Shown here: positions 1 to 24,091 of the stretch, piece by piece
How the letters are laid out: the number at the start of each line of letters is the position of its first letter
Position numbering within the stretch: the first letter of the stretch is position 1
From: an uncultured Sandaracinaceae bacterium
GTDB taxonomy: Bacteria > Myxococcota_A > Polyangia > Polyangiales > Houyiibacteriaceae
NCBI GenBank assembly: GCA_964534585.1
Contig: CAZHPJ010000001.1
Location: 1 to 24,091, forward strand
Direction of reading: 5' to 3'
Length of the DNA: 24,091 nucleotides
Notes under the pieces: model-generated
The model's database searches: none
Told to the model about the DNA's origin: nothing
Seen by the model: only the letters and a program-made list of their open reading frames with translations
Translations under genes and position numbers: made by a program

Positions 1-126
1 GCCGCCCGTGCCGCCCACGCCGCCCGTGCCGCCCACGCCGCCTTCGCCGCCCGTACCGCCTTCGCCGCCGATGCCGCCTTCGCCGCCCGCGCCGCCTTCG
101 CCGCCCGTGCCGCCCGTGCCGCCGTC
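1..126 (-). repeat. Coding low-complexity tandem repeat (9-bp and 18-bp units) encoding GGT/GGV/GGE/GGA
   Basis: Repeated gccgcccgt / gccgcccac / gccgccttc units on the + strand, in frame with the 1-816 lipoprotein. Confidence 0.9.
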
Positions 127-816
127 ACCGTCGACGCAAGTGACGTCGATCGTGTGGTCGCACTGGCAGTATTCGAAGCCGTCGTCGGAGACCGTGATGG
201 TGATCGTCTGCTCGCCGACCTCCTCACAGGTGAAGGTCGTTATCGGCACGGTGGGGTTCGCGAACGAGCCGCCAGTTCCGGTCCACCGGTACTCGATTTC
301 GTCCCCCTCGAGGTCCACAGCTATCGCATACACGTCGATCTGATGGCCCACCGAAGTTTGGAGAGGAGCGACCACCATTTTGATGAGCTCCGTACAAAAA
401 TTGAACTTCCCATTGACGCGTACCCCACCGAGCTCCTGCGGAGGCTTACAGTGGAGCATCACAGCCACCTCGGTCACCTGACCCACGGTGACATTGAAAT
501 TGGCCGAGCCCGAGCAAGACGTCTCACCGTCGGTGGACGTCGCGGTCAGCATGACGGTGTAGTTCATGCCGCCGGGGATGCCGTAGATCTCGACCGACGC
601 TGTCGCCCCGGGGTTGCTGGTGTTGATCGAGCCGACGATTGGCTCGATGTCGTTCCCTGTGACGGAGTAACTGACCTCGTCGATCTCGGTACCGTCGGTC
701 AGCTCGAGCTCGACGGTAAGGTCGCCTGAGGGGCCTGTGTCAGCTGCACATCCTGCGAAAGCAAGGGCGCCAAAGAGCCAGCCAACTAGCCAGCGCGTGG
801 GGATCCATGTGGGCAT
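1..816 (-). CDS. Predicted lipoprotein with Cys-containing beta-rich region and Gly-rich (GGx) linker; 3' end lies beyond the window
   Basis: Not in the ORF track because no stop is reached. ATG at 816 with GGAGA SD (825-821). My translation: MPTWIPTRWLVGWLFGALAFAG-C-AADTGPSGDLTVELELTDGTEIDEVSYSV...TFTCEEVGEQTITITVSDDGFEYCQCDHTIDVTCVDGDGGTGGTGGEGG. Lipobox AFAG-C; frame open to base 1. Confidence 0.85.
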   Translation of the reverse strand, partial: MPTWIPTRWLVGWLFGALAFAGCAADTGPSGDLTVELELTDGTEIDEVSYSVTGNDIEPIVGSINTSNPGATASVEIYGIPGGMNYTVMLTATSTDGETSCSGSANFNVTVGQVTEVAVMLHCKPPQELGGVRVNGKFNFCTELIKMVVAPLQTSVGHQIDVYAIAVDLEGDEIEYRWTGTGGSFANPTVPITTFTCEEVGEQTITITVSDDGFEYCQCDHTIDVTCVDGDGGTGGTGGEGGAGGEGGIGGEGGTGGEGGVGGTGGVGGTGG

Positions 817-893
817 AGGGTCTCCTGGGGGGCGCCGACGATATCACAACTCACGCTACGGCAATTGACGTTTTTCCTGGGACCCACCGGGAT

Positions 894-909
894 TGTGAGG
901 CGTCTCACA
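894..909. promoter_or_regulatory. CRP/FNR-family binding site (perfect TGTGA-N6-TCACA)
   Basis: TGTGA GGCGTC TCACA in the intergenic region, centred about 85 nt upstream of the lipoprotein ATG. Confidence 0.6.
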
Positions 910-976
910 CAAGGACACCTAACATAGAGACACCCCGTAAAGCCGACGCGTCGCGTCGTCCACGGGGCTTCGCTGT

Positions 977-1702
977 CTAACGCTCCTGGGCCTTGCCCGT
1001 CATCGGCACGAACCTCACTGGAATCACCGGCTCCTCGCGGTAGCCGTCCTTGGTGCGGGTCACCCGCATCAGGCTTTGGTAGTGCTTGCCGACGGGGATG
1101 ATGAGATGGCCCCCGACTTTGAGTTGTTGCTTCAAAGGCTCGGGGATCTTTGGCGGGGCGGCGGTCACGATGACTGCGTCGAACGGTGCGTGCTGCGGCC
1201 AGCCCGCGTAGCCATCCCCGTGCCGAACCTGCACCCGTTTACCGTAGCCAAGCTCGGAGAGGATGGCTTTGGCTTGCTTGGCAAGCGGCTCGATGATCTC
1301 GATCGAGAACACCTTCACGCCCATTTCCGCAAGCACCGCGGCTTGGTATCCCGAGCCCGTCCCGACCTCGAGCACCGTGTCGCCGGACTTCACATTGGCG
1401 AGCTCGGTCATCAGCGCGACGATGTACGGCTGGCTGATCGTCTGCCCGCGGGCAATGGGCAACGGCCGATCGTCGTAAGCGTGCGCCCGCTGCGACTCTG
1501 GGACGAAGCGGTGGCGCGGCACCTTGCGCATCGCCTCGAGTACACGGGCATCCCTCACCCCGCGTGCCTCGATTTGCCTTCGCACCATGTCGAACCGCTC
1601 TTGCTCGCGCGCCACCGGCTCAGGTGGGACGGCGTGGGCCGACCCCGACTTCTGACCGCAGGCGCCGAACACGAGCAGCGCCACCCATGTAGCTCTTCGC
1701 AT
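977..1702 (-). CDS. pcm: Protein-L-isoaspartate(D-aspartate) O-methyltransferase, with a lipoprotein-signal-like N-terminal extension
   Basis: Motifs [69 protein letters not shown] and VRFVPM. Start moved from the track's 2182, which would overlap lysC, to ATG 1702. Confidence 0.93.
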
Positions 1703-1771
1703 CGACGCTAAAATACCACGGAACCGGGCGGCAGTTGCTCCCCGGAAAGTCGCGGGTATCCTTCGGCGCCC
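1703..1771. promoter_or_regulatory. Divergent pcm/lysC promoter region, probably giving leaderless or SD-less transcripts
   Basis: Minus strand: extended -10 TG-G-TATTTT (1718-1710), then 7 nt to the pcm ATG. Plus strand: TTGCTC (1735-1740), N16, TATCCT (1757-1762), then 9 nt to the lysC ATG. Neither gene has an SD. Confidence 0.5.
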
Positions 1772-2995
1772 ATGAGGCTGGTAGTACAAAAATACGGCGG
1801 TACGAGCGTCGGTTCGCTGGACCGCATCCGCATGGTCGCGGAGCGAGTCGCCGAGACCTACCGTGAAGGCCACCAGGTCATCGTCGTGGTGAGCGCGAAG
1901 GCGGGCGAAACCGACCGATTGCTCAGCATGGGCTGGGAGCTTTCCGACGGGCCCGCGGAGCGTGAGATGGACGTGCTCGTCTCGAGTGGCGAGCAGGTCA
2001 GTGCCGCGCTCTTGGCGATCCAACTCAACGAAATCGGCGTCCCAGCGCGCTCGATGCTCGGCCACCAGGCGCGCATCTTGACCGACAACGTGCATCGCAA
2101 CGCCCGCATTCGCACCATCGATGGAACGGGGCTTCGCTCCTCGCTCGAGACGGGCAACGTGCTGGTCGTCGCAGGCTTCCAAGGCACGGATGCGTACGGC
2201 AACATCACCACCTTGGGGCGCGGCGGCTCCGACACCTCGGCGGTCGCGATCGCGGCAGCAGTCAAGGCCGACGTCTGCGAGATCTGCACCGACGTCGACG
2301 GGGTCTACACGACGGACCCAAGCGTCTGCTCCGGCGCGCGCAAGATCAAATGCATCAGCTACGAGGAGATGCTCGAGCTCTCGTCGCTCGGGGCCAAGGT
2401 CCTACAGATACGTTCGGTGGAGCTTGCGATGAAGCACCGGATGCCGCTGCACGTGCGCTCGAGTTTCTCGAACGCGGAGGGTACGATCGTGACCGATGAA
2501 GAACACCTGCTCGAAAAAGTCATCGTGGCCGGCATTGCGGCCGACAAGAAGACCGTGAAGCTGACCGTCAGTGCGCTGCCGGATCACCCCGGGGTCGTTG
2601 CGAGCGTGTTCGAACCGCTCGCTGAAGCCAACATCTCGGTCGACATGATCATTCAGAACATCTCGAAGCGAGGGCACACCGATGTGACGTTCACGGTGAG
2701 CCGCGAGGATGCGGACCACGCAGAGAGCATCGCAAAGGAGCTCGTCGCCAGCGTCGACGCGGAAGGCGTCGTGCGCGATGACAGCGTCGCTAAGGTTTCG
2801 ATCGTGGGCGTTGGGATGCGCAATCATGCGGGCATCGCCGCCCGTATGTTCCGGCTGCTGGCCGACAACGGCATCAACATCAAAGCGATCAGCACGAGCG
2901 AGATCAAGACCTCGTGCCTGATCGAGGCCGAGCACGCGGACCGCGCGGTGACCGTGCTCCACGACGGCTTCGACCTCGGCAAACCCGCCAGCTAG
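1772..2995 (+). CDS. lysC: Aspartate kinase (amino-acid kinase domain plus two ACT domains)
   Basis: [50 protein letters not shown]-terminal STSEIK; 407 aa. Confidence 0.97.
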
Positions 2996-3149
2996 CGTCG
3001 ATGGAGCAACGTCACGCGAGAACGGCCGATGGAGGGTCGTGGCGACCACATCACGATCCTCATCGATCCGGTCCGCCGCGTGCGTCGTGCTCGTGCTTGC
3101 GTGCAGCGCCATCGCCTCAGGCCGCCCCCTCCGGATTCGGCAACTGCCT

Positions 3150-3677
3150 TCAGTGAAGGTCGAAGCGAACGCCGACCCGCGCCCCAACCGTCAAAATGAA
3201 CGCGTCGAGCGGGCTCGCGGCGTTGGTGGCCACCCAGTAACCGCGCACGTCCGCGCCGACGAGCCATCGCTGGTTGATGAGATAGTCCACGCCAAATAAC
3301 ACGTGCAGGGCGAAGTCTCCCCGGCTCCTCCGATCGCGCACGGTCAACAGACCATCGAGGCCAAACCCGATCAACGGAACGAATCGGACGATGTCGAGCG
3401 CGTAGACCGTCTCGAGCCCGGCCATGCTGACGTGCAGCGGCCGTTCGGCCGGGAAGACGTTGTAGCTGAGGAGCCCCTGGATGCTCCATGCGTCACCGAC
3501 GCCTCCGCCAGCGCTAAGGCCCACATCAACGCCGTTGCGGGGGAGGGTGTCCGTGCTCGGGATCCCAGCGTAACCTACCGCCAAGCCGAGCGTCGCTTGG
3601 TCCTCGTACGCGTGAGCCATCGAAGGGAGTGATGCCACCAAGGCGAGGCTCCCAAAGAGCGAGACGAGGCAACGCAC
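3150..3677 (-). CDS. Small outer-membrane beta-barrel-like protein
   Basis: GTG start and signal peptide ending AHA-Y. Alternating amphipathic strands (GVDVGLSAGGG, WSIQGLLSYN, WLVGADVRGYW) and C-terminal VGARVGVRFDLH. Confidence 0.72.
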   Translation of the reverse strand: MRCLVSLFGSLALVASLPSMAHAYEDQATLGLAVGYAGIPSTDTLPRNGVDVGLSAGGGVGDAWSIQGLLSYNVFPAERPLHVSMAGLETVYALDIVRFVPLIGFGLDGLLTVRDRRSRGDFALHVLFGVDYLINQRWLVGADVRGYWVATNAASPLDAFILTVGARVGVRFDLH

Positions 3678-3721
3678 AGCGAGCCCTCTAGCATGGGGGT
3701 CACACGCGATGCGAGGCTACG

Positions 3722-3749
3722 TTGACTGGGCGAGGGCCCCGTGTATAGT
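3722..3749 (+). promoter_or_regulatory. Sigma70-type promoter for the TPR/BamB-like operon
   Basis: TTGACT (3722-3727), 16 bp, TATAGT (3744-3749); SD GGAGG at 3784-3788 precedes TTG 3794. Confidence 0.65.
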
Positions 3750-3793
3750 GCCGACGCGATTTGCCGGGTTTTCCCGGTCTTTTGGAGGAAGCC

Positions 3794-4651
3794 TTGGCCA
3801 ACGACCCTGCCGAAAACGAAAAGCAAGCGCCGCTCACCGCGGGCCAACGACTCGCCGCGCAGCAAGCAGCCAAGTCGGCTCGCAAGGCTGCAGGACGGGG
3901 TCGCGACGCAGACCTCGTCGAGGAGAAGGCGCTCGCGCAGGCCGCCATGGCGAAGGACTGGCTCCAAGACAACTTGAAGCCGCTGGGGCTCATGGCCGGC
4001 GGGGTGCTCCTAGTGGCCGCGGTTGGGATCGGATGGTCCACCTTCACCCACAACCAGGACGCTGCGGCGGGCGCCGAGCTCGCGGCGGTTCTCGAGGGCA
4101 GCGCGGACGACGACACGGCGCTTGCGACCGCCTACGCCGCAGTCGCCGATACGCACGCGAAGACCCCGGCAGCCGCATGGTCGCGAATCGGCGAGGGCAG
4201 GGCGCTCTACGCGCAGGGGCAGTGGGAGAAATCTCGGGCAGCCTACCAAGCCGCGCTCGATAGCAGCGACGACGAAGCGGTCCATTGGATCGCGCTCGAA
4301 GGAATCGCCTACACGCTCGAGGCGGAGAAGTCCTATGACCAGGCCATCGAGCAGCTCGAGGCTTTGCGTGAGCTCGACAGGAGCATCGCCCCGATCGCCG
4401 GGTACCATCAAGGGCGCCTCCTGGCCGAGCAGGGCAAGCTCGATGAGGCCAAGACCAAGTTCGATCGCGTCTTGAACGAGCTGAAGCAAGCGGACGCACC
4501 GCTGCTACCATACACGCAGGAACAGACCGAGGCGCGCCTCGCCCTCATCGAGCCGAGCCTCGCACCCGCAGCTGGCGTCGATCCACGCACGGCCGGCGAG
4601 TTCATTCGACAGATGAACGAGATGCTCCAACGGCAACCACCGCAAGAATAG
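3794..4651 (+). CDS. Membrane-anchored tetratricopeptide-repeat protein, YfgM-like
   Basis: Basic N-terminus, a single TM helix (LGLMAGGVLLVAAVGIGW) and TPR-like helices (GEGRALYAQGQWEKSRAAYQ, LEGIAYTLEAEKSYDQAI, YHQGRLLAEQGKLDEAKTKF). It lies directly upstream of a BamB-like gene, as yfgM does in E. coli. Start reassigned to TTG with SD. Confidence 0.78.
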   Translation: MANDPAENEKQAPLTAGQRLAAQQAAKSARKAAGRGRDADLVEEKALAQAAMAKDWLQDNLKPLGLMAGGVLLVAAVGIGWSTFTHNQDAAAGAELAAVLEGSADDDTALATAYAAVADTHAKTPAAAWSRIGEGRALYAQGQWEKSRAAYQAALDSSDDEAVHWIALEGIAYTLEAEKSYDQAIEQLEALRELDRSIAPIAGYHQGRLLAEQGKLDEAKTKFDRVLNELKQADAPLLPYTQEQTEARLALIEPSLAPAAGVDPRTAGEFIRQMNEMLQRQPPQE

Positions 4652-4655
4652 GCCC

Positions 4656-5861
4656 GTGCGATCGATACGCATCCGCTTCGCCGCCACCTTGGCTGTCGCC
4701 TCATCGGTGCTGGCGATTCCAGGCTGCGGAGCGGCCGGCGCGCCGGCGACCAACGCCGACAACTTCGGATGGGTGGAACAGGACGACGGATACGCGCGGC
4801 CGGGCGAGGGCGGTTTCAACGTCCGCTGGTCAAAGCAACTAACGGACCGTTGGGAAGCGCGCTATCTCCCGCTGGAGCTCAGCTCAGCGGAGTTCGATAG
4901 GAAGCGCCAGCGCGTCTACATCGGCACGACTGAAGGGAACATGTTTGCGTTCGCTCTGAACGGCCAAAGGTTGTTCTTCTACGACGCCGGCGCGCAGATC
5001 GAGTCGAAGCCTGCCGTCGATGCACGGACCGGTGAGGTGTACTTCCCGAGCGTCGACGGCACCGTACATGCACTGACGGTCGACGGCGGGGTCAAGTGGA
5101 GGACCAAGCTCATCGGAACCATGCGAACCCAGCCGGTGCTCACGGCTGACGCGGTGTACGTCGTAGGCGAGAACGACGTCGTAACGGCCCTTGCGCGAGA
5201 CGATGGGCGCATCCTCTGGACCTACGACAAGGAGCCGGTCGAGGAGATCACCATCGCCGGGCATGCCGGGATGCTGCTCGAAGAGGGGCGGCTCTACGCG
5301 GCGTTCACCGACGGCTCCGTCGCGGCGATGAATCCCACCGACGGACGGCTGTTCTGGGAGATCGAAACTTCACTCGATGTCGAGCTTCGACCGGGCAACG
5401 TCCCGCAATTCCTCGATGTAGACACGACCCCCGTGATGCTGCGTGGCACGCTGTATGTCGCCTCGTTTACGGCCGGCCTCTACGCCCTGGACGCCGCCAG
5501 CGGAACGGTGGAATGGAGAGATGCAGAATTTCAGGGCGTGACTGGCCTCGCAACGGCCGGACGGATGCTCGTCATCTCCTCGGCCCGCCGGGGTGTATCG
5601 CTCCTCGACCTGCGAACGCGCGAGGTCCAATGGGAAAAGGCTCCAGAGCGCGGCGCCCCCACCCCGCCGGTCGTGACCGAGAGGGGCACCGTGATCTACG
5701 GCGAAACACAAGGATCACTGCTGGCTCTCTCTCTCTCCGACGGACGCGAAATCGCCCGCGCCGAAGGTGGAGCTGGTTTCTCGGCGACACCATCAGCGGC
5801 GGGCACCCTTGGGGGAGCGATTTCCAACGGCGGCCGCTTCCTGTTCCTGCGGCTGAACTAG
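4656..5861 (+). CDS. PQQ-like beta-propeller lipoprotein, BamB-like
   Basis: GTG start and lipobox AIPG-C. Repeated A/L-x-D-x-x-T/D-G-x-x-x-W motifs (ALTVDGGVKW, ALARDDGRILW, NPTDGRLFW, ALDAASGTVEW). Confidence 0.82.
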   Translation: MRSIRIRFAATLAVASSVLAIPGCGAAGAPATNADNFGWVEQDDGYARPGEGGFNVRWSKQLTDRWEARYLPLELSSAEFDRKRQRVYIGTTEGNMFAFALNGQRLFFYDAGAQIESKPAVDARTGEVYFPSVDGTVHALTVDGGVKWRTKLIGTMRTQPVLTADAVYVVGENDVVTALARDDGRILWTYDKEPVEEITIAGHAGMLLEEGRLYAAFTDGSVAAMNPTDGRLFWEIETSLDVELRPGNVPQFLDVDTTPVMLRGTLYVASFTAGLYALDAASGTVEWRDAEFQGVTGLATAGRMLVISSARRGVSLLDLRTREVQWEKAPERGAPTPPVVTERGTVIYGETQGSLLALSLSDGREIARAEGGAGFSATPSAAGTLGGAISNGGRFLFLRLN

Positions 5862-5888
5862 CAGCGTCGGCGTCAGACATGGCGTCCG

Positions 5889-6791
5889 CTACAGATGCGG
5901 GGACGGCAGTGCTTCATCGAGGAAGGTCAATTGGGCGGCGATGCTCTTGTTGAACCAGTCACCGGTGTAGGGGGCGAAGTGGGGGCACTCGAGCTCGACG
6001 AGGCGCCCGCTCGGGATGAGCTTCGCAGCCTTGCGCACCGCCTCGATCGGGATGAGCGCGTCCTCGGTGGCGCCGACGAGGAGGGTCGGGACGGTGATCT
6101 TCGAAACCTCCCGGATGGGGCGGTAGAAAGGAAAAGTGAGCGCGATGCGGGCGGCGCACCGGTTGTCAAACGGTGCGCCTGGCGGGAGCAACGCCATGAC
6201 CCCGTCCCAGGCGTCTTCTGTGTTCATGATTGCGAGCTCGCCAGGGCGGCCCACAGTCGCAACGTAGTAGGGGTCCCGGAACGTCGCGGCGCGAAGCGCG
6301 TCTCGCACGCCCGCGGCGGTCAACTTCAGCAGGTGAGCCAGCCCACTGGCATCTCCCGCCAAGGAAGCCATCGCATCGACGTGCGGCACGTGCGCAATGA
6401 CCGCCGCGCACCGAACCCCGCGTGACGCCATCGTGAGCACGTGCCCACCGCCGAGCGATGTGCCCCAAAGAACCAATTGTTTCGGGTCGATCTCGGAGAA
6501 CACTCGAACGTGCTCGACCGCGGTTTCAAAATCTTCGATGTGCCGGCGGGGGCTCACGAGCCTCCGTGGCTCCCCGTCGCTCTCGCCGAAACCCCGATAG
6601 TCGAACAGGAACGACGCGAAGCCTGCCTGCGAGAACCGTTCGGCGAACGAGGGAAGGGCCCAGGACCGTTCGGCGCCGAAGCCGTGACCCATGACGATGA
6701 CCGGCGGCCGCAAGATGCCATCTGGCAAATAGAGCGTGCCAGCGCATCGTACGCCTTGGCTCGAGAAGTTTCGATCGACGCGAGTGGTCAA
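5889..6791 (-). CDS. Alpha/beta-fold serine hydrolase
   Basis: [18 protein letters not shown], nucleophile elbow WGTSLGGG, late CPHF His. Start reassigned to TTG 6791 (GGGAG SD), overlapping the aqpZ stop (TTGA). Confidence 0.88.
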
Positions 6792-7483
6792 TCGCCGCTC
6801 CCGGCGACCAGCGGATACACTATGCCGGCAATCGCGCCGCCGATGACCGGGGCGACCCAAAAGAGCCATAGCTGTTGCAGCGCCCAGGCGTCCGCAAAGA
6901 GGGCCGTGCCGGTGCTCCGCGCGGGGTTGACCGAGAGGTTGTCGACCGGGATTCCGATCAAGTGGATCAAGGTCAACCCGAGGCCGATCGCGACCGGCGC
7001 AAGAGCTGCCGGCGCGCGCTTGTCGGTCGCGCCGAGGATGATGAAGAGGAACATGAACGTGAGGACGACCTCCGACGTGAGGACGGCGTAGATCGAGTAA
7101 CCCCCTGGCGAGTGCTCGCCGAAGCCGTTCGACGCGAAGCCGCCCGCTACGAAACCATCCTGGCCGGAGGCGATGGAGTAGAGCACGGCTGCACCCGCAA
7201 TCCCGCCGAGGACTTGCGCGATGATGTATGGGACGAGCTCGGACGCCGGGAAGCGCTTGCCCACGAAGAGGCCTACCGAGACGGCCGGGTTGAGGTGACA
7301 GCCCGAGATGTGCCCGATGGCATACGCCATCGTCAGGACGGTGAGACCAAACGCGAGCGCGACGCCGAGAAAGCCGATCCCGACATCGGGGAAGCCAGCC
7401 GCCAGAACCGCACTCCCGCAGCCACCGAAAACGAGCCAGAACGTGCCCACAAACTCCGCTGCAACCTTGTTTCCAAGCGTCAT
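6788..7483 (-). CDS. aqpZ: Aquaporin Z (231 aa)
   Basis: [34 protein letters not shown] and SVNPARS (both NPA boxes), WLFWVAP. ATG 7483 with AGGAGG SD. Confidence 0.95.
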
Positions 7484-7568
7484 GCTTCCTCCTGAGCCCG
7501 ATGCGCCGGGCGGGCGGATAGTCTCACCGCGTGGGCACGCTGTAAACGGAGGCCTGAAGGTGAGCGCC

Positions 7569-8534
7569 TCAAGGCATTCGTTCGCCCGAGGCGAGACAGG
7601 CCCGAATGCCACTCCGGAGCTCGACGGAAGGCTCGAAGCCCATGCGCTGGGCGCGACTGGTGTCGTAGTGATATTGTCGGCCAACGACGCGAACCGCGTA
7701 GCGCGTGAGACGCGGCTCCCGGTGAGTGAGACGAGCCGCCGCCTCCATCGCGCCGGCCACGACCAGCGCCAGGTGATACGGGATGTGCTGGCGCGGGCAC
7801 GGGGCGCCGATCTCATCGGCTACGGTCTCTAGCAACTCACGCCATGTGCAATTCGCTGGATTGGTGAGGTTGTAGACACCGCCTGACGCGGCCGGCTCAG
7901 TGAGCACGAGTGCAAGAAAAGCAGCGACGTCATCCACGTGCACCAGATCGACGGTGTTGTCGCCGCGCCCGATGATGCGGGCTCTGCCAGAACGGAGGTT
8001 CTCGACGAGCTTGGGTAGAAACCTGTCGTCCCCCGGGCCGTAGATCACGCTAGGCCTGACGATGACGAGCTCGAACGCGTGTCGTGCCCGACGGCGCGCG
8101 GCTGCTTCGCTGTCGATCTTGGTGTCGCCGTAAGGGTCGCCTATCTTGCGCACGGGGGCGTCCTCGTCGAGTCGTTCGTTCGCGCGTCGCCCGTACACCG
8201 ACACCGAGCTCATGTGCACGAAGCGCCGAATCCCGGCGCGGCAGGCCTCGGCGGCGACGTTGTCGGTCCCGTCGATGTTCACCCGCCGGCACAGGTCCCA
8301 CTCCTGGCCATAGCCGACGACGCCGGCCAGGTGCACGACGCCGTCGTGATCCGTCATCAACCCCCGGATCGTCTGCGCGATGGTGATGTCCCCGCGAACG
8401 ATCGCAACACCATCGAACGCATCCTCGGACTCCTGCGGCAAGAGCAACGCGGTCACTCGATCGCCTCGATCGAGCAGGGCACGGATTAGGGCTCGTCCGA
8501 CAAAGCCCGTCGCTCCGGTAACGAAGACGCGCAT
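7569..8534 (-). CDS. Extended SDR / NAD-dependent epimerase-dehydratase (3-beta-HSD/OleD-like)
   Basis: [25 protein letters not shown], catalytic YGDTK (YxxxK), [18 protein letters not shown]. Confidence 0.9.
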
Positions 8535-8587
8535 GGCCTAAGCAGCCACCTGCACGGCGTACACGTCGAATCCCGTGGCCTCCTCGG

Positions 8588-11191
8588 TCACCCGCAACAC
8601 GTGCCCCCATGCGCCGTCCGCGCGATGATCTCATCCTTCATGGCTTCGGTGAGATCGTTGAAGTACGCGGAGTAGCCGGATATGCGCACCACGAGATCAC
8701 GATGCTTGTCGGGGTGTGCCTTCGCATCGATGAGCACCGCGGGGTCCATGATCTGCAGCTGCAACTGCATGCCACCTTGAGCGAAATAGCCCCGCACCAG
8801 GCCGTCGATGATCGCGGTGCCTCGATCGCCATCGACGAACGCGGGATGCAATTCCTGGTTCAGCACGCAACCGTTGCTCACCGACGCAACCCGCGCGGCG
8901 GAAGACAGCGCAGCCGTCGGTCCCCGTCGCTCGCGCCCCGTACGCGGCGAAATTCCGTTTGCCAGAGGCTCTCCCGCTCGCCGCCCCGACGGCAACGCCC
9001 CCAGCCGGTGTCCAAAACCTTGATGGGTGGTCATGGTCCAGAAGCCGGGCGAGTAGTGGCCGCTCCGCGGATTGCGCCGCTTCGCTACCATCTGTGCGAA
9101 CCGCCTGGACACCCGGGCCACGTGTCGATCTGCATCGTCGGAGTCCTCGCCGTACGTCCCAATGCGATTGAGGAGCCGCGCACGTAGCGTCTCGGACCCC
9201 ACGAAGTCATGGTCGAGCGCTTCGACCAGCGCGGCGAGGGTTACCCGACGCTCGCCGAACACGACTTGCTCGATCGCCGCCAACGAGTCGGCGACGTCCG
9301 CCAGGCCGACACCTTGCAATCCGCTCGTGTTGTAGATCGCTCCCCCGCCATTCACTTCACGCGCAGCGTCGATGCAACCATCGATCATGACCGAGAGCAG
9401 CGGTGTGGGGCGATGACGAGCGTGTGCGCGCTCGATCGCGTTATTTCCATCGGTTGCGTCGGCGATGAGGCGCTCGAGCTGTCGCTCGAACGCGGTGTAG
9501 ACGGCTTCCATCGAAGTCAGGACACTTGGTGCGCCGGTAGCTGGTCCCACTTGCCGGTCGCCGTCACGCCCATTGTGCAGCGCGAGGTGCAGCGCGTAAG
9601 CCATGTTGAGGAAGCCTGCGCCTGCGGCCGGAAACGAACGATAGGGCACGCCCCACTCGGCGCAGCCAACGATGGAATAGTCGCGCGCGTCACGGATCGG
9701 GACACCGGCATCGCGCTGGCTATCGATTACTCGGTCGTCGTTGAACAGTGCCGGAATGCCGCCACCCTTCTTCAGCACCTCGTAGCAGCGCGCGCGAAAC
9801 TCCCGGGGCGTTCCGGCATGCATGCGGACGTGAATGTTTGGTTGGCGAAGGCGCATTTGGTCGTACGCGTCGAGGAACACGTAGGAAAGATCATTGACCG
9901 CATCTATTCCCTCGGGAGTCTGACCACCGAGCGTAATGCCGGATGCAGACGACAACCCGCTGAAAAACTCGGTCGCACGCCCGAAGAACAGAGGTAACAG
10001 CTCCGCCGCCTTTCCGAGGAAGCAGCCGACGAGCTCGACGGCACGCTCACGTGTGAGCCGACCCGCCGCCAGGTCTCGCTCGTAGTAGGGCAAGAGATAT
10101 TGATCCATACGACCGAACGAGACGCCATGCTGAAAGCTCTCCTGATGCACGAGCACGTGGGCGATGAACACACTCTGGAGCGCCTCATGAAACGTCCTTG
10201 CGGGGTGTGCAGGAACCCTCTCGAACAGCTCGGCGAGCTGACGCAGCTCCGCACGGCGCATGGGATCGGCAGCTCGCGTCACTTCGGCGGTTAGAAACGT
10301 CCGCCACCGGTGGCCATAGGCGATGGCCGCTTCGGCAGCGATGGAAGCCGCCTGGAGAAATCTGCGCTGGGATCGCTGCTCGCGGGTCGGTCGGTGACGA
10401 GGCTGTGTCTCGATCTGGCGATCGAGCGCGGCCCTGCGCCGGCGGATGGAGTCGACGATCCCGGCGAAGCCGTGCGTGAGCACGGACGGATAGTCGGGGG
10501 TGACGTGCGAGATCCCTGCGAACTGTGTGAGCACGAACGCGCGCCCGTCCGTGAGCTTGTCGATCAGGTCCGGTCCCGCCGCATAAAGGGGCGTCGTCGC
10601 GAGCACCGAACGGCGGAACCAGTAGGGAAAGATCTCCTGCTCGAGAGCGCGCCGCTGGGCCGGGGTCGTCCTGATCGGATTGTCGTGCCGGCTGCCGAGC
10701 GTATCGAGCTCGGGCAGCAGCAACAGTCCGCCGTAGTCCGGATGCAGTGGAGCGCCGATTCTCTGGGAGCTCGGGTTGCCGACCAGAAGCTCATGGTCGT
10801 ACACCCGCAACTGCATGTGCTCGAGGGTGTGGCGAAGCGCCTTCGCGTGCGCCAGCTGCCAGTCGCTGGGCTGCATCCGGTCGATCCGTTGATACGCGCG
10901 CATCAACGTCGTGTTGAAGCGTGTCTTCCACCGTGGAGCGATCGCGCCGCGCGCCTGATCGCCGAGCCCACGCTGGTAGAGCCGATAGTGCCACCGCTCT
11001 AGCCAGCGCGGGACGCGAGACCGCGTCGTTTGCGCTAGGTATTCGGTCATCAGGGATGCCTTCTCGGTACACAGGTTGTACGGAGCGGCCAGCAAATCTG
11101 CGCGCAACGCGGCGAGGCGCGCGGATGGAGCGGCCGGCGAGACGCCAGTGGGATGGGAGGGGGAGGGACATGCGCTGACGGCTGAAGACAT
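8588..11191 (-). CDS. Glycyl radical enzyme (PFL superfamily, single-Cys type), substrate unknown
   Basis: C-terminal Gly loop LVVRISGYSAYF, Cys loop SIVGCAEW, plus ELLVGN, SFGRMDQYLLPY, ITLGG, RQPN and PSGRRAGEPLANGISP; 867 aa. Confidence 0.92.
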   Translation of the reverse strand: MSSAVSACPSPSHPTGVSPAAPSARLAALRADLLAAPYNLCTEKASLMTEYLAQTTRSRVPRWLERWHYRLYQRGLGDQARGAIAPRWKTRFNTTLMRAYQRIDRMQPSDWQLAHAKALRHTLEHMQLRVYDHELLVGNPSSQRIGAPLHPDYGGLLLLPELDTLGSRHDNPIRTTPAQRRALEQEIFPYWFRRSVLATTPLYAAGPDLIDKLTDGRAFVLTQFAGISHVTPDYPSVLTHGFAGIVDSIRRRRAALDRQIETQPRHRPTREQRSQRRFLQAASIAAEAAIAYGHRWRTFLTAEVTRAADPMRRAELRQLAELFERVPAHPARTFHEALQSVFIAHVLVHQESFQHGVSFGRMDQYLLPYYERDLAAGRLTRERAVELVGCFLGKAAELLPLFFGRATEFFSGLSSASGITLGGQTPEGIDAVNDLSYVFLDAYDQMRLRQPNIHVRMHAGTPREFRARCYEVLKKGGGIPALFNDDRVIDSQRDAGVPIRDARDYSIVGCAEWGVPYRSFPAAGAGFLNMAYALHLALHNGRDGDRQVGPATGAPSVLTSMEAVYTAFERQLERLIADATDGNNAIERAHARHRPTPLLSVMIDGCIDAAREVNGGGAIYNTSGLQGVGLADVADSLAAIEQVVFGERRVTLAALVEALDHDFVGSETLRARLLNRIGTYGEDSDDADRHVARVSRRFAQMVAKRRNPRSGHYSPGFWTMTTHQGFGHRLGALPSGRRAGEPLANGISPRTGRERRGPTAALSSAARVASVSNGCVLNQELHPAFVDGDRGTAIIDGLVRGYFAQGGMQLQLQIMDPAVLIDAKAHPDKHRDLVVRISGYSAYFNDLTEAMKDEIIARTAHGGTCCG

Positions 11192-11203
11192 GGTGGCCCC
11201 TAC

Positions 11204-11884
11204 CTAATTTTCGAGCACGAGGTGCTGTGCTACGCGCACGAGATGATCTTCGAACAGCGTCACCGCGGCCTGCTCCTGTCGCGGCGTTGCGTGCTTTGCC
11301 GGGGCTACTGTGCCCGCCAGTCGCGCCAGCTCGCGCGGCGTGCTGAGGCAGTAGCGCATGCCGAGCGCGATGACCGCCTGGATCGCCATGCGCAGCTCGC
11401 CGACGGGTCGCCCGAGCGGAGCGGCCAGCAGAGTAGACGTGGCTTCGAGAAACGGCACCAAGGCTCGCTCGCGCCACAACTCTTCTAGCTCACCGGTCTC
11501 CACCAGCGTGCGCATGATCAGCTGAAGCAACGGTCGGCGGCGCCTGCCAAAACGCACGCCTTCACGCACCAGCGATTCGACGAGCGTTCGCAGCTCCGCA
11601 GTCGAGACGCTGGCGTCCCGAACCTCGTCAGCAAAGTGATCTAGCAGCGAGGCGAGCGGCGCGAGCTCGCGGGACACGTCATCGAACGCGCGGTCCAGAC
11701 AGGCTCCGTAGAGATCCTGCTTGTTGCCGAAGTGGTGGTTGATCGTCGCCAGGCTGACGCCCGCAGAACTAGCGACGGCCCGCAACGAGGTCCCGTGCAC
11801 ACCGGACCGAGAGAAGTGCTGCGCCGCCGCCTCGAGCAAGCGAGTGCGAGTGCGAGCGGGATCAGCGTTGACCGGACGGGCCAT
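11204..11884 (-). CDS. TetR/AcrR-family transcriptional regulator
   Basis: TRTRLLEAAAQHFSRSGVHGTSLRAVASSAGVSLATINHHFGNKQDLY HTH. Confidence 0.93.
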   Translation of the reverse strand: MARPVNADPARTRTRLLEAAAQHFSRSGVHGTSLRAVASSAGVSLATINHHFGNKQDLYGACLDRAFDDVSRELAPLASLLDHFADEVRDASVSTAELRTLVESLVREGVRFGRRRRPLLQLIMRTLVETGELEELWRERALVPFLEATSTLLAAPLGRPVGELRMAIQAVIALGMRYCLSTPRELARLAGTVAPAKHATPRQEQAAVTLFEDHLVRVAQHLVLEN

Positions 11885-11918
11885 AACCGAATAATACGCT
11901 TGTCCAGTTCTGGGTCAA
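11885..11918 (-). promoter_or_regulatory. Leaderless sigma70-type promoter of tetR, with an imperfect inverted repeat in the spacer
   Basis: TTGACC (11918-11913), 16 bp, TATTAT (11896-11891), then 6 nt to the ATG; no SD. The spacer holds CCAG-TT-CTGG flanked by TTG/CAA. Confidence 0.6.
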
Positions 11919-11985
11919 GACAAACCTATATTCCCTCGGCCTGTGGGCTTTCGCGGGAGCTAGGGTGTAAGAAAGGCTGCCGATC

Positions 11986-12978
11986 ATGCGGGTCCCTACC
12001 CACTATCTCAATAGCTTCATCAGCTTTGCCGAAGCCCATGGCGCCTCCCGCCAGGAGCTCTTGAACGAGGTGGGGGTCTCGCAGGAGACGCTCGAAGATC
12101 CGGAGGCACGGATCGAGTACGAGCAATTCAAGCTGCTGATCCAAGGGGCGGTTGCACGGAGCGGAGATCCGGCGCTGGGGATGCGCCTGGCAGGCCAACT
12201 GCCTATCACGACTCATGGCCTCCTCGGATACGCCGCCATGAGCAGCGAGACCCTGAAAGAGGCGTTCTCCTTCGTCACCCGCTTCGTCCCGACCCGCCTT
12301 CCCGTGCTGGTCGCGGAGCTCTCGGTCGACGGGGACATCGCAACGCTCCGCATCGAGGAAGCGGCTGTTCTGGGCGAAGTGCGCGCCATCATCTTGGAGA
12401 CTACCGTCGGTGCCCTCCACGCGACTGCGCGTTTCCTCACTCGCGACGAGTTCGAGTTCGAGGAGCTGCGCTTCCCATACGAGGAGCCGGACTACGTCGA
12501 AGAGTACCGGAAGGCCTTCGATTGCCCGTTGGTGTTCGGTGCAGAGGCGATGGAGATGCGCTTCGCGGCCCAGTTGCTGGAGACGCGGCTTCCGCTTGCA
12601 GACGAGGCTGCAAAGAAGCTGGCGGCGAAACGCTGCGAAGAGGAGCTGGCCGCGATCGAGAGCAGCGATGACCTGGAGCAGCGGATGCGCGTCCAATTGT
12701 TGAAGATGGACCGCCTGGCTCCTAGCTTGGACCACTTGGCGAAGACCTTCGGGCTCTCGCCAAGGACCATGCGCCGGCGACTGCGAAACGCAGGCACCTC
12801 TTACAAGGCGATCCTGAACAGCGTGAGAGAGGAGTTGGCGATCCAATATCTAAGGACGACCCGCCAGACCATCTATCAGATCGCAGATCGTCTGGGTTAC
12901 AGCGATCAGTCCAACTTCGGCCGAGCATTCCGGAGCTGGACGGGAAAGTCGCCCCAGGAATTTCGCGACGCTAAGTAA
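11986..12978 (+). CDS. AraC/XylS-family regulator (long N-terminal ligand domain, OruR/VqsM-like)
   Basis: HGLLGYAAMSSETL and FDCPLVFGA; C-terminal SPRTMRRRL...IADRLGYSDQSNFGRAFRSWTGKSPQEFR. Confidence 0.94.
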   Translation: MRVPTHYLNSFISFAEAHGASRQELLNEVGVSQETLEDPEARIEYEQFKLLIQGAVARSGDPALGMRLAGQLPITTHGLLGYAAMSSETLKEAFSFVTRFVPTRLPVLVAELSVDGDIATLRIEEAAVLGEVRAIILETTVGALHATARFLTRDEFEFEELRFPYEEPDYVEEYRKAFDCPLVFGAEAMEMRFAAQLLETRLPLADEAAKKLAAKRCEEELAAIESSDDLEQRMRVQLLKMDRLAPSLDHLAKTFGLSPRTMRRRLRNAGTSYKAILNSVREELAIQYLRTTRQTIYQIADRLGYSDQSNFGRAFRSWTGKSPQEFRDAK

Positions 12979-12984
12979 CGGCGC

Positions 12985-14178
12985 TTACGCCTGAGCGACG
13001 GGTTGCCCGTTGCCCTGTGTCGATTTGCGCTGCCGTTTCAGACCGAAAACCTCCGCCTCGATCTCGAGCTCTTGCTCACCACGCGTCGTCTCGGCCTGCA
13101 GATAGTCTTTCTTCGTATGGTCGACGCGGGTGTAGCTCGCAACGGCATTGAACGCCGCGTTCAACACCGCCGAGAGCGCGGACGTGGAGATGGGGAATGA
13201 GAAACCGACACGATCCGACAGGTGGAAGACCTTGCGGGCGGTGGCTCCCGCGAAGTCGAAGGCGTCGATTCCGAGCTCGGCGAGATCCTCTTCGGCGAAG
13301 GCCACCGCGGGGACGAGCGGCAGGATGAGGCTCAACCGGTGAGCCCGGGCGAAGGGGTTCCTCTTCTGCCACGCGGTCAGTGGAAATTCCTTGAGATAGT
13401 TCGACGGCAGCGCGGTGTGTCGCGATTCGTCCCGGTGAAACAGCCGCAAGACCTCGAGGCCAGGCAGCGTGCTCATCATTCCGAACAGGCCTAGTGCGAA
13501 TCCCTCTACCACCACGTTCATGGCGAAGAACTTTTCGACTCCCTTCGATTTGAAGCCGCGTTCGAGCAACAGGTACTCCCAGATGGGCATCCGCGGAATC
13601 TCGCACTCGAAGGCTTGGAGCAGCTCGCGCAGAACGACGAAGTGCTTCGCTTCCTCTAGGACCTGCATCGTGAGCGCACCACGCGCCCCGGTACTCTTGA
13701 CCTCGTTCAGCAGCTCCGTAGAGACGAGCCAGGCGTAGGCCTCGCCGTGCCCGATGAGGGAGAGCACGTTGACGATCGCCTGCCGTTCACGTTCCGTGTA
13801 CTCGCTCATGATCTTGTCGCGGAACTCCTGGCTGCGAACCCGCTTGAGCTCCCGCAGCTCGTCCCGGTCCATGGACTTCTCAGCCATGCTCAGGAGGGTG
13901 AGCTCCTCCATCGTGCAGTCGCGGAAGTCGAGCCAGGGAGCCTGCTCCTCGGCCTTCCAGAGCAGGCGCATGCTCTTGTCGTAGTGCTTCTTGCGGAGCT
14001 GATCCTTGGCGCCGCCGTTGAACTCGTAGTGGATATCGTCGTAGTCGCCCTTGCGGCCCCCGAGATGGAGACGCCCCATCACCCCGTCGTAGCCTCGGAC
14101 TACGCTATTTACGACCTCTTCGACGCGGCGCTGGATCTTCGCGCTTTGCGGGTTGAGCTCGATCTTCTCGAATTCCAT
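12985..14178 (-). CDS. Ferritin-like diiron-carboxylate protein of unknown function
   Basis: Ligand pattern E146 / E176xxH179 / E225 / E251xxH254; ATG with GGAGG SD. Confidence 0.8.
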   Translation of the reverse strand: MEFEKIELNPQSAKIQRRVEEVVNSVVRGYDGVMGRLHLGGRKGDYDDIHYEFNGGAKDQLRKKHYDKSMRLLWKAEEQAPWLDFRDCTMEELTLLSMAEKSMDRDELRELKRVRSQEFRDKIMSEYTERERQAIVNVLSLIGHGEAYAWLVSTELLNEVKSTGARGALTMQVLEEAKHFVVLRELLQAFECEIPRMPIWEYLLLERGFKSKGVEKFFAMNVVVEGFALGLFGMMSTLPGLEVLRLFHRDESRHTALPSNYLKEFPLTAWQKRNPFARAHRLSLILPLVPAVAFAEEDLAELGIDAFDFAGATARKVFHLSDRVGFSFPISTSALSAVLNAAFNAVASYTRVDHTKKDYLQAETTRGEQELEIEAEVFGLKRQRKSTQGNGQPVAQA

Positions 14179-14274
14179 GGGCGTCCTCCGTGCACTTCGA
14201 CGCCGAGGTCGTCTCGGGCCTCTCCTGCTCTACTCGCAGCTTGCTCTCCAGGAAGTCGGATGCACAGGTGGAAG

Positions 14275-14302
14275 CCGGACAACGATTGGTCATTTCCGGC
14301 CA
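14275..14302 (-). promoter_or_regulatory. Candidate AraC-family tandem site (21-bp period)
   Basis: Minus strand TGGCCGG...TGTCCGG; the two heptamers (14302-14296 and 14281-14275) are 21 bp apart, upstream of the ferritin-like gene. Confidence 0.3.
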
Positions 14303-14380
14303 CAGCCGCCCTGCGGTCGGCCGCACCGCCTCCAGCGGAATCCTCGCGTCAGACGGGCGCTGCGCGCTACGATTGCGGCC

Positions 14381-16222
14381 GTGACTCACACGCGCAGGCG
14401 CGTCAGCCGACTCATTCGCGACGCGATCGCCCGTTTCGAGCTCGACCTGACCGATATGACCGTTCTGACCGAGGCGGCCACGGGCTACTACGCGTCAACG
14501 CCAGTCATTGCGGCGCTGGCCGGAGCCAAACGGGTGCTCGCGCTTGGACGGGACTCCCGATACGGGACTTTGGCCGAGGTGGAACGCTCCATTCGTTCCG
14601 TCGCAACGGAGCTTGGTGCCTTGGCTCCGATCGAAATCCTCCATGATCGATCCGACTCGATCATCGCCGGAACGGACATCGTCACGAACCTCGGCTTTGT
14701 GAGGCCCATCGACGAACCACTACTGTCCAAGTTGGGATCACAAGCTGTCGTCTCACTGATGTGGGAGACGTGGGAACACCGGCCGGAGGAAGTCGATCGA
14801 GACGCTTGCACACGCCTGGGCATTGCGATCCTCGGAACCGACGAGAACGACGAACGGTTGCGGACGCTAGACTATACCGGTCTGATTGCGGCCAAGCTTC
14901 TTTTGCAGCTCGACGTGGAGCTGCTGCGCTCGCGCGTTGCGTTGATCGGTAGCGGGGACTTCGCACGCAGCGTCATCGACAAGCTTGGAGGCCTTGGCGC
15001 ACAGGTCGACTGGATCGATGAAAGAGACCTCGAAGGAAAGGCCGCAACCGAGGTGCTCGAGTCGGCCGACGCCCTCGTGATCGCGATGGCCACGGGCCGA
15101 GAAACCTTGATTGGCGAATCTGGAGTTTTGAGCGCCGAGCAACTCGCACGGCTGAACCCTGACCTAGCGGTCGCCCACATCGCGGGCGGAGTCGATCGGG
15201 ACGCACTGGCAAGACATGGCCTTCGCTGCATGCCTGAGCGTTTTGCGGCCCCCCCACACATGAGCGCGGCCACGGATTATCTCGGACCGAAGCCGGTCAT
15301 CGATCTCCACACGGCGGGCTTGAAGGTCGGCGAGGCGCTCGCTCGTGCCCGCCGCGCAGGAATGGATGCCGAGCAAGCGCAGACCCACGTGCTCGAGCAC
15401 TCGCCGCTCGCGATGGCCTTTGACCTGCCTCCGCGCACGCCTCACCCGGCCGATGCGTTGCGTGCCCGAATACCCCGGCTCCGAGCAATGGTCTGTCTGA
15501 CGATCGACATCGACTGGGCCCCCGACTTCATCATCGACTACGTGCGGGAAACGTTGATCGAACGCGGCGTGCGCGCGACGTTCTTCATAACCCACGAGAG
15601 CCCCGCGTTGCGGCGATTGAAAGATCGCCCCGACCTATTCGAGCTCGGCATCCACCCTAATTTCTTGCCCGGGTCCACCCAAGGCAAGAGCATCGGCGGT
15701 GTACTCGAGCACTGCATGGCTTTGGCCCCGTCGGCGACCAGCATGAGGACGCACTGCCTGCATCAATCGACACCGATTCTTCAGCAAGTGATCACAGATA
15801 CGCCAATCGATACCGATGTCTCTCTACTCATGTCAGCGATTCGACCCCTCACGCCATTCGAGCACCGCTACGGCGACGGCTCGTTGCTGCGCATCCCCTA
15901 CGGTTGGGAGGATACGTTCTCCATGGAGTCTCGGGACATGAGTCGCCCCCCGATCGATCCAGCCTCCACCGGCCTGCAGGTGCTGGCGTTTCATCCGATC
16001 CACATCTACCTCAACTCCGCCTCGATGGATGACTACACCCGACTCAAGGCGCGAGTTGGTGATCTTGCAAAGGCCGGCATCGCCGAAGTCGACGAAGTAG
16101 TCCGGCAGGGCTTCGGCATCCGCTCGCGCTTCTTACACGTGGTCCGTCAATTGCAGGCCAGCGGTCGGTCTACCATGATTCGCGACGTCCGTCCGCACCT
16201 CCTACCGAGCCCGCCATCATGA
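14381..16222 (+). CDS. Fusion protein: divergent D-2-hydroxyacid-dehydrogenase-like Rossmann region plus WbmS-like polysaccharide deacetylase (NodB-type) domain
   Basis: N-part: DACTRLGIAILGTDE and RVALIGSGDFARSV, resembling the 2-HADH hinge and NAD loop. C-part from M at 15488: LTIDIDWAPD, ATFFITH, ELGIHPNF, SMRTHCLHQS, LAFHPIHIYLN. Start reassigned to GTG 14381, because the track's 14153 overlaps the divergent gene. Confidence 0.72.
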   Translation: MTHTRRRVSRLIRDAIARFELDLTDMTVLTEAATGYYASTPVIAALAGAKRVLALGRDSRYGTLAEVERSIRSVATELGALAPIEILHDRSDSIIAGTDIVTNLGFVRPIDEPLLSKLGSQAVVSLMWETWEHRPEEVDRDACTRLGIAILGTDENDERLRTLDYTGLIAAKLLLQLDVELLRSRVALIGSGDFARSVIDKLGGLGAQVDWIDERDLEGKAATEVLESADALVIAMATGRETLIGESGVLSAEQLARLNPDLAVAHIAGGVDRDALARHGLRCMPERFAAPPHMSAATDYLGPKPVIDLHTAGLKVGEALARARRAGMDAEQAQTHVLEHSPLAMAFDLPPRTPHPADALRARIPRLRAMVCLTIDIDWAPDFIIDYVRETLIERGVRATFFITHESPALRRLKDRPDLFELGIHPNFLPGSTQGKSIGGVLEHCMALAPSATSMRTHCLHQSTPILQQVITDTPIDTDVSLLMSAIRPLTPFEHRYGDGSLLRIPYGWEDTFSMESRDMSRPPIDPASTGLQVLAFHPIHIYLNSASMDDYTRLKARVGDLAKAGIAEVDEVVRQGFGIRSRFLHVVRQLQASGRSTMIRDVRPHLLPSPPS

Positions 16223-18177
16223 CGTTGGCTCCCGTCATCGCACAGGCCATTCGCATCCGGGCCTTCGAAAGCAAATTGCTCGAGCTCTTCGGCGAGGACG
16301 CTTTCTCGGGAACGGTGCACACCTGTATCGGCCAAGAGCTGTGTGCCACCGCGCTCGCTCCCCATCTGGACATCGGACGAGACGCATTCGTGGCAACCCA
16401 CCGCGGTCATGGACACTACCTCGCCTTAGGTGGACCACCAGACGCGTTGCTTGCCGAGCTCATGGGTCGGGAAGGCGCCCTTTGTCGCGGCCGTGGCGGA
16501 TCCCAACATCTGTGCCACCGAGGCTACATCAGCAGCGGCGTGCAAGGCGGTACGCCTCCGTTGGCGGTCGGGCTGGGCTGGGCGCGAAAGCTCAGAGGCA
16601 CGGACGCCATCGCCGTTGCACAAGTGGGTGACGGCACGTTCGGGGAGGGCGCGCTCTACGAGGCCATGACCTTCGCCGCATTGTGGAGCGTGCCCGTGCT
16701 CTTCTTGGTCGAGTACAACGGCATTGCGATGACCACCGACGTTGCAACGACCACGCCGGGGGATCTAGAAAAGCGTATCGCGGGCTTCGGTGTGGGCTAC
16801 GACCGCCGTTCGGACATGGAGCCAGAGGCGCTACACGCGCACATGGGCGAAGTCGTCTCGCGGGTGCGAGCCGGTCAGCCGTTCATGCAGATCATCGACA
16901 CGCGTCGACTGGCAGCCCACAGCAAAGGGGACGACACTCGGCCCCCCGAAGTCATCGCTGCCCTGCAGGCCCGTGATGCGGTGCAAGACGTTCTAGATTC
17001 CGATCCGGAAGCGGCCGCGCTCATGGGACGCTACGCCAAGGAGGTAGGCCGGCTTGCCGGCGAGGTGCGGGAGCGACCGCTGATCCCCTTTGAAGATGGT
17101 CCGGTGCTTCCACGGCCGTCCCCATGCGACCACACGGCTTCGGAGCCACCGGGCGGTGACGTCCGAATCGTTCAGCGCCTCAACGCTGAGCTCCATCGCA
17201 TGATGGACCAAGACCCCTCGATCGTGGTCATCGGCGAAGACCTGGCCGATCCATACGGGGGCGCATTCAAGGTCACACGCGGTCTATCCGCTGCACACCC
17301 GGAGCGGCTCTTCAACACACCGATTTCCGAAGCTGCCATCGTGGGCGTTTCCAATGGACTGGCCCTTGGCGGTGCTCGCCCGATCGCCGAGATCATGTTT
17401 GCCGACTTTGCTTTTCTGGCGGCGGACCAGCTGATCAACCACGCAGCCAAGTTCCACTACACGTACGCCGCTCAGGTCACTTGTCCGCTGACGTTGCGTT
17501 TGGTCTCCGGCGGCGGACGCGGCTACGGGCCCACCCACAGCCAGTGCACGGAGCTAGCGTTTTGCGGCATTCCAGGGCTCCGGGTCTTGGCGCTGTCCCA
17601 TCGACATCCGCCGGAGCGGCTGCTGCGCGCGGCAGTCTACGACGATGCGCCGACGATTTTGGTCGAACACAAGGCGCTCTATGGTCTCTTCCCACCGCAA
17701 GAGCCGCCGCTTGATCTGACGCGGTGCGAGACTTCGGACGAAGCAGGCGAGCCACTGCCCGAATATGCGCCCTTGTGTTTCGCACCCCTGGACGATGAGA
17801 GGGCGGATGTCACCCTCGTGACCTACGGCGGAACGGCACCGATCGTCGAGGAGGCCATGCGTGAGCTCATCCTCCAAGACGAGCTCCGCTTCGAGTACAT
17901 CATTCTCACGCAACTTTGGCCGCTACACGCCGCGCCCATCGTGGCGGCAGCTCATCGCACCAGACGTCTAGTGATCGTGGAAGAAAGTGTTGCGACGTTC
18001 GGCTTGTCGGCGGCCATCGCCGCCGCAGTGGCCCAATCGCCCGGGCCCCAGGTAGCGATTGGGTCTGTTGGCGCCGCGCCTGTTCCGATTCCGTGTGCAC
18101 GTCATCAGGAATCCTCTACGCTGCCAACGACTCGATCGATCGCTGACAAGGTTCGATCCATGATGCGCAGCGAGTGA
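16219..18177 (+). CDS. Fused alpha+beta E1 component (ThDP-dependent 2-oxoacid dehydrogenase / transketolase-like)
   Basis: Alpha: GTVHTCIGQE, THRGHGHYLA, GRGGSQH, ThDP motif GDGTFGEG...VEYN, RRLAAHS. Beta: GEDLADPYGGAFKVTRGL, NTPISEAAIVG, EIMFADF, GYGPTHSQ. ATGA overlap with the upstream gene. Confidence 0.92.
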   Translation: MTLAPVIAQAIRIRAFESKLLELFGEDAFSGTVHTCIGQELCATALAPHLDIGRDAFVATHRGHGHYLALGGPPDALLAELMGREGALCRGRGGSQHLCHRGYISSGVQGGTPPLAVGLGWARKLRGTDAIAVAQVGDGTFGEGALYEAMTFAALWSVPVLFLVEYNGIAMTTDVATTTPGDLEKRIAGFGVGYDRRSDMEPEALHAHMGEVVSRVRAGQPFMQIIDTRRLAAHSKGDDTRPPEVIAALQARDAVQDVLDSDPEAAALMGRYAKEVGRLAGEVRERPLIPFEDGPVLPRPSPCDHTASEPPGGDVRIVQRLNAELHRMMDQDPSIVVIGEDLADPYGGAFKVTRGLSAAHPERLFNTPISEAAIVGVSNGLALGGARPIAEIMFADFAFLAADQLINHAAKFHYTYAAQVTCPLTLRLVSGGGRGYGPTHSQCTELAFCGIPGLRVLALSHRHPPERLLRAAVYDDAPTILVEHKALYGLFPPQEPPLDLTRCETSDEAGEPLPEYAPLCFAPLDDERADVTLVTYGGTAPIVEEAMRELILQDELRFEYIILTQLWPLHAAPIVAAAHRTRRLVIVEESVATFGLSAAIAAAVAQSPGPQVAIGSVGAAPVPIPCARHQESSTLPTTRSIADKVRSMMRSE

Positions 18178-18190
18178 CACCAGGAGGCCC

Positions 18191-19252
18191 ATGTCGATAC
18201 CACACGAGATCGTCGTCCCGCGCCTCAACGTCGCCGATTCGACCCTTCGTTTGGTCAAATGGACCGTCCGCAGCGGCGAGCGCGTCGAGCCCACCACGGT
18301 GATTGCGATCCTCGAGACCAGCAAGGCAACCTTCGAGATGACTGCCGAAACCGGTGGTCATCTGCATCATCTGGCGGACATCAACGAAATCGTCAGTGTC
18401 GGGCAGACCATCGCGCTGCTTACCGACAGCCCCGAGGTACCCGATACCACGGACCATAGTGCATCGACGCTCACCATCGAAATCGCAGGGGAGGGTCCCG
18501 AGATCAGCGAAAAAGCCCGCCCCCTGATGGCGCAACATGGTTTGACCGGAGCGGACTTCCCGGGACGATCGGTCGTGCGAAAGCAAGACGTAGAAGCGCT
18601 CGTTGCGACCGGACCAGGCGATCAGAAAGCCAAGCGCGAGCTCCGTTTCGGCGACGAAGTCTTCGATCTCGATGAGGAATGGGACGCCGCGCTCGCCTCG
18701 GAACACTATCAACAATTGCGTGCCACGCTCACGAAGCTGAGGCGGCGCATGAAGGCGCGCTTCGACCGACACGTATCGACGGGCGAGTTGCTCTACGACC
18801 GATGGGACATGGCTCGCGACCACGGCTTCGGTGAGGGCTCATCGATCTATGATACGTGCCTGCTGCTCGGAGACGTTCGAGTAGGCAAGCACTGCTGGGT
18901 GGGTCCCTTCACGGTGCTCGATGGCGCGCACAGCCCTCTGGAAATCGGAGACTACTCTTCGATCGGAAGCGGCACCCAGATCTACACGCACAATACGATT
19001 CAGCACGTTCTGACGGGCGGCCAACAAGAGGCTTTCCATGAGCCCACGCAGATCGGACGTTGTGTTTTCGTCTCTCCGATGTGCGTCATCGGGGCGGGTA
19101 CCGCCATCGGCGACCATAGCTTCGTCGCTGCAGGCAGCTACGTCGAAGGCCGCTTTCCATCACATAGCTACATCGCCGGAAATCCAGCGACGAAAATCGG
19201 TCGAGTGGTCGTTGAGGGTGATCGTGCGCACCTCTTCCGCAAGCGGCGATGA
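18191..19252 (+). CDS. Lipoyl domain + E3/E1-binding (PSBD-like) domain + left-handed beta-helix (hexapeptide) acyltransferase
   Basis: Lipoyl motif LETSK45A; PSBD-like ISEKARPLMAQHGL...RKQDVEAL (aa ~105-137); hexapeptide repeats VRVGKHCWVG, LEIGDYSSIGSGTQIYTH, TQIGRCVFVS, TAIGDHSFVAAGS, IAGNPA. AGGAGG SD. Confidence 0.85.
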   Translation: MSIPHEIVVPRLNVADSTLRLVKWTVRSGERVEPTTVIAILETSKATFEMTAETGGHLHHLADINEIVSVGQTIALLTDSPEVPDTTDHSASTLTIEIAGEGPEISEKARPLMAQHGLTGADFPGRSVVRKQDVEALVATGPGDQKAKRELRFGDEVFDLDEEWDAALASEHYQQLRATLTKLRRRMKARFDRHVSTGELLYDRWDMARDHGFGEGSSIYDTCLLLGDVRVGKHCWVGPFTVLDGAHSPLEIGDYSSIGSGTQIYTHNTIQHVLTGGQQEAFHEPTQIGRCVFVSPMCVIGAGTAIGDHSFVAAGSYVEGRFPSHSYIAGNPATKIGRVVVEGDRAHLFRKRR

Positions 19253-19394
19253 CGAGCGACTCGCACGGTCGCCATCGATCGGGACGGACGGCAAAGGGGG
19301 CCTTTCGTCCCACCAGCCGCAGCCGCTAGGGCTTTTCGGGCCTCAGGAGCCACTCGGCCAGTTTCTTTGTTGTAGTCCGGGCCGATTGCCTATA

Positions 19395-19428
19395 CCGTTC
19401 CTGTACTGACCGGCCAGTACAGGAACGG
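19395..19428. promoter_or_regulatory. 34-bp near-perfect palindrome, candidate TetR operator, abutting the tetR start
   Basis: CCGTTCCTGTACTG-ACCGGC-CAGTACAGGAACGG: 14-bp perfect arms, ending 5 nt before ATG 19434 and overlapping the GGAG SD. Confidence 0.7.
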
Positions 19429-19433
19429 AGTGG

Positions 19434-20138
19434 ATGCCTAAGAGGACCCCATCACCAAGTCCGCAACCCCGCGGAACCCAGTCGATTCAGCGAATTCTCG
19501 ATGCGGCGGCCAGCCTCTTTGGAACCGAAGGCTACCGCGGCGCTTCGATGACGGCAGTGGCCGAGGCAGCCGGTGTCTCTAAGAGCCTGCTGCACTACCA
19601 CTTCCAGGGCAAAGAGCACCTGCTCTTCGAGGCACAACAGGCCGCGTATCGAAGAATCCATCAACACTTTCAAGCTCGATTCAGCCAAGGTGAACGAGGC
19701 ATCGACACCGCCCTCGAAGCGCTCGATGCCCTGTGGCAAGCCGTTCATGACATGCGCGCCTGGGCGCCGTTCATGATCGAAACGATGAGCTTGGCCTCGC
19801 AGAACGAGCGCGTCCACCAACTGGCCCAGAACTTTCTCGATGAGTCGACGGCCCTTCTCGAGAGTGGCGTCACCCAAGTGTTCAAAGACGAGCAAGCCCG
19901 ACTCATCGCTACACCCGAGCGAGTAGCCCGCGTCGTACGAGCATGCATTCAGGGCCTCATCGTCGAGCTATCGCTCGCAAGAACCGAAGAAGACCTGCGC
20001 AACGTCGAAGGGATGTACCAGGACATGAGGAATATGTTCGAACGCGCCGTCCTCTCTAGTGCCGGCCAATCGGCAACGCCACGCCCTGTCGATTCAGTGG
20101 AGCTCGCGACTCGGACCATCGAGGAGAACGCATCATGA
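19434..20138 (+). CDS. TetR/AcrR-family transcriptional regulator
   Basis: RILDAAASLFGTEGYRGASMTAVAEAAGVSKSLLHYHFQGKEHL HTH. Confidence 0.93.
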   Translation: MPKRTPSPSPQPRGTQSIQRILDAAASLFGTEGYRGASMTAVAEAAGVSKSLLHYHFQGKEHLLFEAQQAAYRRIHQHFQARFSQGERGIDTALEALDALWQAVHDMRAWAPFMIETMSLASQNERVHQLAQNFLDESTALLESGVTQVFKDEQARLIATPERVARVVRACIQGLIVELSLARTEEDLRNVEGMYQDMRNMFERAVLSSAGQSATPRPVDSVELATRTIEENAS

Positions 20139-21118
20139 CTCAGCCAATTCTGCCCAAGAAATTTCAGCCCACCTCATTCGGCGAAATCGCCTATCTGGAG
20201 ACCGGTTCGAGCGACCGGCCACCGGTGTTGCTGATTCACGGCATCCCGACCTCAGGGTTCCTCTGGCGCAATGTGATGCGCTACCTGCAAAACGATTTTC
20301 ACTGCTACGCCCCGGACCTCATGGGGCTCGGCGATACCCGGGTCGATCCGGAAACGGCAGAGTTCGACATGGAGGCTCAGGCCGAAATGCTGGCGTCTTT
20401 CATGAGCGCGCTGGGGCACGAGGAGTTCGTCGTCGTGTGCCATGACCAAGGCGGTGCCGCGGCACAGATCCTCGCCGCGCGCGTTCCGCAGCGCATCCGC
20501 TGCATGGTCTTCACCGACTGCGTTTGTTACGACAACTGGCCGGTGCCGGCGATCATGCAGCTGCAGGCCATCTCCCGTGTGCCGCTGCTGCCTGACCTGC
20601 TGAATCGAAGCGGAGCGATGGCCTGGTTGGAGACGAAGACCCGATTCTCGAACTTTCGCAAGGGCGTCCACAATCCGAGCCGGCTGAGCGACGAAACGAT
20701 CCACGAGTATCTTCGGCCGCTACAGGAGAACCGCAAACGTCGTGAAGCCTTTCGCGCATTTCTCCTCGCCGGGCATCCCCGCTACACGCTCGCGGCGGTG
20801 AGCGGGCTCAAGGCCTTCCACAAACCGACCATGGTGATCTGGGCAGCGGATGACGTCTATCTATCGCCGTCGTGGGGATTGAGGCTGATGGAGGACATCC
20901 CGGGCGCAGAGCGATTCGAGCTGGTCTCTTTTTGCGGCCACTTCTGGCAAGAGGAACGCCCGGCCGAATTCGCAGGGAAGATCGGCGCATTTCTGACCGA
21001 TGTGCTCTCGCGGGAAGTCCCGGAAGAGGCGGACGCGACGAAGTCCGCGCCAGCGGATGAGAAGAAGGGAGCCCTCTCCAACAAGAAGCTCCCGGTAGTG
21101 ACCCAAGAGGTTGGCTGA
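20135..21118 (+). CDS. Alpha/beta hydrolase, Asp-nucleophile class (haloalkane dehalogenase / epoxide hydrolase-like)
   Basis: HGIPTSGFLWR, APDLMGLGD, nucleophile CHDQGG, His base GHFWQEE; ATGA overlap with tetR. Confidence 0.88.
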   Translation: MTQPILPKKFQPTSFGEIAYLETGSSDRPPVLLIHGIPTSGFLWRNVMRYLQNDFHCYAPDLMGLGDTRVDPETAEFDMEAQAEMLASFMSALGHEEFVVVCHDQGGAAAQILAARVPQRIRCMVFTDCVCYDNWPVPAIMQLQAISRVPLLPDLLNRSGAMAWLETKTRFSNFRKGVHNPSRLSDETIHEYLRPLQENRKRREAFRAFLLAGHPRYTLAAVSGLKAFHKPTMVIWAADDVYLSPSWGLRLMEDIPGAERFELVSFCGHFWQEERPAEFAGKIGAFLTDVLSREVPEEADATKSAPADEKKGALSNKKLPVVTQEVG

Positions 21119-21153
21119 ACACCACCCAATCGCGACGAAGAGAGGAAGAGGCG

Positions 21154-23004
21154 ATGCTAGCCAATGAGATTCTGCTAACGACACCGACCTATCCTTACCC
21201 AACCCTGCCGGCCAATGATTCGTTGACCGACGCGACCGGGCAGCGCTTCACCAAGGGCGACAACGTCTTCACGATGGTCTCCCACACCCATTGCTTCGCC
21301 AATCACATTCTCGCGCAAAACGTGCGGACCCCGGTGGTGGTAATGGAGTACCCCCGGTGGGACGATTTCAAGGCGGAAGTCGACAAGGGCTATCCGGTGA
21401 TCGGCATCAGCACCTATCCGGTCCACTTGGCCCGGGTACTCGAGATGTGTGAGTACATCCGCAACCGCTCACCAGCGACCAAGATCCTGCTCGGCTCCCA
21501 TGGGGGCATGGCCTTTCGGTCCGTGTACGACAAGGACACGCAACGCAAGTACGTCGACCGCGTCGTGCATGGAGAGGGCGTGCGGTTCTTGCGCCGTTTC
21601 CTCGGGGAGACCGATATCGACCGACCGATCCGCCAGGCCCTGATGCCCAAGGCGGGGGGTGCGCCACCGTTCATGAGCAAGTACCCCGTCGGCAATATTG
21701 CGTTCCTCGTCTCCGGACTGGGTTGCATCGGCGGCTGCGATTTCTGTTCCACTACGGCGCTCTTCGATCAACACCGGACCGAGCTACTTTCCCCCGCCGA
21801 GCTGGTGGAGCACATCCGGCTCTACCACGACCATTTCCCCTCGGTCAGCCAGGTCTTCGTGATCGAAGAAGATCACTTCCGTTACCCCAAGTACCTCGAG
21901 GGCGTCCGCGAGTTGTGGATGGAGCAGCCCAAGATGATGGAGCAACTCGACTGGTTTGCTTTCGGTTCGATCGACTTCATCGGCCGCTACGCCGACAAGT
22001 ATGGATGGGATGCGCTTGCCGAGACCGGGATCGGCACCATCTTCATCGGGGTCGAATCGAAGTTTGCTGGGGAGCACGGCTACAAGAAGCGCAAAAGCGC
22101 GAACGCTCAGGAGGTGTTCCAGAAGCTCCACAGCATAGGCATCCGCACCGTGGGCGCCTGGATGTGTGGCTTCGACTTCCACAACCATGCGAACGTGACG
22201 GAGGACCTGAACTACCTGGTCTCGCTCTATCCGACCTACCAGCAGCTGACCCGGGTTTCGCCGCTCCCCGGCACGGCGTTGTGGGCACGCATGAATGAAG
22301 AGAATCGCGTCCGCGATGTGCCCTGGGAAGACGTACATTTTTGGAGCAGTGCGCTCAAGAACACCAACTTCGAGCCCCATGAAACTCTGAACATCACAGA
22401 GTACGGCTACGATCTCCTGTACCAGACCTGGGGTCCTTCGATTCTCCGGCGATTGGACGTGCAGCTGTCGGGCTACGACTTCTGCCGCCGCTCGCCCAAC
22501 CCGGTCCTGCGACGCCACAAGGCACTCTTCTTCAAACGCCAGTGCGCGATGCTCTGGACGAACCTCTACGGAATGGACCGTTTCGCGCCCAACGGCGTCG
22601 TTCGACGACGGGTCCGCAAGATCGACGAGAAGTACCGCGCGCTGCTCGGCGAACCCACGCCGGTGATGAAGGCCCTTGCGCGACTGATGGATGTCGCGGT
22701 GACGGGCGCGAAGGTGACGGAGTTCTTCGACTCGATGAACCGGCACCCAAAGGAAGAGCCCTATCACCGCTACGTCTACAAGAACAATGGCGAGAGCGAC
22801 AGCGCGATTCCATATCACAAGGAGTGCCCGACGCCCCGCACGCGGGCCGTGCGGCGAGGGATGGCACGGGAAGCACTTCAACGTCGATCGATGGCGATGG
22901 GACTGAAAGCCAGCAAGGTCGTTGGTTGGCGGGACGGCGATCCGGCGATCGACGATTTTTTGGTGAACATGGTGGAGAGTGGTCGAGTGGGGTTCGGCTT
23001 CTAG
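21154..23004 (+). CDS. Radical SAM protein with N-terminal cobalamin-binding-like domain, function unknown
   Basis: CxxxCxxC (GCIGGCDFC); N-terminal Rossmann-like segment (VIGIS...KILLGSHG...VVHGEG); FIGVES, GFDFH and SPLPGTALW, as seen in B12-dependent radical SAM enzymes. Confidence 0.85.
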   Translation: MLANEILLTTPTYPYPTLPANDSLTDATGQRFTKGDNVFTMVSHTHCFANHILAQNVRTPVVVMEYPRWDDFKAEVDKGYPVIGISTYPVHLARVLEMCEYIRNRSPATKILLGSHGGMAFRSVYDKDTQRKYVDRVVHGEGVRFLRRFLGETDIDRPIRQALMPKAGGAPPFMSKYPVGNIAFLVSGLGCIGGCDFCSTTALFDQHRTELLSPAELVEHIRLYHDHFPSVSQVFVIEEDHFRYPKYLEGVRELWMEQPKMMEQLDWFAFGSIDFIGRYADKYGWDALAETGIGTIFIGVESKFAGEHGYKKRKSANAQEVFQKLHSIGIRTVGAWMCGFDFHNHANVTEDLNYLVSLYPTYQQLTRVSPLPGTALWARMNEENRVRDVPWEDVHFWSSALKNTNFEPHETLNITEYGYDLLYQTWGPSILRRLDVQLSGYDFCRRSPNPVLRRHKALFFKRQCAMLWTNLYGMDRFAPNGVVRRRVRKIDEKYRALLGEPTPVMKALARLMDVAVTGAKVTEFFDSMNRHPKEEPYHRYVYKNNGESDSAIPYHKECPTPRTRAVRRGMAREALQRRSMAMGLKASKVVGWRDGDPAIDDFLVNMVESGRVGFGF

Positions 23005-23014
23005 GAGCTCTGGC

Positions 23015-24091
23015 GTGCACCACCAACAACAGATCATGCCGTTCGCCTCGCTACTTGGCCAAGAGAAGGTCAAGCGGGCTTTGTTGATGCTTGGCGTGAA
23101 TCCGCGACTCAACGGCGCGCTCCTGCGCGGCGAAAAAGGCACGGCCAAATCGACGGCAGCCCGAGCCCTGGCCTCCCTGCTGCCGTCGATCGAGGTCAAT
23201 CAGGGATGCCACTTCGGCTGCCGAAGCGATCGCCCAGCAACCTGGTGCGCAGAATGCCAACGCCGCTCCGACCGAACCGTCGTTGAACGTCGCCCACCGT
23301 TTGCAACGCTGCCACTGGGCATTACGGAAGATCAGCTCTTGGGCACGATCGATTTGGAACGGGTGCTTCAACAAGGCGAGCAACGCTTCAAGCCGGGATT
23401 GCTGGCGCGGGTGAACCACGGTGTGCTCTACGTGGACGAGATCAATCTGCTGGACGACCACATCGTCGATCTGCTCCTGGACTCGGCGGCGATGGGCGTC
23501 AACGTGGTCGAACGGGAGGGCATCTCGGCTACTCACCCCGCAGACTTCCTCTTGGTCGGCACGATGAACCCGGAGGAAGGAGTGCTGCGCCCGCAGCTAC
23601 TGGATCGCTTCGGGCTTTGTGTCGAAGTAACCGCGTCACGGGACGCCTCCGAACGGGCCGAGATCATCGACCGATGCCTGGCGTTCGAGCGCGATCCTGT
23701 TGGGTTCACCCAAGCCTATGCCGAGACCGACGCGGCGCTGTCTGAACAGATCCGGCAGGCCCGGGAGTTGCTCCCTGCCGTCGAGGTGGACCCGAGCTGG
23801 CTGACCACGGTCGCCGAGCTCTCGCTTGCGCTCGGCGTCGACGGGCACCGCGCCGACATCCTCATGATCAAGGCGGCCCAGACGCTCGCCGCATTGGATG
23901 GACGGACCGCGATCCACTCTGACGACATCGAGGTTGCGACGGAGGTCGTCTACGCGCACCGATTGCGCCGTCGACCGTTCGACGATCAGGCCCAGGGCGA
24001 CGAGAGCTTCCGCGAAACGGTCCGCGAGGTCGTCGGACGGCGGGAAAAAAAAAAGGAACCGCAGGGAGAAGTCCAACGTCGGACGGGAAGG
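23015..24091 (+). CDS. Mg/Co-chelatase AAA+ subunit (ChlI/ChlD family); runs off the window end
   Basis: Not in the ORF track (no stop). GTG 23015 with AGGAG SD. My translation: MHHQQQIMPFASLLGQEKVK...LLRGEKGTAKSTAARAL...LPLGITEDQLLGTIDLE...PGLLARVNHGVLYVDEINLLDDHIVDLLLD...GTMNPEEGVLRPQLLDRFG...GVDGHRAD...AHRLRR. Confidence 0.92.
   Translation, partial: MHHQQQIMPFASLLGQEKVKRALLMLGVNPRLNGALLRGEKGTAKSTAARALASLLPSIEVNQGCHFGCRSDRPATWCAECQRRSDRTVVERRPPFATLPLGITEDQLLGTIDLERVLQQGEQRFKPGLLARVNHGVLYVDEINLLDDHIVDLLLDSAAMGVNVVEREGISATHPADFLLVGTMNPEEGVLRPQLLDRFGLCVEVTASRDASERAEIIDRCLAFERDPVGFTQAYAETDAALSEQIRQARELLPAVEVDPSWLTTVAELSLALGVDGHRADILMIKAAQTLAALDGRTAIHSDDIEVATEVVYAHRLRRRPFDDQAQGDESFRETVREVVGRREKKKEPQGEVQRRTGR
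24045..24055 (+). other. Candidate programmed -1 frameshift / transcriptional slippage site (A10, A_AAA_AAG)
   Basis: Ten consecutive A (24045-24054) read GAA AAA AAA AAG in the chelatase frame, immediately after the AAA+ domain. Confidence 0.65.

Follow-up and report, generated by a model that had tools for sequence, protein, structure and literature searches.

The window analysed here, a stretch of 24,091 nucleotides from an uncultured Sandaracinaceae bacterium, carries a gene for a glycyl radical enzyme (GRE), P0001 (867 aa; 8588..11191, minus strand). It is preceded on the same strand by a gene for a TetR-family regulator (226 aa; 11204..11884, minus strand; PF00440 TetR_N, 51.9 bits), which opens the unit and stops 12 bp short of the GRE start. 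An orthologous TetR gene precedes the GRE in several related loci, including L013 (78% identity), L016, L019 (89%), L018 and L015. Just upstream of tetR lies a sigma-70-like promoter match (TTGACC-16-TATTAT, 10/12; 11891..11918, minus strand), found by a consensus scan only that returned 3 sites against 1.0 expected, and such a match is no evidence of function. Downstream of the GRE stop, a 53-bp spacer (8535..8587, minus strand) forms a deletion junction at the place where relatives carry an activase gene and SDR1, and it is followed directly by SDR2 (321 aa; 7569..8534, minus strand), an extended SDR of the 3-beta-HSD/NAD-epimerase type (PF01370, 141 bits; PF01073, 97 bits). SDR2, which shares 78% identity with its counterpart in L013, is the sole partner enzyme of the ancestral operon left in the window. 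Against NCBIfam it comes closest to OleD-, HpnA- and SdmB-like models, each below cut-off, and PDB searches with SDR1 and SDR2 returned generic matches only (clavaldehyde dehydrogenase, 11-beta-HSD1, MoeE5 and sterol-4-alpha-carboxylate 3-dehydrogenase). About 85 bp further on, a gene on the same strand with a visible ribosome-binding site (AGGAGG) and ATG at 7483 encodes an aquaporin Z-type MIP channel (231 aa; 6788..7483, minus strand; NF003838, 384.5 bits against a cut-off of 256). In L019 an aquaporin gene (92% identity) directly follows the GRE; none was found beside the GRE in the other clade loci, and whether the aquaporin belongs to the GRE unit is uncertain.

The open reading frame at 8588-11191 is a full-length, intact GRE. 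In a Pfam search it matched PF02901 (PFL-like) with 557.8 bits (E 5e-167; profile positions 26-647 of 647) and PF01228 (Gly_radical) with 85.6 bits, far beyond chance level. The AlphaFold2 (AF2) model (pLDDT 86, pTM 0.90), in which the active-site loops 411-413 and 511-514 have low pLDDT, aligned with glycerol dehydratase (GD) and 1,2-propanediol dehydratase (PD) structures at TMt 0.93-0.94, and its best Foldseek matches were PD (9rcp/9rco), GD (1r8w) and 2f3o at TMq 0.85; the C510 loop, the near-complete PF02901 coverage and this match together place P0001 within the GRE superfamily, with its ten-stranded barrel fold. The clade-specific N-terminal 115 residues gave no Pfam match, and the C-terminal tail ends in TCCG. 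The preliminary description had noted an intact RISGY Gly loop and a single-Cys GCAEW loop instead of the Cys-Cys pair of pyruvate formate-lyase, and both are indeed present: the Gly loop reads VVRISGYSAYF, with the glycine at G839, and is taken as the RVxG[FWY] glycyl radical motif of the superfamily; the Cys loop reads VGCAEWGVP, with C510 as its only cysteine and E512 two residues on. G839 and C510 are invariant across the clade (alignment A1), and the other key residues are H229, H355-G356, A511, W513, W718 and H723. The suggestion that GCAEW stands apart from the common GCVE/GCVQ loops was dropped: the clade consensus is GCVEW, the window sequence is a V-to-A variant of it, and the alanine is common to relatives that bear an activase. 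On alignment, GCAEW reads as an ordinary CXE eliminase motif.

The type of this GRE had been left unassigned, and P0001 does lie outside all characterised families. It reaches none of the NCBIfam equivalog cut-offs, scoring 649.6 against 678.2 for TIGR01774, 467 bits against 1000 for NF048011 and 429 against 1000 for NF048009 (both sulfonate lyase models), 446 against 1050 for CutC, 494 against 1100 for HypD, 453 against 1109 for PflD/YbiW (PRK09983), 313 against 1100 for IAD, 220 against 1150 for HPAD, and 129 against 994 for pyruvate formate-lyase (TIGR01255), whose Cys-Cys pair is missing from the Cys loop. The closest solved structures share 31-34% identity with it. X-succinate synthases (BSS/MASS) have small accessory subunits and a fumarate-binding site; they rank at the bottom of the structural matches (TMq 0.80-0.82, 22-24% identity), and unbiased neighbour clustering, which was not aimed at small subunits, returned no conserved small ORF family near the clade GREs.

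Homology searches and the tree place P0001 in a large, widespread GRE clade that contains no characterised member. The clade is monophyletic, numbers 120 homologues at 52-91% identity among the matches listed, and is found in Myxococcota, Desulfobacterota, Binatia and Dehalococcoidia; genomic relatives of P0001 amount to 575. Ten representatives of the groups that lie closest to it on the tree were scored with the equivalog models to borrow a function from them, and all stayed below the cut-offs. A feature search of the ESM Atlas returned generic GRE clusters only, and literature searches combining glycyl radical terms with Myxococcota, Enhygromyxa, or Dehalococcoidia and dsrAB yielded nothing relevant. 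Among solved structures, the best sequence match is Archaeoglobus fulgidus PFL2 (2F3O; 505.8 bits over residues 110-859), which shares 34% identity with P0001 (TMq 0.85 in Foldseek) as well as an AGISHV motif with a conserved His, a GCxE Cys loop and a VRxxGxSAYF Gly loop. However, 2F3O lacks the extra N-terminal segment of about 60 aa, comes from a hyperthermophilic archaeon, and retains the Asp of GD D447, which is G524 in this clade. The function of PFL2 is itself debated, with glycerol dehydratase and alkylsuccinate synthase both proposed (PMC13450708).

The preliminary description also proposed a new GRE chemistry; this may be so, but the catalytic apparatus is that of an ordinary CXE eliminase. 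The CXE motif defines the GRE 1,2-eliminases and isomerases (PMC13450708), and P0001 carries it as C510-A511-E512; neither the Cys nor the Glu varies within the clade. By fold, P0001 comes closest to the glycerol dehydratase of C. butyricum (1R8W) and to 1,2-propanediol dehydratases (R. inulinivorans 5I2A/5I2G; 9RCO-9RCR), at TMq 0.85-0.86 and 30-32% identity. In the alignment to GD, C433 and E435 correspond to C510 and E512, and the acid H164 to the conserved H229, whereas all four small-diol contacts differ (S282, Y339, D447 and Y640 correspond to G356, A416, G524 and W718); with TIGR01774 also below its cut-off, P0001 is neither a glycerol nor a propanediol dehydratase by these measures. 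This sequence alignment predicts a different pocket that is larger than that of glycerol dehydratase. Because of the larger predicted pocket, and because lipid-binding SCP2 domains occur in sister lineages (P0136, 34.5 bits; P0142, 31 bits; P0230, 21.9 bits), the substrate is probably bulkier than glycerol and perhaps greasy, such as a vicinal diol or a beta-substituted alcohol. The reaction is probably a 1,2-elimination, most likely a dehydration. In the proposed mechanism, the G839 radical would generate a thiyl radical at C510, which would abstract hydrogen from a hydroxyl-bearing carbon; E512 would take the proton of this hydroxyl, and the substituent of the neighbouring carbon would leave, with H229 as the likely acid, to give a carbonyl compound. 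SDR2 could then reduce the GRE product or, alternatively, make the alcohol substrate. As a downstream NAD(P) reductase, it is analogous to DhaT of the diol dehydratase systems; unlike those systems, the P0001 unit has TetR regulation, no microcompartment genes and no activase.

GREs depend on dedicated activases of the radical SAM family, whose genes usually lie next to their own, and are sensitive to O2. Such adjacency describes the gene neighbourhood rather than the enzyme. As first reported, the window holds no GRE activase: a genome-wide TIGR02494 search had no hit at E<=0.01 on the contig that bears the window (C1), and tblastn with the cognate activase of relatives found nothing in the window. 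No activase remnants were detected by tblastn in the 53-bp spacer or the rest of the window. The radical SAM gene at 21154 has weak matches to the B12-binding class only (BchE, HpnJ and PhpK; Pfam Radical_SAM, 23 bits), in agreement with its earlier reading as B12-type, and is ruled out as the GRE activase.

The absence of an activase does not mark a special enzyme type, as had been supposed. The typical clade layout is TetR-GRE-activase-SDR-SDR. Of 52 clade loci, 35 have the activase as a neighbour of the GRE, 22 have SDR2, 14 SDR1 and 11 TetR. The order TetR-GRE-activase(-SDR1-SDR2) occurs in L013, L015, L018, L107 and L108; in L013, the 78% relative, the GRE (10001-12544) is followed by the activase (12541-13437), SDR1 (13447-14244) and SDR2 (14248-15195). 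By contrast, the activase is missing from all five orthologues at 89-91% identity (the window and its four orthologues), and their downstream genes differ: SDR2 directly follows the GRE in the window and in L016, whereas L019 and L096 have lost SDR2 too, and the last GRE codons have been replaced in L019. The tree places the window, together with L016 and L017, inside the group formed by the activase-bearing L013 and L018 (SH-aLRT 99); in a neighbouring group on it, the activase is fused to the GRE. Since the 78% relative keeps the TetR-GRE-activase-SDR layout while all 89-91% orthologues are without the activase, the orphan state is a derived deletion limited to a shallow lineage of marine-sediment Myxococcota. 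The preliminary description had itself allowed that an activase might be adjacent or fused in relatives and lost only here, and this is the situation found. The ancestral unit would thus have been TetR-GRE-activase-SDR1-SDR2. Deletion of the activase in the lineage of the window, together with SDR1 wherever downstream DNA is covered, would have left TetR-GRE with variable downstream genes, which in the window are SDR2 and the aquaporin.

The GRE has been under purifying selection since the activase was lost. Among the activase-less orthologues, its dN/dS is 0.11-0.17 at dS 0.33-0.45, equal to the values for tetR (0.13-0.18) and SDR2 (0.11-0.13). The frame is intact in every whole orthologue and open throughout both contig-cut pieces of the G002 copy; H229, H355, C510, E512, W513, W718, H723 and G839 are kept wherever the residue is covered, and TetR is retained with the GRE in every orthologue with upstream DNA covered.

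The same TIGR02494 search revealed three other activases in the genome, on contigs C418 (348 bits), C240 (260 bits) and C327 (83 and 89 bits in two pieces). The apparent frameshift in C327 comes from a scaffold gap (10 N) that lies between two copies of an 18-mer, which rules out a frameshifted activase pseudogene. In a sister metagenome-assembled genome (MAG), G002, the corresponding contig C241 holds a single uninterrupted frame of at least 1007 aa that encodes both a GRE and an activase, and the activase domain of this fusion shares 91% identity with the C327 activase. A further sequence, G001:C75, is 86% identical to the GRE part of the fusion. The C327-type candidate is incomplete in every assembly, and the GRE part is not assembled in the genome of the window, so that the fusion there is inferred from the sister MAG. 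On C418, an HpsH-like activase adjoins an HpsG-type GRE.

Because purifying selection persisted after the loss of the activase and the genome encodes three others, activation in trans by one of these is the likeliest current state of P0001, with the G839 radical installed by a non-cognate enzyme encoded elsewhere. This proposal of the preliminary description is retained, although the loss of adjacency is shallow and does not define a type. As candidates we rank the C327 activase first, the HpsH-like enzyme of C418 second and that of C240 third; C327 takes the first place because the fusion that is its sister-MAG counterpart carries a Gly loop (LVRISGYSAYF) whose RISGYSAYF is identical to that of P0001. 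A precedent exists in E. coli, in which TdcE and GrcA, with no adjacent activase, rely on PflA, which belongs to another GRE; the documented cases involve identical Gly loops, a feature that P0001 and the fusion paralogue also have in common. However, TdcE and PFL are close paralogues, whereas P0001 and the GRE part of the fusion share 38% identity, and the candidate activase would be fused to its own GRE. Known activase cross-reactivity goes with Gly-loop identity, as for PflA with TdcE, and is poorly documented between GREs only 33-38% identical (PMC13450708). Taken as a whole, our preferred reading is that P0001 is a functional GRE of this clade whose activase was deleted, that it is activated in trans and that it carries out a predicted 1,2-elimination; we give this a probability of roughly 0.6. 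A more specific version, in which distant GREs of a facultatively anaerobic lineage share an activase, P0001 borrowing the activase domain of the fusion paralogue and catalysing a 1,2-elimination not described before, with a hydroxylated substrate that is bulky or lipid-like, is offered tentatively, and we consider it rather doubtful.

Alternatively, the cognate activase may have been relocated to the unassembled 13% of the genome, leaving an ordinary GRE-activase pair split over two loci. The assembly, which is 87.24% complete and split into 632 contigs (median 4 kb), leaves room for this, and the GRE and activase loci on C327, C418 and C240 tend to break at contig ends. Nevertheless, no orthologue of the cognate activase was found in the 87%-complete genome, in which the best matches have 37-45% identity compared with 55-60% between clade activases. 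The same holds for three MAGs of the lineage that were binned independently (G000, G001 and G002): none contains an activase above about 50% identity to that of L013, and their matches are of HpsH type, of fusion type or other paralogues. The concurrent loss of SDR1 beside the GRE and the variable downstream genes of the five orthologues also fit deletions better, and we regard relocation as improbable.

A second alternative concerns the reaction: the clade could be a new type of organosulfonate C-S lyase that releases sulfite through a binding site unlike that of IslA, IseG and HpsG. Two genomic contexts hint at sulfite release over dehydration. The clade GRE of Dehalococcoidia lies divergently to dsrABDN-dsrC-dsrMK, with a putative sulfate exporter of the YeiH family close by; that of Desulfobacteraceae has a membrane protein with 10-12 TM segments and a TauE/SafE-family exporter downstream. 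In addition, the HpsG-type GRE with its activase indicates that sulfonates are part of the diet of this organism. IslA (7KQ3), IseG (5YMR) and HpsG (6LON) share the CXE eliminase core with P0001, but they keep an Arg/Gln/Arg sulfonate anchor (R183, Q187 and R672 in HpsG; PMC13450708) that P0001 lacks. Where the aligned HpsG-type sequence has its two Arg, which we equate with R183 and R672 of published HpsG, P0001 has I227 and G716, and its strand 715-723 contains no Arg. The missing triad led us to set sulfonate lyase aside as the main reading despite the dsr and TauE contexts; the NF048011 and NF048009 scores lie far below cut-off. The sulfonate lyases are also structurally farther from P0001 than the diol dehydratases (TMq 0.81 versus 0.85), each sulfite-linked context occurs in one lineage only while TetR and SDR partners prevail across the clade, and no dsrA was found in this 87%-complete genome, which is weak evidence of absence. 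We retain a C-S lyase as a rival of low probability. Least likely of all is that P0001 is a stranded relic beyond activation and turning into a pseudogene: the loss of the activase and SDR1, the further loss of SDR2 in L019 and L096 and the replaced final codons in L019 resemble stepwise operon erosion, but the intact frame, the conservation of all radical and catalytic residues, the retention of TetR and a dN/dS equal to that of the neighbouring genes over divergence accrued after the loss all argue against it.

For the window alone, the finding is modest: a deletion accounts for the orphan state, and the catalytic machinery is of the usual kind. To our knowledge, there are few data in the field on what makes an activase specific, and a GRE that has lacked its own activase for a dS of about 0.4 under purifying selection provides a natural test of Gly-loop identity as a sufficient basis for cross-activation. 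For the clade, the conserved TetR and SDR partners, along with the neighbouring lineages that have SCP2 fused, suggest that the radical elimination acts on alcohols other than sugars, possibly lipid-like ones, a substrate class that we know of for no characterised GRE. Many GRE clades are still without a function (PMC13450708), and this one is experimentally reachable through the cultured marine myxobacteria Enhygromyxa salina and Plesiocystis pacifica, which carry clade GREs.

The anaerobic metabolism that the preliminary description had deduced is borne out in part. The anaerobic capacity of the organism is real, since its genome holds further GRE systems; NrdD was not found in the 87%-complete genome, which is weak evidence of absence. 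However, the genome also encodes a haem-copper oxidase.

The gene at 8588-11191 (minus strand) encodes a glycyl radical enzyme (GRE) of 867 residues, with Pfam matches to PFL-like (557.8 bits, E 5e-167, nearly the entire profile) and Gly_radical (85.6 bits). The Gly loop is VVRISGYSAYF, with G839 as the glycyl residue, and the Cys loop is VGCAEWGVP, in which the one cysteine, C510, is followed two residues on by E512. The open reading frame, the domain matches and these loop residues confirm the preliminary description of a full GRE with RISGY and a single-Cys GCAEW loop. That description also regarded GCAEW as unusual; the loop is present, but it is an ordinary CXE motif, given that the consensus across the clade is GCVEW and that the V-to-A variant also occurs in activase-bearing relatives. 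GREs of the eliminase and isomerase types carry CXE (PMC13450708). Most clade members carry a short Cys-containing C-terminal tail after the usual ARTxH (window 8591-8611; TCCG in the window GRE, and ACCA, SC, SCLC or TCCT in others), which is absent from the aligned chains of glycerol dehydratase (GD), PFL2 and 1,2-propanediol dehydratase (PD) and from HpsG-type sequences.

The window GRE fell below every NCBIfam equivalog cut-off tested (bits/cut-off: HypD 494/1100, HpsG 467/1000, PflD-type 453/1109, CutC 446/1050, IAD 313/1100, HPAD 220/1150 and PFL 129/994), and scored slightly short of the cut-off of the PFL2/glycerol-dehydratase subfamily model (649.6 versus 678.2). Its closest solved relatives by sequence were A. 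fulgidus PFL2 (2F3O, 506 bits), GD (1R8W, 474 bits) and a PD (9RCO, 462 bits). An AlphaFold2 model built from 25 clade sequences (pLDDT 86, pTM 0.90, with low confidence in the active-site loops) was nearest in fold to PD, GD and 2F3O (TMq 0.85-0.86, 30-34% identity); the sulfonate lyases were farther (TMq 0.81), and the X-succinate synthases and arylacetate decarboxylase 7E7L ranked last. A word-index search listed 120 homologues at 52-91% identity, and 575 relatives came from scanning one genome for each species. The clade was monophyletic in a 161-sequence tree, and none of 10 representatives from the groups nearest to it reached an NCBIfam equivalog cut-off. Members sharing at least 45% identity come from MAGs of Myxococcota, Desulfobacterota, Binatia, Schekmanbacteria and Dehalococcoidia, as well as from cultures (Enhygromyxa salina, Plesiocystis pacifica SIR-1 and Nannocystaceae ST9). 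The claim of an unassigned GRE type therefore held, as equivalogs, tree comparison and fold search all gave no characterised family, and the window GRE is a real, maintained member of a CXE-type clade that is populous yet uncharacterised. One 1129-residue GRE representative, P0170, has an extra partial PFL-like segment (residues 105-313, profile 161-380) ahead of the full domain, which looks like an internal partial duplication.

A whole-genome TIGR02494 search placed no GRE activase on the window contig, tblastn with the relatives' activase gave no match within the window, and the radical SAM gene at 21154 resembled B12-binding radical SAM enzymes alone, and weakly. Because the GRE motifs were confirmed and no activase was found in the window, the observation of a GRE with no activase in the window was correct. 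A TetR gene (11204-11884) lies 12 bp upstream of the GRE, and an extended SDR gene (SDR2, 7569-8534) begins 53 bp after it and shares 78% identity with the SDR2 of L013, the locus of a 78% relative. At L013, TetR, GRE, activase, a classical SDR (SDR1) and SDR2 form one string, in which the activase overlaps the GRE stop; L015 and L018 have the order TetR-GRE-activase, and L107 and L108 contain GRE, activase, SDR1 and SDR2. When every ORF lying up to 6 kb from the GRE was clustered without prior assumptions at 52 clade loci, the recurrent neighbours were the activase (35/52), SDR2 (22/52), SDR1 (14/52) and TetR (11/52), and all others were lineage-specific.

The activase was missing in all five orthologues at 89-91% identity, which are labelled Myxococcota or 'Deltaproteobacteria' MAGs, and the genes downstream of the GRE vary among them: SDR2 in L016, unrelated DNA in L017, loss of the final GRE codons in L019, and a convergent metallo-beta-lactamase-fold gene with a LysR gene in L096. 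This activase-less group is nested within the activase-bearing L013 and L018 (IQ-TREE, SH-aLRT 99), and the loss is therefore derived. Thus, the orphan state, which the preliminary description took to mark a new type, does not mark one: the activase and SDR1 were recently deleted from an operon that relatives retain. An activase present beside the GRE in relatives and missing only here is among the outcomes that this description had named as refuting it. Among the activase-less orthologues, the dN/dS of the GRE was 0.11-0.17 at dS 0.33-0.45, the same as for TetR (0.13-0.18) and SDR2 (0.11-0.13), and comparisons with L013 were alike. H229, H355, G356, C510, E512, W513, W718, H723 and G839 were kept in each copy covering the residue. 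Such conservation and low dN/dS would not be expected of a stranded enzyme that could not be activated.

The genome itself, a 3.27-Mb MAG in 632 contigs (87% complete, 1.4% contamination), encodes three further GRE activases. An HpsH-like one (C418:815-1723, 412 bits versus a cut-off of 430) closely follows an HpsG-type sulfopropanediol (DHPS) GRE, which is split between C327:2155-3912 and C418:3-770 (719 and 386 bits versus a cut-off of 1000) and has an AraC regulator upstream. The pair occurs in both sister MAGs, G001 and G002 (GRE about 90% and activase 78-86% identity; 1110 bits in G001), making anaerobic DHPS degradation probable in this Myxococcota lineage. The second activase (C240:3506-4420) adjoins a third GRE fragment. 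The third (C327:5-752) only looked frameshifted: a scaffold gap of 10 N, its flanks duplicated, breaks the sequence. As these activases share 37-45% identity with the clade activase, versus 55-60% among clade activases themselves, they are not its orthologues; no orthologue was found in this 87%-complete genome or in either sister MAG.

The C327 activase shares 91% identity with the activase portion of G002:C241 (L105:1-3021, minus strand), where a single frame, open over at least 1007 residues, encodes both GRE and activase: the GRE ends soon past its Gly loop (…RISGYSAYFVDLDPAKRP…) and runs directly into the activase N-terminus (FDVQRFSIHDGPGIRT). Contig ends cut this locus in all three MAGs, and the fusion gene is incomplete in each, including C327:5-752 (L101) of the own genome; for the GRE portion, G001 has an orthologue at 86% identity. 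The fusion Gly loop, LVRISGYSAYF, matches that of the window GRE over the 9-mer RISGYSAYF, and for comparison the loop reads RVAGYSAYF in the HpsG-type GRE and KVSGYSACF at C240. Because the Gly loops are identical or nearly so in all documented examples of activase cross-reactivity (PflA on TdcE, HPAD activases and IBSS activase on BSS; PMC13450708), we rank the fusion-type activase first, the HpsH-like one second and the C240 one third. Judging from these sequences, the earlier proposal of activation in trans is likely to be right, with the fusion-type activase as the leading candidate. P0126 and P0177 (1095 and 1136 aa), from a group next to this clade in the tree, are also activase-GRE fusions but, unlike G002:C241, carry the activase at the N-terminus (residues 1-360 and 1-395), with Radical_SAM and Fer4 preceding the PFL-like domain.

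With regard to chemistry, E512 of the CXE motif and H229, the equivalent of GD His164, are invariant in the clade; the proposed role of His164 in GD is to protonate the departing hydroxyl (PMC13450708). In pairwise alignments that use literature residue numbers, the GD glycerol contacts S282, Y339, D447 and Y640 are replaced by G356, A416, G524 and W718, implying a larger pocket in the window GRE, and its substrate is probably bulky, perhaps greasy. In most of the clade, the GRE is accompanied by both SDRs and by TetR or, in Desulfobacteraceae, a XylR-type sigma-54 activator. The probable reaction is a 1,2-elimination, with dehydration the likeliest form, on a hydroxylated substrate, which would give a carbonyl compound for the SDRs to act on. 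That the clade is instead a new kind of sulfite-releasing lyase is suggested by two subgroups, one in Dehalococcoidia, with the GRE divergent from dsrABDN-dsrC-dsrMK and near a YeiH-type exporter, and one in Desulfobacteraceae, with genes for a polytopic membrane protein and TauE after the GRE. We consider this unlikely, since the two Arg and one Gln that anchor the sulfonate in IslA, IseG and HpsG (PMC13450708) are missing from the window GRE (the Arg positions are I227 and G716), and since the conserved catalytic residues and clade-wide TetR/SDR partners outweigh two lineage-specific contexts; dehydration is thus preferred.

Several GREs of neighbouring tree lineages (P0136, P0142, P0230, P0247 and P0192) bear an SCP2 or alkyl-sulfatase-C-type lipid-binding domain in their N-terminal 200-260 residues, a contextual hint at a greasy substrate; the domain was scored as SCP2 in P0136 (34.5 bits), P0142 (31 bits) and P0230 (21.9 bits); P0230 neighbours an epimerase-type SDR, an AMP-/acyl-CoA-type ligase, a 4HBT thioesterase and an activase.

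Anaerobic metabolism, as previously claimed, is reasonable given at least four GRE systems in the genome, but it is not exclusive, as haem-copper oxidase subunit I is also encoded. NrdD and DsrA were not found, which is weak evidence in an 87%-complete genome. These features fit a sediment bacterium that is facultative or microaerobic and has an anaerobic side metabolism. The clade GRE has an activase directly downstream in E. salina (L040, L047), P. pacifica SIR-1 (L066) and Nannocystaceae ST9 (L046), cultured marine myxobacteria described as aerobes; E. salina encodes another GRE at G003:C180, and its genome gave no activase match elsewhere.

No Pfam or NCBIfam match was obtained for the window ORFs at 12985-14178 (minus strand, 397 aa) and 1-729 (plus strand, 242 aa). 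Near the Dehalococcoidia GRE (L106:2824-9782 and 14513-15814) there is no canonical activase; a complete dsrA-dsrB-dsrD-like-dsrN-dsrC-dsrM-dsrK set is oriented divergently to the GRE, and an NF038143 'HYxxLL' protein, a SPASM radical SAM gene and the YeiH-type exporter lie downstream. Just downstream of SDR2 in the window, on the same strand, is an aquaporin Z-type channel gene (6788-7483, minus strand; 384 bits versus a cut-off of 256), and an aquaporin gene directly follows the GRE in L019. Diffusion facilitators occur in diol-utilisation operons, and by analogy the aquaporin may be a channel for a small neutral substrate, or a coincidental neighbour.

Follow-up and report, generated by a model that had tools for sequence, protein, structure and literature searches.

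A gene cassette of an uncultured Sandaracinaceae bacterium that may couple a fused 2-oxoacid dehydrogenase E1 to a lipoyl-bearing sugar N-acyltransferase

Enzyme sets that de-N-acetylate and then re-acylate are familiar from lipid A (LpxC/LpxD) and mycothiol (MshB/MshC/MshD) synthesis, and ArnA formylates UDP-L-Ara4N, with ArnD as the deacylase which removes the group. We know of few lipoylated enzyme systems, and all of these give an acyl or aminomethyl group to CoA, tetrahydrofolate or, for QncL, an ACP. With QncN/QncL/QncM (quinocarcin) and SclQ1-4 (scleric acid), E1/lipoyl chemistry delivers a glycolyl unit to an ACP (PMC6335953). Our literature search found no paper describing a cassette such as that presented here, nothing relevant on WbmS, the Pcryo_0619 PDB entries, lipoyl-hexapeptide proteins or lipoyl/O-antigen links, and no demonstrated substrate for Bordetella WbmS.

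The window, that is the whole stretch of 24,091 nucleotides which was analysed, contains a trio of genes at 14381-16222, 16219-18177 and 18191-19252; all ORF coordinates agree with the initial annotation. Genes 1 and 2 overlap by 4 bp (ATGA), while genes 2 and 3 are separated by 13 bp. The features of the locus, with the evidence for each in brackets, are as follows:

14179..14380, no strand: divergent intergenic region between a 397-aa gene (-) and gene 1 (+), presumed promoter region (ORF layout and sequence)
14381..15487, + strand: gene 1, N-terminal NAD(P)-binding domain with a formate/glycerate-dehydrogenase-like fold (weak 2-Hacid_dh_C match, conserved motif, model)
15488..16222, + strand: gene 1, predicted C-terminal WbmS-like de-N-acetylase domain (PF22537, PDB 3hft match, motifs, Foldseek)
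16219..18177, + strand: gene 2, predicted fused E1 alpha-beta, ThDP-dependent 2-oxoacid decarboxylase/dehydrogenase component (Pfam, motifs)
18178..18190, + strand: spacer of 13 bp with the AGGAGG ribosome-binding site of gene 3 (sequence)
18191..18430, + strand: gene 3, lipoyl domain with predicted lipoylation lysine K45 (codon 18323-18325) in the motif ETSKAT (Biotin_lipoyl, conservation, model)
18500..18613, + strand: gene 3, PSBD-like two-helix linker, aa 104-141 (conserved pattern, model, SucB profile alignment)
18683..19252, + strand: gene 3, predicted LbH acyltransferase domain of the Pcryo_0619 clade with N-terminal helices and catalytic-type His267 (Hexapep, PDB matches)

The ORF of gene 1 opens at 14153; GTG 14381 was preferred as its start since 613-aa homologues and the A2 consensus agree with it. 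Because no sigma-70 consensus was found in 14179..14380, a promoter role is only presumed for this region. The divergent 397-aa gene is missing from all related loci and was ruled out as a member of the cassette.

Gene 2 had been annotated as a fused E1 alpha-beta, and this description held. It matches E1_dh (4e-33), Transket_pyr (2.5e-31) and Transketolase_C (1e-14). Like the E1 of 2-oxoacid dehydrogenase complexes it contains a GDG...N ThDP motif and the catalytic Glu (PISEAA) and His (THSQC) of the beta subunit, which align with those of 1um9, 2bp7 and 1ni4. The protein is approximately 30-35% identical to both housekeeping E1 sets of its own genome. All scores against the NCBIfam PDH, BCKDH and DXS models are far under the cut-offs. 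By PDB and NCBIfam similarity the alpha part is nearest to PDH and the beta part to BCKDH, and assignment of an E1 substrate on these grounds was dropped in view of the split and the low scores.

Gene 3 was initially read as a lipoyl-PSBD-LbH protein, of which the lipoyl and LbH parts stood; the PSBD call is softer. The N-terminal part, whose best NCBIfam matches are E2 proteins, is recognised by Biotin_lipoyl (4.5e-7; 30 bits against a cut-off of 22.1) and its model is a beta-barrel (pLDDT about 90). The same domain occurs in 54/54 members of the lipoyl-LbH family; K45 is invariant in the 54 sequences and would be the equivalent of the conserved lysine in the lipoyl domains of 2-oxoacid dehydrogenase complexes. 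The linker which follows shows the pattern KARxL..HGL...F.G..VVR..DVE, with A109, R130 and D133 invariant; it is modelled as two helices, and the SucB profile alignment runs through it. E3_binding/PSBD (PF02817) gave no Pfam match in any of the 54 family members, and an HMM of the linker region searched against all ORFs of the genome matched only itself and not the housekeeping E2 PSBDs. Since hhalign against the genome's two E2 PSBDs returned E = 0.14, despite the expected register, we do not claim a PSBD.

The C-terminus of gene 3 is the LbH domain (Hexapep, 3.6e-14); neither gene 3 nor any of 54 homologues has a match to the CAT-like E2 core 2-oxoacid_dh (PF00198). The domain is approximately 50% identical to PDB 8vr6/8vr7/8vrm (E = 3e-35; Foldseek TMt 0.78), which are described as the Pcryo_0619 N-acetyltransferase, and shares with that type the hexapeptide beta-helix, the N-terminal helices and the conserved His. 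Residues R193, R204, Y220, W236, D244 and H267 are common to the stand-alone orthologues. The proposal that the LbH is an NDP-amino-sugar N-acyltransferase agrees with comparative genomics, which places it in such a clade.

The suggestion that the genes of the trio recur elsewhere was borne out by a neighbourhood survey. Among the non-redundant related loci with enough flanking sequence, the E1 gene accompanies the lipoyl-LbH gene in 24/24, and lies directly upstream of it in 23. Homologues of the two proteins are found on the same contigs at parallel levels of identity, and the pair is a real module. The fusion of the gene 1 N-domain to WbmS adjoins E1 in 6/6 cases. The lipoyl-LbH loci come from Myxococcota, Planctomycetota, Acidobacteriota, Verrucomicrobiota and Alphaproteobacteria, and every carrier is an uncultured genome. 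A search of 40 related genomes, 24 of them of the same genus, returned only partial LbH matches for the lipoyl-LbH gene, so the cassette is not a lineage trait.

Two kinds of context were apparent. Stand-alone LbH orthologues sit in Hexapep-GFO-SDR-DegT-LbH strings, and it is this slot that the E1/lipoyl-LbH pair fills in O-antigen loci of Gemmataceae, Acidobacteriota, Isosphaeraceae and Didemnitutus. A position directly after SDR and DegT aminotransferase genes characterises about 10 orthologous lipoyl-LbH loci and most stand-alone loci; it is absent in the window. In the other context a de-N-acetylase lies beside lipoyl-LbH and belongs, according to lineage, to one of three unrelated families: WbmS-like (6 loci), CE4 (L103) or PIG-L (L104-106), the last two being carried by the divergent lipoyl-LbH lineages. 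Loci with a deacetylase lack the DegT aminotransferase (the window, L012, L031, L032, L102, L103 and L104), and DegT loci lack the deacetylase. Because a de-N-acetylase of one of the three families is present wherever the aminotransferase is absent, the idea that E1 loads the lipoyl domain and the LbH acylates a freed amine gains support. The initial suggestion that the deacetylase unmasks an amine which the LbH re-acylates would likewise fit both the unrelated CE4 and PIG-L partners and the mutual exclusion of deacetylase and DegT.

Some related loci invite another view of the deacetylase. GT-C transferases, which also speak for the glycan role proposed below, adjoin the module in L013, where a GT2 and a PMT/ArnT-like gene lie between the lipoyl-LbH gene and those for N-domain/WbmS and E1, and in L018, where a YfhO-like gene is directly upstream of E1. 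As in the Arn pathway, the LbH might acylate a 4-amino sugar transiently so as to pull an unfavourable transamination, a GT2 would load the product onto polyprenyl phosphate, the WbmS-like domain would strip the same acyl group and the GT-C enzyme would transfer the free amino sugar. Pcryo_0619 itself reportedly acts, according to the Holden laboratory, in a pathway whose SDR and aminotransferase are ArnA/ArnB-like. We consider this scheme improbable, and equally so its corollary that the deacetylase reverses the LbH step instead of preparing for it. The seven deacetylase loci listed above have no DegT whose equilibrium would need pulling, and the window contains no GT2 or GT-C gene, the combination of ArnC-like GT2 and ArnT-like GT-C being present only in L013. 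A donor as costly as E1/lipoyl is also hard to justify for a group that is discarded.

The surroundings of the trio in the window are regulators, a glycyl radical enzyme and hydrolases, with no glycan genes; no glycosyltransferase, aminotransferase or nucleotide-sugar gene adjoins it. The statement that no E2 core, E3, ACP, glycosyltransferase or NDP-sugar gene is nearby applies within approximately 5 kb, though an SDR epimerase/dehydratase-family gene is found at 7569-8534 (-). These neighbours, together with the JGI label of the E1 homologues ("2-oxoisovalerate dehydrogenase E1"), would suit a catabolic pair which oxidises a 2-oxoacid or acetoin-like compound for energy or detoxification, the LbH replacing the E2 core and forming acyl-CoA and the link to sugars being coincidental. 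We find this very hard to credit, since the related loci are overwhelmingly glycan loci (Wzm/Wzt, DegT, SDR, GT2, flippase and GT-C enzymes), the LbH is nested among sugar N-acyltransferases and deacetylases co-occur.

Canonical E2 and E3 genes are located elsewhere in the genome, the lipoamide dehydrogenase genes being on other contigs, and therefore the means for lipoylation and for re-oxidation exist; the window has no dedicated E3. The term "self-contained" in the initial annotation is consequently only partly right, as both functions have to come from outside the cassette.

Gene 1 had been described as a fusion of a 2-hydroxyacid-dehydrogenase-like and a WbmS-like domain. The second half is secure: PF22537 is matched over profile positions 1-186 of 186 (1.4e-53; 182 bits against a curated cut-off of 27), PDB 3hft (Bordetella WbmS) is matched at 4e-30 with 31% identity and a Foldseek TMt of 0.75, and the motifs DIDWA, GxHPNF, RxH, PYxWED and FHPIH are common to both proteins. 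The first half is softer and resembles these dehydrogenases at the level of fold. The N-domain scores 18.3 bits with 2-Hacid_dh_C, under the Pfam cut-off of 25.1, and PF00389 gave no match in the Pfam scan, so that gene 1 does not reach the Pfam cut-off for the D-isomer-specific 2-hydroxyacid dehydrogenases (PF00389/PF02826). Its nearest folds are DpaA, SAHH, PGDH and 2-HADH (TM approximately 0.5-0.57, 11-16% identity), and at this fold level DpaA and SAH hydrolase are as close as the 2-hydroxyacid dehydrogenases. The model has pLDDT mostly >85, and a GSGxF Rossmann motif and the invariant E129, E132, R134, H266 and H310 are kept in A2.

The dehydrogenase-like domain had been thought to make the 2-oxoacid for E1, a role which we reject on its pattern of co-occurrence. 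Stand-alone homologues of approximately 355 aa are common, and mostly they reside in O-antigen loci that lack E1 (SDR-DegT-Asn synthase-N-domain in 22/43 loci). The domain is also found with WbmS and a stand-alone LbH, again without E1, and most E1/lipoyl-LbH loci have no N-domain.

We propose, with somewhat more confidence than doubt, that the cassette is a pared-down machine of the 2-oxoacid dehydrogenase type which has been turned to the tailoring of glycans; the trio probably transfers an acyl group derived from a keto acid to a cell-surface sugar, by an uncharacterised route. With ThDP, the fused E1 would act on a 2-oxoacid by decarboxylation, or split a related donor, and load the acyl group reductively onto the lipoyl group on K45 of gene 3. 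The swinging arm would then bring the acyl-dihydrolipoyl thioester into the trimeric LbH of the same protein, which would stand in for the trimeric E2 core and pass the acyl group to the free amine of a nucleotide- or lipid-linked amino sugar. In the window the WbmS-like domain of gene 1 would expose this amine by de-N-acetylation, so that overall N-acetyl would be exchanged for the E1-derived acyl group, while in other lineages it would be furnished by the SDR and DegT aminotransferase pair. Housekeeping E3 would re-oxidise the dihydrolipoyl arm, and the NAD-fold domain of gene 1 may catalyse an ancillary reaction on the sugar or on the group it bears rather than supply the E1 substrate.

We infer the transfer from lipoyl arm to sugar, the nature of the acyl group, its acceptor and the independence from CoA. 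Since a deacetylase accompanies the acyltransferase, the group transferred is probably not acetyl. CoA may still take part, because the residues that the LbH has in common with CoA-using orthologues have not obviously been lost; when fused and stand-alone LbH domains were compared group by group for missing CoA-binding residues, no informative difference emerged, and the closest solved relative uses acetyl-CoA. It is conceivable, if unlikely, that the LbH binds CoA, that the lipoyl arm acylates this bound CoA or feeds a local acyl-CoA pool, and that the LbH then acylates the sugar from acyl-CoA, making the module a private acyl-CoA generator. The residues held in common with the stand-alone, presumably acetyl-CoA-using orthologues and the similarity to an enzyme crystallised with CoA-type ligands speak for such a relay. 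To our knowledge, though, no LbH domain catalyses thioester exchange to CoA, and the covalent fusion of arm and LbH, with loss of the CAT-like E2 core that makes acyl-CoA, favours direct use of the tethered thioester. The fullest form of the direct reading can be put forward tentatively, at a little under an even chance: an acyl-dihydrolipoyl thioester, loaded by E1 straight from a 2-oxoacid, would donate the acyl group that N-acylates cell-surface amino sugars, neither acyl-CoA nor acyl-ACP being involved, with the LbH trimer in place of the E2 core and an unusual acyl group (e.g. glycolyl, propionyl or branched-chain) replacing the N-acetyl removed.

If this is true, a lipoyl arm feeding a sugar acyltransferase would be a new class of lipoate-dependent enzyme, would give glycan tailoring a third type of acyl donor beyond acyl-CoA and acyl-ACP, and would tie keto-acid pools directly to the decoration of surface sugars. 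The uncultured bacteria that carry the module belong to several phyla and live in soil, sediment and freshwater; the module could account for unassigned N-acyl groups on O-antigens. The idea lends itself to direct tests, with soluble proteins and predicted intermediates that mass spectrometry would readily detect.

Among known systems, the 2-oxoacid dehydrogenase complexes with alpha/beta E1 (Geobacillus and mitochondrial PDH, BCKDH and acetoin dehydrogenase) resemble the cassette in their ThDP-dependent E1 with GDG...N and the beta Glu/His, the conserved lysine of an E2-type lipoyl domain, perhaps the PSBD-type linker, a C-terminal catalytic domain that forms trimers and an E3 in the genome. 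They differ in that the cassette has an LbH sugar acyltransferase where the complexes have the CAT-like E2 core (PF00198, DHRxxDG), its E1 alpha and beta form one polypeptide, it lacks a dedicated E3, its predicted acceptor is an amino sugar rather than CoA, and its context is glycan synthesis and not central metabolism. QncN/QncL/QncM and SclQ1-4 likewise borrow from primary metabolism an E1-type ThDP enzyme of their own and a lipoyl domain, with which they deliver a small acyl unit to an acceptor other than free CoA. However, they retain an E2-type acyltransferase domain, and their unit passes to an ACP that serves an NRPS line; the window contains neither an ACP nor a PF00198 domain, and the transferase of the cassette is an LbH of the sugar N-acyltransferase clade.

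The likeness to Pcryo_0619 of Psychrobacter cryohalolentis K5 extends across the whole LbH, with its N-terminal helices and YTH(N/D) histidine, and the orthologues have an SDR-DegT-LbH gene string in common. Pcryo_0619 is a stand-alone enzyme of 182 aa crystallised with acetyl-CoA/CoA ligands, whereas in gene 3 the LbH is preceded by a lipoyl domain and a linker, and an E1 always accompanies it. With WbmS of the Bordetella O-antigen locus the cassette shares the domain of gene 1 and its conserved motifs. In LpxC/LpxD and MshB/MshC/MshD, as predicted here, deacetylation of a GlcNAc-derived sugar frees its amine for a second enzyme, which in LpxD is an LbH, to attach a different acyl group, but their donors are acyl-ACP, aminoacyl-AMP or acetyl-CoA, and none has a lipoyl arm or an E1.

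The window takes in the entire 24-kb contig, which comes from a metagenome-assembled genome that is 87% complete. ORF calling placed the three co-directional genes of the cassette, together with their flanks, as follows.

upstream flank: glycyl radical enzyme, TetR, AraC, 397-aa protein
14381-16222, + strand: gene 1, N-terminal NAD-fold domain (N-domain) fused to a WbmS-like deacetylase
16219-18177, + strand: gene 2, fused E1 alpha-beta
18191-19252, + strand: gene 3, lipoyl domain, linker and left-handed beta-helix (LbH) acyltransferase
downstream flank: TetR, alpha/beta hydrolase, radical SAM protein, ChlI-like ATPase

The ORF of gene 1 is open from 14153, with the GTG at 14381 being favoured by 613-aa homologues and the family consensus. 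Its end overlaps the start of gene 2 in the sequence ATGA, and AGGAGG lies within the 13-bp spacer preceding gene 3. In agreement with the initial annotation, neither an E2 core, E3, ACP nor glycosyltransferase gene was found in the 24-kb window; the canonical E2 and E3 genes of this genome are on other contigs.

Among the neighbours, the 867-aa glycyl radical enzyme (8588-11191, - strand; PFL-like and Gly_radical domains) is followed by the TetR and AraC regulators, and no activase gene for it was located within the window. The 397-aa protein (12985-14178, - strand) is divergent from gene 1, has no Pfam match, and adjoins the cassette in none of the related loci; its two E..H motifs (EEAKH, DESRH) are suggestive of a possible ferritin-like di-iron protein. 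A perfect 12-nt inverted repeat, GTTCCTGTACTG-N6-CAGTACAGGAAC (19397-19426), lies 8 nt ahead of the TetR gene (19434) and is a likely TetR operator for the transcription unit that follows (TetR, hydrolase, radical SAM).

Gene 2 contains E1_dh, Transket_pyr and Transketolase_C domains (Pfam) and the ThDP motif GDG...N. Alignment with solved E1 beta subunits revealed that the ThDP-activating Glu (PISEAA) and the active-site His (THSQC) are both kept, and the protein falls far under the cut-off of all NCBIfam PDH, BCKDH, DXS and transketolase models. Gene 3 had been annotated as lipoyl-PSBD-LbH, of which the outer two domains were confirmed by Pfam (Biotin_lipoyl, Hexapep); the lipoyl lysine K45 (motif ETSKAT) and H267 of the LbH are invariant in 54 homologues. 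The peripheral-subunit-binding domain (PSBD) is a resemblance seen by eye in the linker (aa 104-141), for which two helices are predicted. No member of the family gave a Pfam hit to E3_binding, a family HMM of the linker misses the PSBDs of the same genome, and hhalign against these gave the correct register with E = 0.14 only. We thus term the linker PSBD-like.

Full-text literature searches found no published description of a lipoyl-LbH protein. Clustered at 90% identity, the gene 3 homologues of full length (44-90% identity) fall into at least 260 groups; among 1.84 billion representatives searched with a profile, 170 proteins reach E <= 1e-30, and the lipoyl domain plus this LbH clade recurs in about 35 further 50%-identity representatives. 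From GTDB species genomes, MAGs throughout, 21 loci with the lipoyl-LbH fusion were recovered in Myxococcota, Gemmataceae, Isosphaeraceae, Rubripirellula, Acidobacteriota, Candidatus Didemnitutus and Hyphomonadaceae. E1 homologues (51-58% identity) share contigs with lipoyl-LbH homologues. A fused E1 gene is present in all 24 non-redundant loci with enough flank and lies directly upstream in 23, the two being separated by an inserted gene pair in L013. E1 and lipoyl-LbH are a conserved module, and the recurrence for which the initial annotation had proposed a neighbourhood survey was borne out, the gene 1-type fusion likewise adjoining E1 in six of six independent cases (the window, L012, L013, L031, L032 and L102/L108), rare as it is. 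Two such pairs, with only about 30% identity between them, occur in the same amino-sugar cluster of one metagenome locus (L016, 3-1627 and 8014-11113), an arrangement that hints at a different acyl group or acceptor for each.

The cassette is missing from 40 relatives (24 of the same genus). The trio behaves as a movable unit, since its neighbours differ in the nearest carrier, L012 (86-92% identity), with homologues of the latter's neighbours being present on other contigs of the window's genome. In L012 the E1 gene (4410-6376) was called as two pieces (502 and 129 aa), owing to a frameshift or to misassembly of this metagenome contig.

The LbH with its N-terminal helices shows about 50% identity (E = 3e-35) to PDB entries 8vr6, 8vr7 and 8vrm, labelled by Foldseek as the Pcryo_0619 N-acetyltransferase of Psychrobacter cryohalolentis K5. 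We take this enzyme to catalyse the last N-acetylation step in the 2,3,4-triacetamido-2,3,4-trideoxy-L-arabinose pathway. The O-antigen of strain K5 includes this sugar (PMC8040287). Stand-alone LbH orthologues in about 35 genomes nearly always end the string Hexapep(WbpD-like)-GFO_IDH_MocA(WbpB-like)-SDR-DegT-LbH, and in Gemmataceae, Acidobacteriota, Isosphaeraceae and Verrucomicrobiota the E1 and lipoyl-LbH pair fills that last slot, flanked by Wzm/Wzt, GT2, GT4 or a Wzx-type flippase. Other fusion partners of the clade are a formyltransferase (Formyl_trans_N/C) in P0401 and GT1-family glycosyltransferases in P0388, P0392 and P0395. From the Pcryo_0619 likeness, the SDR-DegT slot and these fusions, an activated amino sugar is very probably the acceptor, through its amino group. 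Contig C77 of the window's genome (464-5283, - strand) carries SDR-DegT-(cytidylyltransferase + PfkB kinase)-LPG_synthase_TM with no N-acyltransferase after DegT; it is a possible acceptor source, and nothing connects it to the cassette.

The 2-hydroxyacid dehydrogenase-like and WbmS-like fusion reported for gene 1 holds for its C-terminal part, a full-length WbmS-like domain (1.4e-53) having the motifs DIDWA, GxHPNF, RxH, PYxWED and FHPIH in common with Bordetella WbmS (3hft). The dehydrogenase part is a sub-threshold 2-Hacid_dh_C match and a likeness of fold: the AlphaFold model (pLDDT 83.5) is formate/glycerate-dehydrogenase-like, equally close to dipicolinate synthase A, SAH hydrolase, PGDH and D-2-hydroxyacid dehydrogenases (TM 0.5-0.57, 11-16% identity), with a conserved Rossmann glycine motif. 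N-domain homologues are mostly stand-alone (about 355 aa), most commonly in SDR-DegT-Asn synthase-like-N-domain strings (Asn synthase in 22 of the 43 metagenome loci that span 5 kb or more). The earlier proposal that this dehydrogenase supplies the keto acid of E1 was rejected: in those 43 loci E1 accompanies the N-domain only when the latter is fused to WbmS, and most E1/lipoyl-LbH loci lack the N-domain. Since it also accompanies WbmS and a stand-alone LbH without E1 (L155, L161), its predicted role is that of their sugar-tailoring partner.

More divergent lipoyl-LbH clades repeat the deacetylase pairing with enzymes unrelated to WbmS, namely a CE4 Polysacc_deac_1 gene in L103 (split E1 alpha and beta, 518-aa lipoyl-LbH) and a PIG-L family de-N-acetylase plus flippase following a 506-aa lipoyl-LbH in L104-106. 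Deacetylase loci lack DegT, and DegT loci have no detectable deacetylase. The simplest reading of this mutual exclusion is that the LbH would need a free sugar amine, obtained from either transamination or de-N-acetylation. Re-acetylating an amine that had just been deacetylated would be futile, so the acyl group that E1 would supply in deacetylase-type cassettes is probably not acetyl. A less likely rival reading is an Arn-like cycle, where the LbH would add an acyl group that the deacetylase strips off later; GT2 and PMT/ArnT-like genes in L013 and a YfhO-like GT-C in L018 hint at it.

In one Myxococcota lineage the gene immediately preceding the N-domain/WbmS and E1 genes encodes a stand-alone 293-aa E2 catalytic core (2-oxoacid_dh, DHRAVDG; L102 7195-8076, L108 2384-3262) that has no lipoyl domain. 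L031 and L032 retain fragments of this gene, and contig C240 of the window's genome holds a stand-alone copy with 32% identity.

The best-supported model from these sequences leads from E1 via the lipoyl arm and LbH to an amine that the WbmS-like domain would expose. E1 would reductively acylate K45, the arm would pass the thioester on to the LbH trimer for N-acylation of that amine, and a housekeeping E3 would re-oxidise the arm. Its other, likewise less likely, rivals are a CoA relay through the LbH, with which the retained CoA site is consistent, and a catabolic mini-complex.

The cassette of the window combines a single-chain E1, an LbH of the Pcryo_0619 and not the NeuD/PglD type, and a NAD-domain/WbmS fusion. 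Up to the acyl-lipoyl step it is like a 2-oxoacid dehydrogenase complex; it differs from the PDH and BCKDH complexes in having no E2 core and, this being their defining feature, is not a member. The QncN/L/M systems (PMC6335953) have an ACP and an E2 domain, whereas the cassette has neither. In its logic of deacetylation and re-acylation, it resembles LpxC/LpxD and MshB/MshD.

What the first reader, a model, noticed from the sequence alone, without database searches (positions are those of the whole stretch)
18191..19252. E2-like protein whose catalytic core is replaced by a hexapeptide-repeat acyltransferase
Seen: lipoyl domain (ETSK45A, a variant of ETDKA), acidic linker, PSBD-like segment, then an LbH domain with the YTH His. 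Established: E2 subunits end in a CAT-like alpha/beta acyltransferase that forms 24- or 60-mers, while LbH enzymes are trimeric and use acyl-CoA. Inference: a trimeric mini-complex in which the lipoyl arm itself is the acyl donor, with PSBD recruiting E1 or the housekeeping E3 for re-oxidation.
Basis: partly seen in the sequence, partly recalled or inferred. Interest (0 to 1): 0.8.

Follow-up and report, generated by a model that had tools for sequence, protein, structure and literature searches.

The report
Lipoyl-armed sugar N-acyltransferase with own E1
This gene fuses the lipoic-acid "swinging arm" of a pyruvate-dehydrogenase-type E2 to a sugar N-acetyltransferase instead of the usual E2 core and always sits behind its own E1 enzyme, which suggests an undescribed way of putting acyl groups made from 2-oxoacids onto amino sugars without coenzyme A.

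Summary
ORF 18191-19252 (353 aa, AGGAGG before the ATG) has four parts: a lipoyl domain (Lys45 in ETSKA), a disordered acidic linker, a 37-residue PSBD-fold domain, and a hexapeptide beta-helix acyltransferase (His267).

It is not an assembly artefact. More than 250 full-length relatives with the same architecture occur in Myxococcota, Planctomycetota, Acidobacteriota, Verrucomicrobiota and Alphaproteobacteria. K45 and H267 are invariant in 121 of 121.

A fused E1 alpha-beta gene lies directly upstream in 22 loci. It is absent from all 36 loci of the stand-alone acyltransferase relatives. The closest solved relative of the beta-helix part is Pcryo_0619, an acetyl-CoA-dependent amino-sugar N-acetyltransferase. 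Several fusion loci carry the same amino-sugar pathway genes as the stand-alone enzyme.

Substitutions specific to the fusions cluster after the catalytic His, which I take to be the donor side.

In this window the pair follows a WbmS-like deacetylase fusion, so an N-acetyl to N-acyl swap is plausible.

The mechanism is inferred: E1 loads lipoyl-K45, the arm delivers the acyl group to the beta-helix site, and a housekeeping E3 re-oxidises it. I found no paper describing it. Earlier notes of this scan report the same kind on other DNA, mostly with PglD/NeuD-type beta-helices.

The parts
14381..16222 (+). First gene of the cassette, with two domains. The N-terminal ~355 aa belong to an uncharacterised family with a faint resemblance to 2-hydroxyacid-dehydrogenase NAD-binding domains. 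The C-terminal part (from about 15488) is a WbmS-like polysaccharide deacetylase domain. The start codon is uncertain: GTG 14381 or ATG 14456.
   Evidence: Pfam WbmS-like E 1.4e-53 and weak 2-Hacid_dh_C. PDB 3hft WbmS E 1.5e-29. Candidate starts. The same two-domain protein sits beside E1 in L103, L104 and L105. The N-domain occurs alone in O-antigen clusters. Atlas lead only.
16219..18177 (+). Fused E1 alpha-beta (652 aa), a thiamine-diphosphate 2-oxoacid dehydrogenase component. Its ATG overlaps the upstream stop by 4 bases.
   Evidence: Pfam E1_dh 12-250, Transket_pyr 321-488, Transketolase_C 524-641. Below cut-off for every NCBIfam PDH/BCKDH equivalog. PDB relatives are BCKDH and PDH E1 subunits. 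GDG..N, H234, H440 and E371 are invariant in 18/18 family members.
18182..18187 (+). Shine-Dalgarno AGGAGG before the ATG at 18191.
   Evidence: Sequence read directly.
18203..18424 (+). Lipoyl domain (residues 5-78). The predicted lipoyl-lysine K45 has its codon at 18323-18325, in the motif ETSKA.
   Evidence: Pfam Biotin_lipoyl. All NCBIfam matches of this part are E2-type or E1-beta-linked lipoyl domains. The model is confident here. Foldseek matches E2 lipoyl domains and also BCCPs. K45 is present in 121/121. Translation.
18425..18499 (+). Flexible linker rich in Asp and Glu (residues 79-103).
   Evidence: pLDDT below 50 for residues 87-100. Variable in alignment A1.
18500..18610 (+). Domain with the peripheral-subunit-binding-domain (PSBD) fold (residues 104-140): helix, loop, helix. 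A109, R130 and D133 are (near-)invariant.
   Evidence: hhalign P 3.5e-5. AF2 pLDDT 86. VIA-align: 7 of the top 8 matches are PSBDs. Foldseek ranking. PDB profile hits. Conservation in 121 sequences. No Pfam E3_binding hit.
18611..18679 (+). Second linker (residues 141-163).
   Evidence: pLDDT below 50 for residues 143-148. Length-variable in A1.
18680..19249 (+). Acyltransferase part (residues 164-353): N-terminal helices followed by a left-handed beta-helix. The catalytic His267 has its codon at 18989-18991 (YTHNT). The fusion-specific motif E319-G320 replaces N-[K/R] of the stand-alone enzymes.
   Evidence: PDB 8vr6 (Pcryo_0619 N-acetyltransferase) E 3.2e-35 over residues 189-335. Pfam Hexapep. 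H267 is present in 121/121. Group-specific columns. Translation.

Best explanation
Genes 14381-19252 form a three-gene cassette for CoA-independent N-acylation of an amino sugar.

Proposed steps:
1. The fused E1 alpha-beta decarboxylates a 2-oxoacid on thiamine diphosphate.
2. E1 reductively acylates the lipoyl group on K45 of the downstream protein.
3. The acyl-dihydrolipoyl arm, on its flexible linkers, swings into the active site of the protein's own beta-helix domain, which is presumably trimeric. There it takes the place that the pantetheine arm of acetyl-CoA occupies in the stand-alone relatives.
4. His267 acts as general base, and the acyl group ends on the amine of a sugar, most likely nucleotide-linked.
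5. The small PSBD-fold domain docks E1 and/or a housekeeping dihydrolipoyl dehydrogenase (E3), which re-oxidises the arm.

In this window the free amine is probably made by the WbmS-like deacetylase domain of the first gene. The net result would then be replacement of an N-acetyl group by another acyl group. In other genomes a DegT aminotransferase supplies the amine.

Shown: the architecture, the conservation, the E1 linkage, the homology to a sugar N-acetyltransferase, and the pathway context.

Inferred: lipoylation, direct lipoyl-to-amine transfer, the identity of the 2-oxoacid and of the sugar, and the partner of the PSBD.
For: 1. Architecture and invariant K45/H267.
2. A fused E1 alpha-beta lies directly upstream on the same strand in 22 of the 25 fusion loci examined. 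Of the other three, L103 has it 5 kb away, in L105 the contig ends inside E1, and L061 has no room upstream. It is found in 0 of 36 loci of stand-alone beta-helix relatives.
3. The E1 keeps the ThDP motif GDG..N, the beta-subunit Glu371, and both His residues (H234 in HSKGDD, H440 in THSQ) in 18/18 family members. From my own knowledge, these His residues correspond to those used for reductive acylation of lipoamide in canonical E1.
4. The beta-helix part matches Pcryo_0619, solved with CoA and with acetyl-CoA, at E 3e-35.
5. The stand-alone relatives sit after GFO/WlbA-like, small LbH, DegT, SDR and DegT genes. This fits the 4-N-acetylation step of a 2,3,4-triamino sugar such as the one in the P. 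cryohalolentis O-antigen (PMC8040287). Fusion loci L003, L051, L053 and L054 carry the same genes, with the E1-fusion pair in that slot.
6. The fused beta-helices form one clade, with no stand-alone sequence inside it.
7. Columns conserved in both groups split as follows. Up to H267 there are 25 identical and 4 conservatively different columns. After H267 there are 10 identical and 8 different. The differences include N268 (D in stand-alone), FVA311-313 (VIG) and E319-G320 (N-[K/R]). This fits a retained acceptor site and a remodelled donor site.
8. No E3 gene and no E2 catalytic domain was found within 10 kb of the fusion loci by tblastn. The genome does have two E3 genes, LipA, one BPL/LplA/LipB-family gene and two canonical E2s.
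9. The PSBD fold of residues 104-140.
10. The deacetylase-E1-fusion cassette recurs in L104, and split or cut in L103 and L105.
Against: - Nothing biochemical was tested. Lipoylation of K45 is inferred only from the sequence context and the E1 linkage.
- The beta-helix domain closely resembles an acetyl-CoA-dependent enzyme (E 3e-35 to Pcryo_0619), so it may still bind acyl-CoA. I could not map the fusion-specific substitutions onto CoA contacts, because no coordinates were available. That reading rests on the general position of CoA on the C-terminal coils of beta-helix acyltransferases, which is my own knowledge.
- The PSBD assignment fails all direct sequence-family tests. It rests on a predicted structure with Z below 5.
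- No E3 is encoded with the module in any locus.
- The clade support for a single fusion event is only 0.63, with midpoint rooting.
- The 2-oxoacid cannot be assigned. The E1 is below the cut-off of every PDH and BCKDH model.
- In this window no nucleotide-sugar genes flank the cassette, so the acceptor is less certain here than in other loci.
Confidence: 0.6

Rival explanations
1. A miniature 2-oxoacid dehydrogenase that still works through CoA. The beta-helix domain plays the E2 role and moves the acyl group from dihydrolipoyl-K45 to CoA. Alternatively, it simply uses acyl-CoA from the pool, with the lipoyl arm and E1 supplying acyl-CoA locally. The sugar would then be acylated by the classical CoA-dependent reaction.
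For: The beta-helix domain is closely related to an acetyl-CoA-dependent enzyme solved with CoA and acetyl-CoA. The catalytic His and most core residues are shared with the stand-alone enzymes. One related locus (L105) has a separate 2-oxoacid_dh catalytic-domain gene just upstream.
Against: No beta-helix enzyme is known to me to catalyse lipoyl-to-CoA transfer. Making acetyl-CoA locally would be pointless in cells that have canonical complexes. The fusion-specific changes lie after the catalytic His, including Glu-Gly in place of Asn-[Lys/Arg]. The covalent tether of arm and beta-helix in over 250 proteins argues for direct hand-over.
Confidence: 0.17
2. The chemistry is the same (lipoyl arm as acyl donor), but the acceptor is not a nucleotide amino sugar. 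It could be a hydroxyl group (O-acylation), an undecaprenyl-phosphate-linked sugar, or another amine-bearing metabolite.
For: In this window no DegT, dehydratase or glycosyltransferase genes flank the cassette. In L103 a GT2 and a PMT/GT-C-type transferase lie between the fusion and the deacetylase-E1 genes, which recalls lipid-linked sugar modification. NCBIfam also gives weak matches to maltose and galactoside O-acetyltransferases.
Against: The closest solved relative by far is an N-acetyltransferase (E 3e-35, against 5e-10 for maltose O-acetyltransferase). Many fusion loci are next to DegT aminotransferases. A deacetylase that frees an amine is the cassette partner here.
Confidence: 0.13
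3. The N-terminal domain is not a working cofactor carrier. It would be a degenerate or purely structural module that docks E1 to the acyltransferase, and E1 would act as a decarboxylase or carboligase whose product is used in another way.
For: The Pfam score of the lipoyl domain is modest (30 bits). The Asp of the usual DKA motif is replaced by Ser or Thr.
Against: The Lys is invariant in 121/121, as is the surrounding E-T-[TSA]-K motif. This would not be expected for a mere scaffold. E1 keeps both His residues associated with lipoamide acylation. The genome has the lipoylation machinery.
Confidence: 0.07

Closest known systems
Dihydrolipoamide acyltransferase (E2) of pyruvate, 2-oxoglutarate and branched-chain 2-oxoacid dehydrogenase complexes
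   Same: An N-terminal lipoyl domain with the lysine at the beta-turn, a flexible linker, a PSBD-fold domain, and a partner E1 of the alpha/beta type encoded directly upstream. NCBIfam SucB and PDH-E2 profiles align to residues 6-191.
   Different: The CAT-like 2-oxoacid_dh catalytic core (PF00198), which builds 24- or 60-mers and transfers the acyl group to CoA, is absent. A left-handed beta-helix acyltransferase stands in its place. The PSBD loop is shorter and escapes Pfam E3_binding. No E3 gene is linked. The E1 alpha and beta subunits are fused.
Pcryo_0619 N-acetyltransferase of Psychrobacter cryohalolentis K5 (PDB 8vr6, 8vr7, 8vrm) and its stand-alone relatives
   Same: Strong homology over residues 189-335 (E 3.2e-35), the same catalytic His, the same N-terminal helices, and the same amino-sugar pathway neighbours in several loci.
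   Different: The stand-alone enzymes are about 180-200 aa, have no lipoyl or PSBD part and no E1 neighbour (0 of 36 loci). They were solved with CoA and acetyl-CoA. The fusions differ at conserved positions after the catalytic His.
AcoC of acetoin dehydrogenase systems (NCBIfam PRK14875)
   Same: A precedent for an E2-like protein that keeps the lipoyl arm but has a non-CAT catalytic domain. The PRK14875 profile aligns to residues 5-113 here (E 4.9e-10).
   Different: From my own knowledge, the C-terminal part of AcoC is an alpha/beta-hydrolase fold and its acceptor is CoA. Here the C-terminal part is a beta-helix sugar N-acyltransferase.
QncN/QncL/QncM-type systems of tetrahydroisoquinoline antibiotic biosynthesis
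   Same: A ThDP E1-like enzyme loads a two-carbon unit onto a lipoyl arm, and the unit is passed to a biosynthetic acceptor rather than into central metabolism.
   Different: There the E2-like protein has the normal CAT-type domain and the acceptor is an acyl carrier protein. Here the domain is a beta-helix and the likely acceptor is a sugar amine.

Membership tests
E2 dihydrolipoamide acyltransferase (2-oxoacid dehydrogenase complexes) | Lipoyl domain with a conserved lipoyl-lysine | tested here: met
   Pfam Biotin_lipoyl at residues 8-76. K45 is present in 121/121. All NCBIfam matches of this part are E2 or E1-linked lipoyl domains. Lipoylation itself was not tested.
E2 dihydrolipoamide acyltransferase (2-oxoacid dehydrogenase complexes) | Peripheral-subunit-binding domain (Pfam E3_binding) | tested here: inconclusive
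   No Pfam hit, and the family profile does not find the genome's own PSBDs. However, hhalign gives P 3.5e-5, and the predicted fold matches PSBDs first among 48,161 chains, with Z up to 4.8.
E2 dihydrolipoamide acyltransferase (2-oxoacid dehydrogenase complexes) | CAT-like catalytic core (PF00198, 2-oxoacid_dh) | tested here: not met
   No PF00198 hit at E<=10. The C-terminal 190 residues are a hexapeptide beta-helix homologous to 8vr6.
Left-handed beta-helix amino-sugar N-acetyltransferases of the Pcryo_0619 type | Hexapeptide repeats and sequence homology to the solved enzyme | tested here: met
   Hexapep E 3.6e-14. 8vr6 E 3.2e-35 over 147 residues.
Left-handed beta-helix amino-sugar N-acetyltransferases of the Pcryo_0619 type | Catalytic histidine in the Y-[TS]-H motif | tested here: met
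   H267 is invariant in 121 fusions and in 31 stand-alone relatives.
Left-handed beta-helix amino-sugar N-acetyltransferases of the Pcryo_0619 type | Acetyl-CoA as acyl donor | not testable with these tools
   Fusion-specific substitutions after the catalytic His hint at a changed donor site. No ligand-contact mapping was possible.
Left-handed beta-helix amino-sugar N-acetyltransferases of the Pcryo_0619 type | Homotrimer with active sites between subunits | not testable with these tools
   Only a single-chain model could be made.
2-oxoacid dehydrogenase multienzyme system (E1+E2+E3) | Dedicated ThDP-dependent E1 with intact catalytic motifs | tested here: met
   Pfam domains. GDG..N, E371, H234 and H440 are invariant in 18/18. 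E1 is adjacent in 22 of 25 fusion loci.
2-oxoacid dehydrogenase multienzyme system (E1+E2+E3) | E3 (dihydrolipoyl dehydrogenase) available | tested here: inconclusive
   None within 10 kb of any of the 25 fusion loci. Two E3 genes above the TIGR01350 cut-off lie elsewhere in this genome.
Biotin carboxyl carrier proteins | Biotinyl-lysine in an M-K-M context, with carboxylase or carboxyltransferase partners | tested here: not met
   The motif is E-T-[TSA]-K-[AST]. The partners are E1 genes, not carboxylases. The genome's true BCCP-type domain lies elsewhere, beside a carboxyl transferase.

The most novel reading that the evidence does not exclude
The module is a general, CoA-free acyl-installing device. 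A dedicated E1 turns a 2-oxoacid other than pyruvate (for example hydroxypyruvate, 2-oxobutyrate or glyoxylate) into an acyl-lipoyl thioester. A beta-helix transferase then places the acyl group directly on a sugar amine. With the fused deacetylase this would swap N-acetyl for a rarer N-acyl group (glycolyl, propionyl or formyl type) on a cell-surface glycan. The same lipoyl-PSBD arm has been joined to several different beta-helix classes, so this would be a whole hidden branch of glycan tailoring chemistry.
Probability: 0.4. Interest if true: 0.85.

Novelty: new variant of a known kind. Interest (0 to 1): 0.72.

Why it matters
Lipoyl swinging arms are known to hand acyl groups to CoA (E2 cores) or, in a few antibiotic pathways, to carrier proteins. 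Sugar N-acyltransferases of the beta-helix type are known to take acyl groups from CoA or ACP thioesters.

A protein that tethers the arm to such a transferase, with its own E1, would link 2-oxoacid metabolism directly to glycan decoration. It could explain where some unusual N-acyl groups on O-antigens and capsules come from.

It would also be a small and tractable model of substrate channelling: a trimer instead of a 24- or 60-mer. And it would be a possible tool for installing non-natural acyl groups on sugars from cheap 2-oxoacids.

The family has hundreds of members in soil, sediment and groundwater bacteria. Where a source names them at all, the names are generic ("acetyltransferase-like isoleucine patch superfamily enzyme", "biotin/lipoyl-containing protein", "hypothetical protein").

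Tried and rejected
- Assembly artefact, or a missed stop or frameshift. Rejected: the ORF is intact, has a strong ribosome-binding site, and has over 250 full-length homologues, including 353-aa orthologues at 86-90% identity.
- PSBD by sequence families. Pfam E3_binding gave nothing for this protein or for 30 relatives. A family HMM of the segment did not retrieve the genome's two real PSBDs among 31,271 ORFs. An HMM of 31 real PSBDs scored family members only weakly. The PSBD reading therefore rests on the profile-profile and predicted-fold evidence.
- Biotin carrier. Rejected on motif and partners. A second weak Biotin_lipoyl hit in the genome (contig C276) is an ordinary C-terminal biotinyl domain beside a carboxyl transferase, not a second fusion.
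- A dedicated E3 or E2 core near the module. None was found by tblastn in 25 fusion loci.
- Literature. Eight successful searches (PDB codes, gene name, WbmS, lipoyl plus hexapeptide, amino sugar or nucleotide sugar, Bordetella wbm) found no description of the fusion. Two further calls failed on term length. The Pcryo_0619 structure paper is not in the library.
- Substrate of E1. It could not be assigned. It is below the cut-off for all PDH, BCKDH and acetoin models, with the alpha part nearest PDH and the beta part nearest BCKDH-type subunits.
- Function of the N-terminal domain of the first gene. There is no PDB sequence relative. The Atlas gives only unnamed clusters and a 0.78 lead to 2-hydroxyacid dehydrogenases.
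- Promoter and terminator scan of 13900-19700. It gave nothing above shuffles.
Full report
**The observation**

The ORF at 18191-19252 on the + strand is intact and encodes 353 residues. AGGAGG lies at 18182-18187, and the upstream gene's TGA is at 18175-18177.

Pfam finds a Biotin_lipoyl domain at residues 8-76 (E 4.5e-7) and hexapeptide repeats at 286-320 (E 3.6e-14).

An AlphaFold2 model built on 30 homologues (mean pLDDT 76.5) shows:
- a confident lipoyl barrel (residues 1-78);
- a disordered stretch (87-100);
- two helices at 109-116 and 131-140;
- a second disordered stretch (143-148);
- a long helix (164-191);
- the beta-helix.

**The PSBD-like segment**

This was the least secure part of the observation, so I tested it several ways.

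Sequence-family tests fail. Pfam E3_binding gives no hit for this protein at E<=10, nor for any of 30 relatives at E<=1. A profile of the segment does not find the two genuine PSBDs of the same genome.

Other evidence is consistent:
- A profile-profile alignment against 31 genuine PSBDs taken from genomes of the same phylum gives P 3.5e-5 and probability 72%. A reversed control gives P 0.21.
- Three of the six PDB sequences that a profile of the segment finds are isolated PSBDs, aligned over their whole length, each at E about 1.
- A separate model of residues 101-143 has pLDDT 86 and a helix, 3-10 turn, helix layout.
- An all-against-all structural search of 48,161 chains gives PSBDs as seven of its eight best matches. 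The best is the E3-binding domain in 2f5z, with Z 4.8 and rmsd 2.0 A over 39 of 43 residues.
- Foldseek ranks PSBDs first as well, although without significant E-values.

I accept a PSBD fold with a shortened loop. What it binds is open.

**Real and widespread**

A search of 5.8 billion proteins gave 260 hits. The 120 listed are 329-387 aa, cover 94-100% of the query at 44-90% identity, and nearly all carry Biotin_lipoyl plus Hexapep.

In a collection of species-representative genomes, 21 full-length copies were found. They come from Myxococcota, Planctomycetota (Gemmataceae, Isosphaeraceae, Rubripirellula), Acidobacteriota, Verrucomicrobiota (Didemnitutus) and Hyphomonadaceae. All are metagenome-assembled genomes. 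The nearest, at 86% identity, is a "Deltaproteobacteria bacterium" from a sediment bin.

In 121 aligned sequences K45, H267, A109, R130, R193, D203, R204, W236 and Y265 are invariant.

The gene was not found in 18 other genomes of the same genus or in 12 more of the order. It is an accessory gene here.

**The partner E1**

The gene directly upstream (16219-18177) overlaps the preceding stop by four bases. It is a single-chain fusion of E1 alpha (E1_dh) and E1 beta (Transket_pyr, Transketolase_C).

By tblastn, 24 of the 25 fusion loci examined carry a full-length homologue. In 22 it lies on the same strand and ends shortly before the fusion gene. The exceptions are:
- a contig with no room upstream (L061), which has no hit;
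- a locus with E1 5 kb away (L103);
- a contig that ends inside E1 (L105).

None of 36 loci of stand-alone relatives of the beta-helix domain has one.

The E1 family keeps the following in 18 of 18 sequences:
- the ThDP motif GDG...N;
- the beta-subunit Glu (PISE);
- the alpha-loop His (HSKGDD);
- the beta-subunit His (THSQ).

From my own knowledge of E1 mechanisms, the two His residues correspond to those that act in the reductive acylation of lipoamide. The E1 therefore looks able to load a lipoyl arm.

Its substrate cannot be named. It is below the cut-off of all PDH, BCKDH and acetoin models. It is about equally related to BCKDH-type and PDH-type subunits of known structure.

**The acyltransferase part**

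The best solved relative by far is Pcryo_0619, annotated in the PDB as an N-acetyltransferase of Psychrobacter cryohalolentis K5. It was crystallised with CoA and with acetyl-CoA. The match is E 3.2e-35, with 147 residues aligned.

Stand-alone relatives (about 165-210 aa) sit in a recurring gene order: small beta-helix acetyltransferase, GFO/IDH/MocA oxidoreductase, DegT aminotransferase, SDR, second DegT, then this acetyltransferase. A HisH/HisF-like pair often follows. That is the layout expected for a 2,3-diacetamido sugar that receives a third amino group and a third N-acetyl group. The P. cryohalolentis O-antigen does contain 2,3,4-triacetamido-2,3,4-trideoxy-L-arabinose (PMC8040287). The assignment of Pcryo_0619 to that step is my inference.

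Fusion loci L003, L051, L053 and L054, and the P0012 contig, carry the same DegT, SDR and GFO genes, with the E1-fusion pair in the acetyltransferase slot.

In a tree of the beta-helix domains, the 30 fused sequences form one clade with no stand-alone sequence inside. Support is 0.63 with midpoint rooting.

I compared columns that are conserved in both groups:
- Up to the catalytic His: 25 identical and 4 conservatively different.
- After it: 10 identical and 8 different.

The differences after the His include N268 (D in stand-alone), T286 (V), C291 (N), F293 (Y), F-V-A 311-313 (V-I-G) and E319-G320 (N followed by K or R in 17 of 31).

In beta-helix acyltransferases the CoA lies along the C-terminal coils; this is my own knowledge and I did not check it on coordinates. 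On that basis the pattern fits a kept acceptor site and a remodelled donor site. This is suggestive, not decisive.

**The cassette in this window**

The first gene (14381 or 14456 to 16222) joins two parts:
- An uncharacterised domain of about 355 aa. It has no Pfam family, no PDB relative, and only a faint 2-hydroxyacid-dehydrogenase-like signal.
- A WbmS-like polysaccharide deacetylase domain (Pfam E 1.4e-53; PDB 3hft E 1.5e-29).

The same two-domain gene precedes the E1 gene in three other metagenomic loci. In L104 all three genes overlap or abut. In L103 the fusion gene lies 2.5 kb upstream of the deacetylase-E1 genes, with a GT2 and a PMT-type glycosyltransferase between them. In L105 the contig ends inside E1.

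No aminotransferase lies near the cassette here. The free amine for the transferase is therefore most simply supplied by deacetylation. If so, the new acyl group should differ from acetyl.

The N-terminal domain occurs by itself in hundreds of proteins. In the three contigs I looked at, it sits in O-antigen-type clusters beside AsnB-like amidotransferases.

**Cofactor supply**

The genome is a MAG of 3.27 Mb in 632 contigs, 87% complete. It encodes:
- two canonical E2s with genuine PSBDs;
- two E3 genes above the TIGR01350 cut-off, one of them with its own lipoyl domain;
- LipA;
- one BPL/LplA/LipB-family gene.

Lipoylation and re-oxidation are therefore possible in trans. No E3 or E2 core lies within 10 kb of any fusion locus by tblastn.

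**A wider family**

An exhaustive profile search of 1.84 billion representatives gave about 25 full-length clusters at 50% identity. It also gave many proteins of 330-530 aa that match strongly only over the lipoyl-PSBD part (residues 3-150) and weakly over the rest.

Four I examined more closely (P0310, P0328, P0340, P0359) have the same arm but a different beta-helix class, with best matches to DapD_Ac, WcaF and WbbJ-type models and weaker ones to NeuD. P0310 is only 28% identical overall. The arm has thus been combined with several acyltransferases.

Earlier notes of this scan describe the same kind of module on other genomes, mostly with PglD/NeuD-type beta-helices. One has a PIG-L deacetylase and proposes an acyl-swap reading. 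These are unchecked AI notes. What I tested here was tested independently on this family.

**Interpretation**

The best reading (confidence about 0.6) is a CoA-independent route:
1. E1 loads an acyl group from a 2-oxoacid onto lipoyl-K45.
2. The tethered arm delivers it to the beta-helix site.
3. H267 activates a sugar amine.
4. A housekeeping E3 re-oxidises the arm.
5. The PSBD-fold domain docks E1 and/or E3.

The main rival is that the transferase still works through CoA. Lesser rivals are a non-sugar or hydroxyl acceptor and a non-functional arm.

**Comparison with what is known**

The protein is not an E2 by membership, because the defining CAT-like core is absent. It is homologous to a beta-helix N-acetyltransferase, but its acyl donor cannot be tested with these tools.

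I found no description of the architecture in the searchable literature. That library omits many subscription papers.

I class it as a new variant of a known kind: a 2-oxoacid dehydrogenase-type swinging arm rewired to a glycan-tailoring transferase.

Noticed in passing
window 14381-15460: The N-terminal ~355 aa of the first cassette gene belong to a large uncharacterised family: hundreds of stand-alone proteins of 340-375 aa, 45-53% identical, with no Pfam family and no PDB relative. In the three contigs examined they sit in O-antigen-type clusters next to AsnB-like amidotransferases, DegT, SDR, and beta-helix or ATP-grasp genes. There is a faint resemblance to 2-hydroxyacid dehydrogenase and DpaA NAD-binding domains.
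   Followed up: partly
P0310, P0314, P0328, P0340, P0344, P0359: Sister subfamilies carry a very similar lipoyl plus PSBD-like arm. Their beta-helix domain is of a different class (best matches to DapD_Ac, WcaF and WbbJ-type models, weaker to NeuD), and some have an extra ~150 aa. The arm seems to have been recombined with several acyltransferases.
   Followed up: partly
L105:7195-8076: In one related metagenomic locus, a separate 293-aa protein with only the 2-oxoacid_dh (E2 catalytic) domain lies just upstream of the deacetylase-E1 genes. This might mean that some versions also pass the acyl group to CoA.
   Followed up: no
L103:4264-11696: Here the fusion gene is separated from the deacetylase-E1 genes by a GT2 and a PMT/GT-C-type glycosyltransferase on the other strand. 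This arrangement recalls undecaprenyl-phosphate-linked sugar modification systems.
   Followed up: no
L088:6805-8054: In a Spirochaetota MAG, a WbmS-like protein (28% identical to the C-terminal domain of the first cassette gene) directly follows a stand-alone relative of the beta-helix acyltransferase. The deacetylase-acyltransferase pairing therefore also exists without the lipoyl arm.
   Followed up: no
G000 contig C591:2-1513: One of the genome's two dihydrolipoyl dehydrogenase genes has an N-terminal lipoyl domain in the same 516-aa frame.
   Followed up: no
window 18191-19252 versus relatives: The fusion gene was not found in 18 other genomes of the same genus or in 12 further genomes of the order. 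It is an accessory, probably horizontally acquired gene, although the base composition of the cassette is not unusual for the window (GC 0.61-0.64).
   Followed up: partly
window 8588-11191, 19434-24091: The flanks hold a glycyl-radical enzyme (PFL-like plus Gly_radical) next to a TetR gene, an SDR and an aquaporin. Downstream there is a TetR gene, an alpha/beta-hydrolase and a B12-type radical SAM protein. I saw no functional link to the cassette.
   Followed up: no

Follow-up and report, generated by a model that had tools for sequence, protein, structure and literature searches.

This locus raises the question of whether a run of ten adenines enables one gene to encode two proteins and, if so, which of them is the default product. 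The window, by which we mean the whole stretch of 24,091 nt that was analysed, ends within a chlD-type AAA+/vWA gene, and the A10 run lies just before the point where the DNA stops. The initial annotation had taken this for a cobalt chelatase gene that yields both ring subunits, with an early stop in the 0 frame and a vWA domain reached by a -1 shift. Our comparison with relatives points to a recoding site at this position, probably operating with the opposite polarity.

The gene at the window end and its A10 run

The 5' part of the gene, comprising the AAA+ module and the start of a linker, occupies positions 23015..24091 on the + strand and is truncated where the contig stops. By homology with P0001, whose N-terminus is VNQHQQIMPF, we place the likely start at the GTG at 23015, 8 nt downstream of a GGAG; an ATG at 23036 is an alternative, and the reading frame is open from 22979. 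The AAA+ module is covered by profile matches to Pfam Mg_chelatase (PF01078), AAA_5 and AAA_lid_2 (PF17863). The NCBIfam model TIGR02442, 'putative cobaltochelatase', is matched over positions 2-343 of its 641 with 477 bits, and TIGR02030 (BchI/ChlI) matches the AAA+ module with 383 bits. The AAA_lid_2 match extends to residue 327 of the 352 aa translated, which leaves 9 codons before the A run; the run does therefore lie close behind the AAA+ domain as had been noted.

The run itself occupies 24045..24054 on the + strand within GGG-A10-GG, and it aligns with A runs in the relatives. The phase computed from the frame of the ORF gives the 0-frame codons GAA AAA AAA AAG GAA, with an A_AAA_AAG heptamer at 24049..24055 (+ strand). 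Both the letters and the phase agree with the earlier description, and our recomputed translations around the run, KKKEPQGEVQRRTGR in the 0 frame and KKKGTAGRSPTSDGK in the -1 frame, match the peptides given there. The remaining 12 codons (24056..24091, + strand) are the first of the linker, reading EPQGEVQRRTGR in the 0 frame, and they are colinear with the frame that contains the vWA in three relatives, L099, L018 and L103.

The window corresponds to the complete contig C1 of a MAG with 632 contigs and 3.27 Mb, which is 87% complete and has 62.5% GC. The A10 is the only A/T run of at least 7 in the window, and the only one of at least 9 in the MAG. An iid model gives an expectation of 0.28 runs of 10 or longer, and in the window's genes AAA accounts for only 18% of the codons for Lys. 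A single run of this kind per genome could arise by chance. What marks it as non-random is its placement at the site where homologous genes carry A7-A11. We identify the run, by sequence comparison, as a conserved poly-A recoding site of the known chlD-type AAA+/vWA kind.

The length of the run is reproducible. The Logan contig of sequencing run X6 spans the A10 with 0 differences from the window. That of run X2, from a different study, spans it with 0 gaps and has 12 substitutions in 494 nt at a depth of 34.5. These X2 and X6 contigs reach 57 and 89 nt, respectively, beyond the window end. A homopolymer assembly error as the origin of the A10 is therefore unlikely, as three assemblies, including that of a different strain, agree on ten adenines.

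Contig C1 stops 37 nt past the run, and we have looked for the missing 3' part. Within the MAG no k-mer overlaps connected the end to other contigs and no match to the C-terminal part of TIGR02442 was present, and the vWA and BcrAD genes of L103 found no match there by tblastn or blastn. A search for fragments crossing the run, with the last 120 aa as the query, gave no near-identical match, and the exact DNA pattern of run plus flank had 0 matches among genome contigs. A double BcrAD_BadFG gene in the same MAG (G000 contig C4:13763-15577, open frame 1217 aa) was considered as the missing downstream gene and rejected, as it is only ~25% identical to the protein found at that place in relatives.

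Breaks at the A run are seen in more than one assembly. The run lies 37 nt before the end of the window contig, and QMMB01000141.1, the contig that carries L103, starts inside the run with 8 A's. In the MAG, C9 and C338 also have G9-G10 runs at 51-54 nt from a contig end. The fragmentation of these assemblies may stem from heterogeneous homopolymers or from sequencing error.

The frame that leads to the vWA module

Everything 3' of 24091 is read from relatives, and the vWA module of the window's gene is a prediction on that basis. The nearest relatives are L018 and L099, with 91% DNA identity and 92% protein identity to the window, and between themselves they share 99.08% identity across 3911 nt, with one gap. 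L099 has A10 and an uninterrupted ORF of 701 aa that runs from AAA+ through the linker to vWA. In L018, which has A9, the 0 frame encodes 363 aa before its stop, the vWA protein of 338 aa lies in the -1 frame, and the locus is annotated as two genes with an ATGA overlap. In the alignment the window reads GGG-A10-GGAACCG, L099 GGG-A10-GGGACCG and L018 GGG-A9-GGGACCG, and otherwise the sequences are free of gaps to the window end. The 0-frame peptide of the window is the counterpart of KKKGPQGEAQGPTGRSDP... in the L099 fusion.

The third relative, L103 (QMMB01000141.1, a contig of a Guaymas 'Deltaproteobacteria' MAG), begins inside the run with an ORF at 1..1074. It reads AAG GAA CCG CAC... (KKKEPHGQVQRSTGRSEP...) through to VVDISGSM, a motif that is present together with PF13519 in L099, L018 and L103. 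The alternative frames are closed in all three. The -1 frame ends at GTC TGA, equivalent to a point ~3 nt past the end of the window contig, and the +1 frame at G TGA, equivalent to a point ~20 nt past it, so that these conserved stops fall 14-17 codons after the run. From this colinearity the 0 frame of the window most likely continues into the vWA module, in DNA that lies off the contig. The expectation of an early 0-frame stop with the vWA in the -1 frame is thereby probably reversed, as in the relatives it is the -1 frame that stops.

The difference between L018:1864-1872 (A9) and L099:1759-1768 (A10) is a single indel that toggles between two ORFs of 363 and 338 aa and one of 701 aa. Either the homopolymer is polymorphic in nature or one of the two contigs was misassembled. 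The pair documents A9 and A10 alleles in strains that are 99% identical.

We have compared 80 metagenomic loci at ~50% identity, found with the AAA+ protein as the metagenome query, together with the nearer relatives. Among the metagenome matches listed none was a close relative of the window's gene, all being roughly 50% identical. Of 64 loci in which the vWA directly follows, 50 have it shifted by -1 relative to the AAA+ frame and 13 have the two modules in frame; a single locus has it at +1. All but one of the 50 '-1' loci have an A7-A11 run at the homologous site, 26 of these being A9 and 17 A10, so the conservation that the initial annotation had proposed to check is borne out. The run in these loci lies within the overlap of the open -1 frame and the 0 frame before its stop, and the 0-frame stop is usually 1-9 nt beyond it. 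The overlap is no more than 60 nt in 23 of the '-1' loci, and shrinks to 10-16 nt in L037 and L039. The combination of A10 in phase 1 with the vWA in the -1 frame occurs in 15 relatives.

In-frame fusions take two forms. Six of the 13 have no A run of six or more at the site (L033, L038, L063, L082, L094 and L097). Others keep the run and have an immediate -1 stop, namely L080 and L083 (A10, AAC TGA) and L056 (A9). As these also combine a retained run with a -1 stop, the in-frame polarity has arisen more than once.

Two loci depart from the common pattern. L011, from G028 of the same order (60% identity), has no long A run in a genome of 72% GC; a G_GGA_AAA at 2271-2277 precedes the 0-frame TGA by 13 nt, and the vWA motif VVVDASGSM lies in the -1 frame. 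By its sequence this is possibly a classical heptamer variant of chlD recoding. L071:1681-1725 is the sole locus with the vWA in +1, and its 0-frame stop is preceded by runs of A8 and A7; it may be a variant of the +1 or deletion type. Among genomes of the window's own genus most lack the gene, and five of 24 have a different paralogue (46% identity) in which a separate chlI is followed by a full chlD.

Recoded chlD-type genes are said to have been named fs-chlD by Antonov in MBE in 2020, and that name is in use. The family surveyed here is the published fs-chlD recoding family (Kuznetsov 2022, PMC9227772) and the same as the earlier 'magnesium chelatase' cluster of frameshifted genes. In reporter assays of that cluster, frameshifting was 10%, 40% and 63% for A7, A9 and A11, and for fs-chlD the fused product was seen together with some internal initiation (Antonov 2013, PMC3711429). 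The claim of recoding to give two subunits from one gene thus stands on family-level comparison and on those assays, but its polarity is likely reversed here. Like the published genes, that of the window has a ChlI-like AAA+ module with the poly-A run immediately behind its lid; a vWA/MIDAS module beyond the run, and two products of different length from the locus, are predicted from the relatives. It differs in that the long product is most likely made in the 0 frame and slippage would give the short one, so that by colinearity with L099, L018 and L103 a shift into another frame should not be required to reach the vWA.

Proposed slippage on the run and its alternatives

We propose, with a probability of roughly 0.7, that the length of the run puts the vWA module in the 0 frame and that a slip on the A10 gives a short ChlI-like protein, the long form being the default. 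Ordinary decoding of the 0 frame would produce a ChlD-like protein of ~700 aa, and a slip of one base on the run would produce a ChlI-like ATPase of ~355-360 aa. The -1 frame could be entered if RNA polymerase added an A or if the ribosome shifted by -1 on A_AAA_AAG, and the +1 frame if an A were lost during transcription. Either slip would end the product 14-17 codons past the run at the conserved stops. A single gene could in this way supply both ring subunits, with dnaX-like polarity. That slippage occurs in the source organism, and by which dominant mechanism, we infer from sequence.

We favour a large share of length-driven slippage, by RNA polymerase and/or by sliding of the ribosome. 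The family keeps 9-10 A's when the heptamer needs 7, and published frameshift efficiency rises with the length of the run. In addition, no RNA structure above shuffled controls was found 3' of the run: for 82-nt folds of L099, L018, L100, L101 and L102 the z values against shuffles were -0.56 to +2.1. This lack of a detectable stimulatory 3' structure in the window's relatives is another difference from fs-chlD. Among the 27 tRNAs found in the 87%-complete MAG, Lys-UUU was the only one seen for Lys. A tRNA-Lys(CUU) would damp slippage on AAG.

The dnaX genes offer a close parallel. In E. coli dnaX, A_AAA_AAG directs -1 PRF to give gamma, and in Thermus thermophilus dnaX an A9 run is the site of transcriptional slippage. 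As in dnaX, the gene is of AAA+ type, and its long protein would come from the 0 frame and a slip would give a truncated protein that retains the ATPase module; as in the Thermus gene, both alternative frames are predicted to be closed soon after the run. There are also differences. The protein function is unrelated, no downstream hairpin was found, no clear upstream SD-like element is present at the window's run, and the -1 stop, taken from the relatives, falls 14 codons after the run compared with 1-2 in dnaX.

The inferred layout of the window is in-frame, and it could be that the run is a relic, with the fusion created by gain of one A, essentially only the long protein being made and no useful slippage. 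The 13 related in-frame loci, six of which lack an A run of at least six, indicate that the fused protein works unrecoded, and an in-frame gene that is functional without recoding is a point against a need for slippage. However, a 10-nt homopolymer composed of the rare AAA codon has been kept at 62.5% GC in at least three strains, and early stops are retained in both alternative frames of three relatives. No second, separate ChlI-type gene was found in the MAG, in keeping with a requirement for the short form, although at 87% completeness a small-subunit gene could be missing. Since comparable run lengths also slip measurably in published assays (PMC3711429), we consider a relic distinctly unlikely. 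The layout of the initial annotation, with an early 0-frame stop, the vWA in -1 and a shift that gives the long product, would apply if the true run were A9 or if a compensating indel lay downstream. It is the commonest in the family, it is found within the nearest clade in L018 (A9), L100, L101 and L102, and 15 relatives combine it with A10 in phase 1. The assembly breaks at the run hint at heterogeneity, and a compensating indel could sit beyond 24091, outside the contig. Against this, the MAG, X6 and the independent strain X2 all have A10 with 0 gaps, and the 37 nt past the run are gap-free against L099, L018 and L103, whose equivalent frame reaches the vWA, making such an arrangement quite improbable.

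It might also be argued that nothing is recoded at all, and that the A run simply encodes the Lys-rich tail of the first of two translationally coupled genes. In L018, L100, L102 and L106 the called vWA start overlaps the upstream stop by 4 nt, an ATGA-type overlap that would by itself yield a -1 relation, and some internal initiation was observed in the reporter assays of Antonov 2013 (PMC3711429). Yet the ATG of L018 is GTG in L103, and, starting at the run, the -1 frame stays open in 50/50 loci, even in those of 38-50% GC where the overlap is 10-46 nt. A Lys tail in a GC-rich genome has no need of a pure A9-A10, in-frame fusions exist, and a fused product was obtained in the assays (PMC3711429). 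Taken together these points make coupling without recoding highly improbable. We therefore retain the reading in which the long protein is the default and a slip on the A10 gives the short one, which extends the known family of recoded chlD genes by a probable in-frame member of the dnaX-like type.

A practical consequence concerns annotation. The initial annotation had expected that such a gene would be mislabelled as a pseudogene or as two genes; the latter part is borne out in the relatives, for which separate 'ChlI' and 'vWA protein' genes are routinely called. A pipeline will report a single gene or a pair depending on one base in the run, which is also a place where contigs tend to break.

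Gene context and possible function

The gene belongs to a conserved cassette that occupies 19434-24091 of the window. At its head is a TetR-family regulator (19434..20138, + strand; Pfam TetR_N), followed by an alpha/beta hydrolase (20135..21118, + strand; Pfam Abhydrolase_1) and a radical-SAM-like gene of 616 aa (21154..23004, + strand; weak Pfam Radical_SAM and weak BchE/HpnJ-like NCBIfam matches), separated by a 10-nt gap from the chlD-type gene. A hydrolase lies at the equivalent position in L100, L102, L106, L107 and the contig of P0010. Radical-SAM-like orthologues lie upstream in L011, L018, L099, L100 and L102, and similar genes in L106 and L107. In the relatives the slot of the regulator is filled by a MerR-like protein instead of TetR.

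A role in cobalt chelation is doubtful for this gene. The 87%-complete MAG gave no match to CobN/ChlH (PF02514) or to CbiC (PF02570), the sole corrin-pathway marker searched. A cobN gene is next to the chlD-type gene in no relative of the window's clade, and such adjacency is confined to the distant in-frame fusions L033 and L087. The operon context differs too, as the clade has a cassette with a hydrolase and a radical-SAM-like gene, often with a BcrAD-DUF2229 gene, and is not found with cobN as in fs-chlD. With neither cobN nor cbiC found and with this context, the role is unsupported here. Frameshifted chlD genes also occur in genomes without cobN or chlH, or without the pathways for B12 or chlorophyll ('stage 1'), and their function is listed as unknown (Kuznetsov 2022, PMC9227772). 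The cassette, with no cobN nearby, suggests that orphan ChlI/ChlD pairs act outside tetrapyrrole chelation, and the linkage to the hydrolase and the radical-SAM-like gene, with cobN not found, provides a handle on what they do.

There may be a functional analogy in MoxR-type pairs of AAA+ and vWA proteins. Pairs such as NorQ/NorD, CbbQ/CbbO and CoxD/CoxE act in maturation and are encoded beside their target enzyme. The window likewise has an AAA+ ATPase, with a predicted vWA/MIDAS partner, near a radical-SAM-like gene; unlike those pairs its ATPase is of the ChlI/BchI type, as the TIGR02030 match indicates. We speculate that the AAA+/vWA complex might mature or remodel the neighbouring radical-SAM-like enzyme. 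A bolder proposal is that the pair of this clade is a maturation motor for that enzyme and not a chelatase, and that A9 and A10 alleles within one species, as in L018 and L099, flip the default subunit, so that natural populations tune the short:long stoichiometry by the heritable length of the run in addition to slippage; we put it forward tentatively and regard it as unlikely.

The arrangement of regulator, hydrolase, ~615-aa radical-SAM-like protein and AAA+/vWA gene is shared within the clade by the window, L018, L099, L103, L100, L102, L106 and L107. A frequent further member is a BcrAD_BadFG+DUF2229 protein of 1290-1430 aa. The relatives that bear the cassette are labelled Schekmanbacteria, Myxococcota/Myxococcales and 'Deltaproteobacteria'.
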